A stretch of 40,142 nt of DNA, taken from the UHGV virus genome UHGV-0061378; one strand, 5' to 3'. Below the pieces are notes generated by a model. That model did not search any database. It was not told the DNA's origin and saw only the letters and a list, made by a program, of their open reading frames with translations. Numbering within the stretch: the first letter of the stretch is position 1; every line of letters begins with the position of its first letter. Position numbers and translations under genes: made by a program. This document shows, one piece after another, positions 1 through 40,142 of the stretch. Source of the DNA: a virus.

Positions 1-49
1 TGACGGGTAAAAAGTGGATAAAATAATTTTACCCACCGGATTTTTACCC

Positions 50-1207
50 ATGCTCACCGTTAAGCAGATTGAAGCAGCAAAGCCGAAAGAAAAACCATAC
101 CGCCTTCTCGATGGTAATGGCCTGTACCTTTATGTCCCTGTATCAGGGAAAAAGGTATGGCAGCTTCGCTACAAGATTGACGGTAAGGAGAAAATCCTGA
201 CTGTCGGAAAATATCCGCTTATGACTTTGCAGGAAGCAAGGGATAAGGCATGGACTGCGAGGAAAGACATCTCGGTTGGCATCGATCCGGTAAAAGCGAA
301 AAAGGCTTCGTCTAACAACAATTCCTTTAGTGCGATTTACAAGGAATGGTACGAACACAAGAAGCAAGTCTGGTCAGTAGGGTATGCGACTGAACTTGCA
401 AAAATGTTTGATGACGACATTTTACCCATCATCGGCGGTCTTGAGATTCAGGATATTGAGCCGATGCAACTGCTGGAAGTAATCCGCAGATTTGAAGATC
501 GCGGTGCAATGGAGCGAGCCAACAAAGCCCGCAGAAGATGCGGCGAGGTTTTCCGTTACGCTATTGTCACTGGTAGGGCTAAATATAACCCGGCACCTGA
601 CCTTGCTGACGCCATGAAAGGATATCGCAAGAAGAACTTCCCGTTTTTACCTGCCGACCAGATCCCGGCATTCAACAAAGCACTGGCAACATTTTCAGGA
701 AGTATCGTATCGCTCATTGCGACCAAAGTTTTACGCTACACAGCCCTAAGAACGAAAGAGCTTCGCTCCATGCAATGGAAGAACGTCGATTTTGAAAACA
801 GGATTATCACTATCGACGCCAGTGTGATGAAGGGACGCAAGATTCATGTTGTCCCGATGTCGGACCAGGTGGTTGAACTTCTCACTACGCTAAGCTCCAT
901 CACTAAACCAGTATCAGAGTTTGTTTTTGCCGGGCGCAACGATAAGAAGAAGCCAATCTGCGAGAACGCGGTATTGCTTGTGATCAAACAAATCGGCTAT
1001 GAGGGTCTGGAAAGCGGTCACGGATTCAGGCATGAATTCAGCACAATTATGAACGAGCACGAATGGCCTGCTGACGCTATTGAAGTGCAACTGGCACATG
1101 CCAACGGCGGATCTGTGCGTGGAATTTACAACCATGCTCAGTATCTCGATAAGCGCAGAGAAATGATGCAGTGGTGGGCGGACTGGCTTGATGAAAAGGT
1201 TGAGTGA
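50..1207 (+). CDS. int: Tyrosine integrase, P4-like family
   Basis: Track ORF 14..1207 starts at GTG; first ATG at 50 gives N-terminus MLTVKQIEAAKPKEKPYRLLDGNGLYLYV, the typical P4-family integrase start. Sits beside the attP core and arm-type repeats. Confidence 0.85.
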   Translation: MLTVKQIEAAKPKEKPYRLLDGNGLYLYVPVSGKKVWQLRYKIDGKEKILTVGKYPLMTLQEARDKAWTARKDISVGIDPVKAKKASSNNNSFSAIYKEWYEHKKQVWSVGYATELAKMFDDDILPIIGGLEIQDIEPMQLLEVIRRFEDRGAMERANKARRRCGEVFRYAIVTGRAKYNPAPDLADAMKGYRKKNFPFLPADQIPAFNKALATFSGSIVSLIATKVLRYTALRTKELRSMQWKNVDFENRIITIDASVMKGRKIHVVPMSDQVVELLTTLSSITKPVSEFVFAGRNDKKKPICENAVLLVIKQIGYEGLESGHGFRHEFSTIMNEHEWPADAIEVQLAHANGGSVRGIYNHAQYLDKRREMMQWWADWLDEKVE

Positions 1208-1224
1208 ACGACATTATGAACAAC

Positions 1225-1265
1225 AGGAGAACACACAAAACCTCGCAAAAATTACAAAGATTTGT
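1225..1265. repeat. 10-bp inverted repeat (AACACACAAA / TTTGTGTGTT) between convergent int and tailspike genes
   Basis: Read directly in the 81-bp int/tailspike intergenic region; possible bidirectional transcription stop, no clean U-tract. Confidence 0.4.
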
Positions 1266-1288
1266 GTGTTAGTACTTATCATTGCGAT

Positions 1289-3235
1289 TTAAAGAATAAT
1301 TCTTTCAACCTTCCAAGTTGCAGATCTACTTCCTGAAATTCCAACTCCATTTGAATCTTTGAGAAGAATTCTAAATGATGTTTCTGTTACCAAATCATAC
1401 GTTACATTTATTGCTGCGCCATCTCCTATCGATATTGAGATAAAATCAGGCACAACTCCAAGTCCGTGAGTTATTATTTGTCCATTTGAATAAACCCCAG
1501 TTCCTATTTTAGTCGTTGCATACCCGGCATTGTTTGCAAGGACAACATTAACCGAATTTGCTCCTAATTTAGCAATCTTCCTATCAGATGAAATCTCTGT
1601 AGATTGTATTGCATTATTTGAAATAACTGCATCTTTTATAGCCCTGAAATCTCCAGGTGTTCCTGATACAGCATTAACAAGTATTGCATACTGCATACTT
1701 CTATCACTTCTTTTATTGCCGAAAGCATTACCGCAAATTGTTGTCCCGGTAAATCCAGATGCTCCCGTGTTATCAAGAAGAATTCCGCACCTATATGTAT
1801 TTGATGTATCAGAAGGCAAACCTATACCTCTTATGGAATTATTGGATACTATATTATTATCTGGCTTGACATTTGCATTATTGCAGTAAATGCGAATTCC
1901 AACATCACAAAATGCATCTAATACATTATCAGATATAACATTACCCGCTCCCCACACATCAATACCCATAAACGAATCAGCACCATCTCCAAAAAATTTA
2001 TTTTGAGTAACTATTGTTCCGCTACCCCTAATCAATATAGCAGGCCTTGGAATGCTTGAAGTCTTTTTGCTATCATTGTAGCCATGATTATCGTTTATAT
2101 GAGATTCCCCCCCCGCACTATCTATGCAGCAATTACACGAATCTATTATATTTTTATTTATCCTTACATAGACAGAATCGTGTTTTATACCTGTAATAAA
2201 ATTTGATATGGAATTTGATACAAAACTAGTTGCCTTACATGGCAATGAAACGCCATGTATAGCGTCCTTAGACGCTCCTATGGCAACAAAATGTATCCCT
2301 GTAACAATTGCTGGGTTCTCATTAGATGATGTGTCACCTATGGTAATAGCAAAAGAATTCTCATCTTCAGGACCATCAATTGTTAATATCGTTTGTGGCG
2401 TATATCCTTGAGATATTTGCGATCCATTTCCTGAACCAAACCCTCTCATACTTACAAAAGATGGGATTCTTAGTTTTTCTGTTACTCTACAGTTGCCCCC
2501 CCAAAAAAATTCCTCTTTAACATGGGCAGCGGCCAGCATGATTGGAATTGTATCATCTTTAACTCCATCAAGCGTCGCTCCATAATTTCTAAGGTCATTG
2601 GTTTCATACCCATTTAAATAACCAATACATCTCCATCCTGTTGAGGTATATCTGGCAAATTTATCATCTGGGGGAACAGTAAAAGGAGGAACTGTCATTT
2701 CTCCTCCAGTTATTTCATTTTCATATACCCAAAACAACCCATCATAATCTTTGATTGCGCATCGGTTGTCACGAATGATATTTTGCTTGTCATAGTTCCC
2801 ACAATATGAAAAACCAGTTGCTAATTTCTGTAGATTTGTTCCTGATGCTGAGTTTATTAATGATGCGCCATTTTCGCTAGTTAATACATTATTTAGAGGG
2901 TCAGGATCATACTTCAGCACATTAGGAAAATAGAACTGCTGCGCACCGTACGCATCATAAACAGCCATAGAATGGCCTTGCACGGTTACGAATTTGGCAA
3001 TCTGTCCGTTATATACCGGATATCCGGCAGCGTTAATGATTATTGGTTGCGAAACAGGAACGTGAGAACCGTCTTCGTTCTCCACATAAACCTGAATCTG
3101 GTTTTCAGGATTTACAGGGTCAGTGTCAATTTTACCGATATAAATTTTGCCATTGGCAACCGCTTTAAAAGAACGCGCCATAGTGAAAAGTTGCGAAGGC
3201 ATCGATACGATCACATTGGCTGTAATGTCTGTCAT
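1289..3235 (-). CDS. Tailspike protein: P22 gp9-type head-binding N-domain fused to a divergent receptor-binding domain
   Basis: 648 aa. First ~110 aa ([46 protein letters not shown]...) match the remembered P22 tailspike N-terminus; the remainder is not P22-like and looks AT-rich by eye. Confidence 0.9.
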
Positions 3236-3292
3236 TTAATTTGCTCCAGATACAATGAATCGCCGCAGCGTGGCCACGGTGAATTTTGGGCA

Positions 3293-3316
3293 TAAAAAAA
3301 CCCAGCCGAAGCTGGG
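3293..3316 (-). terminator. Rho-independent terminator downstream of ant
   Basis: Minus strand reads CCCAGC-TTCG-GCTGGG followed by TTTTTTTAT. Confidence 0.7.
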
Positions 3317-3335
3317 TCGTTGCGTTGGTTATCTG

Positions 3336-4214
3336 TCAGTAGTTATGTACTGAAGGAGGTAATTCTTTATTCTTAAGTCTCATCCATGCGGAAAGATTCG
3401 TTGGTCCGTCTGGCTCATTAATATCAACATCTCGTGTGTGATTGATTAAAACGTCTCTCGCCATTCCGATAACATACGAGAACTCATGACCGTAGTCGTA
3501 GCATCTGCCGGAATAGTTCGATTGAATTTGTTTTAATGCCGGATACAGTTCGCGGAATAATGCCTGTGAACGGTTAGCATAATCCCATAGCCATACAAGG
3601 CTGTTTGCTTCTTTTTCAGAAAGCTCGTTTGCTTTCTTCTCTTGTTTGCCGACAAACTCGCCTTCAAGCACTACCCTGTGGATGTACTCTACGGCCAGCG
3701 GGATTTGTTCAATTGAAAGTTCATCAATGCTGTCAATACCAAAACGCTGATGAACCATATTGTATGCATCGTCATAGCGAAGTCCTTTCTTTCCTACCAG
3801 CATGTTTACTGCATCGCGTAGCGGCGTTCTTTCCTCAACAGTGGTTTTCTTGCCTTTCACATACTCGCCATGTTTGCGAATTGAAGGTAGAACTTCTGCT
3901 GTTACCCACTTGCGGAATTTGTGCGGGACCGAACCTTTATTGACAGCATCGCGGCAGCGCAGAACCAATGTATACATACCTGATTCGCTAACAATGCTTA
4001 GATTCTGCTCACCACCAAGGGTGTAACTTAAAGTTACTCCCTTTTCATCGTCATCAAGTGCAGTAAGCGCCTTGCGTGAGTTAGTCAGGGTTAAAGCATC
4101 ACAAACATCTTTTGCTACAAACCACGGCTCACCGCATTTGTTGATGACGCGGATTTCACTGTCGCCGAATTTGAAGATGGTGAAATCGTTTTGTGCCTTT
4201 GCTATACTTTTCAT
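3336..4214 (-). CDS. ant: Antirepressor with BRO-N type N-terminal domain
   Basis: Sits in the ant position of the immI region; start at internal ATG 4214 ([11 protein letters not shown]...) with AGGAAA SD, not the track start at 4280. Domain call from memory of BRO-N antirepressors. Confidence 0.75.
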
Positions 4215-4282
4215 GTCAATATTTCCTAATCCGATTTGTTGATACCGAAGCCCTGACTGTTCCCGCAGTTGGGGCTTCAACT

Positions 4283-4444
4283 TTACTCGCCAATGCGCCC
4301 TTCCTTCTTAAAGCTTTCCATTACTCTCTGATAAATCTCAGAGTTAACAGACCGACAATTCTCTTCCGCCACCTTGCGTACCAAATCCAATACTTCTTTA
4401 GGCCACCGCAAATTGAACTGCGGCATCTTGCTCATTCCTTTCAT
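4283..4444 (-). CDS. arc: Arc repressor (ribbon-helix-helix)
   Basis: 53 aa [53 protein letters not shown], near-identical to remembered P22 Arc; GAGGTG SD before ATG 4444. Confidence 0.93.
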
Positions 4445-4460
4445 ATTCACCTCACAATAT

Positions 4461-4477
4461 AGGTCCACCGTGGACCT
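4461..4477. promoter_or_regulatory. Mnt operator (17-bp palindrome AGGTCCACCGTGGACCT)
   Basis: Perfect palindrome in the arc/mnt divergent promoter region; matches the remembered P22 Omnt. Confidence 0.8.
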
Positions 4478-4486
4478 ATTGAGAAT

Positions 4487-4507
4487 ATAGTAGAGTGCTT
4501 CTATCAT
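4487..4507. promoter_or_regulatory. Arc operator (ATAGTAGAGTGCTTCTATCAT)
   Basis: Reverse complement ATGATAGAAGCACTCTACTAT matches the remembered P22 arc operator; lies between arc and mnt. Confidence 0.8.
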
Positions 4508-4534
4508 GTCAATACACTAACTTGGAGTGATGGC

Positions 4535-4786
4535 ATGGCTAGAGATGATCCGCACTTTAACTTCCGTATGCCTATGGAAGTAAGGGAGAAATTAAAATTC
4601 AGGGCGGAGGCGAATGGGAGATCAATGAACTCCGAGTTGTTACAAATCGTCCAAGATGCTCTATCAAAACCATCGCCTGTGACTGGATATCGCGACGATG
4701 CAGAACGACTCGCTGATGAGCAGTCCGAACTTGTTAAGAAGATGGTGTTTGATACGCTGAAGGATTTGTACAAAAAACCCACCTGA
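4535..4786 (+). CDS. mnt: Mnt repressor
   Basis: 83 aa MARDDPHFNFRMPMEVREKLKFRAEANGRSMNSELLQIVQDALSKPSP..., near-identical to remembered P22 Mnt. Confidence 0.93.
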   Translation: MARDDPHFNFRMPMEVREKLKFRAEANGRSMNSELLQIVQDALSKPSPVTGYRDDAERLADEQSELVKKMVFDTLKDLYKKPT

Positions 4787-4793
4787 CGGTGGG
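4778..4793. terminator. Bidirectional hairpin terminator between convergent mnt and the 337-aa gene
   Basis: CCCACC-TGAC-GGTGGG; the minus-strand reading is followed by TTTTTTG, the plus-strand reading by a weaker T-rich tail. Confidence 0.6.
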
Positions 4794-4799
4794 TTACTG

Positions 4800-5813
4800 T
4801 TACTTGTCTGAATCATCCAGTTCGTCTGTTTTCACATCCTCAAACCTTGGATGCAGGCGATTCATTTTTGCAATAAAATCTGAATAGTCGTTAGATAGCT
4901 TCATAATCGTAACGGTTGATGACAGATGCTCTCTTAATTTTTGATATCCAATATTTGGCGTCAGCCCCTGAAACAACTTTGTACCTTTTGAGGCCTTTAC
5001 GTTCTGCTTTTTAAGCTCCTCAAGGATGTTTGGTGCCAATCTCTTGTAGACGATATCATTTGTCAAAACGCCAAAATACTGAGGCCGGAAGCGGGGATTT
5101 TCCGGCGGGTATTCTAAGCCCCTTAACCTGAAAAGCTCTTCATAATAATCAGCAGGAAATGTTGTAATATAAGGTTGAATTTCCTTTGCGACAAAGGCCT
5201 CGAGTATTTTGGCGAGTGCATCTTTTTCTCTATCTCGCTGGTACCCCGTCGCTTCATCAACAAGCGCTATTATTCCGACTTTAGCTAATGAGCGCACCAG
5301 AATTTCAGCTTTCTTGGCTGTCTCTAACTGGTTTGGCCTGGTGATAGCGCCTGCCTCTCTTGCCTTTAAATAAACATCGCAGACAAGAGGTATTATGGAT
5401 GCGTCATAACCTTCCTGGACGGAGCCAGTAATCGTCTTGTATTTGACCTTATTGATCACATCCATAACATCTTGATTTATATATTTTTTAAGGTTTGCAG
5501 CATCCATAAAAGCGGGCATATTGATCACCCCCTCTTCTTGAGGTGCTCTACCCCCTCTTTGTGGTCGGCCAAATGCTTTAAAAACAGAAGCTTGTGATAT
5601 GATACGCCGTCCATTTTCGAGAACCGCGACATCTAATTCCGCATCACCGATCTTTAACTTTCCCTCATTCGCAGATACGGGCAATAAAGCTTTTTCTTTT
5701 TTTGCGGCAACAGCCTTTCTTGAGGATTCTTTTCTTTGCTCTGCTGTCATTTTTGCCGCGCGTGCCTTACCGCCTTTGGCCTTCCCACTAACATCATCAT
5801 TTTTCATGAGCAT
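4800..5813 (-). CDS. Hypothetical protein with Lys/Ala-rich N-terminal tail (possibly P63C-domain-like), in the sieA hotspot
   Basis: Long ORF; track start at 5867 is TTG, first ATG at 5813 (MLMKNDDVSGKAKGGKARAAK...). Domain assignment is an unverified recollection. Confidence 0.6.
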   Translation of the reverse strand: MLMKNDDVSGKAKGGKARAAKMTAEQRKESSRKAVAAKKEKALLPVSANEGKLKIGDAELDVAVLENGRRIISQASVFKAFGRPQRGGRAPQEEGVINMPAFMDAANLKKYINQDVMDVINKVKYKTITGSVQEGYDASIIPLVCDVYLKAREAGAITRPNQLETAKKAEILVRSLAKVGIIALVDEATGYQRDREKDALAKILEAFVAKEIQPYITTFPADYYEELFRLRGLEYPPENPRFRPQYFGVLTNDIVYKRLAPNILEELKKQNVKASKGTKLFQGLTPNIGYQKLREHLSSTVTIMKLSNDYSDFIAKMNRLHPRFEDVKTDELDDSDK

Positions 5814-5847
5814 ATCTCGTGTTGTGATTGATAAGTCAATCATACAC

Positions 5848-5865
5848 ATGCACGTTGTAACGTGC
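5848..5865. promoter_or_regulatory. 18-bp perfect palindrome TGCACGTTGTAACGTGCA plus extra half-site (candidate operator)
   Basis: Read directly in the divergent intergenic region between 4800..5813(-) and 5967..6356(+); a third TGCACGT copy lies at 5878..5884. Confidence 0.5.
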
Positions 5866-5966
5866 AATATTTAAATATGCACGTAAATTGCAAATCAGAT
5901 AATGAGGAGACTTTCTCCCCCTTGCACTGACATCATGGTATTCTGCTCAAAACTAAGGAGGTTGGT

Positions 5967-6356
5967 GTGAAGCCATTTCTTGCTGCTATGTTCTTATTCA
6001 TATCTTTTGGGGCTACAGCAGAGTGCTGGGTCGTTGGAGATATGCGCGGAATAAGCTATTCAGAACGAAATAATTTCCATCCGGAAGAAGATGGTTTTAG
6101 TGGAACATTCATCATTAAGACAAGCGGTGAAGATGCCAGCATCACATATTCTGGGACAGATGCGGGCGGCATGGCTTACAAAGCATTGTCTAAAAACTCC
6201 ATCATAGGAATCGGCGCGAATGGCGAAACTCAACGCGTTATCGACTCATGGGTAATACATCCTACTGGAACAGTTTTAATGTCAAAAACCATTTCCGGTT
6301 ATGGAAATATGGATTCAACCAAAGCTTTTGTTGGAAAAGTAAAAAGAAAATGTTAG
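5967..6356 (+). CDS. Small secreted/periplasmic protein with cleavable signal peptide (moron)
   Basis: GTG start 5 nt after a strong SD (TAAGGAGG); N-terminus MKPFLAAMFLFISFGATA-ECWVV looks like a Sec signal; opposite strand to the late operon; AT-rich by eye. Confidence 0.65.
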   Translation: MKPFLAAMFLFISFGATAECWVVGDMRGISYSERNNFHPEEDGFSGTFIIKTSGEDASITYSGTDAGGMAYKALSKNSIIGIGANGETQRVIDSWVIHPTGTVLMSKTISGYGNMDSTKAFVGKVKRKC

Positions 6357-6380
6357 CGATTGAATCCAATTTCCCATACG

Positions 6381-8222
6381 TTACTGCTGTGTTGCCTCAG
6401 TAGCAAACAGCGGTCTGATGGCATTCGCAGCGTTATTTAGCGCTCTTTCATAGGCTGGTGTTCCTGCTTTGGTGTTTGCCAAACGAAGAAGCATATTCCT
6501 TGCGGCTTTGGACTCATACAAACGCATCATTGCACCAAAGCCAGCCTCAAGCCCCATTGATACTCCAAGAGTCGCAGTTGCGCCAATCGTCCTTATCCTG
6601 TTGGCTTGTGATTGCCCCGTCTGAGTTACTACATTTGCGGTGTCTGACCTTGCTGTTTGCTGTAGAACTTCATGAAGAGCATCAAGCTCTTTCATGTGCT
6701 TTCCAGAAAAAATAGTGTTGTAAATTTCACCGCCTGACTGAGATTTAAGCTTATTAACTTCAGTGATGAACTTGGCTGGAGAGTCACCGGCCTTTTCCGC
6801 TATTTTGCTGACGTAAGCTGCACGCATAGCATCTTTCCCTTTATCATCCAATGCGCTCCAGATTCGTTTCACGTCAGATGGCTTTCTGCTTAATACAACG
6901 GTATTTATAAGTTCAGGACTGGCTTCACTGCTTGCCTTGTTGAGCTTGTTAGCAATGTTTTTATTAAGCACCTTATTATAAACGTTTGCATAATCGGAGT
7001 TTGCTTTAAGGTATTTTGCTGCGTCTGATGCACCGAGGTTTTTTGCAACTGCGTTACGAAGATCTTTTGACATTGCATTCTCTACCATATTGGTAGCTGC
7101 TTTTGCCTGGTTGGGGAAGACCATAGCATCTCCCTGAACATTGGATCTAAATGCTGTTCTGTGCTGACGCAAGAGATCAAACGTAACATCCAAATCAGTT
7201 GCAGGGTTTGCTAATTCTTCACGTAGGTTACGCAAGGATGTAAGCAAGCTTTGATTGGCAGACGTCCCAAGCCGTTCCTGTCTTGCGATCGCTGTATTCA
7301 GAGCATTCATGGTATTTGTGGTATCAACTGCGGCATTACCCATTTTATTGGTGACGTCATTGATAACAGCGCCAGCGGCATCCTTCCGTCCCCTTAACGT
7401 GGTGGTCAGAGATTTCACCACATCATCAGGGTTGTACTCACCAAAACGGTCAAAATAATTGCTTACCAGCTTACTACGCGTTGCATATTGCTCCGCTCGC
7501 TTTGAGCCTGTCCCGAGCAAAGCCCCCTCAGCATCCTGAGTAAGTCCGCGAGTGAAAGCATTTTTCGGCGGGATAACATCAGATGTCATTGGTGTCACGC
7601 CCATCGATTCTGATGTGGCAATTTTCTTCGCCACTTCTGGCGCAATATCACCTTTTATAGCCGTTATTCCACGCCCTATTCCCTTTGCTGCTGCGGAAAG
7701 AACACCCTGAGCGGCAAGGTTAACTCCGGCATTTTTAGCTGCATTTTGTGCGAAATCACCTTTCTGATTTGCGGCCTCTGCCAGTGATCCAATAGCCATG
7801 CTTCCTGCCGTTCCAACTCCTGGAACTAAATACCCGCCAATTGTTTCTCCAGCTTGAGCGTAGGGGTCTGTCGGTCTGTCTACTGGACGATAGACATCAT
7901 CCAATACTTTTGGCCCACCAAGCCCCTGACTGATTGCATTAATCAGACTTGCGCCACCCTGCAATACGTCAAATGGTATGTTTACCAGACCACGACCAGC
8001 CTGTTCTGCAATTTGCCCTGCACTTTGACCACCAGTGAGCCAATCGCCAGCTTGTTGCATCAATGATGGTTCTTCCCGTGTTGGTGCATTATTGTCCTGA
8101 TTAACTGTTTTTTGCTGAACAGCCTGACCAGCAAAATACTCATCAATGGCGGTGCCAATATCTTCCGTGCTCGTACCATCAGGGAAGGTAAATGTCTTAC
8201 CGTTTGCAGTTACTTTCATCAT
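6381..8222 (-). CDS. Ejection (internal virion) protein, P22 gp16-like
   Basis: 613 aa in the conserved gp7-gp20-gp16 order and size (P22 gp16 about 609 aa); start overlaps the gp20 stop (ATGA). Confidence 0.8.
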
Positions 8223-9631
8223 TCCACCGTAAATTGAATGCCTGATTTTGAGGTATATGATCCAACCTGATTCCGTGGTTCTCCTGAAGGCGTCGAATCT
8301 TGTGCTGGCGCTGCGTCAGTATTCATTGACATATACCGCTTAACGGCACTCCCCAATGATTCACCTTTTTTAACATCCAACCCCAATATCTGACCGCCAT
8401 TACGCGATTGTCCAGGGTTGCCATTCGCGCTCATCCACTCGGCTTTAAACTCATTAAACTGCGCGTTTCGTCGCTCAAGGTTTGCCATTGCATCAAGCCA
8501 TCTTGCGACCGTCTCAGGGTTATCCATGTCAGTTGGCGCACCCTGTCGAACGATCTCAACGTCTTTATCCGTTGCTGGGCCTGGAGGTAGGAATTTAAGA
8601 ACCTGACTGTTAACAAGGGCATTTTGGCGAATGCGCAAATCACGCAATGTCGTATCACTTCCGGTAAGTTTTGCGAACATGTTCTGTGCGTTACCGAACA
8701 AACCTGTCGTTGGTTTTTCTGCTCTGAACTGTTGAGCAAGCGCACTCATAGAATTGGCTGAGTTTGATGATGCTGTGGCATTGTTTACAGCCGTCTCGAT
8801 ACCTTTTTCCATGTTTACTGACAGCTTAGGTGCTTCGCTAATCAACTGCTGAGCCTTTTCCTGCGCTTGCTGCATCTTAAACCCGAACTCTTGCTGATCC
8901 AGAGCCAAGCGTTGTGCTGCGATATTGTGCCCAGTCATTGCTGACTGATAGGAAAGGTTTTGCCCTCTCGCCTGAAGTGCTTCTCCAGCCTGATTGCTGC
9001 GGATTGTCTCTGCCAGTCTGCCTCGGTCAATCTCACGACCAGCCATCTTGTCCTGAACATTGAAGTAATCAATCGGACCAAGCGCAGCCATCCCAAGGTG
9101 ATCAACAAACTCACCAAATCCTGAAGGATTCTGCTGATACATCTGAGCAACGTTGTTAGGGTCAACACCGACGCGCGCCAGTTCCTTGGCGTTGTTTTGC
9201 AGCCATGATTGCATTGCTTCTGGAGACGAGGCCGCAAGGCGTGCGCCAGCCGCTAAGGTGCCGATAGAATTGCGCTGGTCTTCGTCTGCCCACTTCATAC
9301 CAGACTGAATCTTCTCTAATTGACCAGGATATTTGGTCATCAGATCTCGAACCTGCTGTCGATCACCTGACTGGATGGCTGCCGCATATTCTTTTTGGAA
9401 TGCAGCATCCGCTTCCTGTTGCTTTGCGGCTTGATATGTTTGAGCGACACTACCAAGCCCCTGCAACGCCTGAAGGCCGATGTTATTGCGACCTGAACGC
9501 TCCATTTCGTTGTTCTGGCGAATATAGGCCAACGCCTCACTTACATCACTTGCCTTTGGCGCATTTGAGTTTTGCCCACCGATACCAGCAAGAAAACCGC
9601 CTGAGTTGATTCCTTGTTGCCAAGTAGCCAT
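8219..9631 (-). CDS. Ejection protein, P22 gp20-like
   Basis: 470 aa (P22 gp20 about 471 aa), synteny. Confidence 0.8.
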
Positions 9632-9640
9632 ATTCCCACC

Positions 9641-10321
9641 TTAAAACAATGATCCAAGACCACCGATAACACCGCCAGCAAGAGCACCAATACCAGTCCC
9701 AATAACAGGAACTGCACTACCAATCATTGCACCTGATGCGGCCCCACCAATGGCACCTGTAGCAAAACTCTGTAGGCCTGAAGGCTTATTGGCATTTGCT
9801 GCCGCTGCCGCCGCCTGCTGTTGATACAACTGGCTGACGTTGTTAGCGTAGTTCTGCCCGGCGTTTGCCTGACCTGTAAGAGCACCAAGGCCGATATTTG
9901 CCAGATTGTTGTAGTTGTTCATCTGACCTGACAGCCAGTTTTGACCGAGTGTAGGTGCGATTGCTGCTAACTGGTTTCCTGTTGCTGTAGAGCCTAATCC
10001 ACCCGTTGCCTCTGCTGCTGCCAGACTCTGATAGCGCGCCTGCCCTGCAAGGTCTTTATACTGCTGGGAGTTGTAATACTGGTTAAGCTCCTGACCTTGC
10101 CCCTGAAGAGAGGAAAGATTCTGCAACTGTGATACGTACTGCTGAGCGAGCGGCGTGAACGGTGCAAGGTTCTGCATGTTCGTTTGCCACATTTCACGCT
10201 GCAATTCGATGCCCTTTTCAGTTGCGCGTGCCTGGGCTTTAGAGCCTGAGTCGCTGCCGCCTTTCATATACCCATTCATGGGAAGCAATTTATTCTTGAA
10301 GCTTTCGCTAAGTACTAACAT
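9641..10321 (-). CDS. Ejection protein, P22 gp7-like
   Basis: 226 aa (P22 gp7 about 229 aa), Gly/Ala/Gln-rich; GAGGAG SD before ATG 10321. Confidence 0.75.
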   Translation of the reverse strand: MLVLSESFKNKLLPMNGYMKGGSDSGSKAQARATEKGIELQREMWQTNMQNLAPFTPLAQQYVSQLQNLSSLQGQGQELNQYYNSQQYKDLAGQARYQSLAAAEATGGLGSTATGNQLAAIAPTLGQNWLSGQMNNYNNLANIGLGALTGQANAGQNYANNVSQLYQQQAAAAAANANKPSGLQSFATGAIGGAASGAMIGSAVPVIGTGIGALAGGVIGGLGSLF

Positions 10322-10775
10322 TTAATAGCTCCTCATATTTCGAACGAGGTAATTGATAGAGGGTGATTCCAACCGGTTTTCCGTTACTCATGTAAGAATC
10401 ATCAAGGTGACCAACACGGGTAGCGCCAAGCAAACGGATAATTGCCCGTCCGTATTTCGTTGTGTCAGGAACCATAGTGATGCTGTTAAGGAATGGTGAG
10501 TTTTCGAGAAGCCATTTGCAGAATAATCGATGCCCTTGCAGTGCATATTCGCCACGGAATCCGGGGTCATACACCGCATGGCATTCCACAACGCTATGCC
10601 AGAAGTTACGCACTTCATGAACTCCAGCCAGCACTAATCCTTCGTAGATGCCGAGGTATACCGCATCAGGCTTGATGTAGTATTTATCTCCACTGTCTAC
10701 GATATTTCCCGTGTTTGCCGGGTTGTTGAGGAATTCTGCAAGCTTCACCGGATTATCGATGAGCTTTATTTCCAT
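10308..10775 (-). CDS. P22 gp14-position protein
   Basis: 155 aa from ATG 10775, coupled to the gp26 stop (ATGA); assignment by position between the tail needle and gp7. Confidence 0.6.
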   Translation of the reverse strand: MEIKLIDNPVKLAEFLNNPANTGNIVDSGDKYYIKPDAVYLGIYEGLVLAGVHEVRNFWHSVVECHAVYDPGFRGEYALQGHRLFCKWLLENSPFLNSITMVPDTTKYGRAIIRLLGATRVGHLDDSYMSNGKPVGITLYQLPRSKYEELLNVST

Positions 10776-11623
10776 CACTGCTCCGCAATGATTTTGATGG
10801 TTGTGGCAGTAAACGCCGCACCATTTGACTGAATGGTTAACGTGCTGCCATTTGTGGCAAGAAAGCCGTCTTTATCCACGCTGAAGAACGTAGCTAACAA
10901 GATGTTATCGGTTGTTGTCGCCGAGTTGCGACTGCTTACCAGTGTGTCAGGAACAGAGCCGGAAAAGGTTAGCTGCATTGACCTGTTGGCGGTTCCGCTG
11001 GGCCACGTCCCGACGATAGACAGCTTGAAGAACAAGGTTTTGTTCTCGTTGAACACAACCATCTTGTTGTTAACGGTGTCGAAGAATGGTGACAACGTGC
11101 CGGATGACGGCGTGAGAGTTTTCAGCAGACTGACAAGGTTGGTCGGCGCTGTCGGGATGGTTACTGATACGCCAGAGTAAACAACTTCTGACTTCTTGCG
11201 AGTAGTGGCATACTCCAGAGCATCGATGCGCGTTTCATGGTCTGAAACCTGCGACTCCAGCGACTGAACTCTGGTATCAAGCGACGCAATATCGCTTTCA
11301 TTCTGAGCGATTCGCGTTTCATGTTCCTGAAGAGTTAATTCTGCCTGGCTGATTCGCTCCTCATGATTAACAAGCGTTGCTTCCGCAGCAGAAATTCGCT
11401 GCTCATGGTCAGCGAGAATCACATCCTGCTCATCGTTCCTGACCTGTGCATCATAAGCGCCCTGTCCGGCCTCGTTGGCCTTGTTAGCCACGTTACCAAC
11501 ATCAGTGCCCTGTGCGATAACGTAAAGCAGATACGACTGCGAGAAGATATTGCGTGGAAGGACTGATGTGTCGAGCCGTGTAGCCTGAATGATTACCGGC
11601 ACATTGAGATTCGAATCCGCCAT
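10775..11623 (-). CDS. Tail needle protein (gp26-like) with extended C-terminal domain
   Basis: N-terminus [43 protein letters not shown]... matches remembered P22 gp26, followed by heptad-like coiled-coil repeats; 282 aa versus 233 in P22. Confidence 0.88.
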
Positions 11624-13041
11624 TACTCAATCCTTATCTGGCAGCCAGACAGAGTGACAGGTGACTTCGTGATAACGCGCAATTTGAAACCAATGTTTTT
11701 CCTGATGCGCCCTACTTTCTTCCACAAAACGCGTTTGTCGTAAACGAACGGTTCATTCTGCTCAATCATCTGCTCACGACCGTAATTGATGCCGTCAGTG
11801 GTTGCAGAGAGAAAAAGGCGGTCGGCGTACTGCGCAACACCCGTCGATGATTCCACCTCCAGATCAAAGCATCTGGCGTTATCTGCTTTGAAGAGTGGAG
11901 TAAACAGCAGGTGTTCCTGTTGAAGACCATACTGACTGCTGATATCGAACTGCAATTTCCCGGTCACCGATTCCAGCTTATCGCCGCACGTTATCTGATT
12001 TCCTTCGTAAATGAAGTCAATAGCGCGGTACACATCGTCATACAGTCCTGTTTTCAGTACGCACCATTGCGGACCATTGGCGCTTGAAGATGCGTCGTAC
12101 ACGAGAACATGGCGAGGAAGGTGGATAATCAGCAACTCATGCGCATCAAATCGCAGAGACTCCATCACACCCTCAGCCAGTTCATCAGCAGTGTAGGAGC
12201 GGAGAATTTTCTCAATGCTCGCGCTGGCGATTGGTGATACCTGACCGGAGCCGATGATGTATACAGACGGCGCACCCGTTGCCGGATTGCTGATGAACGC
12301 ATACGAATCAGCAAACGGCGTTTTGCAGTAAGTCCCGGCGATGCCTTTTTGCACCATCAGTGATGGCTGTGCGACATACAAAGCAGCACCAACGGTGGTT
12401 GCGCCAGTCAGGGAGAAATATTCAATAGTCGATGAACCAAAGCAGACGATGAAGTCTCGCCATGTTCCGATGCCAATGATGCCGTCAGGCTGAGACTCAG
12501 CACGATATTGTGCGCTGTATCGGTCAGGATGCGATTCGTCTTCAAGGTCAGTGATAAACCATGAATCAGTGCCGTCTTTTGACCACGCATAACGCCCACG
12601 TAAACGCGTAATGTCGCGAACCGAACCTAACTCATACTGCGTGAATCCGCTGTCTGTAGGCCAGTTTGAGACGGTTTTAACCGTGCCATCATAGCGATAC
12701 TCGACCAGTTGACCATTAACACCTACCGCCTGTGATGTCCGACCATGCGCCATTGATACGCGACCACTTCCGGCGACGTCACCGACTTCGCTTTCACCCT
12801 TATACAACTTGCCACCGCAAACGCGATAAACAGCATTCTGCGCCATGTTGTACTCGACTCCGCGCGATACACCGTTCACATCAGAACGTTTGGCAATGCC
12901 CGGGAATGAGCGAAGATATCCGCTGCTGTTCAGGATTTCTTTGGGTGTAGCCAGCATATTCACTGGCAGATGGTCGATATAGTCGGCGTTTCGAAAGTCT
13001 TTGCCGACACCTTTCATAAGCGGAAGTTGCTGAATCGGCAT
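11623..13041 (-). CDS. Tail hub protein, P22 gp10-like
   Basis: 472 aa, same length as P22 gp10; synteny. Confidence 0.8.
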
Positions 13042-13542
13042 TTATTCGCTCCCGTTATCGCAAGGTTCCTTCCGGTGGAAGTAATTCCAACCGTTCCACT
13101 TCGCCAACTGATTACCGCTACCAACAGGCATACGGTTTGGATAACCGGACTTACATTTAGCGGCTTTTGCTCTGTCCATTGCAGACAGTTTGACGAGTCG
13201 CTCTTTCCCGTATCTGGCAGTGGTTATAAGTTTTGCTGACGCTTCCAGCGCATAATCCGGAGCAATGCGGCAGGCAAGGTTGAAAATGACGGCATTTATA
13301 GCGTTATTTGATAAGCCGTGCTCATCGCCCGGATCCGGAGCGACATCTGCATCAGCAAAAATGTAGCCAACGTTGATACCTGGTGACGCATCACCGCCAA
13401 GCCATTCAGCCATCATCATTTCAAGGTCGTTGACGCCGTCTTCCATAGACTGCGGTTCGACATCGGTTAACGTGGCATTTGATGCCACACCGAGCTTACG
13501 TAATGCCGCAAGAACTAAATCACCCTTCGTTGTCAGGTTCAT
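13042..13542 (-). CDS. Tail adaptor protein, P22 gp4-like
   Basis: 166 aa from internal ATG 13542 ([33 protein letters not shown]...), resembling remembered P22 gp4; the track start at 13623 adds a QSQSQS extension read through a hexamer repeat. Confidence 0.8.
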
Positions 13543-13762
13543 CTGCTGCCGCCTTAGGTTTTCGACCAGGCTTTTTACGCTGTTTTTCTTCTGGCTCTGG
13601 CTCTGGCTCTGACTCTGCAACATCCTTCAGAAGGTCATCGGGATGTGCAAACCAGCCAGCATCCAGATATTCCTGAAGCTCTTCGGCTTTCACGATTTCA
13701 AAGTCGTATCCAACGCCTTTCCACTTCTTCATGTCTCCATGACGAAAGATCATGTGTGTCAT
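13520..13762 (-). CDS. Small acidic hypothetical protein with EPEPEPE repeat
   Basis: ORF between coat and gp4, starting after the post-coat terminator (GGAGA SD, ATG 13762 or 13732); overlaps the gp4 start by 23 nt. Confidence 0.45.
13591..13617. repeat. Hexanucleotide tandem repeat (CTGGCT)x3-4
   Basis: ctggctctggctctggctctgactctg read directly. Confidence 0.8.
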
Positions 13763-13774
13763 GCTTGTCTCCAG

Positions 13775-13798
13775 ATAAAAAAGGGAGCCGAAGCTCCC
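13775..13798 (-). terminator. Rho-independent terminator immediately after the coat gene
   Basis: Minus strand GGGAGC-TTCG-GCTCCC followed by TTTTTTAT. Confidence 0.75.
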
Positions 13799-13806
13799 TC
13801 TGGTTA

Positions 13807-15102
13807 TCACGCAGTCTGGTTAGGCAGACCAACACCAATTGCCTCTGGTCGTACAGCACATGCTGAATACCACACAGCAATACGGCACTTACCAGACAGA
13901 GTATTGATATCACCCTGCGTTGCGAAGATGCCGTTAACACCAATGCCAGGAATGCTGAAGGAAGACGTTTTCATGCCAGCAAACAGTTCATGGGTTACCG
14001 GAATCGGCTGAGACAGCAGGCGGATTGAGTCATCAGCCCAGAACACGTTAGCGGTGGTTGTTGCCACGTTCAGAACGTTTACCGGAGTGGTATCAGCAAG
14101 AGAGGTGTTTACGTTAGCGTAAGCCTTCTCTTCTTTTGTCAGTGACGCGTCATCCAGCGCAATCGGCTTCGGCGTGATTTCGATGTGAGTACCATCGATC
14201 ACACGGGTGATTGAGAAAGTCGCATCATCAGTCAGCACGTTCTTCGCCATCTGAGACAGGAATTTCACACCAGTGAAGCTGATTTTGTCGCCGCGCTTAA
14301 ATCCGGTGGTGGAGGATACGGTCACCGTTGCAACACGGTTATCGACGTTCTCTTTGTTACCATCGGTATCAAGGGTGTATGCCTGCGGCTTAAACTTCTG
14401 CGCACCAGAAACAGTTACACCAGTAGCGGTTGACTTGGTAACTGCGGGAAGTTTCGGTGAGCGAAGAATTTCATCAAAGCCAGCAATCTGACGCTGAATA
14501 GTACCGTTGTGATACGCGTCTTCAGTAACGCGCCCGAAGATGTCACCATCTACCAGGTTGCGGCCTGCTTTGCGGTAATCGTCAGGGTTCAGGAAGTAAC
14601 TGATGCCCATATCGCGGTTTAGCTCACGGGAGAACATCAGGCGCTCTGCATCAGACACAAAATCCCAGCCAGACAGGCCAGTAGATGGACCAATTGCGCG
14701 GGTATCGTGAACAACAAGCGAGCCCATTTCAGTTGCCTGTTTTGCAATTGCTGACTCAATGTTATTCGCCAGTTTTTTGGCGGATGCCTGGATGCGACGA
14801 CGGTAAGAACGCTCATCACGCAGGTCATCTGCACGAAGCTCGAAGAAATCGTTATCCGGATCGCCCATGTTGCATTTCACGGAGAGTTCCAGAATCCCGG
14901 TTGCGTTGCCAGTTAAATCCCAGCCAGTCTGGGTTGGCGCTTCCTGCTCAACAGGCATCCACACGGTGTTGCTTGAACGCTGCATGGATTCTGCCGGAGG
15001 GGTGTATTTTGTCACTTTTGACGCCATTGGCGTCAGGTTCTGGACGGTTTCGATGATTTCATCCAGAGCATACGTGACCAGTTGACCTTCATTTAATGCC
15101 AT
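13807..15102 (-). CDS. Major coat protein, P22 gp5-like (HK97 fold)
   Basis: 431 aa; [27 protein letters not shown]... and the C-terminus ...[11 protein letters not shown]...[13 protein letters not shown] match remembered P22 coat. Confidence 0.92.
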
Positions 15103-16013
15103 TATCGAATTCCTTTATTCAGTTGCGCCTTAAGCTTGCGGTATGTCTCTACATCCCCTTTGTTTGCTGCCGCTTCCATCTGCTTTTCAATCGCAGATAT
15201 ATTTGCAGCAACAGCGTGTCCCTGAATGGGTTCATCAGGTAGCGGGGCTTCTGAAACAGGTTTGGCTCGAGGCTTGAGAGTTAAACGTTCTGACAGTCGA
15301 GTGAGTTCAATCAGCGCGGATTGTCCGTCCATCGCCAGCAACTGGCGTGTTTTCTCAGGATTAGCACCAAGGTGATACATGAGAGCAGCGGATTTCTCCG
15401 GGAAGAGGCGCATGATGTCGGCACCGACTGCTGGCGGCACCAGTTGCATGAATGCATCCTCTTTCTCCTGATAGTCAGGGATATTGAGCTTTTCCGCTGC
15501 GTCGTAGTGCTTACGGGCTGCCTCGACGTATTGCGCTGATTGCTGGGTGAACTCCTGAGTTTTGCGACCCTGCTCGGCAACAGCCTGGCTTCGTGCGTCC
15601 ATAGCCTTGATCTGCCATTCACTGTTTGCCTGCTGGAAGGCAGCCAGTGCGCGGCTCTGGTCATAGTCGTACTTAGCCAGTGCATCTTCGGAAAGATAAT
15701 CGTTAGGGTCTGGTTGTTTTGGTAACTCAGGGTTCACCCGCAGGTGCTCCGGCAACTCTCCACGCTTAACCGCTTCCATCTGCTGCTCAAGCTCACGCTG
15801 GCGTTTGCGTTCGATGCGGCGACGGGCAAATTCAGCATTAGTTGCCGGGTCTTGTTTTGGTTTCTCATCGTCTTTCAGGACAATCTCGAAGCCTTCTTCC
15901 TGACCTGCGTTGTCGTTGGCATTATCGACAACTAAGCCATCAGCAGATGCCGCTACATGATTGCCGGGCAGGGTTAATTCTTCAGAAGCCTGAATGTCGG
16001 TGGTTTGGTCCAT
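15102..16013 (-). CDS. Scaffolding protein, P22 gp8-like
   Basis: 303 aa (same as P22 gp8), acidic and helical, between portal and coat. Confidence 0.85.
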
Positions 16014-16026
16014 GATTAACTCTCTC

Positions 16027-18192
16027 TTATTGAGGTGTCTCGGCTACTCCGCCGGAGGGGATTTGAACTTGACGCATAAGATTCGCGAAATCCATGCGTT
16101 GTGAATGAGTCTGGTCTGCATCTTTAAGAAGCAGCTCAGCGTTAGCACGAGCATCTTTGCTGCGCTGTTGCTGGAATTGACCTACGAGCTTGAGGTACTC
16201 ACGCAGTTCTGCCTGCTTGTCGAGGTCCATATTGTTGAAGATTTCTGCAATCTTCGCGGCGTTGAGTTGGTTTTGGGCTTCAACCTTGGCAGCTTCAACC
16301 TGAATCTGCGCCTGTTGGTTCTCTGCCTTGAGCAATTCAGCCTGACCTTGCAGAAGGATACCCTGCGCCTGAATTTGCTCTGCTGATGGCTGCTGCGGCT
16401 GTTGTTGTGCCTGTTGTACCATCTCCATCTCTTCAGGTGTTTCTGGTTTCTTCAGCCCCATCATCACCAGTTGCTTGTTCGCGTACTCTCGCATCATCTC
16501 GACGCCTTTACCGTCAAGGAGCGTGAAGTATTGCAGCATCAGCATCTGGAACTCTGGAGTACCTTGCGGAACCTTGGTGAGCAATTCCTGAATCTCTGCG
16601 CGGTTCTGTTCCTTCATGCTCTGGAAGGATGGCCCAACGTCCGTATAGCACTCATAGCGACCGCGAATGTCGTTGAGTGTGACCACATTGCCGGACTGAT
16701 AATCGACAACTTGCGCATAGAGTTGAACGTCTTTCTCGCTTCCATCTTCAAGTGTCAGCGTTACATGACGAGGAACGTCATAAATATCGTTGACCATTGA
16801 GGCATAAATCTCGCCATCACGTCGCATTGCGGTAGCCAGGTTATCCTGAAACACATATGTCTCAAGGTCTGCCCGCATGTTCAGTTGATTGACAGTATCG
16901 AAAGCGACCTGAGAGTTTGCTGCCTGCGCATCCACGCCAAGACTAGCCACCTCTTTCACTGCGTTGGTGGCAGCCTCAAGCATGTAAGCGTTGGCTTGCG
17001 GCACTTCAGGGTTTTCCATGTAGGAGATTGGACCAATCGGCAGGTCGTTACCGTTTTCATCAGTCCTGTTCTGGAGATAGTACGGATAGTCATCATTTCC
17101 ACCGTACATGTATTCGTAGCCTTCGATTTGCTCAGGGAAGAAGGTAGGTTTCTTCTTCGGTGAACGAGCAACAATATCGGCGTTGAACGACATGATCATG
17201 TTACGAAGGCGCTGACCGTCTTTCGTCAGCCTTACCACTCCTTCGTAGCACTCCTTGTCACCAGCGAATGACCATTCGCCGTACACAGGAACTATTGGGA
17301 TATGCTCTCCGGCTATCTTCTCGCGGTCTTTCAGTATCTGCGTGCAGGTGATGATCGACTTATACACACGCCGACGCTTGACCTTACGCTCTGCTACCTT
17401 AATGAATCCACGATTAGCCAGGTCGTCGATGACGTCTTTGATATCCTGCTGGTAATAGCTGACCGGCTCACCTGTCAGCGGGTCGCGGTAGATGAAGACT
17501 TTCTCTTTCTTCTCTTCGACCTCGTAATACTCAGCGACGTAGACGACATCATTCGATACCCACGGAAACAGCCATGTATCGTTCGGATTCTGGAAAGATG
17601 GCAAGGTGTCAGGATCAATACCGTAATCCTCTGCGAACTCTTTCCAGCCATTGCGTGACAAAGCGTTAATCACCGTGCAGTGCTTAGCGTCGCTCTTATC
17701 CATCTGCTTGCTGTTGGCGTCCCATATGACGTGTGAGCAGGCTTCATGGATTGGCAGGCGTCGGATTACCTGATTGTTGCTTGTTGGATCGTTGTCTTCG
17801 TACTGCGTGACCAGACGCCATGCACCAACGCCTGACTCTATCTGCTCACGAACGCCAACGTTAACGGCAATTTTTGCCGTGTTATGGCGCATATCAGTAC
17901 GATACATCCCCATCAACACATCGGCTGCATCAGGATTAGCACCGTCTTTTGGTCGGAAGAGAACGTCGATAGGGTTCCGGCGCATCTCTGCGACCAGTTT
18001 CCTGACCACCGGGCGAACAACATCGAATTGTCCGCGATATTGCAGGGTCGTGTAGTTTGATAGCCAGTCATCCCATTGCGACACTCGGCTAAAATACAGG
18101 TCATTTGTCGCCTCGGTTCTGGCTTCATCGCTCGCCATCCAGTCCGCGTCAAACTTACACAGAATGGAATTGAGTCTGTTTTCGTCGGCCAT
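16027..18192 (-). CDS. Portal protein, P22 gp1-like
   Basis: 721 aa (P22 gp1 about 725 aa); synteny between TerL and scaffold. Confidence 0.88.
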
Positions 18193-19692
18193 TTAAGTTC
18201 TCCGTGCGATGGGCCTGATTGGGGCTGGTATCTTTTTCTCTTTTGGTTTTTTGATGTCGCGCATCATTTTTGCGAAGCGGCGCATCATGTATGCATAGCG
18301 AACGGCGGATAGCACGTCGTCGTTAAGCTTGACGATTTTCCCGTTTTCATCGCGGTGATAAAGGCGGAACTCCTCAAAGAATGGCTCACAGGTGTTGAAT
18401 ACTTTGAAGCGACCGTCGAGCATCATGTCTCGCAATTCAGTGATTCCAGGCTCAACAGCATTACCTCCATCAGGCCATGTCGCATGCTCCTGCAACATCA
18501 TAAATCCAGCGTCCGCATACTGCCCTTTGAGCTGCTCACCGCCGCCCTTCTCGTGCTGGTTTCCGTCATGAGGCCATGCGGTTGGCACTTTATGCGCCCA
18601 TGGTTTAACAGCTCCCCACGCCTGAACGGCTGTCTTTTCTTTCGCCTTCCAAACGCGTGAAAGGTAGATTATGTCTGCGTCCTTATCCCACCAAAGCTGA
18701 ACCTGCGCCTGCGGGTGATCCCATCCGAAATCCATACCGCCAATTACGTAGAAGTGATCAGGACACTCGAACGGCTGACACTTAATCGTCTCTTCCGGTA
18801 TCTGGAAGATTCGACCACTACCCATCGTAGGAATGCCGCGAGCTCGAGCCTCTCTCTCATGCTCTGGATAGGATGCGATGATTTGCTCTTTCTGCTCGTC
18901 GGTATAGTGCTCAGCGTCATAGATGGTCATGTTGACCACTTTCTGCGACTTGCTGGGATTCTTCAGGAACTTGGTAACAACGTCAGACATCCCCATCAGC
19001 GGGGTAAACGTCAGGATTGAGAATTGCCCGTATTTGTTGGTACGGGTAAGACCTTCGCCATAAATGCTGTATGGTGGCTCTTCGTCAAACCACACGCCGT
19101 GGATTGTGTCACCCTGCCAGCGAGCACGGCCTTGCGAGTATGGTTTGAAGTAGCAGATTGAAATGCCATCTTCAACGCCATCAGCCGTGTGATGCTTAAC
19201 CAGAAGGTGATCAACAAGGTTCGGAAAGAAAGGAGACTTCTTCCAGCTAATGATGTCCTCTTTCGGTATGGAACCGTAGCCTGGCTCATCATTCTCTTCG
19301 ATACGACCGCACAGGATGCGTTGAGTAGTTTTGGTTACAGTCTCGTTTGTCTCGCCACCAATCCAGAAGACAACAGGCTCATAGAAACGCTTACCTTTCC
19401 ACTCCCCGCCATATTTACCATCAGCCGGATAGCCTTTTGTTCCCGGATAACGCCCGGTAAGGTGAAACGCGACTTCAGCAGCACCAGTAAATGACTTACC
19501 AAGCTGGTTACCAGCCATAAAACATCGCTCTGGATAGTCATGTCCGGCGTCGATGAACTCACGCTGTTTGCTGTATGGCGTAAATTCATATAGCAGGTGT
19601 GTGTTCCGGTAGTTCTCTTCTTCTTCGAGTAGTTCGAGCAATTCGATTTGCTCTTCGTCGCTCAGGTTATCAAGAATCGCGTCCAGTTCCAC
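18193..19692 (-). CDS. Terminase large subunit, P22 gp2-like
   Basis: 499 aa (same as P22 gp2); GTG start with AAGGAG SD; directly downstream of TerS. Confidence 0.88.
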
Positions 19693-20158
19693 GGTTGAAT
19701 AGCTCCTTGATACGAGAGCGCCGCTTATCGCGATCTCCCTTATCAGGTGTCACGTCTTCAACTTGCGACTGCTCTTTGAGGCCCAAATCACGGGCGATGA
19801 TGTTAGCGTTGAGAAGGTCAGCGGCTGCGCCAGAGAATTTCTGGTCGTAGATGATGTCTTCCGCTCGTGATGTGACGTCAGAAAAACCTTCCATTGACCG
19901 GAAGGTTCCCCATGTTTGCCTGGTGATATCAAGGAAGGTACACAATCCTGAAATAGTCATGGCTCGCATCTTAGGGACATTAGCCTTAATTATTTCTCCC
20001 TGATATGAAAATACCTTCCCCTCCCATAGCGGGTTATCATCAGCCCACTCGAAGTATTCACAACAAGCAGCCCACAGCGCCTCAGGCGATTCGAATTTAG
20101 GATTTCGCCCATGACTACTGCGGGCCTCCCAAAATCGGTTGCCCTTTGGTGCTGCCAT
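19670..20158 (-). CDS. Terminase small subunit, P22 gp3-like
   Basis: 162 aa [47 protein letters not shown]..., matching remembered P22 gp3. Confidence 0.9.
19866..19892 (-). other. Putative pac site inside the TerS gene
   Basis: Minus strand GAAGGTTTTTCTGACGTCACATCACG at TerS codons ~89-97 resembles the remembered P22 pac consensus (GAAGATTTATCTGAAGTCGTTACG) at the same position. Confidence 0.45.
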
Positions 20159-20237
20159 ATTGATTATTTCCCTTCTGCTTGCTTATCCCATTCATCGCGG
20201 AATTTGGATGGGTTGTCGAAACCTTGAGTTGCCATGT

Positions 20238-20480
20238 TTATGCTCCGGTAGTGAACAGGTCTAACGCTTCCTTCGATTTACGCACTGCTTCGAATGTGCG
20301 GATCGTGATATCCGAATTAGCGCCGCCTGACTGGAAGTGAATTTTGAATAGCTCAAGCTTCAGCTCGTCAGTGCCAATGAATTGAAACGCTTCCTCTGCG
20401 GCTGCGTTCTGGTTCATGACCAGTTTGTAAATCTCTAACTTGAATTTCTGTTCTTCAGTCATGGGAATAATCTCTGCCAT
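20238..20480 (-). CDS. Small hypothetical protein upstream of TerS
   Basis: 80-aa ORF with GGAG SD; P22 has an orf80 at this position, as far as I recall. Confidence 0.55.
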   Translation of the reverse strand: MAEIIPMTEEQKFKLEIYKLVMNQNAAAEEAFQFIGTDELKLELFKIHFQSGGANSDITIRTFEAVRKSKEALDLFTTGA

Positions 20481-20727
20481 TGTTGGCTCCGTTTATCCGT
20501 TAAAAGGGATATCAGTTAAGTTATCCCGTGTAGGGTATAAGCCATTGTCGAGACCACTCATTGAATGGTCTCTGCAATAACCGATGTCTTTCCATCAGTC
20601 CGCCACCACAAAGAATCTTTTTTGCCATCAGGCAGGAGGTTCATCTTTCAGTGGCTGCCAGTGTTATTTCCCCACTTACTGGCTTGGGTTGTTTCGCGGT
20701 ACTGCCGTTAATTGGTGAGTCCGGGGA

Positions 20728-21213
20728 TTATTTCAGTTCGTTACCAGGCATTTCTTTTAGCTCTTTCAAATGACAACGATTGAGACTAAACCACTCCCCG
20801 TGCGACCTATAGTTGTAATATTTTTGGTGCAATTTGGTTTCAAGCTCTCTATCGGCCGGAATCTTTGCAATTAGATTTAGCTTCCCACCACTCATGCGAG
20901 ATATCTCTGAAATTCGTTTATTAACCCTGCGACTAAACCCTATTTTTGTTAGCCCACTATCTTCAGCATGCAGAACGTACACATATGATTTTTGCGAAGC
21001 ACTGGGTGCGACTTTGTTGTAATTAATCATGTCAAACATGAAGCCTTGCTTTAGCAAAGTTTCAAAAAAGATAGAATTAACACACCCATTCCTTCTCAGA
21101 TCTGCACTTAGCTTGTCAATTTCCTCTATGATGTCGCCAGACCCCTTTCCACTTATAAGAAAATCTTGGTACATGCGACCAATTCTTGAGGTAATTTCAA
21201 CAAAGTTATTCAT
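20728..21213 (-). CDS. T5orf172 / GIY-YIG-like domain protein (moron between lysis and packaging genes)
   Basis: 161 aa; C-terminal half YVYVLHAEDSGLTKIGFSRRVNKRISEIS...HQKYYNYRSHGEWFSL fits the T5orf172 pattern; AT-rich by eye; terminator upstream. Confidence 0.65.
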   Translation of the reverse strand: MNNFVEITSRIGRMYQDFLISGKGSGDIIEEIDKLSADLRRNGCVNSIFFETLLKQGFMFDMINYNKVAPSASQKSYVYVLHAEDSGLTKIGFSRRVNKRISEISRMSGGKLNLIAKIPADRELETKLHQKYYNYRSHGEWFSLNRCHLKELKEMPGNELK

Positions 21214-21358
21214 AGCGTTTACCTTTTAGAAAGATGAGCCTGTTCGCACAGAAAAGCCGTCCCCGAGATGGTCGCCACCATATACGGCAATTCTCAGGCT
21301 CAGCTTTCTGAAAGACTCGGGATTGTTACGCGCTGCGATGCGCGGTTTACTGCAGATG

Positions 21359-21386
21359 TAAAAAAGCCCCGCAAATGCGAGGCTAA
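21359..21386 (-). terminator. Putative rho-independent terminator after the lysis cassette
   Basis: Minus strand CCTCGC-ATTT-GCGGGG (one G-U pair) followed by CTTTTTTAC. Confidence 0.55.
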
Positions 21387-21557
21387 ATCCTGGTATTTGT
21401 AATGACTGGCTCTTATTTCAACGCAGCCCCTTACCGCGCGCCAGATGCTCAATATCAAGCATCAGCAATGAGATGTTTAATCTGGATTCACTCCAGAAGT
21501 GATCACCACCCTGTCTACAGAGCCAGATGTGAAGGATGATGAGTAAAATTATCGCTA

Positions 21558-22025
21558 TCATCGAAGGCATTGTGTCCTGATGTATTCCTGAAGCGTTCTC
21601 AGTGCTGTTTGGTCGCGGATAATTCCGTCCCGGACACCGAGAACGTTTCGTCCAGCAACTGGAGAGAGTTCGACGGTGGCATCATTGCCCATGCCGGAGG
21701 CGCCGGAGGTTTCGGCTGAGGATGGCACAGGGCATTTTCCTTTGACGAGCACCCTGCCACCATTATCAAGCTTGCGCCGAAGAGCATCATTTTCAGCTTT
21801 CGCATCAGCTAACTCCTTCGTGTATTTAGCATCGAGTGCATCAGCAGCACGCTGGCGTTGCTGCATGTCAGTAATGGTGGCGGTCGCCTGCTTCAGCTCA
21901 CTGACTTTTTTATCTCGCTGTTCTTTGTAGGCGATGGCGTTATCACGGTAGTGATTAACAGCCCATGACAGGCAAACGATGATGCAGATAACCAGAGCGG
22001 AAATAATCGCGGTGACTCTGCTCAT
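21558..22025 (-). CDS. Rz: i-spanin Rz
   Basis: 155 aa; N-terminus [31 protein letters not shown]... matches lambda Rz, C-terminal half divergent; start coupled to the R stop (ATGA). Confidence 0.88.
21599..21805 (-). CDS. Rz1: o-spanin Rz1 (lipoprotein embedded in Rz, +1 frame)
   Basis: [19 protein letters not shown] lipobox followed by a Pro-rich segment, nested inside Rz as in lambda. Confidence 0.8.
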
Positions 22026-22498
22026 ACCTCAATCTCTCTGACCGTTCCGCCAGCCTCTTTGAATTTTGCAATCAGGCTGTCAGCCTTATGCTCGAACTGA
22101 CCATAACCAGCACCCGGCAGTGAAGCCCAGATATTACTGCAACGGTCGATTGCCTGACGAATATCACCGCGGTCAATCATCGGTAAAGCGCCACGCTCTT
22201 TAATCTGTTGCAGTGCCACAGCGTCCTGGCTTTTCGGAGAGAAGTCTTTCAGGCCAAGCTGCTTACGATAGGCATCCCACCAACGGGAAAGAAGCTGGTA
22301 ACGTCCGGCTGCTGTTGATTTGAGTTTGGGGTTTAGCGTGACAAGTTTGCGAGGGTGATCGGAGTAATCAGTGAATAGCTCTCCGCCAACAATGACGTCA
22401 TAACCATGATTTCTGGTTTTCTGCCGTCCGTTATCAGTTCCCTCTGACCACGCCAGCATATCGAGGAACGCCTTACGTTGATTATTGATTTCCACCAT
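22022..22498 (-). CDS. R: Endolysin, lambda R-type
   Basis: 158 aa [45 protein letters not shown]..., essentially identical to remembered lambda R. Confidence 0.93.
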
Positions 22499-22805
22499 CT
22501 TCTACTCCGGCTTTTTTAGCAGCGAAGCGTTTGATAAGCGAACCAATCGAGTCAGTACCGATGTAGCCGATGAACACGCTTGTTATATAAGCGAGATTGC
22601 TACTTAGTCCGGCGAAGTCGAGAAGGTCACGAATGAACCAGGCGATAATGGCGCACATCGTTGCGTCGATTACTGTTTTTGTAAACGCACCGCCATTATA
22701 TCTGCCGCGAAGGTACGCCATTGCAAACGCAAGGATTGCCCCGATGCCTTGTTCCTTTGCCGCGAGAATGGCGGCTAACAGGTCATGTTTTTCTGGCATC
22801 TTCAT
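22482..22805 (-). CDS. S: Holin/antiholin, lambda S-type with dual-start motif
   Basis: 107 aa [39 protein letters not shown]..., near-identical to lambda S; Met1 and Met3 both present. Confidence 0.93.
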
Positions 22806-23336
22806 GTCTTACCCCCAATAAGGGGATTTGCTCTATTTAATTAGGAATAAGGTCGATTACTGATAGAACAAATCCAGGCTACTGTGTTTAGTAATCAGAT
22901 TTGTTCGTGACCGATATGCACGGGCAAAACGGCATGAGGTTGTTAGCGCAACCTCCTGCCACCCACTTTCACGAAGGTCATGTGTAGAAAGCCGCAGCAT
23001 AACTATCACTGATGAATTCAGGATAGCCAGTGGCTACGGCCCAGTTTGGGTTGTGGCGGTCGGTGCTGAACTCCGACTTAATGACGATAGGCGTGTACCG
23101 ACGCCTCGTTTTACTTCCTCCGCTTTCACGGCTTCACCCTAGACCAGCTTTACGAAATCCTCGTAAACCTAACCGCGGCAGATATGACCGGCACGGTGTG
23201 CCATATCACGGACCGGCGGGTGTCTCGTTCACCTGATTAACGCATCAGCCTGCGTATTCACCACAACGATAAGAGCACTGCGCGGCACCTTTCACCAATT
23301 CCGCGAGGTCTGCGGGTTCAATGCTCTTACCTGTTG

Positions 23337-23393
23337 TGCAAACAAAAAAGCCACCGTTGCAACTTAAGAGTCACTAACGGCAGCTTACCCTCT
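23337..23393 (-). terminator. Late-operon leader terminator region (lambda tR'-like)
   Basis: Minus strand ...GCAACGGTGGCTTTTTTGTTTGCACAACAGGTAAGAGCATTGA parallels the remembered lambda tR' tail; the hairpin is imperfect, so boundaries are approximate. Confidence 0.45.
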
Positions 23394-23401
23394 AATTATG
23401 G

Positions 23402-23920
23402 CTAAATGGCTAATTGCATGTCAAGGTTTTTAACAGCAACATGCTTAACTTTCTCAACACGTTTACGCATTTTGAAAGCATTTTGCATTGGTTGGTACAA
23501 AACAAATAATGACGCTTTCAGGATGTCGTCAATTTCGTTTCTACAGGTTGCCAGTGAAGGTTTTCTCCATCCCTCGCCACCACGTCCACACATCTTGCGT
23601 GGCTTTGCAGTCGCGTGATAGTAGGATGCAATTGCTCGCTTAGATGAACCATGAGCGTAGTAGCTGAGGAGGATGCCAAAGGCTTTTTTGTCAATGTACA
23701 TGACGGAATCAACGACCTGAGAAATCAACATTCCATCATCATCATTGCACATTGGCCTTGTCATAACTCTTCCCGGCTCTACGCTCTCCATGAACTTCGC
23801 TATTACGCTGCTCATGCGCTTTTCCAGACGACCTGAATAAACCCATGCTCCCCACAGTTCAAGCCAGCCATTCAGCCACTCGTGCTGCTCTTTGGTGAGG
23901 TTTAGTTCTCTTATGCTCAT
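23402..23920 (-). CDS. Late gene antiterminator, Q-like (P22 gp23 type)
   Basis: 172 aa with ...WLNGWLELWGAWVYSGRLEKRMSSVIAKFMES...RPMCNDDDGMLISQVVDS..., resembling remembered P22 gp23; directly upstream of the late leader. Confidence 0.8.
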   Translation of the reverse strand: MSIRELNLTKEQHEWLNGWLELWGAWVYSGRLEKRMSSVIAKFMESVEPGRVMTRPMCNDDDGMLISQVVDSVMYIDKKAFGILLSYYAHGSSKRAIASYYHATAKPRKMCGRGGEGWRKPSLATCRNEIDDILKASLFVLYQPMQNAFKMRKRVEKVKHVAVKNLDMQLAI

Positions 23921-24105
23921 CGTCTTCCTCTCTTGCCCTGTTTGACCATCAGGACGCCGTTAACTATTACGTGACGCTCACCTTTGCTGTCTCGGTTGTA
24001 CTTGAGCACTGTTCCTCTTGCACAGGAAAGCATCCTCGCCACTTCGGTCTGATTGCCTCGTGTCTGGATAAGAAGCTCTGGTATCGTTTGAATTGTGGCG
24101 TTCAT
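23917..24105 (-). CDS. ninH: NinH-like DNA-binding protein
   Basis: 62 aa ...IPELLIQTRGNQTEVARMLSCARGTVLKY...HVIVNGVLMV resembles lambda NinH; ATGA coupling on both sides. Confidence 0.75.
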   Translation of the reverse strand: MNATIQTIPELLIQTRGNQTEVARMLSCARGTVLKYNRDSKGERHVIVNGVLMVKQGKRGRR

Positions 24106-24464
24106 ACGCTCTCCAGTTCGGTGATTTTTATTCCAAGCCTTCCGCCTGGTGCTTTCACGCCACGAATTACGCGAATGTCATCGAATTGCTCGTCGTCTTC
24201 CGCAAATCCGGCGTGGATAAGTGAGTCGAGTAAACCCTTCAGGATGTTATCGAGGTCGCGGCGGCGGGAGTCTGGAACGTCTGCGATGACTTTGATGCGG
24301 AGTCGTGATTTGGTGAAAATGTCTAACTTGAGTTGGCGGATGATTTTCTGAACGTCTTTTCGGTATTTCTGGCCTTTATCGCTTATGTAATATTGGCTTC
24401 CCCGTCTTCGCCAGTAGGTATTCACCGATGGAGGGTATGGAAGCACAAACTGATATTCGTTCAT
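24102..24464 (-). CDS. rusA: RusA-family Holliday junction resolvase
   Basis: 120 aa MNEYQFVLPYPPSVNTYWRRRG... with acidic residues near the C-terminus. Confidence 0.8.
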   Translation of the reverse strand: MNEYQFVLPYPPSVNTYWRRRGSQYYISDKGQKYRKDVQKIIRQLKLDIFTKSRLRIKVIADVPDSRRRDLDNILKGLLDSLIHAGFAEDDEQFDDIRVIRGVKAPGGRLGIKITELESV

Positions 24465-24751
24465 GGCTTAATCTTCCCCTCCTTCAGCAGTATCGCCTGC
24501 GTCCTGATCACGCCTTCGAGGTGGTAAAGTCTGGCGTCTTTGTTGTCGAGGTTATGGGTGCGTCGGTCGATTTCATCGTGACACGCGCTACAAGCCCATG
24601 CGCCGATCAGGTCGTCAGGCTTCATTCCCGTTCCGCAAATTCCAGCCATCCGGTAATGTGCCAGAACTGTAGTTTCAGGATTGCCATTGCATACGCCGTA
24701 AATACGTACCTGACATTCTCTGCCGCGTGCTTCTTTGCGTAGATTGGCCAT
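24461..24751 (-). CDS. YbcO-like (DUF1364) Cys-rich putative nuclease
   Basis: 96 aa with Cys/His motifs (CQV...C...C...CSACH), same size as the remembered DLP12 YbcO. Confidence 0.6.
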   Translation of the reverse strand: MANLRKEARGRECQVRIYGVCNGNPETTVLAHYRMAGICGTGMKPDDLIGAWACSACHDEIDRRTHNLDNKDARLYHLEGVIRTQAILLKEGKIKP

Positions 24752-25473
24752 TAAGCAGCCTCCCCTGTTACTTTCAGCATTCCGTTATCGAGCAGCTTTC
24801 TGGTCAGCCGCTGTTGACCACGCCCGGTGATTTTTGTGGTGAACGATATCTGTATTCCGTGATTTGTGTTGACCGCTGTTTCTTTCACTGTGAAATAGCC
24901 GCGCTCCATATATTCCTGCATTGGCACATTGCGCCGGGAACCTGAAGCAATAAGGATTTTGTGATCGCGCATCCACGCAAACAGTTTGTTTGGACCAATT
25001 CCAACAACCTTTGCAAAGTTTCCAATCAAAATTCCACTGGCCTCGCCAACGCGATCGGCAAACTCAACTTTAGGTGCGGCAATTGCGAGCTGGTTTTCCA
25101 GTTGCATTTTCTGCTCAGCAAGATCAGCAGCAAGGCGCAACGCTTCTGGTAGCGTTTTGGGGATATTAACCGCAGCTTCTTCAAGCTCTCGCCAACGGTC
25201 AACAAGACGAGCGGTGAATTCCGGCGACAACTGGGCAACGACAATAATGCTGTCGCGCTTACCTTGTTCGCCTTCGAAGACGTAAGCCTCGACACTACGG
25301 CGCAGTCCTAAGTTATTGATTTTTTCGAAAACCTGCAATGCAGGAAGTTGAATAACTCCAGATTTAGCAAGGCGCTCTATTGATATTTTTACGTTATCTG
25401 GACGACTTCCCACCAACTCAGCGATTTCAATGCTTGTCATTTTGATGGCATTGCCATTTATTAACTCATTCAT
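24751..25473 (-). CDS. Rha-family regulatory protein with C-terminal KilA-C/ANT-like domain
   Basis: 240 aa; N-terminal ...MTSIEIAELVGSRPDNVKISIERLAKSGV... is Rha-like. Confidence 0.7.
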   Translation of the reverse strand: MNELINGNAIKMTSIEIAELVGSRPDNVKISIERLAKSGVIQLPALQVFEKINNLGLRRSVEAYVFEGEQGKRDSIIVVAQLSPEFTARLVDRWRELEEAAVNIPKTLPEALRLAADLAEQKMQLENQLAIAAPKVEFADRVGEASGILIGNFAKVVGIGPNKLFAWMRDHKILIASGSRRNVPMQEYMERGYFTVKETAVNTNHGIQISFTTKITGRGQQRLTRKLLDNGMLKVTGEAA

Positions 25474-25636
25474 CGTCTTCTTCCTCGTACATTGAGCTAT
25501 TCGGATCGCTCATCAGTTCTGCGCAGCAATCGGAGCACACGTGAACTTCCAGCACATGCAGCTTCTGACCGCAATTAGCGCACGTTAAAGCCCGCTCGAC
25601 GCTTTCTTGTTCGTAACTTCGATTTGGGTCAATCAC
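25466..25636 (-). CDS. ninF: NinF-like zinc-finger protein
   Basis: Hand-translated 56-aa ORF absent from the track (under 60 aa): [56 protein letters not shown]; GTG start overlaps the ninE stop (GTGA). Resembles remembered lambda NinF. Confidence 0.6.
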
Positions 25637-25815
25637 CTTGTATTCCTCGCACGTTCTCTAAGCCACCGGATATCCCACAGGTGAGCCGTGTAGTTGAAGG
25701 TTTTTACGTCAGATTCTTTTGGGATTGGCTTGCGTTTATTTCTGGAGCGTTTCGTTGGAAGGTATTTGCAGTTTTCGCAGATGATGTCGGTGATACTTCG
25801 TCGCTGTCGCCTCAT
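25633..25815 (-). CDS. ninE: NinE-like protein
   Basis: 60 aa [60 protein letters not shown]; start coupled to the methylase stop (ATGA). Confidence 0.6.
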
Positions 25816-26339
25816 GCCGCCCTCCTGACGCCCTGCCCGATCGCCATCAATGCCGCTTTGGATACGGTAGTAAACATCCGTCGAGGACTGATGAACGGTC
25901 GCCAAATCAGCAGCATGGAACCTTTGCTGTTTCCCTTCTTCTCCAGCCCTGTCGATGGTTCGATAAAATTAATCCGTCCATCAGTGATAATACGAACTTC
26001 GTCAACACTCTCCAGAGCCTTGCTGAACCATCCGACAGACATATCCTCTGGCACAAGCATCACTACCGTCTGTCGCTGTTGTATACACTGCTCAGCGGCT
26101 TTTTCCACCCACGGCCTGATATTGCTGTACGGTGGGTTATTCCAGATTGCACCGTGGCTTACCCACTCAGAATTGAGCGCGTCGTCGGCCTCAGTTAGCC
26201 AGTGAGCACACAGAGCATTTTTGTCGCTCGCTGCCGAATCCAGCCAGAATCCAAACTCAATATCCAGTGCATCAAAAAGCCAAAGCGGCGTTTGCCAGCA
26301 GTCCTTGTCGTGTGCTGGCGTATTTGATTTGATAGTCAT
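25812..26339 (-). CDS. DNA N6-adenine methyltransferase (phage Dam family)
   Basis: 175 aa from ATG 26339 ([26 protein letters not shown]...IWNNPPYSN...), carrying the NPPY catalytic motif; start coupled to the ninB stop. Confidence 0.8.
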
Positions 26340-26776
26340 GCAGCCCGATCTCCCCATCGCGCTTTCCATTCGAGAGCCAGTCGCGCTTCGTCTGACCACT
26401 TAACGCCACGCTCTGTACCGAATGCCTGTATAAGCTCTAATAGCTCCGCAAATTCGCTTACACGCATCCTGCTGGTTGACTGGCCTATTACCACAAAGCC
26501 ATTCCCGGCAAGGTTAGGAACAACGTCCTGCTGCTTTAATGCTGCGGTAAACACACACTTCCAGCTTTCTGCATCCAGCCAGCGCCCATGCCATTCAACC
26601 TGACGAGAGACGTCACCTAAGCAGGCCCATAGCTTCCTGTTTTGGTCTAAGCTGCGGTTGCGTTCCTGAATGGTTACTACGATTGGTTTGGTTGGGTCTG
26701 GAAGGATTTGCTGCACTGCGTGAATAGCGTTTTGCTGATGTGCTGGAGATCGAATTTCAAAGGTTAGTTTTTTCAT
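26336..26776 (-). CDS. ninB: NinB (Orf) recombination mediator
   Basis: 146 aa MKKLTFEIRSPAHQQNAIHAVQQILPDPTKPIVVTIQERNRSLDQNRKLWACLGDV..., near-identical to remembered lambda NinB. Confidence 0.92.
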   Translation of the reverse strand: MKKLTFEIRSPAHQQNAIHAVQQILPDPTKPIVVTIQERNRSLDQNRKLWACLGDVSRQVEWHGRWLDAESWKCVFTAALKQQDVVPNLAGNGFVVIGQSTSRMRVSEFAELLELIQAFGTERGVKWSDEARLALEWKARWGDRAA

Positions 26777-26969
26777 GACTCCCCTCTCTAACAGATTTCA
26801 GGTTATTCCACTCCGTTACCGCACTGCGATAATTCGCGGCCGCCACAGCGGCATGGTTAGCGCAGTAGATTTGGCACCCGTTCTCCATGTCGAATATTGT
26901 CGGTGATTTTCCGCATTTACATTTTTTGGCATGCGGTGCGTCTGAACACATTCCGTTAACGGTGTCCAC
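26757..26969 (-). CDS. Small Cys-rich hypothetical protein
   Basis: 70-aa ORF, GTG start 6 nt after GAGGGGG; 3' end overlaps ninB by 20 nt. Confidence 0.45.
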   Translation of the reverse strand: MDTVNGMCSDAPHAKKCKCGKSPTIFDMENGCQIYCANHAAVAAANYRSAVTEWNNLKSVREGSHEKTNL

Positions 26970-26994
26970 CAGGATCCCCCTCGTTCTTAATCCA

Positions 26995-27024
26995 ATAAAA
27001 AAGGGCTACTGTGTAAATAGCCCC
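26995..27024 (-). terminator. Rho-independent terminator after the helicase gene (lambda tR2 position)
   Basis: Minus strand GGGCTA-(loop)-TAGCCC followed by TTTTTTATT. Confidence 0.75.
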
Positions 27025-27050
27025 TGTTATTAGCTCAGTGATGTAGATGG

Positions 27051-28427
27051 TCATACGTCAGCCCCTTGTGCATATCGTCTGCCACGTGCAGCGGGTGCAT
27101 TTGATGCTGTGCAAATCTGTCTGGCTTCATCCTGGTCACATGCAACAAAGTGTCCGTTGCAGAACCGCTGGTAAACCGTACCAAGTGAGCCAAAACGGTT
27201 TTTCGTCACAATGATTTCAGCAAATGGTGCGGCGCTACTGTTCTCGTCATATACCGCTTCCCGATAGAGCATGATGATTGAGTCTGCGTCCTGTTCAATG
27301 CTTCCTGAATCACGCAAATCTGCGTTTGTCGGGCGTTTGTTTGGTCGCTTCTCAACATCGCGCGAAAGCTGACTCAGGGAGATAACAGGCGTTTTCAGGT
27401 CTTTCGCCATCGCCTTCAGGCTTCCGGAGATGTGAGCAATTGCGAGGTCGTTGCGGTCTGCTTTCGGCTTCTCAATCAGGCCAAGATAATCCGCCATGAT
27501 GAGTGAGAGGTTTGGATTTTCCTGTTTGTGCCGTTCTGCGATTGAGCGTATTTCTTCGACCGATAACCGCGAGGCATCGACTACCCATACATCCAAATCT
27601 GCAAGCTGACTCATGCCGTTAGCAACACGCGCCCAGCCTTCGTCATCCATCGATGCAGGATTTCGCAGCACGCTAACCGACATCCTCCCGGCGTTGGCGA
27701 TGCTTCGCTCTGCAATCTGCAATGCGCTCATTTCCATCGAGAAAATCAACACTCCGCGCCGAACGTCAGAACCAGGGATAACGCGGCTTGCAACGCCTTC
27801 GGCAATCTTCAGCGCCAGCTCGGTTTTCCCCATACCAGGACGAGCGGCGATAATCACCAGGTCTTCCGCGTTCATCCCCCCGGTGATAGCGTCAAGTTCT
27901 TCGATTCCGGTCTTCAGGGTATCGGACTCTTCTCCGTTCCTCAGACGCCTGTCAAGCGTGTCAGTGTAGTCAGTAATGATTTCCCCTAACCGTACAGGTT
28001 TAACCTCGTCACGGGGCTTTCTGATGGCTGAAAGACGCTTTACAAGCTCATCCATCGCCTGACTCGATGCGTCGATGGTTCCGCTCTGAATTGGTTCACG
28101 CATTTCATCCATGATTTCCAGCACCAGACGGCGGTGATAGTTATCCGCGACCATTCCGGCATATCCCTTCAGGTTTGCGGCACTCGGGCAGTTTTTGCTG
28201 GTCATCAGGATTGACGTGAAATGCTCCTCTCCGCACGCCTCGGCAACCATCAGCGCGTCGATTAGGTTTCTGTTTCGCGCCTGCTTGCGGATAACCTCGA
28301 AGGCTTTCCGGTAGAGCGGAATTGAAAACGCTTCCGGCTCCAGCGTTGCCAGAACGTCACTGGCGGTTGGTGTTAATCCACCAATCAGCAGGCCACCGAT
28401 AACGCTCGCTTCGATATCCTGTCTCAT
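27051..28427 (-). CDS. Replicative DNA helicase, DnaB-like
   Basis: 458 aa with Walker A ([15 protein letters not shown]), ...IIMLYRE... and the usual DnaB-family layout; start coupled to the O-like stop (ATGA). Confidence 0.88.
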
Positions 28428-29371
28428 GCAATCCCCCTGTCTGCAAACTTCCCTTCCCGAACTCCCGTTAACGAGTCTTCTCTCAGCAGGTAATCAAAAT
28501 CAGCCGTCCAGCCCGTGTCGTTGTCTCCGAAGTAAAACGGCTTGGCCTGATGCACAAACGCCCTGACATACGCTCTGAAACCGTCCACGTTTGGCGTTTT
28601 CAGTTGCGGGATGATTTTCTTCAGGCGGCGTTTGCGTTTCTCGTTGACTGCAACAGCATGTGGAAGTCTGTCACCGACTTCGGTGTTGTAGGCGTTCAGG
28701 AAGGATTCGTAGTCGATTCGTTCTGCCTTGCGACGTTCAGGTTTAACCTGCCCATCGCCTCCCCCATTGGGGGGTAGGGGGGTATTATTTATATTCTTGT
28801 TAATACCTTCTTGTTCATGATGTGCGGTTGTTTGTGCGGCTTCATGTGCGCTTTCATGTGCGGCATGTGCGCTGAAAGCCGCGCCATTACTGGCTTTGTC
28901 ATGTGCGGCATCATGTGCGGTTGTTTGTGCGGCTTCATGTGCGGGTAAATTGTCCATTTTTTGAGCATACTCATGGTAATTTGTGATGGTGATCACACGA
29001 CCTTTTTGCTTCTCTCCATCAATGGAGATCATCCCCTCTTTCACAAAAACCTGAAGCATCCGCTCAACCTGATCACGGCTTGCTGGCTTGCCATGTCTGT
29101 CGCATAACTGAAGACCTAAATCAGCTGCTGTCACAACCAGTTGACCGGGTTGCAGATGCCATTCATGACCTTTGAAATTCGCTTTGTATGGCTTTCTGGC
29201 GGCATTCAGGAGAAGGTTTTCCCACAGGGTGCGAAGATAAACATCTTTCGCCCATGACTGTTTCAGAATGCTCCGGTACAACGGAATGTAACCAGTTTTC
29301 TGGTTCTCCATCCTGTTGCTCCTGCGCTCGTGTGCGGCGCTGAAATCGTAGATTTTTGCTGTATTGCTCAT
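28424..29371 (-). CDS. Replication initiation protein, O-like, containing ori iterons
   Basis: 315 aa; N-terminus [10 protein letters not shown]... resembles lambda O (MTNTAKILNF...); His/Ala-rich internal repeats are encoded by the iteron array. Confidence 0.8.
28780..28945. repeat. Origin of replication: iteron array (TCATGTGCGG-type units, two ~32-bp copies) with adjacent AT-rich tract
   Basis: Direct repeats catgtgcgg/tttgtgcgg read many times at 28815..28945, with an AT-rich stretch at 28780..28815, all inside the O-like gene. Confidence 0.8.
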
Positions 29372-29373
29372 AA

Positions 29374-29646
29374 CTACCTGCCTTGACGAAAGACCTTAAG
29401 AACATCGTTAAACTGACTTACGGATATGTCTTCTTTGAGAAGCTTTTCCAGAAATGCGTTTGGAATGAACGTATATCCCTCCTCTTTTGGTAGAGACGGG
29501 AGCAACGCCCTCGCCTCAGCTTTCAGAAGCTCAGTTCTGGCAACTTTCACAAAAGAGATTTGAGTTCTTTCATCAATGGAACGAAGGAAGCGCAAACGCT
29601 TAGCTTCTTTGTGTGTATCAGGTGGATTAAAGCCTTTGTTTCGCAT
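29374..29646 (-). CDS. Hypothetical protein between cII and the O-like gene
   Basis: 90 aa from ATG 29646 with GAGGTAA SD; the track ORF 29374..29919 extends upstream over cII in another frame. Confidence 0.55.
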   Translation of the reverse strand: MRNKGFNPPDTHKEAKRLRFLRSIDERTQISFVKVARTELLKAEARALLPSLPKEEGYTFIPNAFLEKLLKEDISVSQFNDVLKVFRQGR

Positions 29647-29668
29647 ATAATTACCTCGCTGGATGTTG

Positions 29669-29962
29669 TTAAAATTCCATTTGTATTTGATTAGAACGCT
29701 CGGTTGCCGCCGGGCGTTTTTTATTGGTGAGAATCGAAGCAACTTGTCGTGCCAATCGAGCCATGTCGTCGTCAACGACACCCCATTCAAGAACAGCAAG
29801 CAGCATTGAGAACTTTGGAATCCAGTCCCTCTTCCACCTGCTGATCTGCGACTTATCAACTCCCACAGCTTCCGCTGTCTTCTCAGTTCCAAGCATTGCG
29901 ATTTTGTTAAGCAACGCACTCTCGATTCTTAGAGCCTCGTTGCGTTTGTTTGCACGAACCAT
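29669..29962 (-). CDS. cII: Transcriptional activator CII
   Basis: 97 aa MVRANKRNEALRIESALLNKIAMLGTEKTAEAVGVDKSQISRWKRDWIPKFSMLLAVLEWGVVDDDMARLARQVASILTNKKRPAATERSNQIQMEF, near-identical to remembered lambda CII. Confidence 0.93.
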   Translation of the reverse strand: MVRANKRNEALRIESALLNKIAMLGTEKTAEAVGVDKSQISRWKRDWIPKFSMLLAVLEWGVVDDDMARLARQVASILTNKKRPAATERSNQIQMEF

Positions 29963-30021
29963 ATGTAAGTATTTCCTTAACAAATAAGAAGTTATGCGCA
30001 TCAACTTATGCGCGTTGTATT

Positions 30022-30064
30022 CCCGCATTTCGGCGGGAATGAGGACCATGACTGTTAAAGAGCG
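30022..30064 (-). promoter_or_regulatory. nutR (boxA CGCTCTTTAACA plus boxB hairpin CCCGCCGAAATGCGGG)
   Basis: Between cro and cII on the minus strand; same boxA/boxB pair as nutL. Confidence 0.75.
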
Positions 30065-30070
30065 GTGTTA

Positions 30071-30265
30071 CTATTTGTTTTTCTTGTTGCTTGGGAAAGG
30101 ACGAACTTCCTCTCCAATCACACTGCCATCAGGCTTTACCGTAACCATGATGTTACGGCCTGCCAGAATGGCCTTGCTGATAGCGCACTGGATTACACCA
30201 AAGTCACTGGCTGCTTTAGCCTGTCCATGGATTTTGGCGTAATCGGCAAGTGTCATTCGAATCAT
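30071..30265 (-). CDS. cro: Cro repressor
   Basis: 64 aa [64 protein letters not shown], resembling lambda Cro; GGAGAG SD. Confidence 0.88.
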
Positions 30266-30292
30266 ATGCACTCTCCGTTATTAACCATGAAC

Positions 30293-30365
30293 AAAGAATA
30301 CTACAGGTATTCAAAGCAATCAATACTCAGGGTATTTTTAGTTTAAGTACCTTAGCTATTAGAAT
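30293..30365. promoter_or_regulatory. OR region: two operator palindromes (GAATAC-N5-GTATTC at 30296..30312; AATAC-N5-GTATT at 30322..30336) with pR and pRM
   Basis: Palindromes read directly. Putative pR on minus (-35 TTGATT, 17-nt spacer, -10 TATTCT); putative pRM -10 TAGAAT about 7 nt before the cI ATG, implying a leaderless cI mRNA as in lambda. Confidence 0.7.
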
Positions 30366-30371
30366 TAAGCT

Positions 30372-31088
30372 ATGGAAAATAAAAAATCACTGACGACAGA
30401 ACAGCTCGAAGACGCTAAGCGGCTTAAGGCTTTGTATGAGTCAAAAAAGAAAGAATTGGGAATAACCCAATACTCAATCGCTGATGAACTGGGTATCACC
30501 CAAGGAGCGGTAGGGCATTATCTTAATGGCAGAAACGCGCTAAACGTTGAGGTTGCATCTGGTTTTGCACGATTGTTGCAAGTCTCAATTGCTGATTTTA
30601 GCCAGTCAATTGCTGCCAAGGTTGCAGAACAGGCAGAAAGCCTTAAGAGCGATGCCAACGTAAGGTATGCAGGGGAATACAGAGCAGGAAAGAGGTATCC
30701 GGTGTTAAGCAGTATCCAGGCTGGCTCGTGGTGTGAAGCATGCGAACCATACACCATTAAAGACATAGATGTTTGGCTTGAGTCTGACGCGCATATTCAA
30801 GGTAATGCGTTTTGGCTTAAAGTGGAAGGTGATTCAATGACGGCACCGGTTGGGTTAAGCATTCCAGAGGGAACATTCGTTCTTTTCGATACCGGAAGGG
30901 AGGCGATCAACGGCAGCTTGGTCATAGCAAAACTTTCTGACTCTAACGAAGCAACATTCAAGAAGCTGATAATCGACGGCGGAAATAAATACCTCAAGGG
31001 ACTTAATCCTGCATGGCCTCTCGTGCCAATCAATGGAAACTGCAAGATTATAGGCGTTGCAATTGAGACAAAACTAAGGCTGGTTTGA
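30372..31088 (+). CDS. cI: CI repressor (HTH plus LexA-like S24 peptidase domain)
   Basis: 238 aa; N-terminal HTH (…ELGITQYSIADELGITQGAVGHYLNG…) and C-terminal S24 region (…EGDSM…KL…); divergent from cro. Confidence 0.9.
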   Translation: MENKKSLTTEQLEDAKRLKALYESKKKELGITQYSIADELGITQGAVGHYLNGRNALNVEVASGFARLLQVSIADFSQSIAAKVAEQAESLKSDANVRYAGEYRAGKRYPVLSSIQAGSWCEACEPYTIKDIDVWLESDAHIQGNAFWLKVEGDSMTAPVGLSIPEGTFVLFDTGREAINGSLVIAKLSDSNEATFKKLIIDGGNKYLKGLNPAWPLVPINGNCKIIGVAIETKLRLV

Positions 31089-31105
31089 TCACGCAAGGGG
31101 CGATT

Positions 31106-31474
31106 ATGGTTGGAACCGCTATAGCAAGCTTTTTTGGGATGTTGGCAATCTCGACAATTTACGGCTTAGCGCATGCTTTTATTGCGAAATCTCTATCAGA
31201 AAAAATAAGTCAGGCTTGGGCGCATAGATCAGCTCGTTTCATGATTCTAGTGATCATAGCAATACAAGGGATATCTGCATTTATCCTCTATGGTTCAAGC
31301 TTATACCTGTTGTATCAAGGCGCGACATTTACGCCTTACACCAGTGATTACGGAACGCTATACGATGGTAGTGAAGACATCTCTATGGCTTGGATCGTCT
31401 TTGGTTTATCTATGGCCGTGTCTGTTGTAGCAGACATCATTAAGGTAATTCTCGTCTTAACCTTCGCTGACTAA
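31106..31474 (+). CDS. Small polytopic membrane protein downstream of cI (rexAB position)
   Basis: 122 aa from ATG 31106 (AAGGGG SD), 18 nt after the cI stop with no terminator between; 3-4 hydrophobic segments. Confidence 0.6.
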   Translation: MVGTAIASFFGMLAISTIYGLAHAFIAKSLSEKISQAWAHRSARFMILVIIAIQGISAFILYGSSLYLLYQGATFTPYTSDYGTLYDGSEDISMAWIVFGLSMAVSVVADIIKVILVLTFAD

Positions 31475-31560
31475 CCCATAATCCCGGCAGCAATAGCTAT
31501 CGGGATCCACTTCACATATCCCGCATAAAAAACACTGAACAAGCAGACACAGAAAAAATA

Positions 31561-31650
31561 AATATCCTTTGTATTCATTTGCTTATCATTATTTCACCAA
31601 AAATAAATACCTTGGGTATTTACACAATAAAATACCTACAGTATTCTTTA
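31561..31650. promoter_or_regulatory. OL/pL region: operator palindromes AATAC-N5-GTATT (31606..31620, 31631..31645, degenerate 31561..31575) with putative pL
   Basis: Same half-site consensus as OR; putative pL -35 TTTACA (31619..31624) and -10 TATTCT. Confidence 0.65.
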
Positions 31651-31692
31651 GCCATCAGCAGGACGCTGGTAGCCAAACGGAACAGATTGGCA

Positions 31693-31733
31693 GGCTCTTT
31701 AACATTGATGGGATTGTCCCGCCGAAATGCGGG
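31693..31733 (+). promoter_or_regulatory. nutL (boxA GGCTCTTTAACA plus boxB hairpin CCCGCCGAAATGCGGG)
   Basis: Downstream of pL and upstream of N; boxB is identical to the nutR copy. Confidence 0.75.
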
Positions 31734-32049
31734 AACCAAAGAGTAGTTGGCTTTGGGGTGACGTGAAGTGCAGCTGCACGACGGCAACCGGAAGATAAGC
31801 ACCCGGCGCGTCACCGCCAAAGTCAATTCCATAGGCGTTATGCAGCCGCCACCATATTCAAGAAAGCTGCACAAGAGGTAGGAGGATTTATGTGAATACT
31901 TACATTCAATTGAGAGATTAATTAAATAGAACTGATCGAGCAGAGTCCATAAAGGCTCATAAATGCTCTTCCATCCCCGTCTAATTGGCGGGGAAGGAAA
32001 CCACTTTGCAATCACTATCAATTCCAAAGTTGTTTCATCGGAGGTCAAC

Positions 32050-32349
32050 ATGACAGTAGTCATTACATATCTGGCTGACGATAACGCCAGAAATCGCCGC
32101 AGAGCACGCAGACAGGCTCAACGTGAGCAGGCAATGCAAGAGCAGCGACTGGCGCGAAAAATTGCGCTAAAGCTCTCTGGTTGCGTCAGAGCAGACAAAG
32201 CAGCATCACTCGGAAGCCTTCGCTGCAAGAAGGCAGAAGAAGTCGAGCGTAAACAGAACCGTATTTACTACCGCAAGCCACGCAGTGAAATTGGTGTGAC
32301 TTGTGTTGGTCGCCAGAAAATGAAATTAGGCAGCAAACCACTTATTTGA
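32050..32349 (+). CDS. N: Antiterminator N-like protein
   Basis: 99 aa from ATG 32050 (GGAGG SD) with arginine-rich motif DNARNRRRARRQAQREQA near the N-terminus; first gene after pL/nutL. Confidence 0.75.
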   Translation: MTVVITYLADDNARNRRRARRQAQREQAMQEQRLARKIALKLSGCVRADKAASLGSLRCKKAEEVERKQNRIYYRKPRSEIGVTCVGRQKMKLGSKPLI

Positions 32350-32360
32350 GAGGAATTAAT

Positions 32361-32984
32361 ATGTCATCAATCCGCTTAACTACGAGAATGAAAGAGAAAA
32401 TCGCTCGTAACGCTTTAATTAAGTCTGGGGTTTTCACTGAACTTGAAGAAGTAATAAAGTTAAAGAACCAGCTTGCACTTGACGCCAGAGTTATTGCGTT
32501 TGGCGGTAAAAAGAAAACTGAGGAAGTGGATCAGTTATCATCCAAGTTAGTAGCTATAAGTGAAGAACTTGAAAAGATGGGATGTTCATTTTACTCATAC
32601 GATGTTCGTTCTACTTCGATTTATCTGACTGTATCTGGAAGAAGGGTTGGCTGGCATTCATACGGAAAAGACGGCAACGGTGAAGATATATTGCTCCCCA
32701 CCCCAGAAAAAGATAAATGCATGTTTGACGCAGAACACGAAATAACAAAAAGGTTTGATGAAATCTGCGCATTGCAACAAAAACTTGAAGCCAAGAAAAA
32801 GGATATCGAATCAAATGTATTGGCTGCTTTGAACTCAGTCACAACAGTTAAGCGACTTATTGAAGTTTGGCCTGAAAGCAAAGAATTGCTACCAAAAGAA
32901 GCAGATAAAGCAAGTACAGCACTTCCTGCTTTACGGGTAGAAGATTTGAATAAGATGATTGGACTTCCTCCCGAGGCCGCATAG
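32361..32984 (+). CDS. Hypothetical protein (ral/sieB/gene-17 position)
   Basis: 207 aa from ATG 32361 with GAGAGG SD, immediately after N; no recognisable motif. Confidence 0.6.
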   Translation: MSSIRLTTRMKEKIARNALIKSGVFTELEEVIKLKNQLALDARVIAFGGKKKTEEVDQLSSKLVAISEELEKMGCSFYSYDVRSTSIYLTVSGRRVGWHSYGKDGNGEDILLPTPEKDKCMFDAEHEITKRFDEICALQQKLEAKKKDIESNVLAALNSVTTVKRLIEVWPESKELLPKEADKASTALPALRVEDLNKMIGLPPEAA

Positions 32985-33021
32985 TCGGCCTTTATTTTTG
33001 GCATAAACAACAGAGGCTAAC

Positions 33022-33318
33022 ATGGAATTTAAAGGTACTGAAGGTAAGTGGGAAATAATGATGGATGGCGATGAGATTAAAATCATCCAGGCAGACTCAC
33101 TTGAAAATGGCGCAGGCTGGCGTTCGTATATTGCAATCTGTGAGGAAGTTCAATGCATTGAAGATGCCAATCTAATAGCGGCAGCACCTGACCTTCTCGA
33201 AGCACTTCAGTTATTACTTAAGCAATCCAAAAATAGAACAACGACAACATATCCAGAATGGTATGGAGCTGTTAATAAAGGTCTTGCAGCAATCAGAAAA
33301 GCTCTTGGGGATAAGTAA
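33022..33318 (+). CDS. Hypothetical protein
   Basis: 98-aa ORF with AGAGG SD in the pL operon. Confidence 0.55.
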   Translation: MEFKGTEGKWEIMMDGDEIKIIQADSLENGAGWRSYIAICEEVQCIEDANLIAAAPDLLEALQLLLKQSKNRTTTTYPEWYGAVNKGLAAIRKALGDK

Positions 33319-33506
33319 TGAAAGTAAAAATAACTGCTTCTAATACCAGTTTTGTTAGTGTTGGTGATATTACAGAAGTAATGACAAACCATGATGGAAC
33401 ACAAGTTATGTGGTCTGATTTTTGTAAAAGATATGAGCGAGTCGCTTGGTGTAAACTCGTATGGGGCGTCGAATACGAAGAATTACCTGAAATGCATGAC
33501 GAATAA
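33318..33506 (+). CDS. Hypothetical protein
   Basis: 62-aa ORF whose start overlaps the preceding stop (TAATG). Confidence 0.45.
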   Translation: MKVKITASNTSFVSVGDITEVMTNHDGTQVMWSDFCKRYERVAWCKLVWGVEYEELPEMHDE

Positions 33507-33512
33507 GCACTG

Positions 33513-33539
33513 TGTATTCATTCCAACGAGTGAATACAC
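33513..33539. repeat. 9-bp perfect inverted repeat GTGTATTCA-N9-TGAATACAC
   Basis: Read directly; arms contain the operator half-site GTATTC/GAATAC. Confidence 0.6.
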
Positions 33540-33601
33540 GGAGCAATGTCGCTCGTAATTAAACAGGAGCCGACTTGTTCTGATTATTGGAAATCTTCTT
33601 T

Positions 33602-33628
33602 GCCCTCCAGTGTGAGGGCATTTTTTTG
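33602..33628 (+). terminator. Rho-independent terminator inside the pL operon (tL1-like)
   Basis: GCCCTC-CAGTGT-GAGGGC followed by ATTTTTTTG. Confidence 0.75.
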
Positions 33629-33639
33629 ACGGAGGAAAT

Positions 33640-33951
33640 ATGAAATTACGTGTCTGGCATATCCCGCAAGTACCTATGAAACCGTTCATTGCAGAAGTGG
33701 CAAGTGTTGAAGAGGGTGTTCGCCTGATGGACGCACTGGCTGATTATGACGCCTTTCAGTATGACAACAACATCAAGCCTGATTACTGCAATGCTAACGG
33801 CCTTGAGATGTGGGATGAGAGCCTTACCGATGAAGATTTATCAGAGATGGGGCTTACTGATCGCTGGGTGGATTGGTACAGCGAATGCCAATATTACGAC
33901 GACCCACGTAAATATCTCGAAAGCCTGAAAGAAGAGACATCAGCCGCCTAA
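33640..33951 (+). CDS. Acidic hypothetical protein
   Basis: 103 aa, GGAGG SD, strongly D/E-rich with several W/Y. Confidence 0.6.
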   Translation: MKLRVWHIPQVPMKPFIAEVASVEEGVRLMDALADYDAFQYDNNIKPDYCNANGLEMWDESLTDEDLSEMGLTDRWVDWYSECQYYDDPRKYLESLKEETSAA

Positions 33952-34026
33952 GCGCGGCTTTACCGCATACCAATAACGCTTCACTTGAGGCGTTTTCGTT
34001 ATGCAATCAAACAGAAGGAGCATCCT

Positions 34027-34197
34027 ATGCAACAGTTCGCTATTGCAGGGGCGGCATCGGTTCGCCCTTTCAACCCGATTTTATCGGTACAGCATTCACG
34101 AAAAAATATTTTAACCGGAGCAGACTTTAAACAACCAAGAATGAAAAGTTTGCTCGAAAAGCTTTGGGATATTTTGAAACAACAAGGCCGTCCATGA
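34027..34197 (+). CDS. Possible CIII-like protein
   Basis: 56 aa from ATG 34027 (AAGGAG SD): MQQFAIAGAAS...MKSLLEKLWDILKQQGRP loosely resembles lambda CIII (MQYAIAGWP...LIDILNQPG). Confidence 0.4.
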   Translation: MQQFAIAGAASVRPFNPILSVQHSRKNILTGADFKQPRMKSLLEKLWDILKQQGRP

Positions 34198-34364
34198 GTT
34201 TTACGGATAACTGGTCAGACGAAGAATTCATTCGTCAGATAAAAGAATTAATCGGCAACGAAGGAGATATTCATGTCACTTGCAACCACAGTGAAGGAGA
34301 GCAAGTTACAGAGACGCATGTACACGCAGCAGGCGTTAATGTATCGCCAGAAGGGGGATCGTGA
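34194..34364 (+). CDS. Small hypothetical protein (kil position)
   Basis: 56 aa; ATG overlaps the previous stop (ATGA). Confidence 0.4.
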   Translation: MSFTDNWSDEEFIRQIKELIGNEGDIHVTCNHSEGEQVTETHVHAAGVNVSPEGGS

Positions 34365-34453
34365 AGGTGTTCGCGTATTTTTAAATGCGGCAAAGACTGA
34401 AGTATTAAATCAGCGTTATTTCCTTGGGCCATGTCCATTCTGAGAACAAACAT

Positions 34454-35059
34454 ATGAGCAAAGAATTTTACGCAAGACTGGCAGCTATTCAGGAGAATCT
34501 GAACGCGCCAAAAAATCAGTACAACTCATTCGGTAAATATAAATACAGAAGCTGCGAAGATATTCTTGAGGGTGTTAAGCCGTTACTGAATGGCCTGTTT
34601 TTATCAATCAGCGATGAAGTTGTGTTGATTGGTGATCGGTATTACGTGAAAGCAACGGCAACTATTACTGATGGCGAAAACAGTCATAAAGCAACCGCTC
34701 TTGCACGAGAGGAAGAAAGCAAGAAAGGAATGGATTCTGCACAAGTTACGGGAGCTACAAGCTCTTATGCACGCAAGTATTGCCTCAATGGTTTATTCGG
34801 CATTGATGATGCGAAAGATGCAGATACAGACGAGCATAAACATCAGCAGAACGCAGCAGCAAAGCAATCAAAACCATCACCTACATCTGAACAGGTTCTA
34901 AAAGCATTCACTGACGCAGCAATGCAGAAAAACACCTTAGAAGAGCTTAAACAGGCGTTCGCCAAAGCGTGGAAGATGCTCGAAGGCACACCGGAGCAGC
35001 ACAAAGCGCAGGACGTTTACAACATCAGACGAGACGAATTAGAAGGAGCGGCTGCTTAA
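34454..35059 (+). CDS. erf: Erf single-strand annealing protein
   Basis: 201 aa MSKEFYARLAAIQENLNAPKNQYNSFGKYKYRSCEDILEGVKPLL..., closely matching remembered P22 Erf. Confidence 0.9.
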   Translation: MSKEFYARLAAIQENLNAPKNQYNSFGKYKYRSCEDILEGVKPLLNGLFLSISDEVVLIGDRYYVKATATITDGENSHKATALAREEESKKGMDSAQVTGATSSYARKYCLNGLFGIDDAKDADTDEHKHQQNAAAKQSKPSPTSEQVLKAFTDAAMQKNTLEELKQAFAKAWKMLEGTPEQHKAQDVYNIRRDELEGAAA

Positions 35060-35442
35060 TGGCACATTCGATTACTGTAAGACTAAACAAGCCCGCAAGA
35101 GAGTTTCAGGCCGGGGAAAATATCGGATTCAACATCCGTGCTGGCGTTCAGTATTACGATCGCCAGACAAAAAAGAAAGAATGGACAAACTACAGCGCCG
35201 TTGTATTTGCCAAGCCGGGAGCGCAAGCGGATTACTACCGTAGTGTTCTTGTTGAAGGTGGCATTGTGGAAATTACCGGAGAAAACATCAGGGTTGATGT
35301 TTATCAGGGGCAAAATGGTCAATCAATCACTCTTGAATTACTGAATGCAAAGATTGGATTTGCAGCTTCAGGAAATGGCCCGCAGCAGCAAAGCAGTAAC
35401 CAGCAGAACACTCCTGTATACGACGATTCCATCCCATTCTGA
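35059..35442 (+). CDS. SSB-like protein with host-SSB-type C-terminal tail (DDSIPF)
   Basis: 127 aa; ATG overlaps the erf stop (TAATG); Gly/Gln-rich linker followed by an acidic tip ...PVYDDSIPF like the E. coli SSB tail. Confidence 0.7.
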   Translation: MAHSITVRLNKPAREFQAGENIGFNIRAGVQYYDRQTKKKEWTNYSAVVFAKPGAQADYYRSVLVEGGIVEITGENIRVDVYQGQNGQSITLELLNAKIGFAASGNGPQQQSSNQQNTPVYDDSIPF

Positions 35443-35465
35443 TTTAGAAAAATAAGGATTCCATT

Positions 35466-35762
35466 ATGCCAGCGCCTCTGTATGGTGCGGATGACGCGCG
35501 CCGCTGTTCCGGCAATTCCGTATCGGAGGTGCTGGATAAATTCAGAAAAAACTACGACCTGATAATGTCGCTACCGCAGGAAACGAAAGAGGAAAAGGAA
35601 TTTCGCCACTGTATATGGCTTGCAGAGAAAGAAGAACGAGAGCGAATTTACCAGACATCAATCAGACCATTCCGCAAAGCCACATATACCCACTTCCCTG
35701 AATATATCGACCCGCGCCTGCGTAATTACCGCTCACGCTATGGCGCTATCAGTAATGACTGA
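35466..35762 (+). CDS. Abc2-like anti-RecBCD protein
   Basis: 98 aa [57 protein letters not shown]..., matching my recollection of P22 Abc2; sits after erf as in P22. Confidence 0.65.
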
Positions 35763-35772
35763 GGAATTTACC

Positions 35773-35937
35773 ATGAGAGGACTTGCATACAATCCCGGCA
35801 TTCTTCCGGCAGAAATGATTATTCGCCAACGCGTAAAGCCAATGCCATCGAGAGAGGAATTACTTAAGCGAGAGAGTTTCGGTTCTGTTAATGACAACAA
35901 ATATCTGAATGCGATGTTGCGGAGTGGGAAGAAATGA
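35773..35937 (+). CDS. Small hypothetical protein
   Basis: 54 aa from ATG 35773 (GAGGA SD); stop overlaps the next start. Confidence 0.4.
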
Positions 35938-36404
35938 AACAAATGTCACTAATTGAGATGGATGGTTTTCTGAAAGGTAAATGCATTCCAAGTGATTTAA
36001 AGGTTAACGAAACAAACGCTGAATATCTGGTGCGTAAGTTCGGTGAGCTTGAATCAAAACTGGAAACGGCGTTGCGGGAGTGTCGTTCTGCTGGAATCAC
36101 GATTGATAACCTTGAGGCCAAGTGCACGGCGCTGGCAGCGGAGAGTGCGGGGCTGAAAAAGTTCTGTGAAGACGCAGCGTTTGATGCTGATTATGAGTCA
36201 GAACTTCTTGGAGAACGCGGTGGATTTGTTGATGGGCTTAGCTTGGTAAAAACCCCAGCCACCGACACTTTCCTGGATGAAGTGCGGGCGCAGGGGGTGG
36301 AGATGTTCTCAGAAAAATTCGGAGGTGGCACTCCGCTTTCCAATATGGTCAAAGAGGTTGCGGCTGATTTTGCCGCGAAACTTCGCAAAGGAGGCAACCA
36401 GTGA
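35934..36404 (+). CDS. Hypothetical protein
   Basis: 156-aa ORF, coupled on both sides. Confidence 0.55.
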
Positions 36405-37009
36405 GCGAGATTAACTATCAGGCACTGCGTGAGGCGGCACAGAACGCGAAAAATTTAGGTGGGATTAAGAATTACAAGCGAGGCGAGCAAGCTGTTGCCG
36501 AATTTAAGTCCTTGATAACGCCACATATTGTGCTGGCGCTTCTGGAAGAACGGGAAAGAAACCTGCAATACATCAAACGCCGTGACCAGGAGAACGAGGA
36601 TATTGCGCTAACGGTAGGGAAGCTGCGAGTTGAGCTTGAGGAGACAAAATCAAAACTCAACGAGCAGCGAGAGTATTACGAAGGTGTTATCGCGGATGGA
36701 AGTAAACGCATAGCAGAACTGGAAAAACAATGCGCCGAATGGGAGCGAAAAGCATTAAGTAACTTTGAAGAGTGTGCTGCGATGGCTGAACGTATCGAAG
36801 AGATGAGTAAACAAAGTTGCGAAGCTCGGGAGCGTGATTTGTTTGAATCATGGGTAATGCATTCAATTTGTATTTCCAAATCGACACTTGAAGGATTGCG
36901 CACCGAAACCGGATACCGTAACGCAACCTTATCAGGCACAGACTTCAACCGAATGTGGGAACAATGGAAATCTATCCGCGCCGCTGGCATTCGCATCAAA
37001 GGAGAGTGA
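36401..37009 (+). CDS. Ead/Ea22-like coiled-coil protein
   Basis: 202 aa, GTG start after AAAGGAGG; N-terminus [21 protein letters not shown]... typical of lambdoid Ea22-like proteins. Confidence 0.65.
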   Translation: MSEINYQALREAAQNAKNLGGIKNYKRGEQAVAEFKSLITPHIVLALLEERERNLQYIKRRDQENEDIALTVGKLRVELEETKSKLNEQREYYEGVIADGSKRIAELEKQCAEWERKALSNFEECAAMAERIEEMSKQSCEARERDLFESWVMHSICISKSTLEGLRTETGYRNATLSGTDFNRMWEQWKSIRAAGIRIKGE

Positions 37010-37010
37010 T

Positions 37011-37199
37011 ATGAACGGACAAATATCAATTATTCGCCCTGGAACTACTGACGAAGAAATAAGGGTGATTATCCGCCTTGCGATGGGTAGAACAATAACT
37101 GCTCTCATTACTCCTGAAAATCTCGCATTAGCATTAACCGGAAAGTCAGACCTGCCAGTAGAGCTAAAGCTGCGAAATGTTGAGATTAAGGTGAAATAG
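37011..37199 (+). CDS. Small hypothetical protein
   Basis: 62 aa from ATG 37011 with AAAGGAGAG SD. Confidence 0.5.
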   Translation: MNGQISIIRPGTTDEEIRVIIRLAMGRTITALITPENLALALTGKSDLPVELKLRNVEIKVK

Positions 37200-37201
37200 T
37201 T

Positions 37202-37621
37202 ATGAATACTCTTACCAAAGAACGCCTGCTGAAAATCAAGCAGTGGCGCGATACATACGGACCGGGTAGCAACGTTGTGCTTCCAGCTGAAGAAGCGGAA
37301 GAACTGGCAAGGATTGCACTGGCATCGCTGGAAGCAGAGCCTATTGGTGAAGTTTCAGAGAAGCGATACGGCCTTATTATGGATGGAATGGTAGACCTTG
37401 GCGGGAAATCAACTTATCGCATCATTAAGGGAGAAAAAGCGATGAAGTTGTTGCCGCTGGGGACGAAGTTTTATACCGCACCGCCAGTGCCTGTAGTGCC
37501 GAAAGAAAAACCAATGCCTAACCCTTTTAGCATGTACGCGGTTGATGCTGTTGCCGCTATTGCAGAGGTGAGAGGCTGGAACGCCTGCCGCGCCGCCATG
37601 CTTCAGGGTAAAGGAGAGTGA
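37202..37621 (+). CDS. Hypothetical protein (C-terminal RAAMLQG motif)
   Basis: 139-aa ORF; its 3' end carries one copy of a 23-bp direct repeat. Confidence 0.55.
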   Translation: MNTLTKERLLKIKQWRDTYGPGSNVVLPAEEAEELARIALASLEAEPIGEVSEKRYGLIMDGMVDLGGKSTYRIIKGEKAMKLLPLGTKFYTAPPVPVVPKEKPMPNPFSMYAVDAVAAIAEVRGWNACRAAMLQGKGE

Positions 37622-37622
37622 T

Positions 37623-38216
37623 ATGACCACTATTACCAATAAAAAACAGTATCCCAGCGAGCAATATCTTAATGAGCTGATCACCAACATGGAGTTTGCT
37701 GCAAGGGCACCAGTTGAAGTCGTGAGAGCGATGGCAGCAGAGCTACAGAAGCGGCGCGAAGCTGATAGCGCAGAACCAGTTGCTTATATTTTCAAACATC
37801 CGGCCGGAAAATTATTCTGGGCTTTAACGGATGAAAGCAATAAAAATCAATCGGACGTTATTTCTGTTTATGCTGCCCCACCTGCACCGATATCGTCGGA
37901 GGCCATTGAAAACGCAATTGAATACATCCGCAGTATCGCTTTTCACATCGATGAAAACGATTATCACGGCAAACATATTGCGTATTTCATGCGACAAGCA
38001 TTGGCCTGGCTGGAAGGTCATTCATGCCGCGATGACAGCCAGGGCAAATCCGATAATTCACCATTGCCGCGCTACCAGGTTATCGAATTAACAATGCTGG
38101 TTAAACAATTGGTCAGCCAACTGAAAAAAGCAAAACCTGATTGCAAATTACCAGATAGGGCGATGGATTATCTTTTGCGGAACGGACTGGTAAGTGTGGA
38201 GGGTGTTTTACGATGA
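37623..38216 (+). CDS. Hypothetical protein
   Basis: 197-aa ORF, tightly packed between neighbours. Confidence 0.55.
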   Translation: MTTITNKKQYPSEQYLNELITNMEFAARAPVEVVRAMAAELQKRREADSAEPVAYIFKHPAGKLFWALTDESNKNQSDVISVYAAPPAPISSEAIENAIEYIRSIAFHIDENDYHGKHIAYFMRQALAWLEGHSCRDDSQGKSDNSPLPRYQVIELTMLVKQLVSQLKKAKPDCKLPDRAMDYLLRNGLVSVEGVLR

Positions 38217-38854
38217 CCATTTCTACCAAAAAGCCTCTTTATGCTGAGGTTAACAATGTTCCTGATGATTATGAGTTCACTGACGAGGAACTAAACAGAA
38301 TTATTGCAGGTGATATGTTCACTCCTCGTCAGGACGCAATAATGGCACGGGAGATACAGAAACTCCGCGCCGCCATGCTTCAGGGTAGCCAACCTGTAAG
38401 CCAAACTTACAACTTGCCAGAATTAATCGAAGGCATGGAAGTTTCCATTGATGTAAGCACTTGTGATGCTGATTTAGGTAATCGCTATTTCGGTACCGTC
38501 ACCGAGGCGTCAGAACTTGATACAGCCAAGAATGGTTACATCCTCCTGGTTCAGGACGCAGAGCCAAACTTCGATATAAATGACAACTCTCCGGTAACTC
38601 CGGATGGTTGGGTTATAGTGCCGAAGAAACTAACCGCTGAGAACGGCGCTAAGGGTGTGCTATCCGGTGAATTTTCAGAAACGACGTTTATAAGCTGCCC
38701 GGAATGTTTTGGCGATGATGATTGCGATACCTGTGACGGTAGCGGGCGGATTGAAATTAAAGTACCAGTCACGTGGACGACCATAAAATCCATCTGGGAT
38801 AAAGGTATTGCGTATTTTGCAGCAGAACCGAGGCAGGAGGTTAACCGTGGCTAA
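38213..38854 (+). CDS. Hypothetical protein with C-terminal Cys cluster (internal RAAMLQG motif)
   Basis: 213-aa ORF; contains the second copy of the 23-bp repeat and a CPECFGDDDCDTCDGSG motif. Confidence 0.55.
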   Translation: MTISTKKPLYAEVNNVPDDYEFTDEELNRIIAGDMFTPRQDAIMAREIQKLRAAMLQGSQPVSQTYNLPELIEGMEVSIDVSTCDADLGNRYFGTVTEASELDTAKNGYILLVQDAEPNFDINDNSPVTPDGWVIVPKKLTAENGAKGVLSGEFSETTFISCPECFGDDDCDTCDGSGRIEIKVPVTWTTIKSIWDKGIAYFAAEPRQEVNRG

Positions 38855-39131
38855 CCTGCAACTTGCAGTCAAAGGTGAATACTTCGATGCCATGATTCGC
38901 GGAGAGAAAACGGAAGAGTATCGCCTGTGTAATGACTACTGGAATAAGCGAATTATGTTCCGGGAATATGACCGCCTGATTATCACAAAGGGATATCCGA
39001 AGCGTGACGATTCCAGCCGCAGAATTGACGTTCCGTATGGCGGCTATGAAATCAAGACAATCACACATCCGCACTTCGGCGATAAACCGGTAAAGGTGTT
39101 CGCGATAAAGGTGAATATCGGCAATGAATAA
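38847..39131 (+). CDS. ASCH-domain-like protein
   Basis: 94 aa from GTG 38847 (GGAGG SD): ANLQLAVKGEYFDAMIRGEKTEEYR... fits the ASCH GxKxxExR pattern. Confidence 0.5.
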   Translation: MANLQLAVKGEYFDAMIRGEKTEEYRLCNDYWNKRIMFREYDRLIITKGYPKRDDSSRRIDVPYGGYEIKTITHPHFGDKPVKVFAIKVNIGNE

Positions 39132-39203
39132 CAATCCTCGCACTCGCGGGGATTTCTTTTATCTGAACTCGCTACGGCGAGTTTTGTTTAATGGAGACAA
39201 GAA

Positions 39204-39548
39204 ATGTCAGATTTGGCTATGAAAGTTTTGAAATGGCAATCGACTGGCGATGTTGGCATCAGTAGCGCAACTCTTGCCTCAATCGCATGTGGACTGAAAA
39301 ATAATATCTATGGTCATAGCTTCAGTGCTCCACATGACGCAGCTGATTTCCGGCGATGCGTTGCACTTGTTGAGCAGATTCCAGAAATCAGAGATTCATT
39401 CGACAAGGTTGCAAAGCGCGTTCCGGCATTCAAAGGCATCCTCAACGAATGGGATTCCCTCGTTGCTCTGTTGAAGTCTGAAATGAAGATACACGGAAAC
39501 AAAGCACCAGAGACTTACAGAAGAATCAGCGATCTACGCAAGGACTAA
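39204..39548 (+). CDS. Hypothetical protein
   Basis: 114-aa ORF followed by tandem terminators. Confidence 0.55.
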   Translation: MSDLAMKVLKWQSTGDVGISSATLASIACGLKNNIYGHSFSAPHDAADFRRCVALVEQIPEIRDSFDKVAKRVPAFKGILNEWDSLVALLKSEMKIHGNKAPETYRRISDLRKD

Positions 39549-39551
39549 CCC

Positions 39552-39580
39552 GCCTCACACTCGATGAGGCATTTTCATTT
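39552..39580 (+). terminator. Rho-independent terminator
   Basis: GCCTCA-CACTCGA-TGAGGC followed by ATTTTCATTT. Confidence 0.6.
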
Positions 39581-39605
39581 ATCAAGATATCCAGACCTAC
39601 CATCG

Positions 39606-39628
39606 CCGCATCAATGCGGTTTTTTATT
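39606..39628 (+). terminator. Rho-independent terminator (second of a tandem pair)
   Basis: CCGCA-TCAA-TGCGG followed by TTTTTTATT. Confidence 0.7.
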
Positions 39629-39637
39629 GCCTGATTT

Positions 39638-39653
39638 GCAGGTTCGATTCCCT
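39638..39653 (+). other. tRNA-Arg T-arm-like fragment (TTGCAGGTTCGATTCC)
   Basis: 16-nt match to the T-arm of tRNA-Arg(CCU)/argW as remembered; diverges afterwards and has no acceptor end, so not a functional tRNA. Confidence 0.5.
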
Positions 39654-39670
39654 ATTCGGAGATAGCACTC

Positions 39671-39871
39671 ATGCAACACGAACTACAACCTGATTCACTG
39701 GTTGATTTGAAATTCATCATGGCCGATACTGGCTTTGGTAAAACCTTCATCTATGACCGGATTAAGTCCGGCGACCTGCCAAAAGCCAAAGTTATCCACG
39801 GGCGAGCAAGATGGTTATATCGTGACCATTGTGAATTCAAAAATAAGCTCTTAAGCCGCGCCAATGGGTAA
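39671..39871 (+). CDS. AlpA/Xis-like DNA-binding protein (excisionase/regulator)
   Basis: 66 aa; last gene before the att region, upstream of int on the circular map; resembles AlpA-family proteins. Confidence 0.7.
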   Translation: MQHELQPDSLVDLKFIMADTGFGKTFIYDRIKSGDLPKAKVIHGRARWLYRDHCEFKNKLLSRANG

Positions 39872-39944
39872 AATAGCGGGTAAAATATTTTTCACATCTA
39901 AAAAACACCATTCCAATCAATCCCCTGCCGCGCCAAGTAGATGT

Positions 39945-39959
39945 CTGCAGGGGACACCA
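39945..39959 (+). other. attP core: identity with the 3' end of tRNA-Arg (CTGCAGGGGACACCA)
   Basis: 15-nt match to the argW acceptor 3' end including CCA, as remembered; between alpA/xis and int; flanked by GGGTAAAAA-type arm repeats in both orientations. Confidence 0.65.
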
Positions 39960-40142
39960 TTATTGTGTTTATCCCTAAAACCACGTAAAAACCGTAAATT
40001 ATTAAATTCGCACTAGCAGTGCCGAATAAGGCACACCAGGAACTCGTGGTCTTATTCATTATGAAGTGGTTTTTACCTGTTCTCTTAACCAAGTAATAAA
40101 TGCCTCAATTTTTGGCCACTGCCTGCCCGGTAATGTGGTGAT

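Follow-up and report, generated by a model that had tools for sequence, protein, structure and literature searches.

The exchange of receptor modules at the hinge that follows the head-binding domain is a well-known, textbook route of host-range change in P22-like phages, and a general framework for such exchange among Lederberg-, Justusliebig-, Kaguna- and Kayfunaviruses has already been published (PMC10408124). The P22 gp9 and Sf6 gp14 tailspikes are endorhamnosidases; the gene order in P22 is gene 9-gtrC-gtrB-gtrA-attP-int, and that in Sf6 is tailspike-oac-int. We compared these systems with a 40,142-nucleotide stretch of virus genome UHGV-0061378 (referred to here as the window), in which an open reading frame at 1289..3235 on the minus strand encodes a tailspike of 648 residues. 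The present protein resembles Sf6 gp14 and P22 gp9 in its head-binding domain (nearly identical to that of Sf6 over residues 1-112, and 76% identical to that of P22), in the YDPD hinge, in the location of its gene after ant/immI and beside the int region, and in the overall plan of adaptor, beta-helix and C-terminal domain. It differs from both endorhamnosidases in that it has no sequence similarity to them past residues 112-117, and its prophage lacks the gtrABC genes of P22 and the oac gene of Sf6.

The open reading frame encodes the only tailspike of a P22-like (Lederbergvirus-type) prophage at E. coli argW. A Pfam search of the 648-residue protein identified Head_binding PF09008 on residues 1-112 as its sole domain (E=3.2e-66, full profile coverage), and BlastP against P22 gp9 found 85 of 112 residues identical (76%) over the same region, so that the first-pass annotation was correct in assigning the first ~110 residues to the P22 head-binding domain. 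Beyond residue 112 the BlastP comparison with P22 gp9 gave no significant segment, the next best having an E-value of 0.43. Among PDB chains, Sf6 gp14 (7sg7) was almost identical over residues 1-117 (about 93% identity within the head-binding domain), and the P22 chains matched residues 1-114 only. Similarly, the phage records we searched (50,697) matched the tailspike DNA over nucleotides 1-335/337 of the gene only, with 80-97% identity over nucleotides 1-335 to CUS-3, HK620, Sf6 and others; the best matches were CUS-3 (96.7%), HK620 (91%) and Sf6 (88%). The P22-type head-binding (particle-binding) domain occupies 2900..3235 on the minus strand (codons 1-112) with the conserved KYDPD hinge at its end, and it is at the YDPD hinge that similarity to every known tailspike stops. 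The PF09008 domain, together with a position at the end of a P22-type late/immI region with tail-hub genes, identifies the protein as a Lederbergvirus tailspike. Residues 1-112 would act as a conserved adaptor plugging the spike, presumably a trimer, into the gp4/gp10/gp26 tail hub of the same prophage.

The remainder of the prophage is consistent with this placement. An IntS/P4-family tyrosine integrase is encoded at 50..1207 on the plus strand (385 residues by the gene call on the source contig; the mechanical open reading frame starts at 14) and has the Pfam domains Arm-DNA-bind_3, Phage_int_M and Phage_integrase. The exact tailspike protein was found on a 387-kb ENA contig with yfdC, mlaA, fadL, fadI and fadJ beyond the integrase, and the homologous prophages ET245, 20AR0300 and MB06022 have an annotated intS beside tRNA-Arg. 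Because yfdC, mlaA and fadL lie beyond int, and from the homologous annotated prophages, we concluded that the window represents a prophage integrated at the tRNA-Arg gene argW and that attL lies upstream of int. The upstream neighbor of the tailspike gene is that for the antirepressor Ant (3336..4280, minus strand; Bro-N and P22AR_C domains by Pfam), and a terminator scan found a GC-rich hairpin with a T-run between ant and the tailspike start (3299..3318, minus strand), the position of the annotated post-ant terminator in P22 and of the tANT terminator in HK620. Together with arc (4283-4507, minus strand), mnt (4535-4786, plus strand) and a sar RNA antisense to the start of ant (4216-4282, plus strand; Rfam RF00262, 71.6 bits, E=4e-13), ant forms a complete P22-type immI region. 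Beyond immI the prophage has a full P22-type injection and morphogenesis set, with tail-hub genes (P22_Tail-4, Phage_stabilise and Phage_tail_NK) and gp7, gp20 and gp16, and over large parts of its length the window is 95-97% identical to HK620-like coliphages.

Three other genes of the prophage drew our attention. A 129-residue open reading frame with an N-terminal signal-like hydrophobic stretch (5967-6356, plus strand) lies between the gp16-like and P63C-domain genes; it belongs to phrog_2651 (unknown function), has no Pfam match, and occupies a moron position in which related prophages have other small genes, e.g., one for a Rap1a/Tai immunity protein. The early region encodes a protein with an Nmad5 (nucleotide-modification-associated) domain (32301-32984, plus strand), and a T5orf172/MUG113-domain protein is encoded between the terminase and lysis genes (20728-21213, minus strand).

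The integrase and tailspike genes are convergent, and the 81-nt gap between them (1208..1288) holds no gene; bases 1208-1268 of the gap are common to other IntS prophages. The gap itself, our open reading frame and Pfam scans, and the reference arrangements that we checked all bear out the earlier observation that, unlike P22 or Sf6, this prophage has no gtrABC or oac between tailspike and int, and we recognized none elsewhere in the window. In a Kyte-Doolittle scan of open reading frames of at least 60 residues on both strands of the window, three hydrophobic segments were the maximum, reached by two frames. One of the two (1530-1889, plus strand) is antisense to the tailspike, and we rejected it as spurious, as nothing else supports it and its position is within AT-rich coding sequence of the tailspike. 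The other, of 129 residues (31085-31474, plus strand), has three predicted membrane segments and overlaps the end of the gene for a cI-like repressor (30372-31088); it belongs to phrog_6534, has no Pfam match and is not GtrA, and it is a candidate lysogen-expressed membrane protein, e.g., for exclusion. Pfam searches of the candidates, including this three-segment protein, identified no GtrA, GtrB, GtrC or acyltransferase. We also considered and rejected the 81-nt gap as attP. Since attP/attL lies upstream of int in Sf6 and CUS-3, and host genes are found directly beyond int here, the gap is not attP, and int and the tailspike also adjoin once the phage has integrated. The tailspike 3'UTR has, at 1231-1270, an imperfect inverted repeat of about 19 bp that is predicted to fold as a hairpin in the minus-strand RNA (dG -21.6 kcal/mol, z -3.4), while the plus-strand fold is no better than shuffles. 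This hairpin possibly ends the tailspike late transcript, though it lacks a clean U-tract, making a terminator role uncertain.

Other E. coli argW prophages vary in the same interval: in ET245 it is a gap of 17 nt, MB06022 has a gtrA remnant of 63 nt there, and 20AR0300 has one small open reading frame. The P22-like argW coliphage Kapi1 also lacks recognizable conversion genes (PMC8787464). The absence of gtrABC and oac is real and not unusual among argW prophages, and the present prophage carries no recognizable receptor-modifying genes. The int-tailspike junction resembles the final outcome of losing, or never acquiring, a conversion cassette.

The two parts of the tailspike gene differ in base composition. 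GC content is 36.6% in 1289-2899 and 43.5% in 2900-3235, relative to 47.2% for the whole window, and the sliding-window check therefore agrees with the earlier impression that 1289..2900 is more AT-rich than the 5' end of the gene. The shift is confined to synonymous sites: GC3 is 0.226 in the receptor-binding part and 0.429 in the head-binding part, whereas GC at codon positions 1 and 2 is equal in the two (0.437 and 0.438). A GC content as low as that of the receptor-binding part occurs in only 0.12% of all 1611-nt windows, and the global GC minimum of the whole stretch (start 1247) overlaps it. We considered whether low GC is a general trait of P22-like receptor modules, and this was only partly true; five other such modules have GC3 values of 0.285-0.418, and the present module is the lowest.

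Breakpoints were located by local blastn against the ET245, 20AR0300, MB06022 and CUS-3 loci, which gave similarity from 1 to 1215-1269 and again from 2893-2901 to 3500, and no similarity to these four loci between ~1270 and ~2898. As nothing aligned between the flanking matches, we take the block exchanged relative to other IntS-type prophages with different tailspikes to be approximately 1270..2898. The same tailspike is present in two of 5426 complete E. coli genomes, OkiPb01694 and A35, and divergence on the two sides of the hinge was compared with three carrier loci (L001, L002 and L019). In OkiPb01694 the block 1122-2899, made up of the module and its 3' flank, has a single mismatch in 1778 nt (99.94% identity), versus 18 mismatches in the 336 nt of the head-binding region (94.6% identity). 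The A35 copy has 11 changed positions among the 1611 of the module and 21 among the 336 of the head-binding region, with an identical 3' flank (1122-1288). Most of the carrier differences sit in the head-binding domain, which is the opposite of what is expected under whole-gene inheritance. Among the carriers, 12-22 of the tailspike codon differences are synonymous versus 4-7 nonsynonymous, and the tailspike is intact and under constraint. We noted that 15 of the 16 differing tailspike codons in OkiPb01694 fall in the nominally conserved head-binding domain.

The two carriers have other integration sites. The OkiPb01694 prophage lies between ybhC and ybhB (att-lambda) and has a lambda-type int with xis at its far end, and the A35 prophage sits beside torT. 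The last 86 nt of int (1122..1207, plus strand) nevertheless travel with the module into these prophages with other integrases; this remnant is 100% identical beside the same tailspike in both OkiPb01694 and A35, where it is annotated as a partial CDS (6003-6086 in both L001 and L002). Because both keep an IntS remnant, the source of the module with its 3' flank was an IntS-type phage similar to the present one, and the remnant looks like a scar of replacement of the integration module by recombination inside int. The int remnants of the two prophages share the same breakpoint. With the present prophage included, the same module is found in at least three prophage backbones and integration sites. 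More diverged relatives of the module (~45% identical) are joined to adaptors of the PF18668 (Gp66/TSP1) and PF03906 (T7 fibre) types, and such distant relatives occur on a T7-like contig, on a tape-measure-bearing (siphovirus-like) contig and in the phi92-like phage KKE7M. The lytic-phage relatives have a GC3 of about 0.40, and we rejected them as a recent donor given that value versus 0.226 and an identity of only ~45%.

Four independent lines, namely the stop in similarity at YDPD, the composition at synonymous sites, the breakpoints and the discordant divergence, support the horizontally swapped receptor module that the first-pass annotation had proposed. Neither similarity to a known tailspike nor composition was uniform along the gene. 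In the mechanism we propose, everything after the YDPD hinge (neck, beta-helix and C-terminal beta-sandwich) was acquired by recombination from an AT-richer donor, the exchangeable unit is the module plus a short 3' flank, and the module has moved recently between P22-like prophages with different head-binding alleles and integrases.

The acquired receptor-binding and putative depolymerase module spans 1289..2899 on the minus strand (codons 113-648 and the stop). Its parts, all on that strand, are a neck (2621-2899; residue 113 to about 205), a right-handed parallel beta-helix (1541-2620; residues about 206-565) and a C-terminal beta-sandwich (1292-1540; residues about 566-648). An AlphaFold2 model of the monomer from a 12-sequence alignment was confident over residues 140-648 and consisted of the neck, a long beta-helix and the C-terminal beta-sandwich; the N-terminal 120 residues were modelled poorly because the alignment was shallow there. 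The fold match of the model was strong, its closest structural matches being enzymatically active tailspikes and beta-helix glycanases or lyases. Searches of the module sequence against Pfam, PHROGs and the PDB (phmmer and profile) found nothing past the adaptor and a short cap motif, a 13-residue stretch that aligns with the beta-helix cap region, and the module had no sequence match to any characterized enzyme. The PDB profile search had no match in the helix, and thus did not reveal homology to the catalytic beta-helix of P22 gp9 or Sf6 gp14. The view in the first-pass annotation that the receptor part is unrelated to P22 holds for sequence, as there is no match past residues 112-117, but not for fold, as the predicted right-handed beta-helix is of the same class as that of other tailspikes.

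Homologs to the module are few; a word-indexed search of 5.8 billion proteins found 11, and 13 were recovered when 1.84 billion representatives were searched exhaustively with HMMER, with 91 members in the 90% cluster of the tailspike itself. Two of the relatives (P0008 and P0009) carry PF12708, a Pfam domain of pectate-lyase-superfamily beta-helix depolymerases; the tailspike has no Pfam match outside PF09008. Among relatives 32-46% identical, E306, D324, E377, H379, H384, D417, D440 and D511 are invariant, and from the alignment these acidic and histidine residues are candidate active-site residues. By analogy with every characterized tailspike of the same fold, the module would bind the outermost polysaccharide of the host, probably cleaving it in a groove lined by these eight residues, and in this way the virion would reach the outer membrane. 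We infer both the enzymatic activity and the identity of the catalytic residues.

A candidate receptor came from the polysaccharide loci of the carriers. OkiPb01694 and A35 each have two, located side by side, an O8 wzm/wzt mannan locus and a galF-gnd Wzx/Wzy cluster with the gene order rmlBDAC-wzx-acyltransferase-four glycosyltransferases-wzy and an intact wzy of 401 codons. The PGAP annotation gives this wzy 244 residues, relative to the 401 of its open reading frame. Both OkiPb01694 (L007 1-27700) and A35 (L008) have kept their colanic acid genes; wzzB and his flank the O8 wzm/wzt genes, and a decayed group II intron and a copy of ISAs1 come after the galF-gnd rml/Wzx/Wzy cluster. In O8/O9 strains with group 4 capsules, a second, Wzy-made polymer is expected as the outer layer, and the product of the galF-gnd cluster would resemble a group-4 capsule or a second O antigen. 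The Wzx/Wzy cluster is found in five of the 5426 complete genomes, both tailspike carriers included, and the O8 cluster in 309. OkiPb01694 and A35 are not independent observations, since their O-locus DNA is identical over about 50 kb. MHI813, of serotype O8:H19 (PMC3491183), holds the tailspike and the same Wzy, and other tailspike carriers in the 90% cluster are labelled O8:H49. Three published receptor-binding proteins are predicted to be specific for O8, G7C RBP1, MK-13 RBP1 and fGh-Ecl02 RBP1 (PMC10408124 Table S1), and tblastn with the module matched none of them.

The likeliest receptor, as suggested by a few and partly related hosts, is the polysaccharide made by the rare rhamnose-type Wzx/Wzy cluster between galF and gnd in O8-typed strains. 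We favor this product because the rare cluster is present in both carriers and its Wzy in MHI813, the O8-predicted receptor-binding proteins are not detectably similar to the module, and an outer layer of this kind is expected. The same strains could instead be recognized by their O8 polymannan O antigen, which would leave the architecture of the tailspike unchanged; every serotype-labelled carrier is O8 (O8:H49 four times, and MHI813), and both complete-genome carriers have the O8 wzm/wzt cluster. Nevertheless, the tailspike is absent from the remaining 307 complete genomes that have the O8 cluster, versus two positive genomes among the five with the rare cluster, and the probability that both carriers would fall among those five of 309 by chance is ~2e-4, a value uncorrected for shared ancestry that assumes all five to be O8, as the three examined are. 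With the module also lacking detectable similarity to the published O8-predicted proteins, and a Wzy-made second polymer expected to lie outermost, we regard the polymannan as the less likely receptor, though a live alternative.

Whichever polysaccharide is bound, the module might serve as an adhesin without catalytic activity, or as a deacetylating spike of the esterase type, and not as a depolymerase that cleaves glycans. We consider this improbable, as its best structural matches are active tailspikes and beta-helix glycanases or lyases, the Asp, Glu and His set along the helix is invariant across relatives with as little as 32% identity (32-46%), and known esterase spikes have an SGNH fold, not a beta-helix. 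It is less probable still that the prophage is a decaying remnant with a non-functional tailspike, its low GC and missing conversion genes being products of decay. The gtrA remnant in a related prophage does show that deletions occur at the int-tailspike junction; however, the 648-codon reading frame is intact in every full-length copy with mostly synonymous differences, a full P22-type morphogenesis set accompanies the tailspike, the same module persists in at least three prophage backbones and integration sites, and only third codon positions have the low GC. Taking the observed domain architecture, mosaic boundaries, composition, distribution and fold class as a whole, the best explanation, and in our judgment a highly probable one, is that of a P22-like prophage tailspike in which a conserved adaptor is joined to a receptor-binding and putative depolymerase module acquired by recombination, with the Wzx/Wzy product as its likeliest receptor. 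A further reading that we put forward tentatively is that a very small, structurally unsolved depolymerase family has its temperate-phage founder in this module, which would be specific for an untyped second polysaccharide (a Wzx/Wzy product like a group-4 capsule) beside the O8 mannan and would be spread by the prophage among backbones without a receptor-modifying gene. If this were true, in silico O-typing from O8 wzm/wzt would not report the second polysaccharide, and superinfection exclusion by the prophage would have to depend on other mechanisms.

The strains open to infection by a phage are determined by its tailspike receptor modules, which also serve as typing and biocontrol reagents. 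The present case leaves the understanding of P22-like systems unaltered, and provides an exchange that is quantified by its breakpoints, by 99.9% versus 94.6% identity across the hinge, and by a synonymous-only shift in composition. New here is a receptor module that is rare and uncharacterized, whose exchange boundaries are well defined and for which there is a testable candidate receptor, namely a second polysaccharide of O8 E. coli.

Relative to other described systems, the only sequence relatives of the module are in the Escherichia phage KKE7M (Justusliebigvirus, phi92-like) and the metagenomic proteins P0002-P0007, which are 43-46% identical over the whole module and share its neck, helix and C-terminal domain, but differ in their adaptors (PF18668 Gp66/TSP1 and PF03906 T7), virion types and GC3 (about 0.40). 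The solved structures of Det7 gp208, HK620 and CBA120 TSP2 have only 12-16% identity to the tailspike, with no profile-level match over the helix. Kapi1, ET245, 20AR0300 and MB06022 share an IntS-type integrase at argW, the placement of int directly beside the tailspike, head-binding DNA that is 93-98% identical and the lack of gtrABC/oac, but have other receptor modules; Kapi1 has a small open reading frame between tailspike and int and alters the O antigen by an unknown route (PMC8787464). CUS-3 differs in having an endosialidase tailspike, with neuO between tailspike and int where nothing is found here, and HK620 in having the wzy-like hkcF just downstream of the tailspike, where there is again no counterpart. 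Both of these phages, whose tailspike regions have annotated "boundary sequences", are similar to the present prophage in their mosaic tailspikes, with the exchange junction at the end of the head-binding domain.

Follow-up and report, generated by a model that had tools for sequence, protein, structure and literature searches.

The window analysed here, that is, the whole 40,142 nt stretch of DNA from virus genome UHGV-0061378, contains the mnt and arc repressor genes, both of their operators and the overlapping Pant and Pmnt promoters, together with an ant gene and a predicted sar antisense RNA. This immI block is placed in the late operon between a gene 16 homologue (6381..8222) and a tailspike gene with a Head_binding domain (1289..3235), as in P22, and the same late-operon site is part of the published definition of the 'ant moron' (PMC2629481). 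The ant gene (3336..4214) and arc (4283..4444) lie on the minus strand, with arc as the first gene under Pant, and mnt (4535..4786, plus strand) diverges from the arc–ant operon; the interval 3336..4507 given in the preliminary description leaves mnt outside. On the 3′ side of ant, the terminator scan identified an intrinsic terminator on the minus strand (3299..3318; an 8-bp stem, GACCCAGC-TTCG-GCTGGGTT, followed by a T run), located within a block that aligns to the P22 segment carrying the annotated ant terminator.

The repressors and their targets closely resemble those of P22, as had been claimed from the sequence. The product of arc is a 53-aa ribbon-helix-helix repressor of Pant and Pmnt (Pfam Arc, E=2e-29; PDB 1ARQ/1PAR, E=2e-29), which is identical to P22 Arc at 50 of 53 residues, the changes being R16K, G30C and A53E. 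The 83-aa maintenance repressor Mnt (Pfam Arc and Repressor_Mnt; PDB 1MNT, E=1e-45) shares 81 of its 83 residues with P22 Mnt (97.6%) and shows 98.8% identity to the Mnt of epsilon34. In the control region between the two genes (4445..4534), 89 of the 90 bases are those of P22, the sole change being T for C at 4460. The 17-bp symmetric Mnt operator O_mnt (AGGTCCACCGTGGACCT, 4461..4477) has the same sequence as the P22 'Mnt protein' protein_bind feature, and the T at 4460 lengthens its palindrome to 19 bp. The 21-bp Arc operator O_arc (4487..4507), the same as the P22 'arc operator' feature, overlaps both promoters, namely Pant (minus strand, 4484..4512; TTGACA-17-TATATT, 11/12 in the promoter scan), which is the same as the annotated P22 promoter, and the divergent Pmnt (plus strand, 4479..4507; TTGAGA-17-TATCAT, 10/12), which is found at the position of the annotated P22 mnt promoter.

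Two of the three Arc substitutions raise the question of whether the circuit is in decay, with Arc crippled by G30C (and A53E) and the element reduced to a mis-regulated remnant. Both G30C and A53E are private to the window's Arc and are absent from all of the other approximately 128 loci examined, and in five close E. coli relatives Arc is one and the same protein (WP_000677939.1), which has G30 and A53. The G30C substitution could impair Arc folding or DNA binding; a literature search on Arc Gly30 returned nothing. On the other hand, the three ORFs are intact, as are all of the promoters, the two operators and sar, the DNA-contacting N-terminal beta-strand of Arc (PQFNLRW) is unaltered, and it is Mnt rather than Arc that holds Pant off in the lysogen, the window's Mnt being the same as that of the close relatives. 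A decaying circuit is hence considered unlikely, and by analogy with P22, Pant is most likely repressed by the window's Mnt and Arc.

The ant gene encodes a 292-aa predicted antirepressor of chimeric build. Translation is assigned to the ATG at 4214..4212, which is preceded by a Shine–Dalgarno sequence, AGGAA, at 4227..4223, 8 nt upstream. A longer, 314-aa ORF with a TTG start (3336..4280) was considered as the true ant and rejected, since the ATG at 4214 aligns with the starts of the P22 and epsilon34 genes and has the AGGAA sequence. The same 879-nt coding sequence with its ATG start is given by RefSeq PGAP in relatives of the window, and the ant start in the Kapi1 record is the upstream TTG, which is 66 nt too far upstream and makes the gene run through the sar hairpin. 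The N-terminal part of the protein contains a Bro-N domain (PF02498) at aa 20–110 (nt 3885..4157; E=5.5e-20, 72.2 bits against a Pfam gathering cut-off of 25.6 bits, covering profile positions 1–96 of 96). BLASTN break-points delimit the swapped module that encodes it to 3852..4198 (minus strand, approximately aa 6–121), a segment for which BLASTN found no DNA match to P22 or epsilon34, and the break at 3851|3852 falls exactly between codons 121 and 122. At the protein level, BLASTP detected no similarity of aa 1–121 to P22 Ant (best E 2.7), and Pfam gave Bro-N instead of P22_AR_N in the window's Ant, P22 Ant itself consisting of P22_AR_N (4.6e-44) and P22_AR_C.

The remainder of the protein (aa 122–292; 3336..3851, minus strand) constitutes a conserved C-terminal module with a P22_AR_C domain at aa 192–264 (nt 3423..3641, E=1.1e-29). 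The DNA of this module is 84% identical to P22 and 90% to epsilon34 (BLASTN), and its 171 aa are 83.6, 87.7 and 98.2% identical to the corresponding parts of the P22, epsilon34 and Kapi1 proteins, respectively; in Ants bearing KilA-N, the module is 92–96% identical. Since this module remains at 84% identity to P22 Ant, only the N-terminal one has been exchanged. The preliminary view of a BRO-N antirepressor in place of P22 Ant was therefore correct for aa 1–121 and has to be amended to a chimera for the rest. The proposed alignment to P22 immI and ant, when run, gave 58% identity and not full-length identity to P22 Ant, and the window's Ant is 99% identical to that of Kapi1.

The N-terminal swap could alter or abolish antirepressor activity, and the Bro-N/P22_AR_C protein might be a DNA-binding or other regulator, carried as exchangeable 'ant moron' cargo under immI control. 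This would fit with the lack of similarity to P22 Ant in the N-terminal 121 aa and with a PDB sequence search that returned solely chance-level syncytin matches, and hence no solved Ant homologue. It would also fit with observations on Kapi1, the phage with the 99% identical Ant, in whose lysogen mnt transcripts were undetected and lysogeny was stable (PMC12922286). Arguing for an antirepressor are the 84% identity of 171 of the 292 residues to the P22 protein, an antirepressor defined by experiment, the best PHROG match (phrog_245, 'anti-repressor Ant'), to which the window's Ant scores 373 bits and P22 Ant itself 307 bits, and the tight three-layer repression, which fits a product dangerous to lysogeny. 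A function other than that of an antirepressor is thus improbable. Since mnt transcripts were undetected in Kapi1 despite stable lysogeny, this Ant may not be controlled in the P22 manner in every case, with the caveat that the arc and mnt genes of Kapi1 differ from those of the window.

The leader of ant and the gap between ant and arc are covered on the opposite strand by a predicted sar antisense RNA of approximately 70 nt (4215..4284, plus strand), complementary to the ant leader and its Shine–Dalgarno sequence. Its segment 4216..4282 matches the Rfam family RF00262 over all of the model (positions 1–68 of 68) with 71.6 bits (E=4e-13), the gathering threshold being 43 bits. The minimum-free-energy fold consists of two hairpins, the same as in P22 sar. 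The first stem-loop (4215..4243) has the anti-Shine–Dalgarno sequence UUCCU in its loop, and its pairing is reflected in the covariation among 18 variants, in which four of the seven pairs change on both sides and the observed score was reached by none of 500 shuffles; the invariance of helix 2 in this set is a consequence of how the set was collected. The second hairpin had been described as GAAGCCC-N18-GGGCTTC at 4248..4279; it is real and lies at 4247..4278 on the plus strand, its stem having 14 bp and its loop 4 nt, rather than 7 bp and N18. It folds with −29.7 kcal/mol (z = −7.3), none of 200 shuffles folding as well, and is identical to the hairpins of epsilon34 and Kapi1 and one loop base off that of P22. 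The 3′ tail of sar, AACUUU, contains no classical U-run; the same is true of P22, though a terminator is annotated there.

Upstream of sar, the promoter scan indicated a Psar-like promoter (4180..4208, plus strand; GTGAAA-17-TATACT with an extended −10 TG) within ant codons 2–12. This candidate, based on a consensus match only, is found at the position of the annotated P22 Psar (L001 2438..2466, offset 1742), and its −10 element, TGCTATACT, is the same in the window and in P22. Homology and the promoter-like site together suggest that sar is transcribed. The function of sar in P22 is given in the BK000583 annotation and summarized elsewhere (PMC2629481, PMC11016777, PMC13397905).

As the hairpin is symmetrical enough to form in both transcripts and sits exactly in the arc–ant gap, it might instead act on the minus-strand Pant transcript, with a role in attenuation or processing between arc and ant rather than in terminating an antisense RNA. 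However, the minus strand after the hairpin reads GGTATCAACAAATC, without a T run, and the terminator scan gave no site there on either strand. Moreover, the sar covariance model fits all 67 nt of the plus-strand segment, stem 1 included, the plus-strand promoter-like site lies upstream of the hairpin at the correct spacing, and the same hairpin is annotated within sar in P22 and epsilon34 and as the sar terminator in BK000583. A minus-strand role of this kind is therefore highly improbable. Judged by its sequence, the hairpin at 4247..4278 belongs to a genuine sar RNA as its terminator stem-loop, in keeping with the earlier suggestion of a possible sar-like terminator.

Taken as a whole, the region is read as a functional-looking immI region in an E. 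coli prophage of the P22-like (Lederbergvirus) type, which most likely operates as in P22, with a probability that we put at roughly 85%. In the lysogen, Mnt bound to O_mnt would keep Pant off, so that no antirepressor would be made, as is the case in P22 biology. Upon infection or loss of Mnt, Pant would become active and both Arc and Ant would be produced, after which Arc bound to O_arc would shut down Pant as well as Pmnt. The approximately 70-nt sar RNA would start at Psar, within the first codons of ant, stop at the 4247..4278 hairpin, and block ant translation by pairing with the ant leader and its Shine–Dalgarno sequence. Ant, in turn, would inactivate a CI/C2-type prophage repressor by binding it non-covalently. 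The potential target in the window is a CI-type repressor with HTH_3 and Peptidase_S24 domains (30372..31088), which is lambda-like and just 40–42% identical to P22 C2 and to Kapi1 CI; this CI would presumably be bound by one of the domains of Ant. The sole departure from P22 is modular, in that Ant aa 1–121 have been exchanged along with the leader of ant, the sar 5′ half and the −35 side of Psar. The exchanged segment stems from another allele of the same cassette, with Bro-N for P22_AR_N, as in coliphage Kapi1.

The same mosaic is common in E. coli prophages. In its entirety, it was found in 44 of 5,426 complete E. coli genomes at 95–99% identity with intact ORFs, and it is also present in IMG/VR contigs. 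Among one-genome-per-species contigs, an exact-pattern scan for the window-type Psar/leader junction gave no match, and a scan for the hairpin gave a single match, in Pectobacterium brasiliense. Behind the identical sar hairpin are found proteins with P22_AR_N and P22_AR_C, Bro-N and P22_AR_C, KilA-N and P22_AR_C, as well as ORF6N proteins. These four N-terminal domain families are combined with many arc-side sequence types, the arc side having been typed by DNA clustering so as to cover non-P22 arc types. Across the sar variants, a −10-like hexamer is kept within ant codons 2–4. The sar cassette turns out to be a conserved joint.

A broader reading, which we regard as evenly balanced between being right and wrong, is that the sar unit would be a cassette for translational control that is portable and at the same time a joint preferred for recombination, and that the M-x-S-(I/L/V)-(A/S/N) start would be a by-product of the antisense promoter and not a requirement of the protein. 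This start is common to otherwise unrelated N-terminal domains. So conceived, the unit would be made up of the −10 element in ant codons 2–5, the leader stem-loop with the Shine–Dalgarno and anti-Shine–Dalgarno sequences, and the invariant terminator hairpin; it would stay in place while exchange affected both of its flanks, the arc/mnt module to one side and the regulated protein's N-terminal domain to the other.

The mosaic is real but ordinary, because the same combination occurs in dozens of E. coli prophages, and the earlier literature already covers the variable 'ant moron' as well as the 'Bro-N domain-swapping network'. What the locus illustrates is that a textbook P22 immI circuit serves unchanged in E. 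coli prophages over a differently built antirepressor, which carries little weight as a discovery. Its value for annotation is more direct, as the sar RNA, the Psar promoter and the ant ATG at 4214 belong on this region. Furthermore, Bro-N, KilA-N and P22_AR_N joined to a near-identical C-terminal module provide a natural domain-swap series for mapping the repressor-binding part of Ant. Finally, the antisense promoter and the RNA structure constrain the first codons and the leader of the gene across recombination events.

Compared with P22 immI (mnt-arc-sar-ant; BK000583, X01916), gene order and position are the same as in the window, and the two operators and both promoters have the same sequence, the 90 bp of the control region containing a single change. 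P22 Ant has 300 aa and begins with P22_AR_N, whereas the 292-aa Ant of the window has Bro-N at aa 1–121. The ant leader and the 5′ half of sar have diverged, stem 1 being GUCAAUA/UGUUGAU in the window and GUUGGU/ACUGAC in P22, and the Psar −35 element is GTGAAA in the former and GTGTTA in the latter. The P22 neighbours sieA/orf59a are replaced in the window by a P63C-domain gene.

The closest published arc–mnt–operator block is that of epsilon34 (EU570103), with 95.8% DNA identity and an Mnt that differs at one residue. In both epsilon34 and the window, a terminator-like hairpin overlaps the mnt end, and sar is annotated in epsilon34, but epsilon34 Ant, unlike that of the window, has a P22_AR_N-type N-terminus and goes with a P22-type 5′ half of sar. 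The reverse holds for Kapi1 (vB_EcoP_Kapi1, MT813197; mBio 2022, PMC8787464; BMC Genomics 2026, PMC12922286), in which ant and the whole sar cassette show 97% DNA identity (window 3222..4284), and whose integrase and much of the remaining genome are also related to those of the window, whereas its Arc and Mnt are only approximately 36% identical and its operator region is unrelated. Kapi1 CI is 93.5% identical to P22 C2, and the CI of the window is lambda-like. The pairings of Ant N-terminal type and immC repressor are thus P22_AR_N with C2 in P22, Bro-N with a C2-like CI in Kapi1 and Bro-N with a lambda-like CI in the window, so that the one does not track the other in these three genomes, a sample too small to draw conclusions from. 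The immI or 'ant moron' region has been described as being in rapid flux, with ten types in sixteen genomes (PMC2629481). Within the Bro-N domain-swapping network, the Ant of the window is one more combination, placed here under P22 immI control, and does not differ in kind.

The ant gene (3336..4214, minus strand; 292 aa), which starts at an ATG at 4214 behind the Shine-Dalgarno sequence AGGAA (4227..4223) and is followed by a minus-strand intrinsic terminator (3318..3299), encodes a chimera. According to Pfam, its product combines a Bro-N domain (aa 20-110, E=5.5e-20) with P22_AR_C (aa 192-264, E=1e-29), whereas P22 Ant consists of P22_AR_N and P22_AR_C. In BLASTN comparisons with P22 (BK000583), window 4199..4796 is 95% identical and 3267..3851 is 84% identical, 3852..4198 has no match, and the break at 3851|3852 corresponds to the junction of ant codons 121 and 122. 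The P22-like block stops just past the sar terminator hairpin in the nucleotide alignment, and the ant leader and 5' half of sar constitute a diverged allele, unlike the P22 sequence. The preliminary description of a Bro-N antirepressor distinct from P22 Ant holds for residues 1-121, for which BLASTP finds nothing similar in P22 Ant (best E 2.7), but not for residues 122-292, which share 83.6% identity with P22 Ant and 87.7% with epsilon34 Ant. The phrog_245 family, "anti-repressor Ant", matches the window Ant with 373 bits vs 307 for P22 Ant.

The control circuit that precedes ant had been noted as essentially P22-identical, and both Pfam and the 90-bp control region (4445..4534), which differs from that of P22 at a single base, agree. 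The 53-aa product of arc (4283..4444, minus strand) is Arc (E=2e-29) and matches the solved P22 protein 1ARQ/1PAR, and the 83-aa product of mnt (4535..4786, plus strand) contains Arc and Repressor_Mnt domains and matches 1MNT. Mnt differs from its P22 counterpart by N54D and T82P, and Arc by R16K, G30C and A53E. In the five closest E. coli relatives, Arc is a single invariant protein (WP_000677939.1) that retains G30 and A53, and neither G30C (codon 30, 4355..4357) nor A53E (codon 53, 4286..4288) occurs in any other of approximately 128 loci with the sar hairpin among the matches listed; these two private changes could be neutral or Arc-weakening. O_arc (4487..4507) is identical in the two phages. 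The differing base, 4460 (T in the window, C in P22), lies just beyond the 17-bp O_mnt core (4461..4477), and the T lengthens the palindrome from 17 to 19 bp (TAGGTCCACCGTGGACCTA). A consensus scan placed Pant at 4512..4484 (minus strand, TTGACA-17-TATATT), Pmnt at 4479..4507 (plus strand, TTGAGA-17-TATCAT) and a Psar-like promoter at 4180..4208 (plus strand, GTGAAA-17-TATACT with an extended TG), all three where BK000583 annotates the corresponding features.

The 68-nt gap between arc and ant contains the only Rfam match in the whole window, sar (RF00262; 4216..4282, plus strand), which covers the full model length with 71.6 bits (gathering score 43, E=4e-13). Two hairpins are predicted for the 70 nt at 4215..4284 (-29.7 kcal/mol, z = -7.3), a fold that none of 200 shuffles equals in stability, and this architecture is common to the P22, epsilon34 and Kapi1 segments. 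A hairpin had been noted here as a possible sar-like terminator; it is present, but its coordinates were one base off and only the outer 7 bp of its stem had been described, as a stem of 14 bp with a 4-nt loop makes up the second hairpin of sar (4247..4278). Its proposed role is corroborated by BK000583, which annotates the same hairpin, differing by a single loop base, as the sar terminator, and by its position within the Rfam segment. The Psar -10 element with its extended TG (TGCTATACT) is the P22 sequence, at equal spacing to an inferred +1 at 4215. On sequence grounds, the hairpin is thus assigned to sar, whose transcription is predicted.

A scan of IMG/VR for the sar terminator hairpin yielded, together with the reference loci, at least 128 hairpin-bearing sequences. 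The N-terminal 115 aa of Ant directly behind the identical hairpin fall into four clusters among the matches listed (122 loci with Ant of at least 115 aa; one representative per cluster confirmed by Pfam): P22_AR_N (at least 82 loci), Bro-N of the window type (at least 34), KilA-N (at least 5) and a second, short Bro-N type (at least 1). The C-terminal module of the KilA-N Ants is 92-96% identical to that of the window, so the swap point near residue 121 has been reused. Among one-per-species genomes, the sole exact hairpin match is in Pectobacterium brasiliense CFBP8736 (NZ_JACDSF010000012.1; 5906..5937 of our locus L131), where it precedes a 223-aa ORF6N-domain protein that has no P22_AR_C match, and the flank shows no evident arc reading frame of the P22 type. 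On the arc side, at least 17 DNA clusters assort freely in their combinations, the window-type Bro-N Ant being paired with at least nine of these types, most commonly the P22 type (at least 16 loci, including the window and five fetched E. coli loci), in each case among the matches listed.

At least five leader/sar-5' alleles were distinguished, all of which keep a 5-7-bp stem 1 with the anti-SD sequence in its loop. When 18 distinct sar variants are aligned, stem 1 pairing is found in 86% of cells, four of the seven pairs are changed on both sides, the covariation score exceeds that of all 500 shuffles, and pairing is lost when the partners are slid; helix 2 is invariant because it served as the search pattern. 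We infer that the modules on either side of the sar cassette are exchanged while the cassette itself is conserved as the joint between them.

The other hairpin-bearing loci (L011-L131) share with ant codons 1-5 (window 4200..4214) an M-x-S-(I/L/V)-(A/S/N) start, which is common to the unrelated N-termini of the P22_AR_N, Bro-N, KilA-N and ORF6N Ants. The opposite strand of these codons carries a TAnnnT -10-like hexamer, usually after TG, at the Psar -10 position. All leader alleles keep this hexamer at codons 2-4 (TATACT, TACACT, TAAGCT or TACAAT), and codon 5 is GCA in most, providing the TG of the extended -10 element. The shared start of unrelated domains may therefore reflect the antisense promoter.

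By analogy with P22 (its GenBank annotation, the summaries in PMC2629481 and PMC11016777, and studies by Susskind, Sauer and McClure), Mnt would hold Pant off in the lysogen by binding O_mnt. Once Pant fires, Arc would build up and shut off both Pant and Pmnt via O_arc, sar pairing with the ant ribosome-binding site would limit translation, and Ant would bind and inactivate the immC repressor. Here, Ant would most likely act on the lambda-like CI at 30372..31088 (238 aa; HTH_3 and Peptidase_S24), which is only 40% identical to P22 C2. The surrounding immC region (30071..31474) is lambda-like, with a Cro-like 66-aa ORF on the strand opposite CI and a 129-aa membrane-like ORF immediately downstream of cI, and resembles neither P22 nor Kapi1 at the DNA level. 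Kapi1 CI, in contrast, is 93.5% identical to P22 C2, and the same Ant type thus occurs with different CI proteins, so the Ant N-terminal type does not track repressor type in these three genomes. P22 Ant reportedly has a broad target range, which this lack of tracking fits, although a sample of three genomes is far too small for any conclusion. No mnt transcripts were detected in lysogens of Kapi1 (PMC12922286), and regulation of this Ant allele elsewhere may therefore differ from that in P22.

The window has the appearance of an entire prophage or phage genome of the Kapi1 kind, judging from its integrase end (left; 1..1207) and xis/att end (right; 39605..39961), both 97% identical to Kapi1. 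As in P22, immI is flanked by the tailspike gene (1289..3235) and a gene 16 homologue (6381..8222), the position termed the "ant moron" in the epsilon34 paper (PMC2629481). The tailspike has a P22 Head_binding domain (aa 1-112) and a receptor-binding part without a match to P22 or Kapi1. The P22 genes sieA and orf59a are replaced by cargo genes in the interval from mnt to the gene 16 homologue: a 355-aa P63C-domain protein (4800..5867, minus strand; phrog_2384, function unknown) and a 129-aa ORF (5967..6356, plus strand) with a hydrophobic, signal-like N-terminal segment. The end of mnt is overlapped by a hairpin (4776..4795) that, given its T run on the minus strand, has the look of a terminator for the P63C gene.

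Close relatives of the locus are numerous. The combination of P22-type arc/mnt with a Bro-N ant was found in 44 of 5,426 complete E. coli genomes (each covering at least 80% of window 3200..4900), the best match being strain EC11 (99.2%, full length). RefSeq names the product "P22AR C-terminal domain-containing protein" or "phage repressor protein/antirepressor Ant" and, as in the window, starts the 879-nt CDS at the conserved ATG, whereas Kapi1_065 (945 nt; 3115..4059 of MT813197) begins at a TTG 66 nt upstream, overlapping arc and spanning the sar hairpin in a record without a sar feature. Coliphage Kapi1 shares the ant and sar cassette (3222..4284) at 97% identity and has an Ant 99% identical to that of the window, whereas the arc, mnt and operator sequences differ (Arc and Mnt approximately 36% identical). 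The Kapi1 mnt-arc-ant locus has been described as "similar" to that of P22 but "not identical" (PMC12922286), and the ant moron is reported to be in rapid flux, sixteen genomes containing ten types (PMC2629481). The earlier observation is confirmed and its interpretation supported, and the window element adds one more example to a well-known and well-populated system rather than being new.

Follow-up and report, generated by a model that had tools for sequence, protein, structure and literature searches.

Introduction

SieA is an inner-membrane protein that blocks DNA entry of superinfecting P22-like phages. Other accessory exclusion genes, such as lambda RexA/RexB and 933W Stk, are co-transcribed with cI. 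Hex (heterologous exclusion) of phage 434, annotated as a 'repressor protection protein' and the same as Sf6 gene 38, is an exclusion gene 45 years old. A lambda-imm434 lysogen excludes P22 only if it has Hex, and deletion of the gene leads to ~30-fold more spontaneous induction of lambda-imm434, in recA+ cells only (PMC3564112); within the Hex family, 434 Hex alone is known for these phenotypes. A stable fragment, sHex, whose first residue is E43 of the 158-aa ORF, gives partial complementation of the deletion and, in vitro, keeps the 434 and P22 repressors from RecA-stimulated cleavage (PMC3564112). According to this study, the only biochemical one, Hex acts in the cytoplasm, where it inhibits that cleavage; in the same work, full-length Hex was toxic when over-expressed and its purification from the cytoplasm failed (PMC3564112). 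A further system of interest is BstA of prophage BTP1, an abortive-infection protein accompanied by aba, a self-immunity DNA element (PMC8585504).

Organization of the mnt-gene 16 interval

The window, i.e., the whole analysed stretch of 40,142 nucleotides, belongs to a P22-like E. coli prophage in which the interval between mnt and gene 16 is a variable slot holding two accessory ORFs (Table 1). The gene order is ant (-), arc (-), mnt (+), the 337-aa ORF, the 129-aa ORF and gene 16 (-). The mnt gene is 98% identical to that of P22, and identity to P22 stops at position 4796. The hairpin at the end of mnt is found in P22 too; it has a T-run (TTTTTGT) on the - strand. The sieA gene of P22 has the orientation of mnt and is separated from gene 16 by 22 nt. 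The 129-aa ORF is located on the same strand, 24 nt from gene 16, and consequently replaces sieA exactly. An earlier note on this DNA was right in placing both ORFs between mnt and gene 16, in what it called the sieA hotspot, and in stating that neither protein resembles SieA (BLASTP E 0.91 for the 129-aa protein). A promoter scan between 5814 and 5966 gave no sigma-70-like promoter for either gene; candidates picked by eye reach at most 8/12 and are not claimed. The sole Rfam match, the expected sar RNA, lies outside the interval.

Table 1. Features of the mnt-gene 16 interval (positions in the window)
Feature	Position	Strand	Description
mnt, Arc/Mnt-family maintenance repressor	4535..4786	+	Pfam Arc E 3.9e-30, Repressor_Mnt E 7e-19; left slot border
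P63C module, 1.2 kb	4754..5957	.	99.5% identity to nin region of Stx phage 933W and relatives (Megablast, pairwise alignment)
Bidirectional terminator-like hairpin	4776..4795	.	common to mnt (+) and P63C gene (-); 8-bp stem, 5 G-C pairs
P63C-family CDS, 337 aa	4800..5813	-	Pfam P63C (PF10546) E 9e-24, residues 203-293; phrog_2384
Operator-like palindrome cluster	5825..5884	.	upstream of P63C gene; perfect inverted repeats throughout
Leader and Shine-Dalgarno of Hex-like gene (CATGGTATTCTGCTCAAAACTAAGGAGGTTGGT)	5931..5966	+	kept in loci without P63C gene
Hex-like CDS, 129 aa	5967..6356	+	GTG start, 6 nt after AAGGAGG ribosome-binding site
Predicted Sec signal peptide of Hex-like protein (MKPFLAAMFLFISFGATA then ECW)	5967..6020	+	family-wide n/h/c-region statistics; AlphaFold2 helix
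Mature Hex-like protein, 111 aa, and stop codon	6021..6356	+	predicted eight-stranded beta-barrel; Cys20 and Cys129 invariant
Ejection protein gene 16	6381..8222	-	right slot border; DNA transfer protein annotation in identical E. coli prophage

The two genes are independent modules with separate histories, each of which landed in the mnt-gene 16 slot. The Hex-like gene occurs without the P63C gene in 70 of the 80 related viral contigs, and also in phages Emek and ST-35; the identity of Emek begins at 5931, where the leader of the Hex-like gene starts. The P63C module, in turn, is found alone in 933W. The earlier proposal of one functional divergent cassette has in its favour the common 153-bp divergent intergenic region, which contains palindromes, and the recurrence of the arrangement in three complete E. 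coli genomes and in ~10 of the 80 viral contigs. Nevertheless, each gene is far commoner without the other, the module boundary at 5957 falls between them, and a divergent P63C allele has been seen in the slot (see below). A joint cassette is therefore highly improbable, and the genes are best described as divergent neighbours.

The Hex-like protein

On sequence grounds, the 129-aa ORF is a divergent homologue of phage 434 Hex. A direct comparison with 434 Hex gives 27% identity (tblastn E 2e-4; BLASTP E 1e-11), while the family profile aligns to Hex with an hhalign probability of 99.8% (E 2e-30), and the motifs ECW, ETW and FVG..G.C are common to both proteins. Over the full length, tblastn relatives at 27-28% identity comprise 434 Hex, Sf6 gene 38 and genes in HK446, HK633 and Sf101. 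In the related loci, gathered by single-protein scans, 78 of 80 viral contigs show the Hex-like gene converging on gene 16; 434-type Hex comes after the repressor in 80 of 80. More distant relatives are opposite-strand inserts in late operons, and one of them adjoins RexA/RexB (locus L008). In P22-like prophages of E. coli and Salmonella, a Hex relative is a common occupant of the sieA slot.

The export signal is readily apparent across the family. Among the 72 aligned members, the n-region contains K/R in 71 and position -1 is A/S/G in 68, with a median signal-peptide length of 19 aa; the mature proteins always have 2 or 4 cysteines. In the AlphaFold2 model of the 129-aa protein (pLDDT 93.6), a helix at residues 3-15 is followed by the barrel. 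Furthermore, the signal peptide is the sole hydrophobic segment, and the mature part has a GRAVY of -0.31. Both earlier suggestions for this ORF gain support, the signal peptide from the family statistics (68-71 of 72 members with its features) and the superinfection-exclusion role from the homology to Hex.

In Hex itself, residue E43, the first of the published fragment, directly follows ANS in ...TTSANS/ECW, which is the predicted signal-peptidase site. The fragment corresponds to the first half of the predicted barrel only, and guanidine was used in its purification. The family-wide export signals, together with the position of the fragment N-terminus, call for a re-examination of where and how Hex acts.

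Searches for a known fold or function gave little. The BFVD fold search with the barrel returned uncharacterised phage proteins only, with E values of at least 1.5e-3; PDB sequence searches with single proteins and profiles of both the Hex-like and the P63C families yielded nothing useful, and NCBIfam and PADLOC (PADLOC-DB 2.0) gave noise-level matches only for both proteins and families. An eight-stranded outer-membrane barrel of the OmpX/Ail/Lom or NspA type was considered and rejected, as the protein does not fit the pattern of this class, which is membrane-spanning strands in a barrel of ~150 aa or more with a C-terminal aromatic residue.

Taking these features together, we read the Hex-like protein as a periplasmic exclusion factor, from sequence and model, a reading that conflicts with the published cytoplasmic RecA/repressor model. 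The protein would be made with a Sec signal peptide, cut after ATA and exported to the periplasm, where ~111 residues would form the eight-stranded beta-barrel, with a putative disulfide joining the second and the last residues. It would most likely do the job of SieA, guarding the lysogen against a superinfecting P22-like or lambdoid phage, and the block would act at the envelope, during DNA delivery.

The P63C protein and its family

For the second gene, the Pfam P63C match reaches 84.3 bits against a cut-off of 26.1, and phrog_2384 matches the protein over its full length (E 2e-146). The earlier note had left both proteins without a classified function; they are now a P63C protein and a Hex homologue. 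The family counts at least 6,759 homologues (sequence clusters) in phages of Proteobacteria, Actinobacteria and Firmicutes, and the identity of the 337-aa protein to homologues in Pseudomonas, Chromobacterium, Gordonia and Streptococcus phages is 47-58%. A literature search found no functional studies of P63C, L0095 or 933Wp35. Three start codons come into question, ATG 5813 (337 aa), ATG 5807 (335 aa) and ATG 5849 (NCBI, 349 aa); ATG 5807 is probably the best-fitting one, given that the CACAACACGAGA leader is conserved in close homologues.

The AlphaFold2 model (pLDDT 73.9) contains a confident alpha/beta domain at residues ~45-155, whereas the C-terminal half is poorly modelled. The Lys/Ala-rich stretch, described earlier as a tail, is N-terminal (residues ~8-42). 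Many polar residues are invariant: D186, E187, Q192, R195, E205, E211, N252, R258, K268, E295, H296 and H321. The N-domain shows weak fold similarity to winged-helix/APSES-like domains. No Bro-N or KilA-N domain is seen at the N-terminus, and homology to Bro-N is not detectable (hhalign probability 1%). PADLOC defence models gave no match for the protein; an identity as PDC-M46A was dismissed, because the weak PADLOC hit (E 0.014) is absent from other family members.

Boundaries and spread of the P63C module

The module is sharply delimited. Its copy in 933W retains the last 10 mnt codons and the hairpin at one side, and 23-24 nt of the Hex-like leader at the other. It can be traced as having jumped out of a P22-like immI region and into the nin region of Shiga-toxin phages. 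In 933W, the gene lies in the nin region/early operon next to roi, and hundreds of E. coli genomes now have P63C in this region. P63C copies are inserted on either strand at many intergenic sites; in P. aeruginosa prophages they lie within the tail operon in antisense orientation, in some cases with an Arc/Mnt-like gene directly before them. In locus L102, a divergent P63C allele occupies the same slot as in the window, which points to repeated independent insertion.

A bias toward lysogeny modules, with examples from three bacterial phyla, is evident from the neighbourhoods. Of ~54 distinct viral P63C loci, 13 have a cI-like repressor on the same strand, upstream by one or two genes. In ST104-type Salmonella phages, the P63C relative is immediately downstream of the repressor; in S. 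pyogenes Javan515 the order is repressor-P63C-integrase, and Gordonia phage Barco carries its relative in the lysogeny module. Because of this placement, an exclusion-type or abortive-infection-type accessory role in the prophage, with an organisation like that of BstA, may be proposed for P63C. The earlier suggestion of lysogen-expressed genes is thus kept in part: an accessory role suits the 337-aa protein, with relatives immediately downstream of the repressor in many phages. Its argument from the layout is lost, since the gene has the direction of the late operon and is co-oriented with lytic transcription both here and in 933W; lysogen expression is therefore not implied by the layout in this genome.

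The palindromic element

The palindrome cluster consists of ACGTGCA-N11-TGCACGT-N4-ACGTGCA at 5849-5884 and TGATTGA-N4-TCAATCA at 5825-5842. It is unique in the window and contains three of the four TGCACGT heptamers present in the 40 kb. Comparable elements recur 40-90 nt upstream of P63C genes, with the same layout and half-sites, and are conserved upstream of standalone copies. Perfect inverted repeats were found upstream of P63C homologues in 29 of 36 loci, compared to 5.4 +/- 2.3 in shuffles. The half-site motif occurs 1.89 times per P63C upstream region vs 0.29 times per control window (p 6e-23), a motif that was defined after data inspection and overlaps -35-like TTGCA sequences, so that the signal could partly be promoter conservation.

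Most likely, the P63C protein binds its own upstream palindromes through the N-terminal alpha/beta domain, resulting in autoregulation. The module would then be self-contained, comprising the gene, its own palindromic operator/promoter region and a terminator, and the protein would present a very conserved C-terminal effector domain beside the DNA-binding N-domain. We infer that P63C is an autoregulated DNA-binding accessory protein, possibly a defence protein like BstA.

Competing explanations

The combination of a Hex-like periplasmic exclusion factor with an autoregulated P63C prophage accessory protein is the best explanation of the locus, and we hold it with moderate confidence. For the 129-aa protein, the main competitor is the published model itself, in which a cytoplasmic 'repressor protection protein' binds a cI/C2-type repressor and blocks its RecA-stimulated autocleavage, exclusion being a side effect of stabilised lysogeny. 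The recA+-only deletion phenotype, the in vitro block by sHex and its partial complementation (PMC3564112) speak for this model, as do the homology to Hex and the presence of an S24-type repressor in the prophage (30372-31088). Yet this repressor is 24 kb away and the gene is linked to ejection gene 16 instead, signal-peptide features (68-71 of 72 members) and, without exception, even cysteine numbers run through the family, the predicted fold is a closed barrel, and the fragment assayed is a guanidine-purified half-barrel starting at a predicted signal-peptidase site; we consider the model improbable for the window's protein. Equally improbable is a periplasmic host-fitness factor, for instance an inhibitor of lysozyme or another enzyme, or a binder of small ligands, encoded by a lysogenic-conversion gene like lambda Bor or Lom. 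Relatives do occupy moron positions in unrelated prophages, but none of the 72 members has a Pfam match to the periplasmic lysozyme inhibitors MliC/PliC or to any other family, genetics identify the one characterised member as an exclusion gene (PMC3564112), and the linkage of the gene to the sieA slot is tight.

For the P63C protein, a regulator of the phage lysis-lysogeny circuitry, of the antirepressor or Roi/Rha type, is the strongest alternative to an accessory or defence function, although rather unlikely. The domain is C-terminal also in Ant-like proteins (weak match to phrog_2899, E 0.003), the gene is repeatedly a neighbour of immI modules (mnt/arc/ant) in both E. coli and P. aeruginosa, the 933W copy neighbours roi, and an operator-like element is typical of regulators. 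On the other hand, an antirepressor co-transcribed with its target repressor makes little sense, a partner-specific regulator would not usually keep ~50% identity over three phyla, and no regulon is visible, the operator motif being confined to this one site in the phage. A selfish, homing-endonuclease-like mobile gene that autoregulates via a target-like operator would account for the sharp boundaries, the 99.5% identity between unrelated phage backbones with flanking remnants dragged along, the insertion on either strand at many intergenic sites and the many invariant polar residues. This is very unlikely, as Pfam, NCBIfam, PADLOC and PDB sequence searches revealed no nuclease family or motif, and its consistent location in lysogeny modules points to a selected function in the lysogen. 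A more far-reaching reading, tentative and on the whole doubtful, extends the preferred one to both families: Hex proteins would be exported periplasmic barrels that exclude at the envelope, a widespread soluble-periplasmic counterpart of SieA found behind cI and beside ejection genes, with the published cytoplasmic mechanism reflecting a non-native half-barrel fragment; P63C proteins would be single-gene prophage defences that the conserved palindromic element at the 5' end of the gene either controls or makes self-immune.

Significance

A locus of unknown cargo has become two concrete, testable genes. For P63C, a very large domain-of-unknown-function family, new handles are provided by a conserved cis-element, probably a binding site of the protein, a strong lysogeny-module bias and the traceable immI-to-nin jump. 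If either protein is a defence factor, this would matter for host-range prediction in phage therapy and for Stx prophage biology.

Comparison with known systems

P63C resembles BstA in its size of ~310-340 aa and in joining a putative DNA-binding alpha/beta N-domain to an uncharacterised C-domain; furthermore, some P63C relatives lie directly downstream of a prophage repressor, and a DNA element is present at the 5' end of the gene, as for BstA (PMC8585504). The differences are that aba neutralises BstA, whereas the P63C palindromes are a candidate element by position and conservation, and that the P63C gene in the window is not adjacent to cI. With the family profile, homology to BstA of BTP1, including its KilA-N-like domain, is not detectable (hhalign probability 0.6%), and no BstA model is among the PADLOC matches. 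With the Bro-N/KilA-N antirepressor-like proteins, P63C has in common the C-terminal position of the domain and the logic of an N-domain for DNA binding, putative here, followed by a C-domain; the N-domain in the window, however, has no profile similarity to Bro-N.

RexA/RexB and Stk show no homology to either gene of the window. In other phages the 'rex position' is repeatedly held by both families, Hex and P63C, while both genes of the window are in the immI/sieA slot. Compared to 434 Hex, the window's protein is similar in length, in its signal-peptide-like N-terminus and in its motifs, and both genes are non-essential accessory genes of temperate lambdoid or P22-like phages. In contrast, 434 Hex is the second gene of the PRM-cI operon, whereas the window's gene, with no repressor nearby, lies between the P63C gene and gene 16; identity is only 27%, and the published cytoplasmic mechanism stands against the export argued here. 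Finally, P22 SieA is a membrane protein with no sequence similarity to the 129-aa protein, a predicted soluble secreted barrel, which nevertheless takes the same genomic position and orientation, convergent with gene 16 and 22-24 nt away from it.

Locus and gene layout

The window represents a P22-like E. coli prophage; its interval 4500-6500 is 100% identical to strain T309.Ta3, whose prophage adjoins a tRNA-Arg gene and intS. The two open reading frames described in the earlier note are both confirmed by ORF listing; mnt and ejection gene 16 are their neighbours, together with tailspike, ant and arc, all on the (-) strand. In P22 the gene order is ant-arc-mnt-orf59a-sieA-16, with sieA on the mnt strand and 22 nt from gene 16. 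The 129-aa ORF shares this strand, and 24 nt separate it from gene 16; it thus occupies the exact place and orientation of sieA, and the original observation of two ORFs in this hotspot is correct. The further proposal, that the two ORFs form one cassette, is not supported.

As in P22, the ant/arc junction carries the immI-region sar antisense RNA. The antirepressor gene of the window is intact; that of T309.Ta3 (6786-7715 in locus L001), in a prophage that otherwise matches the window, is annotated as split into a partial pseudogene and a C-terminal fragment. Elsewhere, the start of another 129-aa ORF overlaps the stop of the cI-like repressor gene, which is the rex/hex position of this prophage. 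By eye it contains several hydrophobic, membrane-like segments, and given its position it may encode a further accessory or exclusion function expressed in the lysogen.

Features of the locus and of related regions in the window
Feature	Position	Strand	Remarks
Antirepressor gene	3336-4280	-	314 aa; Bro-N + P22_AR_C
sar antisense RNA	4216-4282	+	Rfam RF00262, 71.6 bits, E 4e-14
mnt	4535-4786	+	
P63C module	4754-5957		
P63C ORF	4800-5813/5867	-	337 aa from ATG 5813
Basic N-terminal motif GKAKGGKARAAKMTAEQRKESSRKA	5712-5789	-	P63C residues ~9-34
CACAACACGAGA block	5814-5830	-	
Second palindrome	5825-5842		
TGCACGT heptamers	5849-5884		ACGTGCA-N11-TGCACGT-N4-ACGTGCA
Hex-like ORF	5967-6356	+	129 aa; GTG start, AAGGAGG ahead
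Ejection gene 16	6381-8222	-	
cI-like repressor gene	30372-31088		
ORF in rex/hex position	31085-31474	+	129 aa

A Hex-like gene in the place of sieA

The 129-aa protein has no match in Pfam, NCBIfam or PADLOC, and neither it nor the 337-aa protein matches the known defence models. It belongs to phrog_2651, a PHROGs family of unknown function. A word-indexed search returned only 22 close relatives; HMMER, run exhaustively against 1.84 billion representatives, yielded 87 clusters, nearly all of 125-135 aa, in whose alignment Cys20 and Cys129 are invariant and G28, W95 and G123 conserved. Relaxed tblastn against phage genomes revealed full-length similarity (27-28% identity) to the cI-adjacent gene of 434, lambda-imm434, Sf6 (gene 38), HK446, HK633 and Sf101, annotated in the 434 record as "repressor protection protein", i.e., the heterologous exclusion protein Hex. 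The relationship is evident both from the family profile against 434 Hex (hhalign probability 99.8%, E 2e-30) and from the pairwise comparison (BLASTP E 1e-11). Similarity to SieA was not found. On these sequence comparisons, the 129-aa gene is assigned to the Hex family as a new, relocated member, and this homology supports the suggestion of superinfection exclusion made for it beforehand.

The two types differ in genomic setting. The window-type gene (88-98% identity) is convergent with gene 16 in 78 of 80 viral contigs, most of which carry mnt upstream on the same strand across a gap of 300-2000 bp of variable cargo; 434-type Hex lies directly 3' of an S24-type repressor in all 80 of the contigs that carry it. 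What varies in the sieA hotspot is the stretch from mnt to the Hex-like gene, filled by a P63C-type gene in ~10 of the 80 contigs with the window-type gene, including a divergent allele (L102). Whatever precedes the Hex-like gene, a leader of ~36 nt, CATGGTATyCTGCTCAAAACTAAGGAGGTTGGT, is kept upstream of it; a promoter scan of this region gave no convincing candidate. More distant relatives include a tandem pair of 128-aa genes abutting a gene 16 homologue (48% identity; L004 3359-4164) and opposite-strand inserts in siphovirus tail operons (34% identity), one of which adjoins RexA/RexB (L008 6001-7822). Between its mnt and Hex-like genes, phage Emek (L003 2794-3667) encodes a DUF4065 protein with a partner ORF, as well as several small ORFs. 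One P22-like genome, contig IMGVR_UViG_648276644_000012 (L155, L245), carries both paralogues, one adjacent to gene 16 and one, of the 434 type, adjacent to cI.

Predicted export of Hex-family proteins

The AlphaFold2 model of the Hex-like protein, built from a 72-sequence alignment (pLDDT 93.6), consists of a helix at the N-terminus (residues 3-15) and, after it, an up-and-down beta-barrel. Across the 72 members, the features of a signal peptide recur: K/R in the n-region (71/72), a strong hydrophobic core in all, and A/S/G at position -1 (68/72), with median lengths of 19 aa for the signal peptide and 110 aa for the mature part. The latter contains two or four cysteines without exception. 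With a GRAVY of -0.31 the mature protein is hydrophilic; it has too few residues for a membrane barrel, and its last residue is Cys, not an aromatic one.

In the published account (Shkilnyj et al., PMC3564112), hex shares one PRM transcript with cI, exclusion of P22 by a lambda-imm434 lysogen of Salmonella requires hex, and its deletion raises spontaneous induction ~30-fold in a recA-dependent manner. In vitro, a 6-kDa fragment, sHex, inhibits the RecA-stimulated cleavage of both the 434 and the P22 repressor; over-expressed full-length Hex is toxic, and its purification was not achieved (PMC3564112). The N-terminus of sHex is reported to be Glu43 of the 158-aa ORF (PMC3564112), and translation of this ORF places Glu43 directly after ...TTSANS, exactly at the predicted signal-peptidase site ANS|ECW, so that sHex (E43-N103) corresponds to the N-terminal half of the mature barrel as predicted. 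Taking together the sequences, the predicted model and this one published N-terminus, we infer that Hex-family proteins are periplasmic, which contradicts the published mechanism. A signal peptide would also account for the toxicity and odd processing of over-expressed Hex; on this view, the envelope is a likelier site of exclusion than the repressor. That the Hex-like protein excludes phages from the periplasm is proposed with moderate confidence.

The P63C gene and its upstream element

The larger gene belongs to a family that is annotated but of unknown function; its cis-element, positional bias and transfer history are new here. Pfam P63C (PF10546) matches residues 203-293 of the 337-aa protein (E 9e-24) and phrog_2384 covers its full length; its homologues form at least 6,759 clusters. 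Proteins from Pseudomonas, Chromobacterium, Achromobacter and others, 320-345 aa long, share 52-60% identity, and Gordonia and Streptococcus phage homologues 47-50% from residue ~46 on; many polar residues are invariant in a 42-sequence, mainly proteobacterial alignment. In the AlphaFold2 model (pLDDT 73.9), a basic helical hairpin (11-42) precedes a confident alpha/beta domain (~45-155), and the C-terminal half is helical and poorly resolved. The Lys/Ala-rich segment, formerly described as a tail, is N-terminal. The basic motif GKAKGGKARAAKMTAEQRKESSRKA is near-invariant in proteobacterial P63C proteins, reads GKSKGGVARANALSAEERSAIARKAAAARW in ST104 orf23, and is missing in Gram-positive homologues, whose matches begin at residue ~46. 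Close homologues (L035, L036, L038, L048) share a conserved CACAACACGAGA block 5-10 nt ahead of the start; its position favours ATG 5807 over 5813 or 5849, and it may belong to the ribosome-binding region.

Of the four TGCACGT heptamers in the 40-kb window, three lie upstream of the P63C gene, alongside a second palindrome. The layout recurs upstream of the L035 homologue (87% identical) and of one from Chromobacterium (L012, 58% identical), and GCAAGC-N11/12-GCTTGC variants precede more distant ones, ST104 orf23 and SEN34 among them. Perfect inverted repeats (arms >=7 bp, spacer <=12 nt, within 200 nt upstream) were found at 29 of 36 loci versus 5.4 +/- 2.3 in shuffles. The half-site motif, chosen post hoc and counted in loci related among themselves, occurs 1.89 times per 130-nt upstream region versus 0.29 in 2,712 control windows (p 6e-23). 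Since the P63C gene is the only gene consistently linked to the palindromic element, and the half-site varies with the protein, binding of the P63C protein to its own upstream region would be the simplest explanation.

Transfer and proposed role of the P63C gene

The P63C gene lies in a self-contained mobile module, which shares 99.5% identity with the nin region of 933W and of many Stx phages. The 933W copy, L0095, located between a methyltransferase gene and roi, keeps two remnants of P22-like context (L002 ~5001-5045 and 6180-6204): the last ten mnt codons, identical to P22 mnt, with the terminator hairpin on one flank, and 23-24 nt of the Hex-like leader on the other. Consequently, the Stx-phage copy descends from the mnt/Hex-like slot of a P22-like phage.

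Among ~54 distinct viral P63C loci, 13 carry an S24/HTH repressor of the same orientation one or two genes upstream. The order is cI-orf23(P63C)-gene 24 in the ST104 group of Salmonella P22-like phages and repressor-P63C-integrase in S. pyogenes Javan515, and in Gordonia phage Barco the gene lies inside the integrase/repressor block. Antisense copies lie within the nin region of SEN34 and between tail genes of P. aeruginosa prophages; two of the P. aeruginosa copies directly follow an Arc/Mnt-like gene of an immI-like module. The window copy runs in the direction of late transcription, with the mnt hairpin at its end.

The positions in the other phages match those of accessory genes expressed in lysogens, for example rexAB, hex, stk and bstA (PMC3564112, PMC8585504). 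An autoregulated, BstA-like role is suggested with low-to-moderate confidence. In profile comparison, P63C matched neither Bro-N nor BstA; the latter, the abortive-infection protein of prophage BTP1 with its aba self-immunity element, is not homologous to the P63C protein but is its closest analogue in organisation.

Follow-up and report, generated by a model that had tools for sequence, protein, structure and literature searches.

An array of three half-sites over a predicted promoter accompanies a mobile P63C-domain gene in a P22-like phage and may be its self-operator

The window, meaning here the whole 40,142-nucleotide stretch that was analysed (UHGV virus genome UHGV-0061378), is the DNA of a P22-like phage or prophage; a matching arrangement is present as a chromosomal prophage in E. 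coli, for example T309.Ta3 (99.95% identity). The features that concern us are collected in Table 1. In the near-identical T309.Ta3 prophage the counterpart of the antirepressor gene (L167, 1486..2415) carries a split-gene or pseudogene annotation. The sequence ATAGGTCCACCGTGGACCTAT at 4459..4479, a near-perfect palindrome of 21 bp that separates arc from mnt, is what we take to be the P22-type Mnt operator, and on that assumption it shows the immI switch of this genome to be intact. Between mnt and the gene-16 homologue, in the slot where P22 carries sieA, lies a mobile module with a gene for a P63C-domain protein, followed by a divergent gene for a protein of 129 aa. The sites described in this work lie in the intergenic region between these two genes, 42-77 bp upstream of the P63C gene.

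Table 1. Features in and around the P63C module, in window coordinates.
Feature	Position	Strand	Remarks
Antirepressor gene (Bro-N + P22_AR_C)	3336..4280		314 aa, TTG start, intact
arc	4283..4507		
mnt	4535..4786		
Mobile module (promoter, operator, gene, terminator; promoter and operator putative)	4753..5956	-	99.5% identity over 1204 bp to 933W
Rho-independent terminator after the P63C gene	4770..4795	-	AACCCACC-GTCA-GGTGGGTT, then TTTTTG; hairpin 4776..4795
P63C-domain gene, 335 aa	4800..5807	-	ATG at 5807; Pfam PF10546, E=9e-24; phrog_2384, E=2e-146, function unknown
Codons 9-40, basic two-helix segment GKAKGGKARAAKMTAEQRKESSRKAVAAKKEK	5688..5783	-	Ser28 codon 5724..5726, candidate specificity residue
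Putative -10, TATGAT	5839..5844	-	4 bp downstream of O3; direct reading
Site O3, promoter-proximal	5849..5855		ACGTGCA in gene orientation; O2-O3 start to start 11 bp
Site O2	5860..5866		TGCACGT in gene (minus-strand) orientation; half of inverted repeat 5849..5866
Putative -35, TTGCAC	5862..5867	-	made by outer part of O2; direct reading; matches consensus 3/6
A/T-rich 11-bp spacer ATATTTAAATA	5867..5877		between O1 and O2; length kept at 10-11 bp, sequence drifts
Site O1, distal half-site	5878..5884		TGCACGT on plus strand, ACGTGCA in gene orientation
Short hairpin GGAGA-AAG-TCTCC, then T-rich tract	5906..5918	-	upstream of promoter; direct reading
129-aa gene	5967..6356	+	phrog_2651, function unknown; Emek homologue annotated as similar to Sf6 gene 38
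DNA-transfer (ejection) protein homologues	from 6381 onwards		

The P63C assignment is firm, the PF10546 match scoring 84.3 bits against a gathering cut-off of 26.1, and the Pfam domain spans residues 201-291 only. The N-termini of the homologues align from the Met at 5807, giving a protein of 335 aa. The RefSeq/PGAP version has 349 aa, with its ATG at 5847..5849 within the palindrome described below and 14 extra residues that are not conserved; since this start lies inside the palindrome, the annotated CDS runs across the putative -10 box and part of the candidate operator. The homologue P0011 (373 aa, loci L165/L166) is by appearance over-extended in the same way.

The module is found in very different genomes. 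In Shiga-toxin phages (933W, BP-4795 and others) it lies in the nin region between the DNA methylase gene and roi, co-oriented with the early operon, and the operator region is present in 49 of 5426 complete E. coli genomes, including O157:H7 Stx prophages. Other P63C homologues are flanked by myovirus baseplate genes (L161, L164), adjoin an antirepressor gene (L163) or follow downstream of a cI-like repressor gene (L165/L166), and the neighbouring genes differ completely between loci; Salmonella phage Emek has no P63C gene at the equivalent position. The terminator hairpin at the left end of the module separates the convergent mnt and P63C genes, with its T-run on the P63C side; a 27-bp match that includes this hairpin is annotated as a terminator at another junction in phage Emek and may represent a portable module boundary. 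At the other end, the short hairpin at 5906..5918 is possibly a weak insulator or terminator, and most relatives have a strong rho-independent terminator immediately upstream of O1. Because promoter region, gene and terminator together make a self-contained unit, we regard it as a moron. Morons are autonomous promoter-gene-terminator units inserted between conserved genes of lambdoid and HK97-like phages; like them, the 1.2-kb P63C unit combines a predicted promoter-like region with its own terminator and occupies different places in unrelated phages, but unlike morons as classically described it carries a conserved, putative self-operator that travels with the gene.

The right-hand edge of the module is a junction of two mosaic pieces, located at 5911..5956. 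From 5931 rightward the window matches Emek, and 5911..5960 matches several P22-like phages that are without the P63C gene, so that the sequence upstream of the 129-aa gene (from about 5911-5931 rightward) is, as judged from these matches, a different mosaic piece. The 45-bp stretch 5911..5956 is common to the P63C modules of Stx phages, which are without the 129-aa gene, and to P22-like phages that have the 129-aa gene without P63C. The nin-region copies thus seemingly keep a remnant of the sequence upstream of the 129-aa gene, in which an extended -10-like element, TGgTATTCT, lies at 5936..5944. The shared stretch suggests either that the module was transferred out of a P22-like immI setting or that recombination has a hot spot here.

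Three exact copies of TGCACGT are present at the locus, two of which form a dyad while the third lies at O1. The initial annotation described a perfect 18-bp palindrome at 5848..5865 with a third copy at 5878..5884. The third copy was correctly placed and the repeat is real, but its true position is 5849..5866, one base to the right, and it is not perfect: the 18-mer TGCACGTTGTAACGTGCA consists of two 8-bp arms, TGCACGTT and AACGTGCA, around a non-symmetric GT, so that 16 of 18 positions are symmetric. Written as 7-mers the dyad is TGCACGT-N4-ACGTGCA, and with its flanks the plus strand reads catacaca-TGCACGTT-GT-AACGTGCA-atatttaaata-TGCACGT-aaattgca. It is distinct, as had been claimed, from the palindrome that we assign to Mnt. 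In the window, inverted repeats with 8-bp arms and spacers of 0-6 number 9, against 4.9 +/- 2.8 in Markov-1 simulations, and TGCACGT occurs 4 times where 5.8 copies are expected. The palindrome and the number of heptamers are therefore both unremarkable in themselves, and since 8-bp-arm inverted repeats arise by chance in 40 kb the repeat alone is weak evidence of function. Three of the four heptamers are clustered within 36 bp, for which a Poisson estimate, good to the order of magnitude, gives ~1e-4. The search for further sites in the window that had been recommended found no second convergent pair: the one at 5849..5866 is the only TGCA[AC]G..C[GT]TGCA pair in all 40 kb.

Read in the direction of the P63C gene, the sites overlap a candidate sigma-70-like promoter, TTGCAC-17 bp-TATGAT, from which transcription is predicted to start near 5832. 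A scan for consensus promoters requiring at least 4/6 matches per hexamer reported none here, the candidate falling below this threshold. The dyad covers five bases of the putative -35 and most of the spacer. In relatives, TTGCAC precedes a spacer of 17 or 19 bp that leads to TATAAT or TATTCT; TATAAT stands at the aligned position in L164, L025, L140 and L033. The -10 box (TATGAT/TATAAT) follows O3 after 4-6 bp, and nothing other than TTGCAC of O2 resembles a -35. One arm, CTTGCA[A/T], falls on the -35 in distant clades, where another site often adjoins the -10. The A/T tract at 5867..5877 occupies the position of an UP element and might act as one.

The leader between this promoter region and the start codon contains elements of its own. 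A 12-nt block, TCACAACACGAG at 5816..5827 on the minus strand, is near-invariant from 100% to 55% protein identity while the rest of the leader diverges; it ends in a likely Shine-Dalgarno GAG, 8 nt before the ATG, and may act as a signal in translation or at the RNA level. Another palindrome of the 7-N4-7 form, TGATTGA-TAAG-TCAATCA at 5825..5842, lies over the putative -10 and the predicted start and is specific to the 933W-type module; its left arm would be untranscribed if the predicted start site holds, and relatives have a different inverted repeat, GCTCGT-N11-ACGAGC, in its place. In L057 and L067 a second long inverted repeat of the motif is found in the 5' leader, enclosing the RBS (for example TGCAAGCTC-N11-GAGCTTGCA followed by ATTATG), and these leader repeats could add translational control or a second operator.

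The strongest evidence comes from comparison among homologues. A protein search returned more than 7,600 P63C homologues at E<=1e-5, and 80 viral, 20 metagenomic and 6 individual loci (the last from four look-ups, made because the metagenome scan had given few close intermediates) were collected. In the enterobacterial clade the arrangement ACGTGCA-N10/11-TGCACGT-N4-ACGTGCA, in gene orientation, is present in every member, down to 70% protein identity. In a footprint alignment of eight enterobacterial sequences (seven loci and the window), comprising 24 half-sites, positions T1, G2, A4, C5 and G6 are invariant and C3 and T7 are kept in 21 of 24; the offset between O2 and O3 is 11 bp in 8/8, and that between O1 and O2 is 17-18 bp, likewise in 8/8. 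The dyad is retained in relatives with 90, 87, 83, 74, 72, 70, 55 and 52% protein identity, the last two being L033 and L071. By comparison the central 4 bp take six forms in 10 sequences (TACA, TGCA, TTCT, TATA, TTCA and AGAT). The earlier impression of an operator for a dimeric regulator is therefore borne out in part. Conserved half-sites, a free 4-bp centre and overlap with a candidate promoter are indeed operator-like, but the description as one dimeric site plus an extra half-site falls short of a three-site array (four sites in some relatives) whose distal member keeps a fixed offset of 17-18 bp.

Across the family the half-sites are enriched 7-15-fold overall upstream of P63C homologues. 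For a set of 48 non-redundant upstream regions, TGCACG/CGTGCA was observed 24 times against 3.5 expected, and TGCAAG/CTTGCA 61 times against 4.2 expected, in 30 loci; the extensions GCAAGC and CAAGCA are also enriched. A convergent TGCA[AC]G..C[GT]TGCA pair within 24 bp is found in 22 of the 48 upstream regions and in 1 of 1406 control windows drawn from the same loci (Fisher p=2e-34). The loci with sites range from 35 to 65% in GC. In distant clades the spacing between sites varies over 0-20 bp, which would be unusual for a rigid dimer and counts against the autoregulatory reading proposed below.

The protein encoded next to these sites offers a plausible reader. P63C takes its name from the C-terminus of p63 of Myxococcus phage Mx8. 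The domain reportedly came to light in a survey of how viral DNA-binding regulators (KilA-N, Bro-N) shuffle their domains. The parts of interest here, a proposed DNA-reading element (~9-40) and a central domain (~44-150), lie outside the Pfam domain of residues 201-291. No Pfam model matches either of them at E up to 1, no known DNA-binding domain was recognised in the protein by sequence (Pfam, NCBIfam, PADLOC, PDB), the PADLOC defence-system models gave no match to it, and the N-terminal segment has no match among solved structures. An AF2 model of the N-terminal 201 residues (mb46248d7e502; pLDDT 85) contains helices at 9-19 and 22-40, with a basic segment around residue 28 that reads GKAKGGKARAAKMTAEQRKE-S-SRKAVAAKK. 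In the structural comparison of the N-terminal part, the next-ranked matches are mostly winged-helix-like DNA binders (Dachshund 5.3, DdrC 5.3, Ski 5.1, Swi6 3.8), and a search of a viral structure library returned Mx8 p63 and, weakly, Bro/KilA/antirepressor proteins. The C-terminal half (residues ~180-335, window 4800..5250) has an invariant A-L-x-D-E-x-T-G-x-Q-x-x-R motif (D184, E185, T187, G188, Q190 and R193) and many invariant Pro, Phe and Tyr residues across 27-95 homologues; the AF2 model is poor there (pLDDT 45-65). This motif looks likelier to be an active or interaction site than part of a simple DNA-binding tail. No literature was found on P63C function, on 933W gene L0095 or on the motif.

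The idea that P63C reads the sites was put to a direct test, and the result favoured it. In the full-length alignment, residue 28 is the column that best separates loci with TGCACG from those with TGCAAG, the two classes showing no overlap. Ser28 goes with TGCACG or TGTACG sites in 11/11 loci; Ile28 goes with TGCAAG in 19/24 and never with TGCACG; Val28 is paired with (T)AGCAAG(CAT) in 4/4 and Asn28 with GCTAGCA in 3/5, while proteins with Arg28 have mostly TTAGCAT-type repeats. L080, with Gln, has TGCACG, and L067, with Arg, has TGCAAGCAT; both are exceptions. These counts cover about 60 loci and are without formal phylogenetic correction. When a tree is made from the remainder of the protein, members of the Ser/TGCACG class fall into at least three distinct clades: the enterobacterial one, a second formed by L071 with L026 next to an Ile protein, and a third represented by L148, which falls inside an Ile/TGCAAG clade and is up to 75% identical to TGCAAG-class proteins.

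It is proposed that the three half-sites are an operator array of the P63C promoter, most likely read by the P63C protein itself in negative autoregulation, a reading to which we assign a probability of roughly 0.6. It draws directly on what is observed: the conservation of the sites, their fixed spacing, their position over the candidate promoter, the mobility of the module and the covariation of residue and motif. The P63C product is favoured as the reader because its gene alone travels with the sites, in phages of unrelated circuits and at loci of 35-65% GC. From these observations we infer that P63C binds the sites, where exactly promoter and transcription start lie, and that the outcome is repression rather than activation. 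The layout in the direction of the gene would be ACGTGCA-N11-TGCACGT-N4-ACGTGCA, 4 bp, TATGAT, in which the -35 comes from the middle site, the 17-bp spacer is taken up by the inverted repeat and the distal site stands just upstream of the A/T-rich tract. The P63C protein would read the sites through its N-terminal basic helix (residues ~22-40), residue 28 apparently discriminating base five of the half-site. Protein bound over the -35, the spacer and the upstream tract would occlude RNA polymerase and so repress its own promoter. Such negative autoregulation would keep P63C at a low, steady level, probably also in the lysogen, and the terminators on both sides would insulate the unit, giving buffered expression in whichever phage receives it.

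The nearest comparison is the immI region of P22, in which the ribbon-helix-helix repressors Mnt and Arc act at palindromic operators overlapping Pant and Pmnt. The P63C array is found in the same neighbourhood and similarly places a palindromic operator over a sigma-70 promoter (putative here) with more than one repressor unit. It differs in that its sequence is unrelated, its candidate binder is not a ribbon-helix-helix protein, and it consists of a distal half-site plus a dyad as opposed to the single 17-21 bp operator of P22 immI.

Another possibility is that P63C, once bound to the array, activates the promoter of its gene, or does so at low occupancy and turns to repression at high occupancy, in the manner of MerR-type regulators or of lambda CI at PRM. 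Operators of the MerR family have a 7-4-7 dyad between -35 and -10 of promoters with a 19-20 bp spacer. The P63C array likewise has a 7-N4-7 dyad between -35 and -10, and L140, L164, L025 and L033 have a 19-bp spacer between TTGCAC and TATAAT with the dyad inside it, which is MerR-type geometry. In distant clades, moreover, the inverted repeat is centred near -41 with one arm forming the -35 and an extra site at -10/+1, which would also be compatible with activation. The spacers in the window and in L161, however, have the optimal length of 17 bp, the array includes an extra conserved upstream site, no MerR-family HTH was detected in the P63C protein or in 26 homologues, and sites over the -35, the spacer and the upstream tract form a classic repressor layout. 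Because the spacers measure 19 bp in some relatives activation keeps a share of our belief, and we consider it unlikely.

Rather less probable is that a host transcription factor, or another regulator of the phage, reads the sites in place of P63C. The P63C protein has no DNA-binding domain recognisable by sequence, and the half-site resembles that of NtrC. NtrC (NRI) enhancer sites have the form TGCACC-N5-GGTGCA, and sigma-54 promoters the form TGGCAC-N5-TTGCA; the half-sites described here also start with TGCAC, and TTGCA motifs recur, but the hexamers are separated by N6 in place of N5 and have another sixth base. Even with 3 mismatches allowed, the NtrC pattern misses the palindrome, and the sole sigma-54-like match (5877..5892), which is without the GG, only reaches chance level; the NtrC/sigma-54 reading was rejected. 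A host regulon was likewise discarded. The suggestion that further sites might exist in host genomes was followed by a search for the exact dyad in 596 Gb of genomes, which gave 58 matches and thus no excess over the ~139 predicted by a uniform-composition estimate. Among eight of these matches that were read, four are in Proteus at one shared position in conserved, coding-like sequence; L140, the P63C locus of Enterobacterales bacterium CwR94, is also among the genome matches. That the sites accompany the gene across unrelated regulatory circuits and across loci of such different GC, and that the half-site shifts with residue 28 of P63C in at least three independent clades, further argues against another reader.

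The sites might also form a bidirectional operator that controls the divergent 129-aa gene in addition to P63C. The array is 83-118 bp from the start codon of that gene in the same intergenic region, and the initial annotation placed the repeat in a divergent promoter region between two cargo genes. Shared control of both genes finds no support, the sites belonging to the P63C module only. The 129-aa gene and its upstream sequence occur in Emek, where that region was read, without the repeat; other P22-like phages match the window only from 5911-5912 rightward, beyond the repeat; and Stx phages carry the array without the 129-aa gene. Dual control thus appears improbable. A terminal repeat of a mobile element was considered as well and rejected: the half-site is absent from the opposite end of the module, whose boundary lies well beyond the sites.

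Very improbable, in our view, is a nucleic-acid hairpin (an RNA 5' stem-loop, a terminator or insulator, or a DNA cruciform) in place of a protein site. The RNA fold has -9.3 kcal/mol (z=-2.2), and the perfect arms of distant relatives extend up to 15 bp with outer parts that are not conserved between loci, which could mean a structural element. Yet 5 of the 8 pairs never vary in ten relatives, five cells of the pairing comparison are unpaired by one-sided changes such as ACGTACA (L162, L025) or TGCACGA (L023, L164), and only a single double change is seen, with 101 of 500 shuffles as good. As the changes are mostly one-sided and break pairing, it is the sequence and not the pairing that is conserved. 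The unpaired third half-site is conserved equally well, one or both arms would lie upstream of the transcription start given the predicted promoter, and neither an Rfam match nor a T-run after the stem was found. A chance palindrome without function, to which the roughly five 8-bp-arm inverted repeats expected in the window and the heptamer count, which is not raised, would lend themselves, can practically be dismissed, on the strength of the comparison among homologues and not of the window statistics, because sequence, spacing and position are conserved down to 52% identity and the family-wide enrichment is of the order given above.

If the self-operator reading is extended to the whole family, P63C proteins would be previously unrecognised sequence-specific DNA binders, each with its own operator, and the C-terminal part with its invariant D-E-x-T-G-x-Q would be an effector that is autorepressed to a safe level. 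We put this forward tentatively, as a possibility that we rate below even odds. A helix with the consensus [LM]-[TS]-P-E-x-R-x-x-X-A-x-K-A-A would read the 8-mer TGCA[A/C]G(C/T)(A/T), with specificity set by one residue (Ser, Ile, Val or Asn at position 28). The effector might be, for example, a prophage-encoded exclusion or defence function, located where P22-like phages have their sieA slot.

For the window itself the significance is modest, as it would gain one more operator of a well-known kind and no new regulatory principle; a practical consequence is that the RefSeq CDS start inside the candidate operator is a database annotation to correct. More broadly, an entire family without a known function appears to be equipped with an operator of its own and a simple recognition code. 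The P63C family counts thousands of copies among phages and prophages, in Proteobacteria and more widely, and it occurs in medically relevant Shiga-toxin phages (933W, BP-4795). A self-operator and a residue that tracks it would provide the first testable function for the family and would make the operators predictable for any member. They would also indicate that an accessory phage gene can take its regulatory switch along as it passes between very different phages, which may help to explain how such a gene is safely expressed after transfer.

What the first reader, a model, noticed from the sequence alone, without database searches (positions are those of the whole stretch)
28780..28945. Origin iterons embedded in the O-like gene encode a His-rich repeat
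TCATGTGCGG-type units, including two ~32-bp copies, are translated as the HEAAQTTAH / AHxxAH repeats of the initiator, and an AT-rich tract lies beside them. This is a lambda-like ori arrangement with a different iteron sequence.
Basis: seen in the sequence. Interest (0 to 1): 0.4.

Follow-up and report, generated by a model that had tools for sequence, protein, structure and literature searches.

The report
Phage replication origin inside initiator gene
The repeats are real and are very probably the replication origin of a P22-like phage, lying inside the gene for its own initiator protein; this is the classic lambda-type layout with a different binding-site sequence, so it is sound but ordinary.

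Summary
Observation confirmed. Window 28817-28945 holds eight in-register 12-bp direct repeats (core ATGTGCGG on +, CCGCACAT on the coding strand). They form two blocks of four around a 33-bp spacer that carries a ninth, off-register copy. A 22-27% GC tract follows (28780-28819). All of this lies in the linker-coding part of a 315-aa O-like initiator gene (28424-29371, minus strand), upstream of a helicase 90% identical to P22 gp12.

The constraint is on DNA, not on the peptide. The 7-8 bp core spans codon boundaries. Its wobble positions are fixed while a first codon position is free. In 66 close haplotypes, core positions vary in 9/56 cases against 20/40 for non-core positions. Relatives with diverged N-domains have different repeats and unrelated peptides but the same layout. 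An Asp/His change at the predicted recognition helix tracks an A/G change in the core. The AT tract is invariant, and the module-swap joint lies inside it.

Those have four palindromic ~19-bp iterons, whereas these repeats are short, direct and without dyad symmetry. Phage L's putative origin has the same two-block layout. Binding and initiation are inferred, not tested. Verdict: a new member of a known kind, of low to moderate interest.

The parts
28424..29371 (-). O-like replication initiator gene (315 aa). It contains the putative origin in its linker-coding middle.
   Evidence: ORF list. Pfam Phage_rep_O at aa 20-132, E 3e-15. Annotated 'O: phage replication protein' in CUS-3, 98.7% identical DNA.
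28976..29314 (-). Coding region of the N-terminal winged-helix (Phage_rep_O) domain, the presumed iteron-binding part.
   Evidence: Pfam. AlphaFold2 pLDDT 63-85 for aa 31-137. Foldseek neighbours are all winged-helix DNA binders, but with weak E-values of 0.045 or more.
28898..28945 (-). Iteron block 1: four 12-bp direct units. Coding strand: CCCGCACATGAA GCCGCACAAACA ACCGCACATGAT GCCGCACATGAC.
28865..28897 (-). 33-bp (11-codon) central spacer, AAAGCCAGTAATGGCGCGGCTTTCAGCGCACAT, encoding [11 protein letters not shown]. Its length is fixed in the eight relatives laid out, and AGTAATGGCGCGGCT-like DNA recurs with every iteron type examined, including phage L. It contains the off-register ninth copy (28865-28873).
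   Evidence: The ninth copy is GCA->GTA in most close haplotypes. Codon identity at conserved residues is 22/28, against 52% in the N-domain.
28817..28864 (-). Iteron block 2: four 12-bp direct units. Coding strand: GCCGCACATGAA AGCGCACATGAA GCCGCACAAACA ACCGCACATCAT.
28780..28816 (-). AT-rich tract, the presumed DNA-unwinding element. Coding strand: GAACAAGAAGGTATTAACAAGAATATAAATAATAC, A-rich on that strand.
   Evidence: GC 0.225-0.275. A 49-nt run with no variable site in 66 haplotypes covers 28770-28818. Codon identity at conserved residues is 45/48, against 52% in the N-domain. The module joint maps to 28788-28800.
28761..28783 (-). G/C-rich element. + strand: CCCCC ATT GGGGGG TAG GGGGGG. 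Coding strand: ACCCCCCTACCCCCCAATGGGGG. It sits at the start of the P22-type C-terminal module.
   Evidence: Sequence. The same element lies at the right end of the P22 rep_origin feature and in L012.
28445..28723 (-). Coding region of the helical C-terminal domain, the presumed helicase-recruiting part.
   Evidence: AlphaFold2 helices at aa 221-306. Residues 185-309 are 58% identical to P22 gp18 residues 146-271. This domain co-occurs with DnaB-type helicase genes, whereas lambda-type C-termini co-occur with lambda P genes.
27051..28427 (-). DnaB-type replicative helicase gene, overlapping the initiator stop codon.
   Evidence: Pfam DnaB and DnaB_C, E 1e-77. 90% identical to P22 gp12.

Best explanation
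This is the vegetative replication origin of a P22-like (Lederbergvirus, CUS-3/HF4s-type) temperate phage, embedded in the linker-coding part of its own initiator gene.

Inferred mechanism, by homology with lambda O and P22 gp18/gp12:
1. The initiator's N-terminal winged-helix domain binds the eight CCGCACAT cores. These are head-to-tail, with a 12-bp period, in two blocks of four separated by 33 bp.
2. The resulting nucleoprotein complex destabilises the adjacent A-rich, 22-27% GC tract.
3. The initiator's C-terminal domain brings in the phage's own DnaB-type helicase, encoded just downstream.
4. Host primase and polymerase take over.

The AHxx/His-rich peptide is simply what the iterons spell in this frame within a disordered linker.

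Shown here: the anatomy, DNA-level constraint on the core and the AT tract, co-variation of repeat and N-domain, and the module boundaries. Inferred: binding, melting and helicase recruitment.
For: 1. Enrichment and regularity. Nine of the window's 15 core matches lie in 124 bp on one strand, with a 12-bp period.

2. Position. The repeats start right after the Phage_rep_O domain, as do the annotated iterons in lambda O and the rep_origin in P22 gene 18. An AT-rich tract follows in all three.

3. DNA-level rather than protein-level constraint.
- In 36 units from five phages the consensus is n-C-C-G-C-A-C-A-T. Positions 3, 4, 5 and 7 are invariant, including two wobble positions, while position 1 (a first codon position, giving P/A/T/S/G) is free.
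- In 66 haplotypes of close relatives, core positions vary in 9/56 cases against 20/40 for non-core positions (Fisher p = 6e-4).

4. The peptide is not conserved but the layout is. Relatives with N-domains 47-50% identical encode SPDEPCDKPSD or VEGSDEPPV there. Phage L, with an 11-bp period, encodes no peptide repeat at all. All of them keep n units + spacer + n units + AT tract.

5. Co-variation. N-domains with S-R-D at the start of the predicted recognition helix have A at core position 6 in 35/36 units. Those with S/G-R-H have G in 16/16 units.

6. AT tract. There is a 49-nt invariant run in 66 haplotypes. Codon identity at conserved residues is 45/48, against 226/433 in the N-domain.

7. 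Modularity.
- The N-domain + iterons + AT tract travel together. They are joined either to a P22-type C-terminus with a DnaB-type helicase gene or to a lambda-type C-terminus with a lambda P gene.
- The joint maps inside the AT tract.

8. Structure. AlphaFold2 gives two folded domains joined by a disordered segment, aa 138-216, which covers the whole origin.

9. No other repeat cluster or comparably AT-rich tract exists in the replication genes.

10. The literature treats this layout as the general rule for lambda, P22 and L (PMC8022706).
Against: - There is no experimental evidence for binding or for initiation at this site in this phage type. Even the P22 and L origins are annotated 'by similarity' or 'putative'.
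- The repeats lack the dyad symmetry of lambda and P22 iterons, so the lambda model of dimer binding cannot simply be transferred.
- Some natural haplotypes break a core; for example, unit 6 reads ACA in 5 haplotypes.
- Many database prophage proteins have only one block of 3-4 units. So eight sites may not be required, or those prophages may be origin-defective.
- The Asp/His versus A/G co-variation rests on about two to three independent lineages.
- The structure model is of modest confidence (mean pLDDT 59), and the fold matches are weak.
Confidence: 0.8

Rival explanations
1. The repeat is selected at the protein level. On this view the initiator needs a His/Ala-rich (for example metal-binding or flexible) linker, and the DNA repeat is a by-product of a recently duplicated peptide motif.
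For: The repeat is in frame and gives a regular AHxx peptide. The period of 12 is a multiple of 3. Block duplications and deletions are always in frame, at 93 bp = 31 aa.
Against: - Wobble positions of the core are fixed while a first codon position varies.
- His is replaced by Gln or Leu while the DNA core stays within one base (CAT->CAA, CTT).
- Relatives encode unrelated, His-free peptides in the same layout.
- Phage L has an 11-bp period and no peptide repeat.
- The segment is predicted to be disordered.
- Any insertion or deletion in an essential gene must be in frame whichever explanation holds, so the in-frame changes do not discriminate.
Confidence: 0.05
2. The repeats are real initiator-binding sites, but they serve control rather than initiation, for example titration, handcuffing, autoregulation or exclusion of related phages. 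The site of initiation would then be elsewhere.
For: Iterons in plasmids have such control roles. Cloned lambda iterons inhibit rep-lambda phages (PMC3349717). Block number varies from 1 to 4 in nature.
Against: - The repeats directly abut the most AT-rich, most strictly conserved tract of the replication region.
- They sit where the lambda and P22 origins are annotated.
- No other repeat cluster or AT tract is present in the replication genes.
- Control and origin roles are not mutually exclusive.
Confidence: 0.08
3. The region is a slippage- or recombination-prone low-complexity stretch with no function.
For: It is the most polymorphic part of the gene among close relatives, and block number varies.
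Against: - Polymorphism avoids the core.
- The two-block form dominates by far: about 2,160 database member sequences, against about 160 with one block and about 55 with three or more.
- Every phage record with this N-domain has the two-block form.
- The layout is conserved in Escherichia, Klebsiella, Yersinia, Sodalis, Scandinavium, Salmonella and Enterobacter relatives.
Confidence: 0.02

Closest known systems
Bacteriophage lambda ori within gene O (iterons ITN1-4 at 39034-39118 of J02459, plus an AT-rich region)
   Same: - The origin lies inside the initiator gene, directly after a Phage_rep_O N-terminal domain, in a linker between two domains.
- Repeats are followed on the 3' side by an A-rich, AT-rich tract.
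- The N-terminus [10 protein letters not shown] resembles lambda MTNTAKILNF.
- The N-domain + ori are exchangeable against the C-domain + partner gene.
   Different: - Lambda has four 18-20-bp iterons with internal dyad symmetry, spaced 20/24/23. Here there are eight 12-bp direct repeats without dyad symmetry, in two blocks around a 33-bp spacer.
- The lambda partner is the loader P, which uses host DnaB. Here the partner is a phage DnaB-type helicase.
- N-domain similarity is detectable only at profile level.
Phage P22 gene 18 / gene 12 and its annotated rep_origin (BK000583 32840-32984)
   Same: - The helicase is 90% identical to gp12.
- The initiator C-terminal domain is 58% identical.
- The same AT-rich tract plus CCCCC-N3-GGGGG element lies at the right end of the origin.
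- Gene order is the same.
   Different: - The N-terminal domain shows no BLAST-level similarity.
- The P22 iterons are four ~20-bp palindromic repeats (TTTACCnnATCGGTAAA type) with lambda spacing.
Phage L gene 18 putative origin (MW013502 31649-31725; Zaworski et al. 2021, PMC8022706)
   Same: The layout is the same: three short direct repeats, then a spacer containing AGTAATGACGCGGCT (…SNDAA…), then three repeats, then AACAATAATATAAATAAT. It lies inside an O-like gene followed by a DnaB-like helicase gene.
   Different: - The unit is 11 bp (TGTCCAACGGA), so no peptide repeat arises.
- The N-domain is only remotely related (27 identical residues out of 103 aligned).
- The C-terminal domain is different.
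- The L origin is itself only predicted.
Iteron-type plasmid origins (pSC101, R6K, RK2, F, P1 class; from general knowledge)
   Same: They have arrays of direct repeats bound by a winged-helix initiator, next to an AT-rich unwinding element. Iteron number affects replication.
   Different: - Plasmid iterons are about 17-22 bp and lie outside the rep gene.
- They usually work together with DnaA boxes, and none is present here.
- The initiators belong to other protein families.

Membership tests
Lambda-type (O-type) origin embedded in the initiator gene | The initiator carries a Phage_rep_O N-terminal DNA-binding domain. | tested here: met
   Pfam PF04492 at aa 20-132, E 3.2e-15, 56.9 bits against a cut-off of 28.7.
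Lambda-type (O-type) origin embedded in the initiator gene | A cluster of repeats lies inside the initiator gene, directly 3' of the N-domain coding part. | tested here: met
   The repeats cover codons 143-185. Lambda iterons cover codons 117-145, and the P22 rep_origin covers codons 118-166.
Lambda-type (O-type) origin embedded in the initiator gene | An AT-rich, strand-asymmetric tract lies immediately 3' of the repeats. | tested here: met
   GC is 0.225-0.275 at 28780-28821, with 21 of 40 bases being A on the coding strand.
Lambda-type (O-type) origin embedded in the initiator gene | Four ~19-bp iterons, each with internal dyad symmetry (the dimer-binding sites seen in lambda and P22). | tested here: not met
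   There are eight 12-bp direct units and no inverted repeat in 28810-28950. Lambda and P22 show the palindromic form with the same tools.
Lambda-type (O-type) origin embedded in the initiator gene | Repeat sequence is matched to the N-domain (specificity pairing), and the N-domain + ori can be exchanged against the C-domain + partner. | tested here: met
   Repeats change with the N-domain. Asp/His tracks A/G. Partners are lambda P or a DnaB-type helicase. The joint lies in the AT tract.
Lambda-type (O-type) origin embedded in the initiator gene | The initiator binds the repeats, and replication starts there. | not testable with these tools
   This needs EMSA or footprinting, a minimal-replicon assay, or origin mapping.
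Two-block short-direct-repeat origin layout (phage L type) | n short direct repeats + a spacer with an AGTAATGRCGCGGC-like element + n repeats + an AAYAAKAATATAAATAAT-like tract. | tested here: met
   The window is 4+4 with a 33-bp spacer. The same layout occurs in L010, L011, L002, L006, L007, L096, L097, L012, L013 and phage L.
P22 gp18/gp12-type replication module | A C-terminal initiator domain homologous to gp18, with a gp12-like DnaB-type helicase gene downstream. | tested here: met
   58% identity over 126 aa. 90% identity over 458 aa.
P22 gp18/gp12-type replication module | An N-terminal domain and iterons of P22 type. | tested here: not met
   There is no BLAST similarity in the N-domain, and the iterons are different.

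The most novel reading that the evidence does not exclude
These origins, together with that of phage L and the Klebsiella, Yersinia, Sodalis and Enterobacter relatives, may form a distinct architectural class of O-type origins. In this class the initiator would bind head-to-tail as monomers to 11-12-bp direct repeats in two arrays. The deeply conserved central 33-bp spacer (AGTAATGGCGCGGCT, encoding SNGAA) would be a separate functional element, either a host-factor site or a docking motif. It is shared among origins of otherwise different specificity, which would give a complex with a geometry unlike the lambda O-some. Natural 93-bp unequal exchange (1-4 blocks) would then tune or disable origin strength and change initiator linker length at the same time.
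Probability: 0.25. Interest if true: 0.5.

Novelty: new member of a known kind. Interest (0 to 1): 0.3.

Why it matters
This origin type is carried by common E. coli and Salmonella P22-like prophages (CUS-3, HF4s, Kapi1) and by at least 48 sequenced Stx2a-converting phages. In Stx phages, replication drives toxin gene dosage after induction.

Knowing the origin, its 8-bp recognition core and a candidate specificity residue gives a concrete handle for:
- building minimal replicons;
- predicting replication compatibility between co-resident prophages;
- recognising origin-deleted cryptic prophages from sequence alone.

Conceptually it adds a well-documented example, but no new principle, to the lambda rule that the origin sits in the initiator's linker.

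Tried and rejected
1. Literature. Searches for the motif itself, and for CUS-3, HK620 or Stx origins with iterons, found no description of this iteron. The CUS-3 genome paper is not held. The 'hotspot' paper PMC6118388 concerns IncX1 iterons and is irrelevant.

2. A tenth core copy at 29331-29337, near the 5' end of the gene. It does not change with iteron type in relatives and is absent from several, so it was treated as chance.

3. The spacer as an inverted iteron. Rejected, because its sequence stays the same when the iterons change.

4. DnaA boxes. None lies near the origin; the nearest one-mismatch match is at 28286, inside the helicase gene.

5. Dyad symmetry within the array. None was found.

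6. Structured RNA. No Rfam family matches in the region.

7. Solved structures. There is no sequence match in the PDB. Foldseek gives only generic winged-helix matches with weak E-values.

8. Promoters. None is predicted in 28400-30100. The weak terminator-like hit at 28834-28851 is just two iteron cores pairing imperfectly.

9. DNA for P0077 (AQITAH-type peptide) could not be retrieved.

10. The conserved oop promoter motif from PMC3349717 is not present in the window.

Full report
CONTEXT. The replication region matches P22-like (Lederbergvirus) phages: the initiator gene is 99.1% identical in DNA to Escherichia phage HF4s and 98.7% to CUS-3. The flagged region lies inside ORF 28424-29371 on the minus strand (315 aa). 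In coding direction it sits in the order cI | cro - cII - small ORF - initiator - helicase. Pfam finds Phage_rep_O at aa 20-132 of the ORF. The overlapping downstream gene (27051-28427) has DnaB and DnaB_C domains. CUS-3 annotates the two genes as O and 'replicative DNA helicase' and carries no origin feature.

OBSERVATION. The repeats are real.
- Six in-register 35-nt copies lie at 28816-28943. Two of them are 97% identical, 93 nt apart.
- Nine of the window's 15 matches to TGTGCG[GC] fall within 124 bp on one strand.
- Period-12 arrays are also called by Tandem Repeats Finder.

Read on the coding strand, there are eight regular 12-bp units of the form nCC GCA CA[T/A] nnn. Four lie at 28898-28945 and four at 28817-28864. 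They are separated by 33 bp (28865-28897), whose last nine bases form an off-register ninth copy. The translation is [16 protein letters not shown] | [11 protein letters not shown] | [16 protein letters not shown]. It is followed by [11 protein letters not shown], which the AT-rich tract encodes.

That tract has GC 0.275 at 28780-28819. Its 40-mer minimum is 0.225 at 28782, the lowest value in both replication genes and in the lowest 0.27% of the window. It is A-rich on the coding strand. Next comes ACCCCCCTACCCCCCAATGGGGG (coding strand).

IS THE CONSTRAINT ON DNA OR ON PROTEIN? Four independent lines point to DNA.

First, 36 units were pooled from five phages whose N-domains are 72-91% identical to each other. 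Unit positions 3, 4, 5 and 7 are invariant, and positions 6 and 8 nearly so. These include the wobble bases of two codons. Position 1, a first codon position that specifies P, A, T, S or G, is free.

Second, 78 close relatives from IMG/VR give 66 distinct haplotypes.
- Core positions are variable in 9 of 56 cases and non-core positions in 20 of 40 (Fisher p = 6e-4).
- The off-register ninth copy is GCA->GTA in most haplotypes.
- Close relatives are not independent samples, so this p-value is indicative rather than exact.

Third, the peptide is not conserved while the layout is. Relatives with 66-91% identical N-domains keep AH-type units, either 3+3 or 4+4. These are Klebsiella phage 2b LV-2017, Yersinia phage vB_YenM_29.18, Sodalis and Scandinavium prophages, and a Salmonella prophage. 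Two relatives with N-domains 47-50% identical to the window's encode SPDEPCDKPSD (Salmonella phage S.Inf 5-2) or VEGSDEPPV (Enterobacter phage ENT1). These come from entirely different 12-bp-period repeats, but with the same 11-codon spacer and the same AT tract.

Fourth, phage L's gene 18 has the same layout with an 11-bp unit (TGTCCAACGGA). The repeats are therefore read in three frames and give no peptide repeat at all. Its authors annotated that region as the putative origin (PMC8022706).

The His-rich peptide is therefore a by-product. AlphaFold2 places the whole origin-encoded segment (aa 138-216) in a disordered linker, between a folded N-domain (pLDDT 63-85) and a helical C-domain.

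PAIRING WITH THE N-DOMAIN. In the model, the helix spanning aa 99-111 is the predicted recognition helix of a winged-helix fold. The Foldseek neighbours are CodY, MarR, ArsR/SmtB and TubR, with weak E-values. N-domains that begin this helix with S-R-D have A at core position 6 in 35/36 units. Those with S/G-R-H (the Scandinavium, Citrobacter and one Sodalis prophage) have G in 16/16 units. The Sodalis pair differs in both features. This suggests at least two independent switches, but the sample is small.

AT TRACT AND SPACER. Gene positions 554-602 (window 28770-28818) form a 49-nt run with no variable site in 66 haplotypes. The neighbouring repeat region is the most polymorphic part of the gene. 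Codon identity was then measured across the diverged relatives at residues that are conserved.
- N-domain: 226/433 (52%).
- AT tract: 45/48 (94%).
- Spacer: 22/28 (79%).

The AT-tract codons are mostly two-fold degenerate, which inflates the baseline somewhat. The spacer element AGTAATGGCGCGGCT recurs with every iteron type examined, including phage L. I have no tested explanation for it.

MODULARITY. The initiator's C-terminal 125 residues are 58% identical to P22 gp18, and the helicase is 90% identical to P22 gp12. The N-domain shows no BLAST similarity to gp18. The same N-domain + iteron + AT-tract module occurs with two different partners:
- a lambda-type C-terminus (SSENSGESSD…) followed by a lambda P gene (PF06992), in the Klebsiella, Yersinia and Sodalis relatives;
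- a DnaB-type helicase gene, in the window, Scandinavium, S.Inf 5-2 and ENT1.

DNA similarity maps the joint. Klebsiella phages match the window from 29030 down to 28788. HK97, sal4, 2851 and others match from 28800 down to 28720. The joint therefore lies inside the AT tract.

COMPARISON WITH LAMBDA AND P22. With the same tools, both show four 18-20-bp iterons with internal dyad symmetry, spaced 20/24/23, followed by an AT-rich tract. The window's array has no inverted repeat at all. It fits the lambda plan in position, AT tract, module logic and protein family. It fails the 'four palindromic iterons' criterion. Its nearest described relative in layout is the putative phage L origin.

COPY-NUMBER VARIATION. 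Database homologues of 88% identity or more come in several lengths. These correspond to 1, 2, 3 or 4 blocks and differ by multiples of 31 aa (93 bp), which is the distance between the two long copies.
- Two-block forms dominate, with roughly 2,160 member sequences. One-block forms number about 160, and forms with three or more blocks about 55.
- All 55 phage records that match the origin probe over its full length in one piece have the two-block form. They include the phages CUS-3, HF4s, JEP4 and Kapi1, and 48 Stx2a phages.
- Whether one-block prophages are origin-defective is unknown. From my own knowledge, the lambda in-frame ori- deletions would be the precedent for such a defect.

WHAT IS NOT SHOWN. 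Binding, melting, helicase recruitment and the actual start site are all inferred by homology. No paper in the searchable library describes this iteron.

VERDICT. It is a new member of a known kind, with a noteworthy but already precedented variant architecture of short direct repeats in two blocks. Confidence in the origin reading is 0.8. Interest is 0.3.

Noticed in passing
window 28865-28897; also L010, L011, L002, L006, L007, L012, L013, L096, L097, and L098:3700-3735: The central 33-bp spacer carries AGTAATGGCGCGGCT-like DNA (peptide SNGAA) with every iteron specificity examined, including phage L, whose N-domain is barely alignable. Codon identity there (79%) exceeds that of the N-domain (52%). 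Its function is unexplained; it could be a host-factor site or a peptide motif.
   Followed up: partly
homologues P0001-P0070 of the window gene 28424-29371: Natural variants have 1, 2, 3 or 4 iteron blocks, differing in steps of 31 aa / 93 bp. Local unit expansions also occur (P0037, P0038). The two-block form is by far the most common.
   Followed up: partly
window 28817-28945 versus 28770-28818: Among 66 close haplotypes, the iteron and spacer region is the most polymorphic part of the initiator gene, and mostly through amino-acid changes. The adjoining 49 nt of AT tract has no variable site. Two haplotypes (L016, L046) look like unit shuffling by gene conversion with length preserved.
   Followed up: partly
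window 29342-29371 (minus strand): The initiator N-terminus [10 protein letters not shown] resembles lambda O MTNTAKILNF, which I recall as a ClpX recognition signal (from memory, not tested). The extension is conserved in relatives, yet many database entries start at Met21 (295 aa), which is probably a mis-called start.
   Followed up: partly
window 29374-29646 (minus strand): A 90-aa ORF lies between cII and the initiator gene. It is conserved (86-90 aa, no Pfam family) in the Citrobacter and Salmonella prophage loci L096 and L097, but CUS-3 does not annotate it. It occupies the position of P22 orf48.
   Followed up: partly
window 29693-29729 (+ strand): A strong terminator-like hairpin (12-bp stem followed by a T run) lies antisense to the 3' end of cII, with a TATAAT-like hexamer about 50-55 nt upstream of the hairpin (near 29637-29644). 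This is the expected position and size of an oop-like antisense RNA. The lambda oop promoter motif itself is absent.
   Followed up: partly
window 4216-4282 (+ strand): An Rfam sar RNA match (71.6 bits), the antisense RNA of the P22 immI/ant region. It is consistent with a P22-like genome.
   Followed up: no
window 30571-30615 and 18259-18300: Two imperfect 21-bp tandem duplications were called by Tandem Repeats Finder. The first lies inside the cI repressor gene. Neither was examined.
   Followed up: no

Follow-up and report, generated by a model that had tools for sequence, protein, structure and literature searches.

The open reading frame (ORF) at 31106-31474 (+), which follows the cI repressor gene in the 40,142-nt stretch of viral DNA analyzed here (the window), is a real gene under purifying selection. 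It corresponds to hkaS of coliphage HK620, and its product, HkaS, is predicted to be a small polytopic membrane protein for which we tentatively propose a role as a stand-alone factor that would exclude heteroimmune phages at the level of the membrane.

We identified the window as a P22-like E. coli phage or prophage of mosaic composition, with an integrase (14-1207) and P22-type virion genes. The initial annotation had called a 122-aa ORF downstream of cI, and our analyses confirmed this call. The translation matched PHROG 6534, a family of unknown function, over its full length (1-122 of 122, E = 2.9e-79), and the HK620 record (AF335538.1) annotates the ORF as hkaS (AAK28867) with the product "unknown." The window and HK620 copies of hkaS share 97.8% nucleotide and 97.5% amino acid identity, differ by a small number of conservative substitutions, and occupy the same position between cI and oL. 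Thus, the ORF is already annotated and not new; its function is recorded nowhere, and we found no paper on hkaS in the searchable literature.

The immunity region around hkaS

The genes around hkaS are arranged in the order cro(-)/cI(+)/hkaS(+)/oL-pL/N(+). Over the entire immunity region, the window is 96.5-99% identical to HK620 and to phages of related immunity, i.e., HK630, HK140, mEpX2, HF4s, HZ41, vB_EcoP-611R6, phi296/phi367, and two Stx2c-converting phages. The cro gene (30071-30265, -), which is divergent from cI, encodes a protein of the Cro family (Pfam Cro, E = 3.6e-26) that is identical to HK620 Cro. The repressor gene cI (30372-31088, +), the first cistron of the maintenance operon, encodes a protein with HTH_3 and Peptidase_S24 domains and with 99.6% identity to HK620 cI. 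It is followed by hkaS (369 nt; 122 codons plus the stop codon), for which we read a Shine-Dalgarno element, AAGGGG, at 31095-31100 (+). On the downstream side, the slot is bounded by the gene for the antiterminator N (32050-32349, +), the first gene transcribed from pL, which was assigned by its match to PHROG 271 (E = 5e-36) and matched Pfam N_peptide only weakly (E = 0.001; 19.9 bits with a cut-off of 27.9). Consistent with the initial annotation, which had placed the ORF in the rexA/rexB position, hkaS lies in the slot between cI and oL/pL that holds rexAB in lambda.

Using the palindromic pattern AATAC-N5-GTATT, we identified six matches in the window, compared to ~1.0 expected by chance. 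Five of these, at 30297, 30322, 31561, 31606, and 31631, are in the operator regions, and the sixth, at 29673, is outside them. Based on the palindromes at 30297-30311 and 30322-30336 and on the colinear offset from the HK620 annotation, OR1-OR3 together with pR and pRM map to 30296-30361. The oL operators, which close the immunity module, map to 31561-31645 (31561-31575, 31606-31620, and 31631-31645) based on the operator pattern, the HK620 annotation, and conservation of the sites across diverged lineages; pL was placed at 31619-31647 using a promoter scan and the HK620 annotation. We note that the third oL-like site, at 31561-31575, matches the palindrome (AATATCCTTTGTATT) and is conserved in the diverged lineages, whereas in the HK620 record, OL3 is placed at the position equivalent to 31583-31599 and "tIMM" at that equivalent to 31556-31586, in a segment that is not conserved. 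The annotated tIMM folded no better than shuffled sequences (z -0.43), and the positions of OL3 and tIMM in the HK620 record may be misplaced.

Directly 3' of the hkaS stop codon, a stem-loop is predicted at 31481-31506 (+) (dG -13.7 kcal/mol, z -3.6). Each lineage has a stable hairpin at the corresponding position; those of the Hafnia-, Salmonella-, and Klebsiella-type loci (L010, L003, and L008) have z values of -2.7 to -3.7 and are unrelated in sequence. None of these post-hkaS stem-loops is followed by a U tract, and therefore, they are not canonical intrinsic terminators. The stem-loop in the window may mark the 3' end or terminator of the cI-hkaS transcript, or it may stabilize this transcript.

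On the opposite strand, a 35-aa hydrophobic ORF at 31471-31578 (-) overlaps the hkaS stop codon by 4 nt, and its ATG is located 3 nt past the operator-like site at 31561-31575. We considered this ORF as a partner or toxin and rejected it based on the observations that at least 17 copies from the E. coli clade carry a frameshift in it and that only 3-12 codons of it remain in the diverged lineages. It is probably a chance ORF, as judged from these comparisons. In the interval between cI and oL, hkaS is the only conserved ORF.

Compared to HK620, ~200 extra bases are present in the window between nutL and N (~31760-32049); these are shared with HK140, in which a 41-aa ORF is annotated there. A terminator-like hairpin is present on the minus strand at 31821-31802. 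The first gene past N (32361-32984, +), which has a low GC content (39.7%), codes for a protein with an Nmad5 domain (nucleotide modification associated domain 5; E = 8.6e-71); HK620 has hkaQ and the SieB-like hkaP at this position instead. In the moron region between the genes for ejection proteins and the tailspike gene, the genes at 3336-4280 (-) and 4800-5867 (-) encode an antirepressor (Bro-N and P22_AR_C) and a P63C-domain protein; the P22 counterpart of this region contains sieA, mnt, arc, and ant.

hkaS is under purifying selection and linked to cI

The spacer between cI and hkaS comprises 17 nt (31089-31105) such that the ATG of hkaS starts at the 18th base past the cI stop codon, in agreement with the initial annotation, in which the start had been given as 18 nt after this stop. 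A purine-rich element (AAGGGG, AAAGGA, or CAAGGA) is present at a constant distance from hkaS in all diverged lineages, and the remaining spacer sequence varies. The claim that cI and the ORF are not separated by a terminator also held: we detected no terminator-like site on the plus strand between the two genes, and the junction folded no better than shuffled sequences (z -0.87).

To assess selection on hkaS, we compared copies at different evolutionary distances. Relative to the Hafnia-type copy, dN/dS was 0.13 for hkaS and 0.03 for cI, and in the other usable pairs, dN/dS for hkaS was 0.15-0.2. In the comparison with the Hafnia-type copy, dS was ~0.72 for cI and hkaS alike, and therefore, the two genes diverged together. 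At this equal dS, dN was 0.094 for hkaS and 0.022 for cI, i.e., hkaS accumulated ~4-fold more amino acid change. Within the E. coli clade, the variable codons comprised 16 nonsynonymous and 18 synonymous ones in hkaS and 6 and 31, respectively, in cI. None of the 83 hkaS copies from this clade, which represent 35 nucleotide alleles and 19 protein alleles, contains a premature stop codon. In the lineages with 52-61% identity, between which dS is saturated, HkaS invariably comprises exactly 122 residues, of which 43 are invariant in an alignment of seven sequences. Because dN/dS, the intact copies, the constant length with its invariant positions, and the conserved ribosome binding site agree, we conclude that hkaS is a real gene, and based on dN/dS (0.13-0.20) and the intactness of the 83 copies, we rejected the possibility of a chance ORF. 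We note that a few HkaS versions in the databases (P0005, P0007, and P0009) have out-of-frame N-terminal segments; these represent either assembly errors or rare copies with a frameshift and are absent from the 83 full-length copies.

The same cI family is encoded 17-20 nt upstream of hkaS in all 91 loci for which upstream DNA was available. We found this cI in 146 of 5426 complete E. coli genomes (~2.7%), and in each of the 146, cI-hkaS-oL is present as a single block that is always chromosomal. The diverged lineages retain the order cro(-) cI(+) hkaS(+) N(+) but have exchanged the N type and the replication genes. This perfect linkage is explained by hkaS being enclosed between cI and the operators with which cI must travel; therefore, it does not argue for a functional connection between hkaS and cI. 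The module occurs in HK620 (Lederbergvirus), HK140 (Hendrixvirinae), and Stx2c-converting phages; thus, the function of HkaS is not tied to one type of virion or injection apparatus.

The slot itself holds different cargo, or no cargo, in phages with repressors of sister clades. In Cronobacter phage ENT39118, it contains an ORF of 120 aa that, by eye, has no long hydrophobic stretch; in Hafnia phage Pocitis76, it contains other small ORFs; and in phage 434, the cI of which is 52% identical to that of the window, it contains hex, the translation of which has a signal-peptide-like N terminus. In P22, the slot between cI and oL is empty, and therefore, deletion of its cargo is tolerated in principle. 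We also observed that the Pocitis76 repressor (locus L094, 1995-2726) has an N-terminal HTH nearly identical to that of the HK620-type cI and a different C-terminal half (51% identity overall), which looks like domain shuffling within cI. In the same phage, a tRNA-Gly gene precedes N.

Predicted topology and relatives of HkaS

Hydropathy analysis of HkaS identified three hydrophobic segments (~3-27, 45-70, and 94-121). The initial annotation had described a small polytopic membrane protein with three to four such segments; the polytopic character and the lower number are supported by hydropathy and by the three long helices in an AlphaFold2 model, while a fourth segment is not. The transmembrane (TM) topology, the prediction of which had been suggested as a check, is predicted from hydropathy and loop charge to comprise three TM helices with the N terminus out and the C terminus in. 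This orientation is predicted based on the positive-inside rule applied to the loop charges: in every lineage, the net charge is +3 to +5 in the first loop, which is thus predicted to be cytoplasmic, and -1 to -4 in the second, which is predicted to be periplasmic. The AlphaFold2 model, generated using the seven-sequence alignment, had a pLDDT of 92 and a pTM of 0.79. Its three long helices span 2-29, 41-73, and 89-121. The cytoplasmic loop contains an additional short helix (31-38), and the periplasmic loop, which is acidic and rich in Tyr, forms a small beta-hairpin. As predicted, HkaS is almost wholly buried in the membrane with nearly no soluble domain, and only ~17 of its loop residues are cytoplasmic.

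Conservation is unevenly distributed over the predicted topology. Mean pairwise identity is highest on the cytoplasmic side, i.e., 84% in the C-terminal element D-[IV]-x-K-x-ILVLTFAD, with which the protein ends (...LVLTFAD), and 71% in the element KISQAWxHRxARF of loop 1; the periplasmic loop (49%) and the outer half of TM3 (48%) are the least conserved. Moreover, four polar or charged residues, Q54, S106, D110, and K113, are invariant and located within the helices.

In homology searches, HkaS had few relatives. A word-indexed search yielded 12 clusters at 90% identity, all of one family, and an exhaustive HMM profile search of 1.84 billion representatives yielded two; no homologue was found in the GTDB species-representative genomes. 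The members are from E. coli, Salmonella, Enterobacter, Klebsiella aerogenes, and Hafnia, and each is named "hypothetical protein." Based on these searches, the HkaS family is a tiny orphan family of Enterobacterales prophages. Against Pfam, HkaS gave only subthreshold hydrophobic matches, including Cation_ATPase_C, which we rejected at 19.2 bits with a cut-off of 27.3. Nothing significant was obtained against NCBIfam, where the holin family TIGR01593 had E = 0.08. No defense family in PADLOC 2.0 was matched at E <= 10 by the window protein or two diverged homologues, a sequence search of the PDB with HkaS gave no match, and fold searches against BFVD and the PDB returned only generic helix bundles, none of which was informative. 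In direct profile comparisons, we rejected homology to lambda RexB (hhalign probability, 0.7%), P22 SieA (0.3%), P22 SieB (<1%), and the S-type holin encoded in the window itself (0.2%).

Possible functions of HkaS and comparison with known systems

HkaS is probably made in lysogens. We infer that pRM would drive hkaS together with cI in lysogens, that pRE would also do so during the establishment of lysogeny, and that the protein would insert in the inner membrane. In the literature, the slot is regarded as a site of cargo that lysogens express (PMC3564112, PMC8585504). Lambda RexAB, 933W Stk, and 434 Hex are encoded by cargo genes that are cotranscribed with lambdoid repressors from pRM, and each excludes some other phage (PMC3564112). 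Similarly, bstA is located just downstream of cI, presumably sharing its promoter, and mediates abortive infection; RexAB, like BstA in the same slot, is an abortive-infection system, and the cI-N interval is a hotspot of mosaic diversity (PMC8585504). Stk is a tyrosine kinase, and BstA localizes to sites of phage DNA replication (PMC3564112, PMC8585504).

Because the other repressor-locus cargo (RexAB, Stk, Hex, and BstA) excludes phages, our working proposal, which we regard as possible rather than probable, is that HkaS acts at the inner membrane as a stand-alone factor to exclude heteroimmune phages. We favor that HkaS would act alone, without a RexA-type sensor, because a sensor partner is missing and the protein has hardly any soluble domain. 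In the preferred version of this proposal, HkaS would interfere with the entry of the phage genome or with a different early step at the membrane, and its working face would consist of the conserved elements on the cytoplasmic side, i.e., KISQAWxHRxARF in loop 1 and the C-terminal element with the invariant D110 and K113. Small inner-membrane proteins that act at genome entry or an early membrane step include P22 SieA, T4 Imm, and HK97 gp15. We count the faster change of hkaS than of cI, the position of the periplasmic loop among the least conserved parts, and the occurrence of the module in HK620, HK140, and Stx2c-converting phages in favor of exclusion, and the lack of homology to any characterized exclusion or defense protein and the generic outcome of the fold searches against it. 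We note that the faster evolution of hkaS may only reflect weaker constraint and that the conservation of the cytoplasm-facing parts is equally compatible with a host partner or a regulatory one.

The slot shared with rexAB, and the precedents of BstA and RexAB in it (PMC8585504), would also fit an abortive-infection effector, in which case HkaS would be silent in the lysogen membrane until an invading phage triggered depolarization or permeabilization, an action that would be RexB-like or holin-like in kind and not in ancestry. The predicted class I holin-like arrangement of three TM helices with the N terminus out and the C terminus in, and the invariant Q54, S106, D110, and K113 inside these helices, are consistent with such an action. 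However, HkaS lacks a sensor partner and has almost no soluble domain for sensing infection, it has no similarity to RexB or to the S-type holin of the window, and it has neither a charged C-terminal tail nor a significant match to TIGR01593. We consider this explanation unlikely. We also find it improbable that HkaS modulates the lysogeny switch by stabilizing lysogeny or tuning establishment or induction, perhaps by sequestering or affecting a factor with an effect on cI or CII (e.g., RecA-dependent cleavage or FtsH). A precedent for this function is Hex, which stabilizes 434 lysogens by lowering spontaneous induction (PMC3564112) and is cotranscribed with the 52%-identical cI; moreover, HkaS has never been separated from this cI family across deep divergence, its most conserved segments are predicted to face the cytoplasm, and pRE would provide for its synthesis in the establishment phase as well. 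Yet, Hex, with its signal-peptide-like N terminus, is unrelated to HkaS, HkaS has only ~17 cytoplasmic loop residues, and the linkage is accounted for by the position between cI and oL.

Purifying selection on hkaS, together with its presence as an intact gene in 2.7% of the complete E. coli genomes as well as in Salmonella, Enterobacter, Klebsiella aerogenes, and Hafnia, is consistent with a lysogenic-conversion factor that contributes to host fitness independently of phages, e.g., by membrane stress tolerance or modulation of transport. We give this explanation a low probability: HkaS has no similarity to a transporter or stress protein, with the match to Cation_ATPase_C below the threshold, and the characterized cargo of the slot is anti-phage (PMC3564112, PMC8585504). 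Finally, hkaS could be a functionless hitchhiking ORF, kept merely owing to its confinement between cI and oL. Such confinement accounts for the linkage, and the HkaS family is tiny, but this explanation is largely refuted by the selection analysis, in which dN/dS is low; the exact length and the 43 invariant positions despite saturated dS between lineages, the conserved ribosome binding site, the absence of stop codons among the 83 copies, and the empty P22 slot, which indicates that the ORF could have been lost, also argue against it, making it highly improbable.

Returning to the proposed exclusion factor, it is possible, although less likely than not, that HkaS represents a new minimal single-protein membrane immunity factor that would shield lysogens from heteroimmune phages without a sensor partner and would found a new family of exclusion or abortive-infection proteins in one lambdoid immunity module. 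As the cargo of this slot in ~2.7% of complete E. coli genomes, with matching phage records that include two Stx2c-converting phages, HkaS would be among the smallest stand-alone membrane defense proteins if it excludes phages, and a membrane-anchored input to the switch if it tunes lysogeny. Either way, the gain would be moderate and would not change a paradigm, and nothing in the sequence would surprise a specialist. HkaS is easily testable because HK620, mEpX2, and HK140 are isolated phages.

Among known systems, HkaS resembles RexB in being a small polytopic inner-membrane protein, as predicted, the gene for which is located in the immunity operon downstream of cI and upstream of oL/pL. 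It differs from RexB in length (122 versus 144 aa), in having three predicted TM helices rather than the four hydrophobic stretches that we read from the RexB translation, and in having no sequence relationship to it; moreover, no rexA-like sensor gene adjoins hkaS. RexAB is recognized by abortive infection with loss of the membrane potential upon superinfection. Class I holins have three TM helices with the N terminus out and the C terminus in, an arrangement predicted for HkaS from hydropathy and loop charge alone. HkaS differs from these holins in that it lacks a charged C-terminal tail, is encoded outside the lysis cassette, and has no homology to the holin of the window (0.2%).

SieA, which blocks DNA injection at the inner membrane, is a prophage-expressed polytopic inner-membrane protein of P22-like phages, and its best-conserved element is predicted to be cytoplasmic (PMC10883804), as in HkaS. 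The SieA motif FxRYPxEAxxFNK (PMC10883804) is, however, absent from HkaS, and sieA is located between gene 16 and the tailspike gene (gene 9), whereas hkaS is located between cI and N. HkaS shares the operon logic and the slot with Hex, Stk, and BstA, all of which have exclusion phenotypes (PMC3564112, PMC8585504), and differs from them in that the proteins are unrelated and that Hex has a signal-peptide-like N terminus. Based on these comparisons, HkaS represents a distinct uncharacterized family of a known kind, i.e., accessory cargo of the lambdoid repressor operon.

Follow-up and report, generated by a model that had tools for sequence, protein, structure and literature searches.

The Nmad5 family ('nucleotide modification associated domain 5', Pfam PF18757) owes its name to an association with thymidine-hypermodification genes in phages other than the one studied here. 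The described genes closest to ours, namely mEp235_037, ORFs in the immunity regions of HK244 and HK542 and the homologues of Stx1a phages, match the Pfam model over its full length, are 95–97% identical at the DNA level and occupy the same slot in the pL operon after N (or N and Nun), with the same ribosome-binding site and trailing hairpin; in mEp235 the order is N, Nun, Nmad5, cIII, kil. More distant is the nmad5 gene of the Dhillonvirus phages (EP23p07), whose product is homologous in its C-terminal half (34% identity over ∼100 residues, E 2e-13) and shares the T-x-K-K/R-L...WPE...LN..G.P motifs, and which, like our gene, is dispensable. The Dhillonvirus protein differs in its length of 254 aa and its divergent, longer N-terminal half, and the gene differs in its setting, as it belongs to virulent siphophages in which it is paired with RusA in the head-gene region rather than placed in an early-left operon. 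In Shigella phage EP23 (locus L083, 2439–3797) a RusA-like resolvase and Nmad5 form a two-gene cassette that is embedded, on the opposite strand, within the head-morphogenesis genes. The Yuavirus members of the same Pfam family (M6, SN1 and PAE1) are 43–47% identical over the C-terminal 87 residues and lie beside genes for a thymidylate-synthase-like protein, rSAM and PLP enzymes and DNA polymerase, none of which occurs among the ORFs of the window that we scanned. In PAE1 the Nmad5 gene is found between an HNH gene and the thymidylate-synthase-like gene, near DNA polymerase, and the announcement of SN1 places aGPT-Pplase genes in a thymidine-hypermodification cassette within which Nmad5 is listed for the SN1/M6-like phages (PMC9476957). 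Lambda Ral, P22 gene 17 and SieB, finally, have only their early-left position near N and their dispensability in common with Nmad5, as there is no sequence relationship and a PHROG scan gives phrog_1965 only.

The window, by which we mean the whole 40,142-nucleotide stretch of UHGV virus genome UHGV-0061378, belongs to a lambdoid E. coli phage that is mosaic and P22-like, with CUS-3 and HF4s as its best partial matches, and in its right-hand part the lambda leftward (pL) direction corresponds to the + strand. On the – strand cII starts at 30049 and cro lies at 30071–30271, while cI (30372–31088) and a small membrane ORF (31085–31474, likely start 31106; phrog_6534, of unannotated function, E 3.6e-79) are on the + strand. 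A promoter-like site in the pL region (31619–31647) precedes an N-like antitermination gene (32050–32349, + strand; phrog_271, E 5e-36), and between the two a boxA-like GCTCTT followed by a hairpin (31964–31999, + strand; –22.2 kcal/mol, z –5.7) can be read as a putative nutL site. The Nmad5-family gene (32361–32984 including its TAG stop, + strand) begins with an ATG 11 nt past the stop codon of N, and its Shine-Dalgarno sequence GAGAGGA (32348–32354, 6 nt 5′ of the ATG) overlaps the last two bases of N's TGA stop. It is followed by two small ORFs of unannotated function (33022–33318 and 33318–33506, + strand; phrog_1273 and phrog_10407), a second terminator-like hairpin 3′ of these (33601–33620), a P22 gene-17 homologue (33640–33951, + strand; phrog_1510, annotated 'superinfection exclusion', E 4.6e-57) and then arf, erf, ssb and abc2. 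The true gene-17 homologue is thus a different ORF, located 650 nt downstream of the Nmad5 gene. The preliminary description, which had given the gene as a 207-codon ORF and as the first gene of the pL operon after N, holds on both counts.

To establish whether the ORF is a real gene we examined 26 unique near-identical alleles, in which the variable sites are distributed over the three codon positions as 28/25/55 with a dN/dS of ∼0.29. This excess at the third position together with the low dN/dS indicates that the 207-codon frame is a real gene under purifying selection. An ORF on the opposite strand (32621–33010, 129 aa) was ruled out as the true gene, as the third-position variation fits the + frame. 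The protein had been described as unassigned and without a recognisable motif, neither of which withstands a comparison with PF18757, as residues 4–203 align with model positions 1–206 of 206 (E 8.6e-71; score 238.7 bits, cut-off 27). Among the PHROGs it matches phrog_1965 (E 8.7e-82), whose function is annotated as unknown, and it has a weak match to the Pfam model YfjL_C (E 0.013, under the YfjL_C cut-off); NCBIfam has no model for it. The identical protein is already public and belongs to a cluster, formed at 90% identity, whose 2436 sequences come from E. coli and Salmonella and bear the NCBI name 'Nmad5 family putative nucleotide modification protein'. Judged by sequence, membership in Nmad5 appears solid, and the gene is one that is already catalogued in a named phage family, not a new kind, so that it is not a discovery as such. 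Neither Pfam nor PHROG relates it to a characterised housekeeping protein, the matches being phrog_1965 and Nmad5, which is itself uncharacterised.

The family is large: a library clustered at 50% identity contains 2297 of its representatives (E ≤ 0.001), and of the best 150 nearly all are stand-alone proteins of 190–220 aa that match over the full length. Copies with 95–97% DNA identity are carried by mEp235, HK542, HK244, Kapi1, APC_JM3.2 and many Stx1a and Stx2a phages. The carriers of the family include Stx-converting phages and common prophages of E. coli and Salmonella. The tblastn searches extend the hosts of family phages to Escherichia, Salmonella, Vibrio, Pseudomonas, Bordetella, Klebsiella and Edwardsiella, and a strict-pattern scan of genome contigs yielded 7 loci. 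In the literature on PF18757, phrog_1965 and mEp235 in connection with anti-defence we found nothing about the gene of the window.

In Stx2a phages an IS3-family element splits the Nmad5 gene after approximately codon 35. The split gene is present in the Stx2a-converting phage Stx2_EH1965 (locus L174, 1025–3021) and in ∼48 other Stx2a phage records; the insertion consists of orfA (108 aa) and orfB (296 aa) and leaves a C-terminal Nmad5 ORF of 152 aa. To judge from these sequences the gene is inactivated in the Stx2a prophage lineage that carries the element, and it follows that it is dispensable for prophage carriage. This agrees with the Dhillonvirus phages, in which deletion of nmad5 gives viable phage (PMC11846954).

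We compared the junctions of the gene in 81 close loci from IMG/VR. A conserved block starts ∼20 nt before the ATG with CTTATTTGAGAGGAATTAAT, which is present in all 81 loci (with one single-base variant) and is kept whatever the upstream sequence, and the block ends ∼30 nt past the stop codon with TCGGCCTTTATTTTTGGCATAAACAACAGA. At least five unrelated sequences adjoin it upstream and at least four downstream. As so many unrelated junctions flank the conserved block, the ribosome-binding site, the gene, a terminator-like hairpin and ∼20 nt beyond it (∼32341–33014, + strand) appear to move as one unit, a mosaic cassette. The hairpin (32973–32992, + strand) pairs GAGGCCG with CGGCCTT in a 7-bp stem that has G-T as its basal pair; its 5′ arm consists of the gene's last codons (E-A-A-stop), and together with the T-run TATTTTT it extends to 33001. 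It is modest (–11 kcal/mol, z –1.3) but is kept in 81 of 81 close loci, in some of which the stem or the T-run differs by a single base, and similar hairpins are also found 3′ of relatives with only 53–60% identity. Such hairpins trail the gene in 6 of 33 diverse clusters, compared with 4% of random windows. On the + strand the hairpin is the first terminator-like site after the pL region and it stands at the end of the gene, which suggests that N and the Nmad5 gene are probably co-transcribed before antitermination. Such immediate-early expression is not general, as the mEp235-type junction has a terminator-like hairpin directly before the gene. Apart from flanking genes there is no essential difference between the Nmad5 locus of the window and its mEp235, HK244, HK542 and Stx1a relatives; the ORFs at 33022–33506 are extra here. 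The junction with these ORFs downstream of the cassette occurs in 7 of the 81 close loci. Most close relatives do not have the two ORFs, and their cassette is joined straight to sequence near 33520.

To place the gene in a wider context we grouped 89 further loci into 33 clusters at 85% identity. In 8–9 of the 33 clusters the Nmad5 gene adjoins genes for a DUF2800 PD-(D/E)XK nuclease and an Enc34/T7-gp2.5-type SSB (PF10991), with a family-A DNA polymerase no more than three genes away in four of them, and in other clusters a DnaG-type primase or a DUF3799 nuclease is nearby; approximately half of the diverse loci have unannotated neighbours only. In 15 of the 33 clusters a CI-type repressor gene is found no more than 5 kb upstream in the same orientation, and five of these 15 have a recognisable N between repressor and Nmad5 gene, indicating that the promoter-proximal early-left position recurs. 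The 33 diverse relatives are found promoter-proximal in early-left operons or within replication/recombination modules. The N4-like phage FSL SP-058 encodes, in this order, DNA polymerase, ThyX, Nmad5 and, further on, SSB, and in ZRG1 the gene is located between terminase and portal. Among 63 E. coli loci the annealing proteins found together with the Nmad5 gene are phrog_1097 (37 loci), Erf with Arf (25) and RecT with a Mu-Gam-like protein (13). A fixed phage recombinase was ruled out as the partner, since these three different annealing-protein families co-occur with the gene.

If Nmad5 were a true component of base modification, it might act enzymatically or serve as an accessory subunit by which modification enzymes are directed to DNA. 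The homologues within or beside the thymidine-hypermodification cluster of the M6/SN1/PAE1-type Pseudomonas phages (PMC9476957) speak for such a role, as do the placement after ThyX in FSL SP-058 and the fact that the window itself encodes a Dam-type N6-adenine methyltransferase (25812–26399, – strand; PF05869, E 9.4e-65). However, ten ORFs of the window that were scanned against Pfam contain no hydroxymethylase, 5-hmU kinase, aGPT-Pplase, rSAM or PLP enzyme, and the Dam-type methyltransferase, the sole modification enzyme among them, belongs to another operon, the nin region, ∼6 kb away. The mEp235 protein is 97.6% identical to that of the window, and no methyltransferase or other modification enzyme is annotated in 20219–37595 of the mEp235 record, an interval that runs from the integrase through the early and lysis genes; on this ground the Dam methyltransferase was ruled out as a partner of Nmad5. 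Base-modification enzymes were likewise not seen in the neighbour clusters of the 33 diverse loci, the steps of the M6 pathway have been reconstituted in vitro with gp54, gp51, gp53 and gp52 and without Nmad5 (PMC8989533), and the protein has no recognisable catalytic fold or cofactor motif. A role in base modification therefore seems improbable to us, and the 'nucleotide modification' label is not supported for the gene of the window, which leaves its membership in the sequence family unaffected.

The AlphaFold2 model of the protein, built with a 38-sequence alignment, is confident (pLDDT 86.6, pTM 0.72) and shows a helical bundle with a beta-hairpin, composed of three long helices (residues 8–72), the hairpin (86–100), a long helix (127–158) and short C-terminal helices; with 207 aa, helices and one beta-hairpin it is the stand-alone, mainly alpha-helical protein of ∼200 aa that is typical of Nmad5. 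It has no solved structural relative, and we detected no catalytic domain in it. The conserved positions cluster in the last 45 residues, with T162, L166, W170, P171, E172, L176, P178, L196, N197, G201 and P203 unchanged throughout the 38-sequence alignment, which reaches down to 27% identity, and the C-terminal motifs of the family (T-x-K-K/R-L, W-P-E-x-x-E-L-x-P and L-N-x-x-I-G-x-P) are all present. The model is poor at residues 183–192 and 201–207, and a tail that is conserved yet not confidently folded may serve as a partner-binding or oligomerisation element. A beta-clamp-binding motif in this tail (D/Q-L-N-x-M-I) was considered and rejected on inspection of the alignment, as its position 4 is not hydrophobic, unlike in QL[SD]LF or QLxLxL. 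The N-terminal segment is basic and the protein as a whole near-neutral (pI 6.8), so that it is not an acidic DNA mimic of the Ocr/ArdA type.

The sole experimental link between the Nmad5 family and defence is indirect and comes from Dhillonvirus phages, in which mutants that escape the Tmn system carry K216E or K296E in 'nmad5' (Yamashita et al. 2025, PMC11846954). Reversion of the change restores sensitivity to Tmn, whereas deletion of nmad5 gives no escape and leaves sensitivity unchanged, and attempts to clone the gene failed, apparently due to toxicity (PMC11846954), which fits an action on a host process. In EP23 residue K216 lies in the context ...T-D-K-K(216)-L-I-K-A-W-P-E and aligns with R165 of the window protein, in the most conserved motif of the family and at a position that is basic in most members; this mapping assumes the 254-aa form with EP23-like numbering, the length being gap-free among the Dhillonvirus records listed.

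These data bear on the suggestion that Nmad5 is a counter-defence or host-takeover factor, that is, an early protein that would block or blind a host system, or alter what such a system senses, in the manner of ral, gene 17 and the abc2 gene of the same operon. The preliminary description had put the gene in a slot occupied in lambda and P22 by exclusion or anti-defence genes, and as to setting this is correct, since the gene has a promoter-proximal early position in a variable accessory stretch that it shares with a gene-17 homologue, and abc2 follows later in the same operon; nothing in our data shows that the protein has such a function. Further points in favour of counter-defence are the dispensable, moron-like and self-contained cassette with many junction types, and the K-to-E change that confers escape from Tmn at a residue aligned with R165 (PMC11846954). 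However, the deletion without effect on Tmn sensitivity argues that the wild-type protein is neither an inhibitor of Tmn nor its sole trigger, and the neutral pI is unlike that of DNA mimics. The PHROG scan of the protein returned no known anti-defence family, and PADLOC gave 0 families at E ≤ 1. Counter-defence genes evolve fast, and for such genes it would be unusual to find strongly conserved motifs, a sequence conservation that spans phages of Enterobacterales, Vibrio, Pseudomonas and Bordetella, and a structure match to a protein from an alphaproteobacterial phage; the family is also often embedded between SSB and DNA polymerase genes. Counter-defence is therefore possible but, on balance, rather unlikely. 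A prophage-expressed superinfection-exclusion or defence gene that guards the lysogen, like sieB or rex, is highly improbable. The earlier analogy with sieB is in its favour, together with a 2026 paper that lists an unspecified 'NMAD' among predicted, unvalidated defence domains (PMC13092281), but there is no + strand promoter-like site between pL and the gene, which should accordingly be repressed along with pL in the lysogen. The absence of a PADLOC match weighs against it as well, and most relatives belong to lytic phages or replication modules.

We favour the reading that the gene encodes an accessory, non-catalytic early protein or adaptor, which in this phage would be expressed with N and would act on a partner in DNA replication or recombination or on a conserved component of host DNA metabolism. 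We assign this a probability of roughly 0.4, and our confidence is at best on the low side of moderate because the functional part of the reading rests on gene neighbourhood and predicted structure. In such a model a stand-alone Nmad5-family protein, accessory and early and not a base-modification enzyme, would be made together with N before antitermination, and would then dock as a non-catalytic adaptor on a DNA replication/recombination or conserved host DNA-metabolism protein via its most conserved part, which comprises the T-x-K-[KR]-L...W-P-E...L-P block near the C-terminus and the L-N-x-x-I-G-x-P tail, for which the model is poor. The loci with unannotated neighbours only, about half of the diverse set, are a point against an adaptor, as is the position of the ZRG1 gene between terminase and portal, and a helical fold in which no active site is detected may also be compatible with an unrecognised enzyme.

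A broader form of the adaptor reading, which we put forward as a speculative and, as it stands, unlikely proposal, is that Nmad5 may be misnamed and may be a widespread early phage protein that docks on a conserved host replication/recombination component via its C-terminal WPE / LN..IG.P module, and is expressed as an immediate-early protein with N in lambdoid phages. Docking on a host component would explain why the gene either neighbours those for SSB and polymerase or opens an early operon, why it is apparently toxic when cloned and how one charge reversal in the T-x-K-[KR]-L motif could lead to escape from Tmn. As the 'nucleotide modification' label is unsupported by the contexts examined, knowledge of the binding partner of Nmad5 would correct a widely propagated annotation, and, with one member of the family genetically tied to Tmn escape, it could also reveal what Tmn senses.

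Several further features were noted in the course of the comparison. A recurrent module near the Nmad5 gene comprises a ∼300-aa protein (with no Pfam match, and absent in two of nine loci), the DUF2800 nuclease and the Enc34-type SSB; it is located upstream of Nmad5 in L093, L107, L109, L110, L118 and L128 and downstream in L091, L141 and L147, and four of the module loci continue with a family-A DNA polymerase no more than three genes further on. Both the nuclease and the SSB of this module terminate in an acidic tail of similar sequence, DDFDD[LV]SV. Within the window the Dam-type gene (25812–26399) overlaps the start of ninB (26336–26776), and no counterpart of it is annotated in the nin region of mEp235, a phage with the same Nmad5 gene. 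The membrane ORF at 31085–31474 (∼122 aa, with several hydrophobic segments), for which an NCBIfam search gave no match, begins at the stop codon of cI, the position of rexA/rexB in lambda, and is a candidate for a prophage-expressed protein that is co-transcribed with the repressor. Further along the pL operon, the + strand ORFs 36401–37009, 37202–37621, 37623–38216 and 38213–38854 match several overlapping PHROGs of unannotated function (phrog_250, phrog_368, phrog_60 and phrog_660 across 36401–38854), and this run of ORFs looks like a mosaic, partly paralogous family of ea-region proteins.

Follow-up and report, generated by a model that had tools for sequence, protein, structure and literature searches.

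What does the small, strongly acidic protein encoded immediately upstream of cIII in this phage genome do during infection? The window, by which we mean the whole stretch of DNA that was analyzed (UHGV virus genome UHGV-0061378; 40,142 nucleotides), is the genome of a P22-like (Lederbergvirus-type) E. coli phage whose early region is nearest to those of phages HF4s, CUS-3, and HK620. The first-pass annotation, made from the letters alone, had described the open reading frame (ORF) as an early gene for a strongly acidic protein and had proposed that its product might be a DNA mimic or another anti-defense factor. When compared with protein family profiles, the deduced protein matched Pfam family PF17420 (GP17, "Superinfection exclusion gene product 17") with an E value of 1.9e-54 and a score of 182.3 bits (cutoff, 25), the match covering residues 1 to 98 of the 98-position profile, and it matched PHROG 1510 with an E value of 4.6e-57. 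By tblastn, it was 86.4% identical in amino acid sequence to gp17 of Salmonella phage P22 (UniProt P14109), and it was 98.1% identical to the copy carried by an Stx1a-converting phage (Stx1a_EH2115). No family was matched by gp17 in NCBIfam and PADLOC scans. A DNA comparison with P22 gene 17 gave a dS of 0.62, a dN of 0.078, and a dN/dS ratio of 0.12, which indicated a coding sequence under purifying selection. Judged from the sequence, that is, from the Pfam GP17 match and the dN/dS ratio, the ORF is a real gene, and it represents, in a P22-like phage of E. coli, the orthologue of P22 gene 17, a gene already known. As a catalogued P22 gene 17 homologue, the gene itself adds nothing new. The gp17 family is large and spans both phage lifestyles as well as host phyla.

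Exact calculation gave a pI of 4.14 and a net charge of -14.4 at pH 7 (D+E = 23; K+R = 9; aromatics = 13), so that the description of the protein as strongly acidic was borne out; indeed, per residue (-0.14 per amino acid) it was the most acidic product among the 115 ATG-started ORFs of at least 60 amino acids on both strands of the window. A charge of -4 was carried by residues 1 to 58 versus -10 by residues 59 to 103. No transmembrane segment was found, the maximum Kyte-Doolittle 19-residue average being 0.89; the GRAVY value was -0.65, and the longest uncharged stretch was 9 amino acids. The further claim that the gene has a strong Shine-Dalgarno sequence of its own right after a terminator also held, since a GGAGG motif was read directly before the start codon and since a terminator-like hairpin with its run of seven T residues ended 13 nucleotides before the ATG. 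The same GGAGG was kept in P22 and H-19B in an alignment.

The assignment to an early operon was likewise right, as the gene order of the window agreed with that of P22 (Table 1). On the plus strand of the window, cI is followed by an ORF of unknown function, a pL-like promoter with nutL-like boxA and boxB sequences, and N, after which come a gene for an Nmad5-domain protein, orf98, orf62, 17, cIII, small ORFs, erf, ssb, and abc2; two small ORFs between cIII and erf occupy the kil/arf position. In P22 the order is 24, sieB/esc, ral, orf78, orf87, 17, c3, kil, arf, erf, abc1, and abc2. We take the boxA-boxB site to be nutL-like from its likeness to the boxA consensus. Gene 17 lies approximately 2 kb downstream of the pL-like promoter and the nutL-like site and behind two terminator-like sites, and with such a position in the pL operon it is expected not to be expressed in a lysogen.

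Table 1. Features of the window around gene 17, and candidate target genes in prophage Fels-2 (locations in the window unless stated otherwise)
Feature	Location	Strand	Description
sar antisense RNA	4216-4282	+	Rfam RF00262, 71.6 bits; marks P22-type immI region
129-aa ORF	31085-31474	+	PHROG 6534
pL-like promoter	31619-31647		Promoter scan
147-aa ORF	31620-32063	opposite	Overlaps N leader; probably spurious
nutL-like site	31693-31734	+	boxA-like GGCTCTTTAA (31693-31702); boxB-like hairpin TCCCGC-CGAAAT-GCGGGA (31717-31734)
Mechanical N ORF	31963-32349	+	Mechanical start at 31963
Antiterminator N homologue	32050-32349	+	PHROG 271, E = 5.3e-36; likely start at ATG 32050
Nmad5-domain protein	32361-32984	+	207 aa; Pfam E = 8.6e-71, full length; PHROG 1965; first gene after N
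Terminator-like site	32973-32992		End of Nmad5 gene
98-aa ORF (orf98)	33022-33318	+	pI 4.7; PHROG 1273
62-aa ORF (orf62)	33318-33506	+	pI 4.8; PHROG 10407
Boundary sequence (bsq4 in Sf6)	33505-33600	+	Conserved, structured, ends in terminator; lambdoid mosaic junction
Intrinsic-terminator-like hairpin plus T7	33601-33627	+	TGCCCTC-CAGTGT-GAGGGCA; consensus scan; "tL1" of the first-pass annotation
Shine-Dalgarno sequence of gene 17	33631-33635	+	GGAGG, 4 nt 5' of ATG; read from sequence
Gene 17 homologue	33640-33951	+	ATG 33640, TAA 33949-33951; 103-aa acidic cytoplasmic protein; PF17420 GP17/PHROG 1510
Hairpin over gene 17 stop codon	33942-33959	+	AGCCGC-CTAAGC-GCGGCT; -10.4 kcal/mol; T-tract only TTT
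Second downstream hairpin plus T-rich tail	33975-34004	+	In conserved leader before cIII; scan
cIII homologue	34027-34197	+	PHROG 550 CIII, E = 1e-22; next gene after 17
STM2723.1	Fels-2 NC_010463, 22639-24336	-	Annotated hypothetical, 565 aa; PADLOC AbiU 2.7e-112; Pfam AIPR 8.8e-43
STM2726	Fels-2 NC_010463, 24604-25335	-	243 aa; no family match

The two closest reference systems differed from the window in separate respects. P22 gp17, like the window protein, is 103 amino acids long, and the P22 gene has an equal Shine-Dalgarno sequence, an equal stop-codon hairpin, and the same pL-operon slot directly 5' of cIII; in contrast, the host of P22 is Salmonella whereas that of the window phage is E. 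coli, the interval between N and gene 17 holds sieB/esc, ral, orf78, and orf87 in P22 but the Nmad5-domain gene and two small ORFs in the window, and the T-tract after the 3' hairpin of gene 17 is shorter in the window than in P22. The gp17 of phage H-19B differs from the window protein by four amino acids, the H-19B and Stx1a-phage copies being approximately 96 to 98% identical to it. Upstream, these phages share an identical boundary sequence and terminator with the window, but unlike the window they have another N and immunity region and, downstream, another cIII allele.

The P22 reference genome carries for gene 17 the note "allows growth on phage Fels2 lysogen," and two publications (PMC6486243 and PMC9409062) name gp17, with reference to Semerjian, Malloy, and Poteete (1989), as a requirement for overcoming the Fels-2 exclusion system. 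A literature search returned no paper that describes the structure of gp17, names its target, or explains how it works biochemically. An anti-defense role for the window gene is thus supported by homology, and we consider it likely that this orthologue of P22 gene 17 serves as an early counter-defense against exclusion by a P2-like prophage, classically Fels-2. In the proposed mechanism, N would supply the antitermination needed for read-through to gene 17, and gp17, a soluble, strongly acidic 12-kDa protein, would be translated from the N-antiterminated pL transcript early in the lytic cycle. It would then neutralize the exclusion function, presumably of the abortive-infection type, of a resident P2-like prophage such as Fels-2, and with exclusion neutralized the infecting phage could grow. 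We infer that gp17 binds and blocks the defense protein directly, with a putative contact surface made up of P9-Q10-x-P12, Y36-D37-x-F39-Q40, K46-P47-D48-Y49-x-N51, and W76-x-D78-W79, and that the variable acidic C-terminal half may add electrostatics. Since the P22 phenotype is one of escape from exclusion, gp17 is misnamed in the databases: "superinfection exclusion protein" states the opposite of the phenotype and misleads annotation.

Conservation within the family bears on how such a protein might work. Acidity is a family trait, with a median pI of 4.12 and a median charge of -14.4 among 120 homologues. Residues L33, Y36, D37, F39, Q40, K46, D48, Y49, W76, and W79 were strictly conserved, and P9, Q10, P12, F16, N51, G54, and D88 were nearly invariant. 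The motifs W-x-I-P-Q-V-P, Y-D-x-F-Q, I-K-P-D-Y-x-N, and W-x-D-W, which were invariant or nearly so among 106 and 212 aligned members, are all present in the window protein. Positions 25 (E), 37, 48, 87, and 88 (all D) were acidic in more than 90% of members and D78 was acidic in 83%, the remaining acidity lying in segments of variable length; in the acidic stretch from residue 59 to 75, residues 63 and 67 to 70 were present in 31 to 40% of members and the rest varied in occupancy. We read this pattern, as far as an alignment allows, as that of a specific conserved binding surface accompanied by an acidic, length-variable part, rather than that of a fixed array of carboxylates.

An AlphaFold model built on the 106-member alignment had a mean pLDDT of 92.8 and a pTM of 0.82 and was composed of beta(3-8), beta(16-20), alpha(23-42), beta(52-58), alpha(64-70), beta(76-78), and alpha(89-102). 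A Foldseek search of the PDB with this model returned no match at an E value of 0.001 or less. The best matches were ERH proteins, with a probability of at most 0.90, an E value of 0.13 or worse, TM values of 0.43 to 0.49, and an rmsd of 6 to 8 A. ERH is similar to the gp17 model in size and in the order of strands and helices; however, the match was not significant, the sequence identity was 6 to 13%, and nothing suggests a common ancestry or function. A Foldseek search of BFVD returned only family members, and a sequence search of the PDB gave only chance PPR matches with E values of 0.2 or worse.

The spread of the family was determined by a profile search of 1.84 billion representatives, in which gp17 formed 1175 clusters (50% identity) at an E value of 0.001 or less and 762 at 1e-10 or less; 1175 clusters is a size expected for a mobile counter-defense gene. 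Among strictly virulent phages, homologues were found in Kuttervirus, in N4-like Gamaleyavirus, and in large Bacillus phages, and members also occurred on replicons resembling prophages in Bacillus, Paenibacillus, Clostridium, and Vibrio. Judging from composition, some members probably reside in high-GC hosts. A family spread over Firmicutes, Vibrio, and probably high-GC hosts implies that the target either must be widespread or must differ among members. In one Gamaleyavirus, a gene with an RNA_pol domain was followed immediately by a series of small ORFs in a common orientation, among them the homologue, and the neighborhoods of the homologues in one Kuttervirus and one Bacillus phage were uninformative. 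The presence of a gene 17 homologue in Kuttervirus phages is a point that others have raised with regard to phage therapy (PMC9409062). We also considered whether gp17 might be a gene of conjugative leading regions; this was ruled out, as the plasmid records were prophage-like or nonmobilizable in 15 of 16 cases. Two metagenomic homologues had an N-terminal extension of about 50 amino acids with a Walker-A-like motif (GAQASGKT in one and GPQCCGKS in the other) fused to the GP17 domain, and other long members were fused to Phage_gp49_66, to DUF6166, or to a domain resembling the RNAP alpha-CTD that scored below threshold; such fusions varied from one longer homologue to the next and did not point to a function.

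If gp17 counteracts exclusion by Fels-2, a candidate target might be sought in that prophage. Two accessory genes, STM2723.1 and STM2726, lie between the Fels-2 portal gene and the replication genes, an interval that we take to be a P2-type defense hotspot. AbiU has been listed among the defense systems of P2-like prophages and P4-like satellites, in which defenses occupy few hotspots (PMC13586616). On its profile matches STM2723.1 is an AbiU/AIPR protein. It was the sole recognizable defense gene in Fels-2, where five proteins were scanned for defense functions and the remainder of the prophage was judged by annotation only; STM2726 is an equally placed candidate. Copies of STM2723.1 with approximately 96.5% identity, annotated "AIPR family protein," are carried on E. 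coli chromosomes, and an E. coli phage could therefore meet the same system. Relatives of STM2723.1 and of STM2726 in E. coli genomes, at 96 to 99% identity, occurred apart from each other. The literature search found no paper linking gp17 to AbiU. That the target of gp17 is the Fels-2 AbiU/AIPR protein is offered as a lead and not as a result, and we hold it to be a tentative one, more apt to fail than to hold. The same low expectation applies to the wider proposal that gp17 might represent a widespread anti-defense family, with a fold outside the solved structures, directed against the AbiU/AIPR proteins of P2-like prophage hotspots. Were the lead true, an uncharacterized anti-defense family would be paired with a common single-gene abortive-infection system, gp17 would be the first known AbiU inhibitor, and the decades-old exclusion phenotype of P22 and Fels-2 would be explained.

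Among the other ways in which gp17 could act, DNA mimicry is the least improbable. An acidic surface that imitates the phosphate backbone would titrate a DNA-binding defense enzyme, e.g., a type I restriction enzyme, and the charge and pI of gp17, the conservation of acidity across the family, and the early placement of the gene are all in keeping with this. Ocr (gp0.3 of T7) and ArdA are, like gp17, small and very acidic phage or plasmid proteins with a role in counter-defense, and Ocr is likewise early. However, gp17 has no sequence or fold similarity to Ocr or ArdA, its model being of the alpha/beta type rather than the elongated helical dimer of the mimics, and the comparison with Ocr/ArdA-like mimics that had been suggested along with the first proposal turned up neither these two nor Ugi nor any other solved mimic among the 50 PDB matches listed. 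DNA mimics span many unrelated folds, and a missing fold match is thus not decisive. Moreover, the invariant positions of gp17 are mostly aromatic or polar, not acidic, and much of the acidity falls in parts of variable length; besides AbiU/AIPR, the scan of five Fels-2 proteins gave only a Dam-like orphan methylase as a defense-type match and no restriction enzyme; and the P22 pL operon already has ral for restriction alleviation. We know of no link between gp17 and restriction-modification. DNA mimicry is, in our judgment, unlikely. The anti-defense part of the first-pass proposal stands through homology to the genetically characterized P22 gp17, and the mimic part is left with the charge and no fold match.

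The conserved residues could instead form a pocket (Q10, Y36, D37, Q40, K46, D48, Y49, N51, W76, and W79), in which case gp17 would be a small-ligand binder, a sponge for an immune signal, or a small enzyme. Ten invariant residues in about 100 amino acids, mostly aromatic or polar and with a single lysine among them despite the strong acidity of the protein, would suit such a pocket, as would the distribution of the family across phyla, in which known sponge families are similarly spread. Against a sponge, none of the known ones was matched in fold among the 50 PDB Foldseek matches listed, anionic nucleotides bind poorly to a protein of strong negative charge, and the single AbiU-like defense gene of Fels-2 has no recognizable signal-producing partner. 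This makes a pocket-based function quite improbable. Even less probable is a role in host takeover through binding to a conserved host protein, e.g., as an ERH-like dimeric adaptor, with the escape from Fels-2 being indirect. Such a role would agree with the occurrence of the family across many host phyla and with the fact that the best PDB matches were all ERH, but the E values and rmsd of those matches make the fold assignment unreliable, and P22 can do without gene 17 on Fels-2-cured hosts. The least probable reading is true superinfection exclusion, in which the protein would shield a lysogen or an infected cell from other phages: the label is used by PGAP, PHROGs, and Pfam, but it derives from the exclusion-escape phenotype, gene 17 sits in a repressed operon behind terminators, phages that are virulent and never lysogenic carry homologues, and exclusion proteins of the SieA, Imm, and Cor type are membrane proteins expressed by the prophage, whereas gp17 has no membrane segment and is predicted not to be expressed from one. 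Rather, the lack of a membrane segment, the position in the repressed pL operon, and the homologues in strictly virulent phages all agree with escape from exclusion, the reading that we prefer.

The terminator in front of gene 17 had been labeled tL1, and this label is doubtful. The hairpin (33601-33620) has 7 pairs, 5 of them G-C, is followed by T7 at 33621-33627, and has a folding energy of -12.3 kcal/mol; in mEpX1, Sf6, and HK75 the annotation calls this element a terminator. An equally good terminator-like site, however, lies at the end of the Nmad5 gene, the first after N, and since that site comes earlier, the one before gene 17 does not come first in the operon. The tL1 of lambda directly follows N, and terminators nearer to cIII make up the tL2 group.

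The hairpin closes a conserved boundary element that was found in 327 phage records, nearly all at 95 to 99% identity, and that is annotated in Sf6 as "bsq4; boundary sequence | terminator." Boundary element and terminator together (33505-33630) had a fold z-score of -5.5, and in the P22 copy the first hairpin was retained despite changes on both arms. An Rfam scan of the whole window yielded only the sar RNA and no family at the element 5' of gene 17. These features hint that the approximately 120-nucleotide element (33505-33627) may function as an RNA or DNA structure beyond its part as a recombination junction.

Gene 17 itself behaves as a cassette. Downstream, P22 annotates the stop-codon hairpin as the gene 17 terminator. 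The second downstream hairpin was kept in mEpX1, which has no gene 17. Both flanks of mEpX1, that is, the boundary element as far as the hairpin on one side and the leader of cIII on the other, were nearly identical to those of the window; the first hairpin of mEpX1 leads, through a short run of T residues, into the spacer found 3' of the stop-codon hairpin in the window. From this alignment, gene 17 behaves as a separate unit, complete with Shine-Dalgarno sequence and 3' hairpin, that is set between conserved flanks. In HF4s, other genes occupy the slot. Of 5426 complete E. coli genomes, 2227 were matched by a 471-nucleotide query that ran from the last 41 nucleotides of the boundary element through the terminator and gene 17 into the downstream spacer, but just 133 of these were matched over at least 80% of the query length; the gene 17 homologue was thus present in 133 of the 5426, and these counts fit an insert between conserved flanks.

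Several smaller features of the region were also recorded. The likely start of N follows a GGAGG sequence and gives a protein of 99 amino acids. Nmad5 stands for "nucleotide modification associated domain 5," and the gene is another accessory gene of the variable N-to-cIII interval. The two small acidic ORFs that follow it (98 and 62 amino acids) adjoin the boundary element on its 5' side, their stop and start codons overlapping. Directly 3' of cI and 5' of the pL-like promoter lies the 129-amino-acid ORF, and in lambdoid prophages the slot downstream of cI often holds genes that are expressed in the lysogen.

Follow-up and report, generated by a model that had tools for sequence, protein, structure and literature searches.

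The stretch of DNA analysed here, referred to as the window, is a virus genome of 40,142 nt (UHGV-0061378) that is P22-like overall, with integrase, tailspike, Ant, structural genes, repressor, and an early-left operon. At its 5' end, the integrase gene (14-1207, + strand) is followed on the opposite strand by the genes for the tailspike (1289-3235) and the Ant antirepressor (3336-4280), and the whole has the appearance of a full P22-like genome cut open at int. The best PHROG match of the tailspike is of the colanic-acid-degrading type. Our subject is ssb-1b, a small gene of the early-left operon that lies between erf and abc2 (Table 1).

Table 1. Features of the ssb-1b locus, in window coordinates
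Feature	Coordinates	Strand	Remarks
Two overlapping small ORFs at the arf position, 5' of erf	34194..34443	+	phrog_2123, 3.5e-39 (first ORF)
erf, single-strand annealing protein	34454..35059	+	201 aa; PF04404, 1.1e-44; phrog_155, 2e-57
Ribosome-binding region and TAATG stop/start overlap with erf	35043..35061	+	
ssb-1b gene (HK97 gp40 orthologue)	35059..35442	+	127 aa plus stop
OB-fold domain, aa 1-103	35059..35367	+	AF2 model, fold matches, hhalign
Disordered linker, aa 104-119 (SGNGPQQQSSNQQNTP)	35368..35415	+	16 aa, Q-rich
Acidic C-terminal tip, SSB-Ct-like, aa 120-127 (VYDDSIPF)	35416..35439	+	
abc2, RecBCD (RecC)-binding modifier	35466..35762	+	PF11043, 4e-62, full length; phrog_656, 3e-56
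DUF2737 small gene, 3' of abc2 in such modules	35773..35937	+	PF10930, 4.7e-30; position as HK97p28

The ssb-1b reading frame runs from the ATG at 35059 to the TGA at 35440-35442, giving a product that reads MAHSITVRLNK...NTPVYDDSIPF. A longer, GTG-started reading from 34969, which overlaps erf in another frame, was rejected; since the homologues all begin with MAHSITV or MSHT..., the ATG at 35059 is the real start. The sequence AAGGAG lies at 35043-35048, 10 nt 5' of this ATG, and within TAATG (35057-35061) the start codon (35059-35061) and the erf stop codon TAA (35057-35059) have one A in common. An earlier note, made from the letters of this DNA, had called the gene translationally coupled to erf, and the overlap upholds that claim: the junction GCTTAATG, with its TAATG, recurs unchanged in 79 of the 80 related loci from viruses, and translation of ssb-1b probably follows directly on that of erf. 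The neighbours named in the same note, Erf and an Abc2-like protein, also proved right, with a genuine abc2 downstream and erf upstream, each matching its Pfam family (Table 1).

No sigma-70-like promoter matches were found between 33500 and 36500, where 4.5 were expected from shuffled sequences, and their absence from this interval is consistent with genes internal to an early-left operon. The same interval contains 8 terminator-like hairpins against 2.7 expected, including two on the + strand, at 33601-33620 and 33975-33994, that flank gene 17; the hairpins are probably tL terminators, read through under antitermination. The small ORFs at the arf position (34194-34364 and 34273-34443) have the layout of HK022 42.1/42, while HK97 has 2 extra nt there and one 83-aa ORF instead of two. 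In position, 34194-34443 of the window corresponds to HK75 Gp33, reported in a 2026 preprint to suffice for triggering P2 OLD defence.

Comparing the window with known phages, we found that ssb-1b shares 97.4% nucleotide identity with HK97 gp40 over 384 of 384 nt and 95.3% with HK022_40, which has the corresponding position in HK022. The order erf-gene-abc2-DUF2737, the TAATG junction, and the DDSIPF end are the same in all three, and the differences are allelic only, falling mostly in the linker (TPVY versus HPEY classes). From its AlphaFold 3 fold, HK97 gp40 has been named "SSB-1b" by Casjens, Smith and co-workers (Genome Res 2025, PMC12315714), so that the SSB identity of this type of gene was already predicted in print; these authors could recognise hardly any or no similarity to SSBs at the sequence level, and they describe the SSB-1b proteins of lambdoid Rec modules as not yet studied by experiment. 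HK75 Gp31, which is encoded between erf and abc2 and treated as uncharacterised in a 2026 preprint, is presumably the same gene.

AlphaFold2, run for a single chain on an alignment of relatives, gave the ssb-1b protein a classical OB fold (pLDDT 85, pTM 0.71). The domain of residues 1-103 is modelled with a pLDDT of 84-96 per 10-residue block, its strands spanning 3-8, 14-18, 21-34, and 39-51, then 69-74, 76-84, 87-95, and 98-103, with a helix (55-63) between strands 39-51 and 69-74. When the PDB was searched with this model by Foldseek, the top 50 matches were exclusively SSB or PriB chains (best E 3.6e-5), and in BFVD, a collection of predicted viral protein structures, the named matches were nearly all annotated as SSB. 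PriB, with its single SSB-type OB fold, scores nearly as high as SSB in fold searches; it differs in being a chromosomal primosome protein and not a phage Rec-module gene. PriB has neither a disordered linker nor an acidic IPF tip.

Homology to SSB also emerges from sequence profiles. The protein matches phrog_44, "single strand DNA binding protein", at 2.9e-27; since PHROG families are remote-homology clusters that probably include SSB-1b already, this match does not count as independent evidence, and such evidence was therefore sought elsewhere. Searched singly against Pfam, the protein had zero matches at E<=1, PF00436 included; against TIGR00621 it scored 13.5 bits, short of the curated cut-off of 53.95; and sequence searches of the PDB, whether started from the protein or from the family profile, yielded no significant match, the top one being the SSB of S. 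coelicolor at E 0.55. In hhalign comparisons with E. coli SSB (EcSSB), a profile of close relatives reached 86% probability and a profile of 70 diverse members reached 97.1% (E 4.7e-11), the latter alignment covering ssb-1b residues 22-94 and EcSSB residues 31-102. Moreover, PF00436 was matched directly by 6 of the 70 distant family members. Because of the 97.1% profile match and these direct PF00436 matches, we take the SSB-1b family to be a diverged branch of the SSB superfamily and not a mere look-alike. The description of the product as SSB-like in the earlier note is thus borne out by both model and profile, and, in contrast to the published account (PMC12315714), sequence homology of SSB-1b to SSB does show by profile comparison.

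The likeness to E. coli SSB and other canonical SSBs (PF00436, TIGR00621; the "SSB-1" of ES18/Sf6) extends over the whole protein, from the OB fold with its helix between strands 3 and 4 and the aromatics at stacking positions to a disordered linker, Q/P/G-rich in canonical SSBs, and an acidic D-D-x-I-P-F tip. However, identity to canonical SSBs is 10-19%, with the ssb-1b protein under the curated HMM thresholds, and SSB-1b forms a small family separate from them. The protein is also more compact: it has 127 aa, 16 of them in the linker, where E. coli SSB has 178 aa, about 55 of them in the linker.

In the hhalign alignments, on which all residue equivalences to EcSSB rest, Y32, W42 (or Y45), F50, and Y82 of the ssb-1b protein align with W40, W54, F60, and W88, the base-stacking residues of EcSSB. 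The register is ambiguous at W54, which two alignments match to W42 or to Y45. Among 70 members, the residue is aromatic at W42 and at Y45 in all 70 and at F50 in 69, followed by Y82 (56/70), Y33 (55/70), and Y32 (35/70). Charge differs along the protein, from a basic OB domain (pI 9.0) to an acidic tail. Judging by these aligned positions, the OB domain would be expected to coat single-stranded DNA. His55 of E. coli SSB, a residue important for the tetramer interface, is not conserved in the ssb-1b protein, where it aligns with Thr43 in one hhalign alignment.

ssb-1b is a constrained coding gene under purifying selection: for 57 alleles of close relatives, pN/pS is 0.14 over the OB part, 0.15 over the linker, and 0.08 over the tip. 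Across the same alleles, pS rises from 0.05 in the OB part (35059-35367) to 0.35-0.42 in the linker and tip (35368-35442), and the tails fall into two classes, TPVYDDSIPF and HPEYDDSIPF. There seems to be a second mosaic joint here, inside ssb-1b at the domain border. The first lies within erf: the Erf of the window is 99% identical to that of HK97, and both share 90% identity with P22 Erf in residues 2-152 against 31% in the C-terminal 49 residues (153-201).

The tail closely resembles that of host SSB. Residues 107-120 have a pLDDT below 50 in the AF2 model and are disordered, and beyond them the protein ends in YDDSIPF, a close match to the FDDDIPF end of E. coli SSB. Across the 40 kb of the window, read in six frames, the pattern [DE][DE]x[ILVMP]PF occurs a single time, at the C-terminus of ssb-1b, and the DDSIPF end is not a chance motif. 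In the family, the commonest tips are DDDIPF and DDSIPF; P126 is invariant and F127 is present in at least 90% of the 70-member alignment; and an acidic-x-[I/L/P]-P-F tip forms the exact C-terminus in 66 of 121 full-length representatives, with several more having one extra residue. The tail is thus a selected feature of SSB-1b, and the earlier claim that this C-terminus mimics the E. coli SSB tail stands, now extended to the family. The segment between OB domain and tip ranges in the family from 7 to 91 aa, with a median of 39 aa against 16 aa here, and is composed of 26% Q, 15% P, and 13% A.

Such a tail could also serve by itself. As a decoy, it would compete with host SSB for partners such as ExoI, RecJ/RecQ, RecO, or Ung, titrating them off host single-stranded DNA or towards phage DNA, and DNA binding would be secondary. 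The tip does copy that of the host almost perfectly, is under stronger constraint than any other part of the gene, and follows an unusually short linker. However, the OB domain is equally conserved and retains aromatics at stacking positions that a pure decoy would not need, and OB domain, linker, and tip are kept together across the family, so we consider a decoy, whichever way its partners were drawn, quite improbable. A diverged SSB remains our preferred reading of the protein.

The ssb-1b gene is common and poorly annotated, although its family is small. When 1.84 billion representatives were searched exhaustively by HMM (E<=0.001), only 213 members were obtained, as representatives at 50% identity. 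A database search returned 318 relatives, zero of them with a precomputed Pfam domain, mostly labelled "hypothetical" and in a few cases called SSB by JGI; their alignment consists of a conserved stretch some 100 residues long, a Q/P/A-rich segment of varying length, and a conserved acidic tip. Among complete E. coli genomes, 579 of 5426 (about 11%) contain ssb-1b, with the RefSeq label "hypothetical protein", and Stx1a, Stx2a, and Stx2c converting phages carry it. The exact protein of the window is present on at least 1000 public contigs and belongs to a UniRef cluster (90%) with the name "Bacteriophage HK97 gp40".

Mapping the gene neighbourhoods of this family, we found the order erf-ssb1b-abc2 in all 80 viral loci with the Erf type of the window. 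Among distant members (28-60% identity), some lie directly 3' of an ERF-family gene and others have no recognisable annealase alongside; of six such contexts sampled, three have an annealase directly upstream. A prophage of Leminorella grimontii (L086, 3001-3417) encodes a 52%-identical SSB-1b directly after a Sak4/AAA_24 gene, with the same 1-nt overlap as in the window, and its early region also encodes a homologue of the DNA polymerase III theta subunit (PF06440) and a Lar restriction-alleviation gene. In a metagenomic phage (L088, 3540-5352), erf-ssb1b is followed by a 288-aa gene without a Pfam match and an RdgC-family gene (PF04381), the two standing where abc2 would otherwise be.

These contexts bear on whether the protein serves recombination or replication. 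A general replication SSB of the phage would coat the lagging strand and recruit host Pol III chi or PriA by its tail, and its adjacency to erf would reflect operon organisation. The tail is essentially that of the host, which binds replication proteins, and some distant members sit in early regions without a recognisable adjacent annealase. However, replication genes of lambdoid phages belong to the early-right operon, whereas ssb-1b lies inside a tightly packed Rec module (PMC12315714), and an annealase is directly upstream in all the close loci and in half of the distant contexts sampled. A mainly replicative role is therefore unlikely in our view, and it would be compatible with a role in recombination.

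The slot between annealase and abc2 is filled by different genes elsewhere, including abc1 in P22, canonical SSBs in other P22-like phages, and HkaK in HK620. A GenBank remark on HK022 calls the gene in this slot a "likely analog of P22 Abc1", which would make it a RecBCD modulator acting alongside Abc2. Position between erf and abc2 is what the two have in common: P22 Abc1 has 94 aa and lacks both the OB architecture and the IPF tail, BLASTP against the ssb-1b protein returned zero alignments at E<=100, and homology was rejected. Since P22 Abc1 has no similarity to the ssb-1b protein, the remark is positional only. With the fold and architecture of an SSB, and with the slot filled by canonical SSBs in P22-like phages and by a biochemically proven SSB in HK620, an Abc1-like function is the least probable of the alternatives, and we give it very little weight against an SSB of the recombination module.

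The P22 type of Erf shows how flexible this slot is. After the P22-type C-terminal domain, the next gene encodes Abc1, in place of a phage SSB, at 49 loci and a canonical SSB at 31 loci, and the domain itself is nearly unchanged. Covariation of the Erf C-terminal domain with its downstream partner was thus rejected, the P22-type domain being the same with Abc1 or canonical SSB; divergence of this domain as a specificity for tails was likewise rejected, the IPF tip being common to all SSB types, and no covariation between the domain and the SSB tail was found in the loci sampled. The divergence of the Erf C-terminal domain may be plain mosaicism with linkage. At 19 of the canonical SSB loci (within L093-L172), the SSB has 168 aa and ends in ...PFPRHAIHAI instead of ...DDEIPF; perhaps the allele is frameshifted or extended and its tip masked, in which case PF would not be C-terminal. 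Because P22-type Erf works without any phage SSB, a phage SSB is probably an accessory for Erf and not a requirement, an enhancer more than an essential partner.

HkaK (SSB-2) of HK620 is the best functional precedent for SSB-1b. It occupies the same slot between annealase and abc2, has an acidic tail with a PPF end, and is cognate to Sak4. According to Hutinet et al. [quoted passage not shown] HkaK is not homologous to bacterial SSB according to Casjens and co-workers (PMC12315714), and a relation to ssb-1b was rejected, the sequences being unrelated (hhalign probability 0.35%). HkaK works with Sak4 and not with Erf, and one SSB-1b member likewise follows Sak4. Annealases of the RecT type, too, recognise the last 7 residues of SSB (bioRxiv 10.1101/2020.04.14.041095). 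By analogy with such systems, the ssb-1b protein may stimulate Erf, and its tail may have partners through which it cooperates with Erf and Abc2.

Taken together, we conclude, with a probability of roughly 75%, that ssb-1b encodes a divergent, compact phage SSB of the HK97 gp40 type in a P22-like/lambdoid recombination module. P22 Abc2 binds RecC and alters the action of RecBCD at DNA ends. In the mechanism we propose, ssb-1b would be made from the early-left transcript along with erf and abc2, and Abc2, by binding RecC, would change RecBCD action at DNA ends so that single-stranded DNA arises. This DNA, or that at replication forks, would be coated by the OB domain via its conserved aromatics, while the short flexible linker would display the host-like YDDSIPF tip. 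Docking of Erf and/or host SSB-interacting proteins by the tip could then turn the SSB coat into an annealing platform and not a barrier. A more specific version, in which SSB-1b is a dedicated adaptor that, thanks to its very short linker and its tip like that of the host, outcompetes host SSB on the phage's recombination intermediates, hands these to the annealase encoded just upstream (Erf or Sak4), and draws host nucleases and helicases such as RecJ, RecQ, or ExoI to modules lacking a nuclease gene, is a tentative extension that we think doubtful. If it were true, at least three non-orthologous SSB types (SSB-1, SSB-1b, and the HkaK-type SSB-2) would be interchangeable cassettes in one slot, and the acidic PF tip would be a common currency of phage annealases.

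To the published fold prediction, our analysis adds profile-detectable SSB homology, conserved stacking aromatics, a family-wide tip, and pairing with both Erf and Sak4. It also points to an annotation gap: a gene this common is a "hypothetical protein" in RefSeq and has no Pfam family, and a family HMM would mend thousands of such entries. Cognate pairs of annealase and SSB improve the portability of recombineering (bioRxiv 10.1101/2020.04.14.041095; PMC5928155), and Erf plus SSB-1b is a ready candidate pair. Phage SSBs have also been reported to trigger retron-type defences, and, speculatively, the presence of ssb-1b might make a difference to the defence systems that a phage triggers. As for the phages themselves, their Erf-SSB-Abc2 modules lack a nuclease, and an SSB tail resembling that of the host could plausibly serve them to bring in host enzymes and to load Erf.
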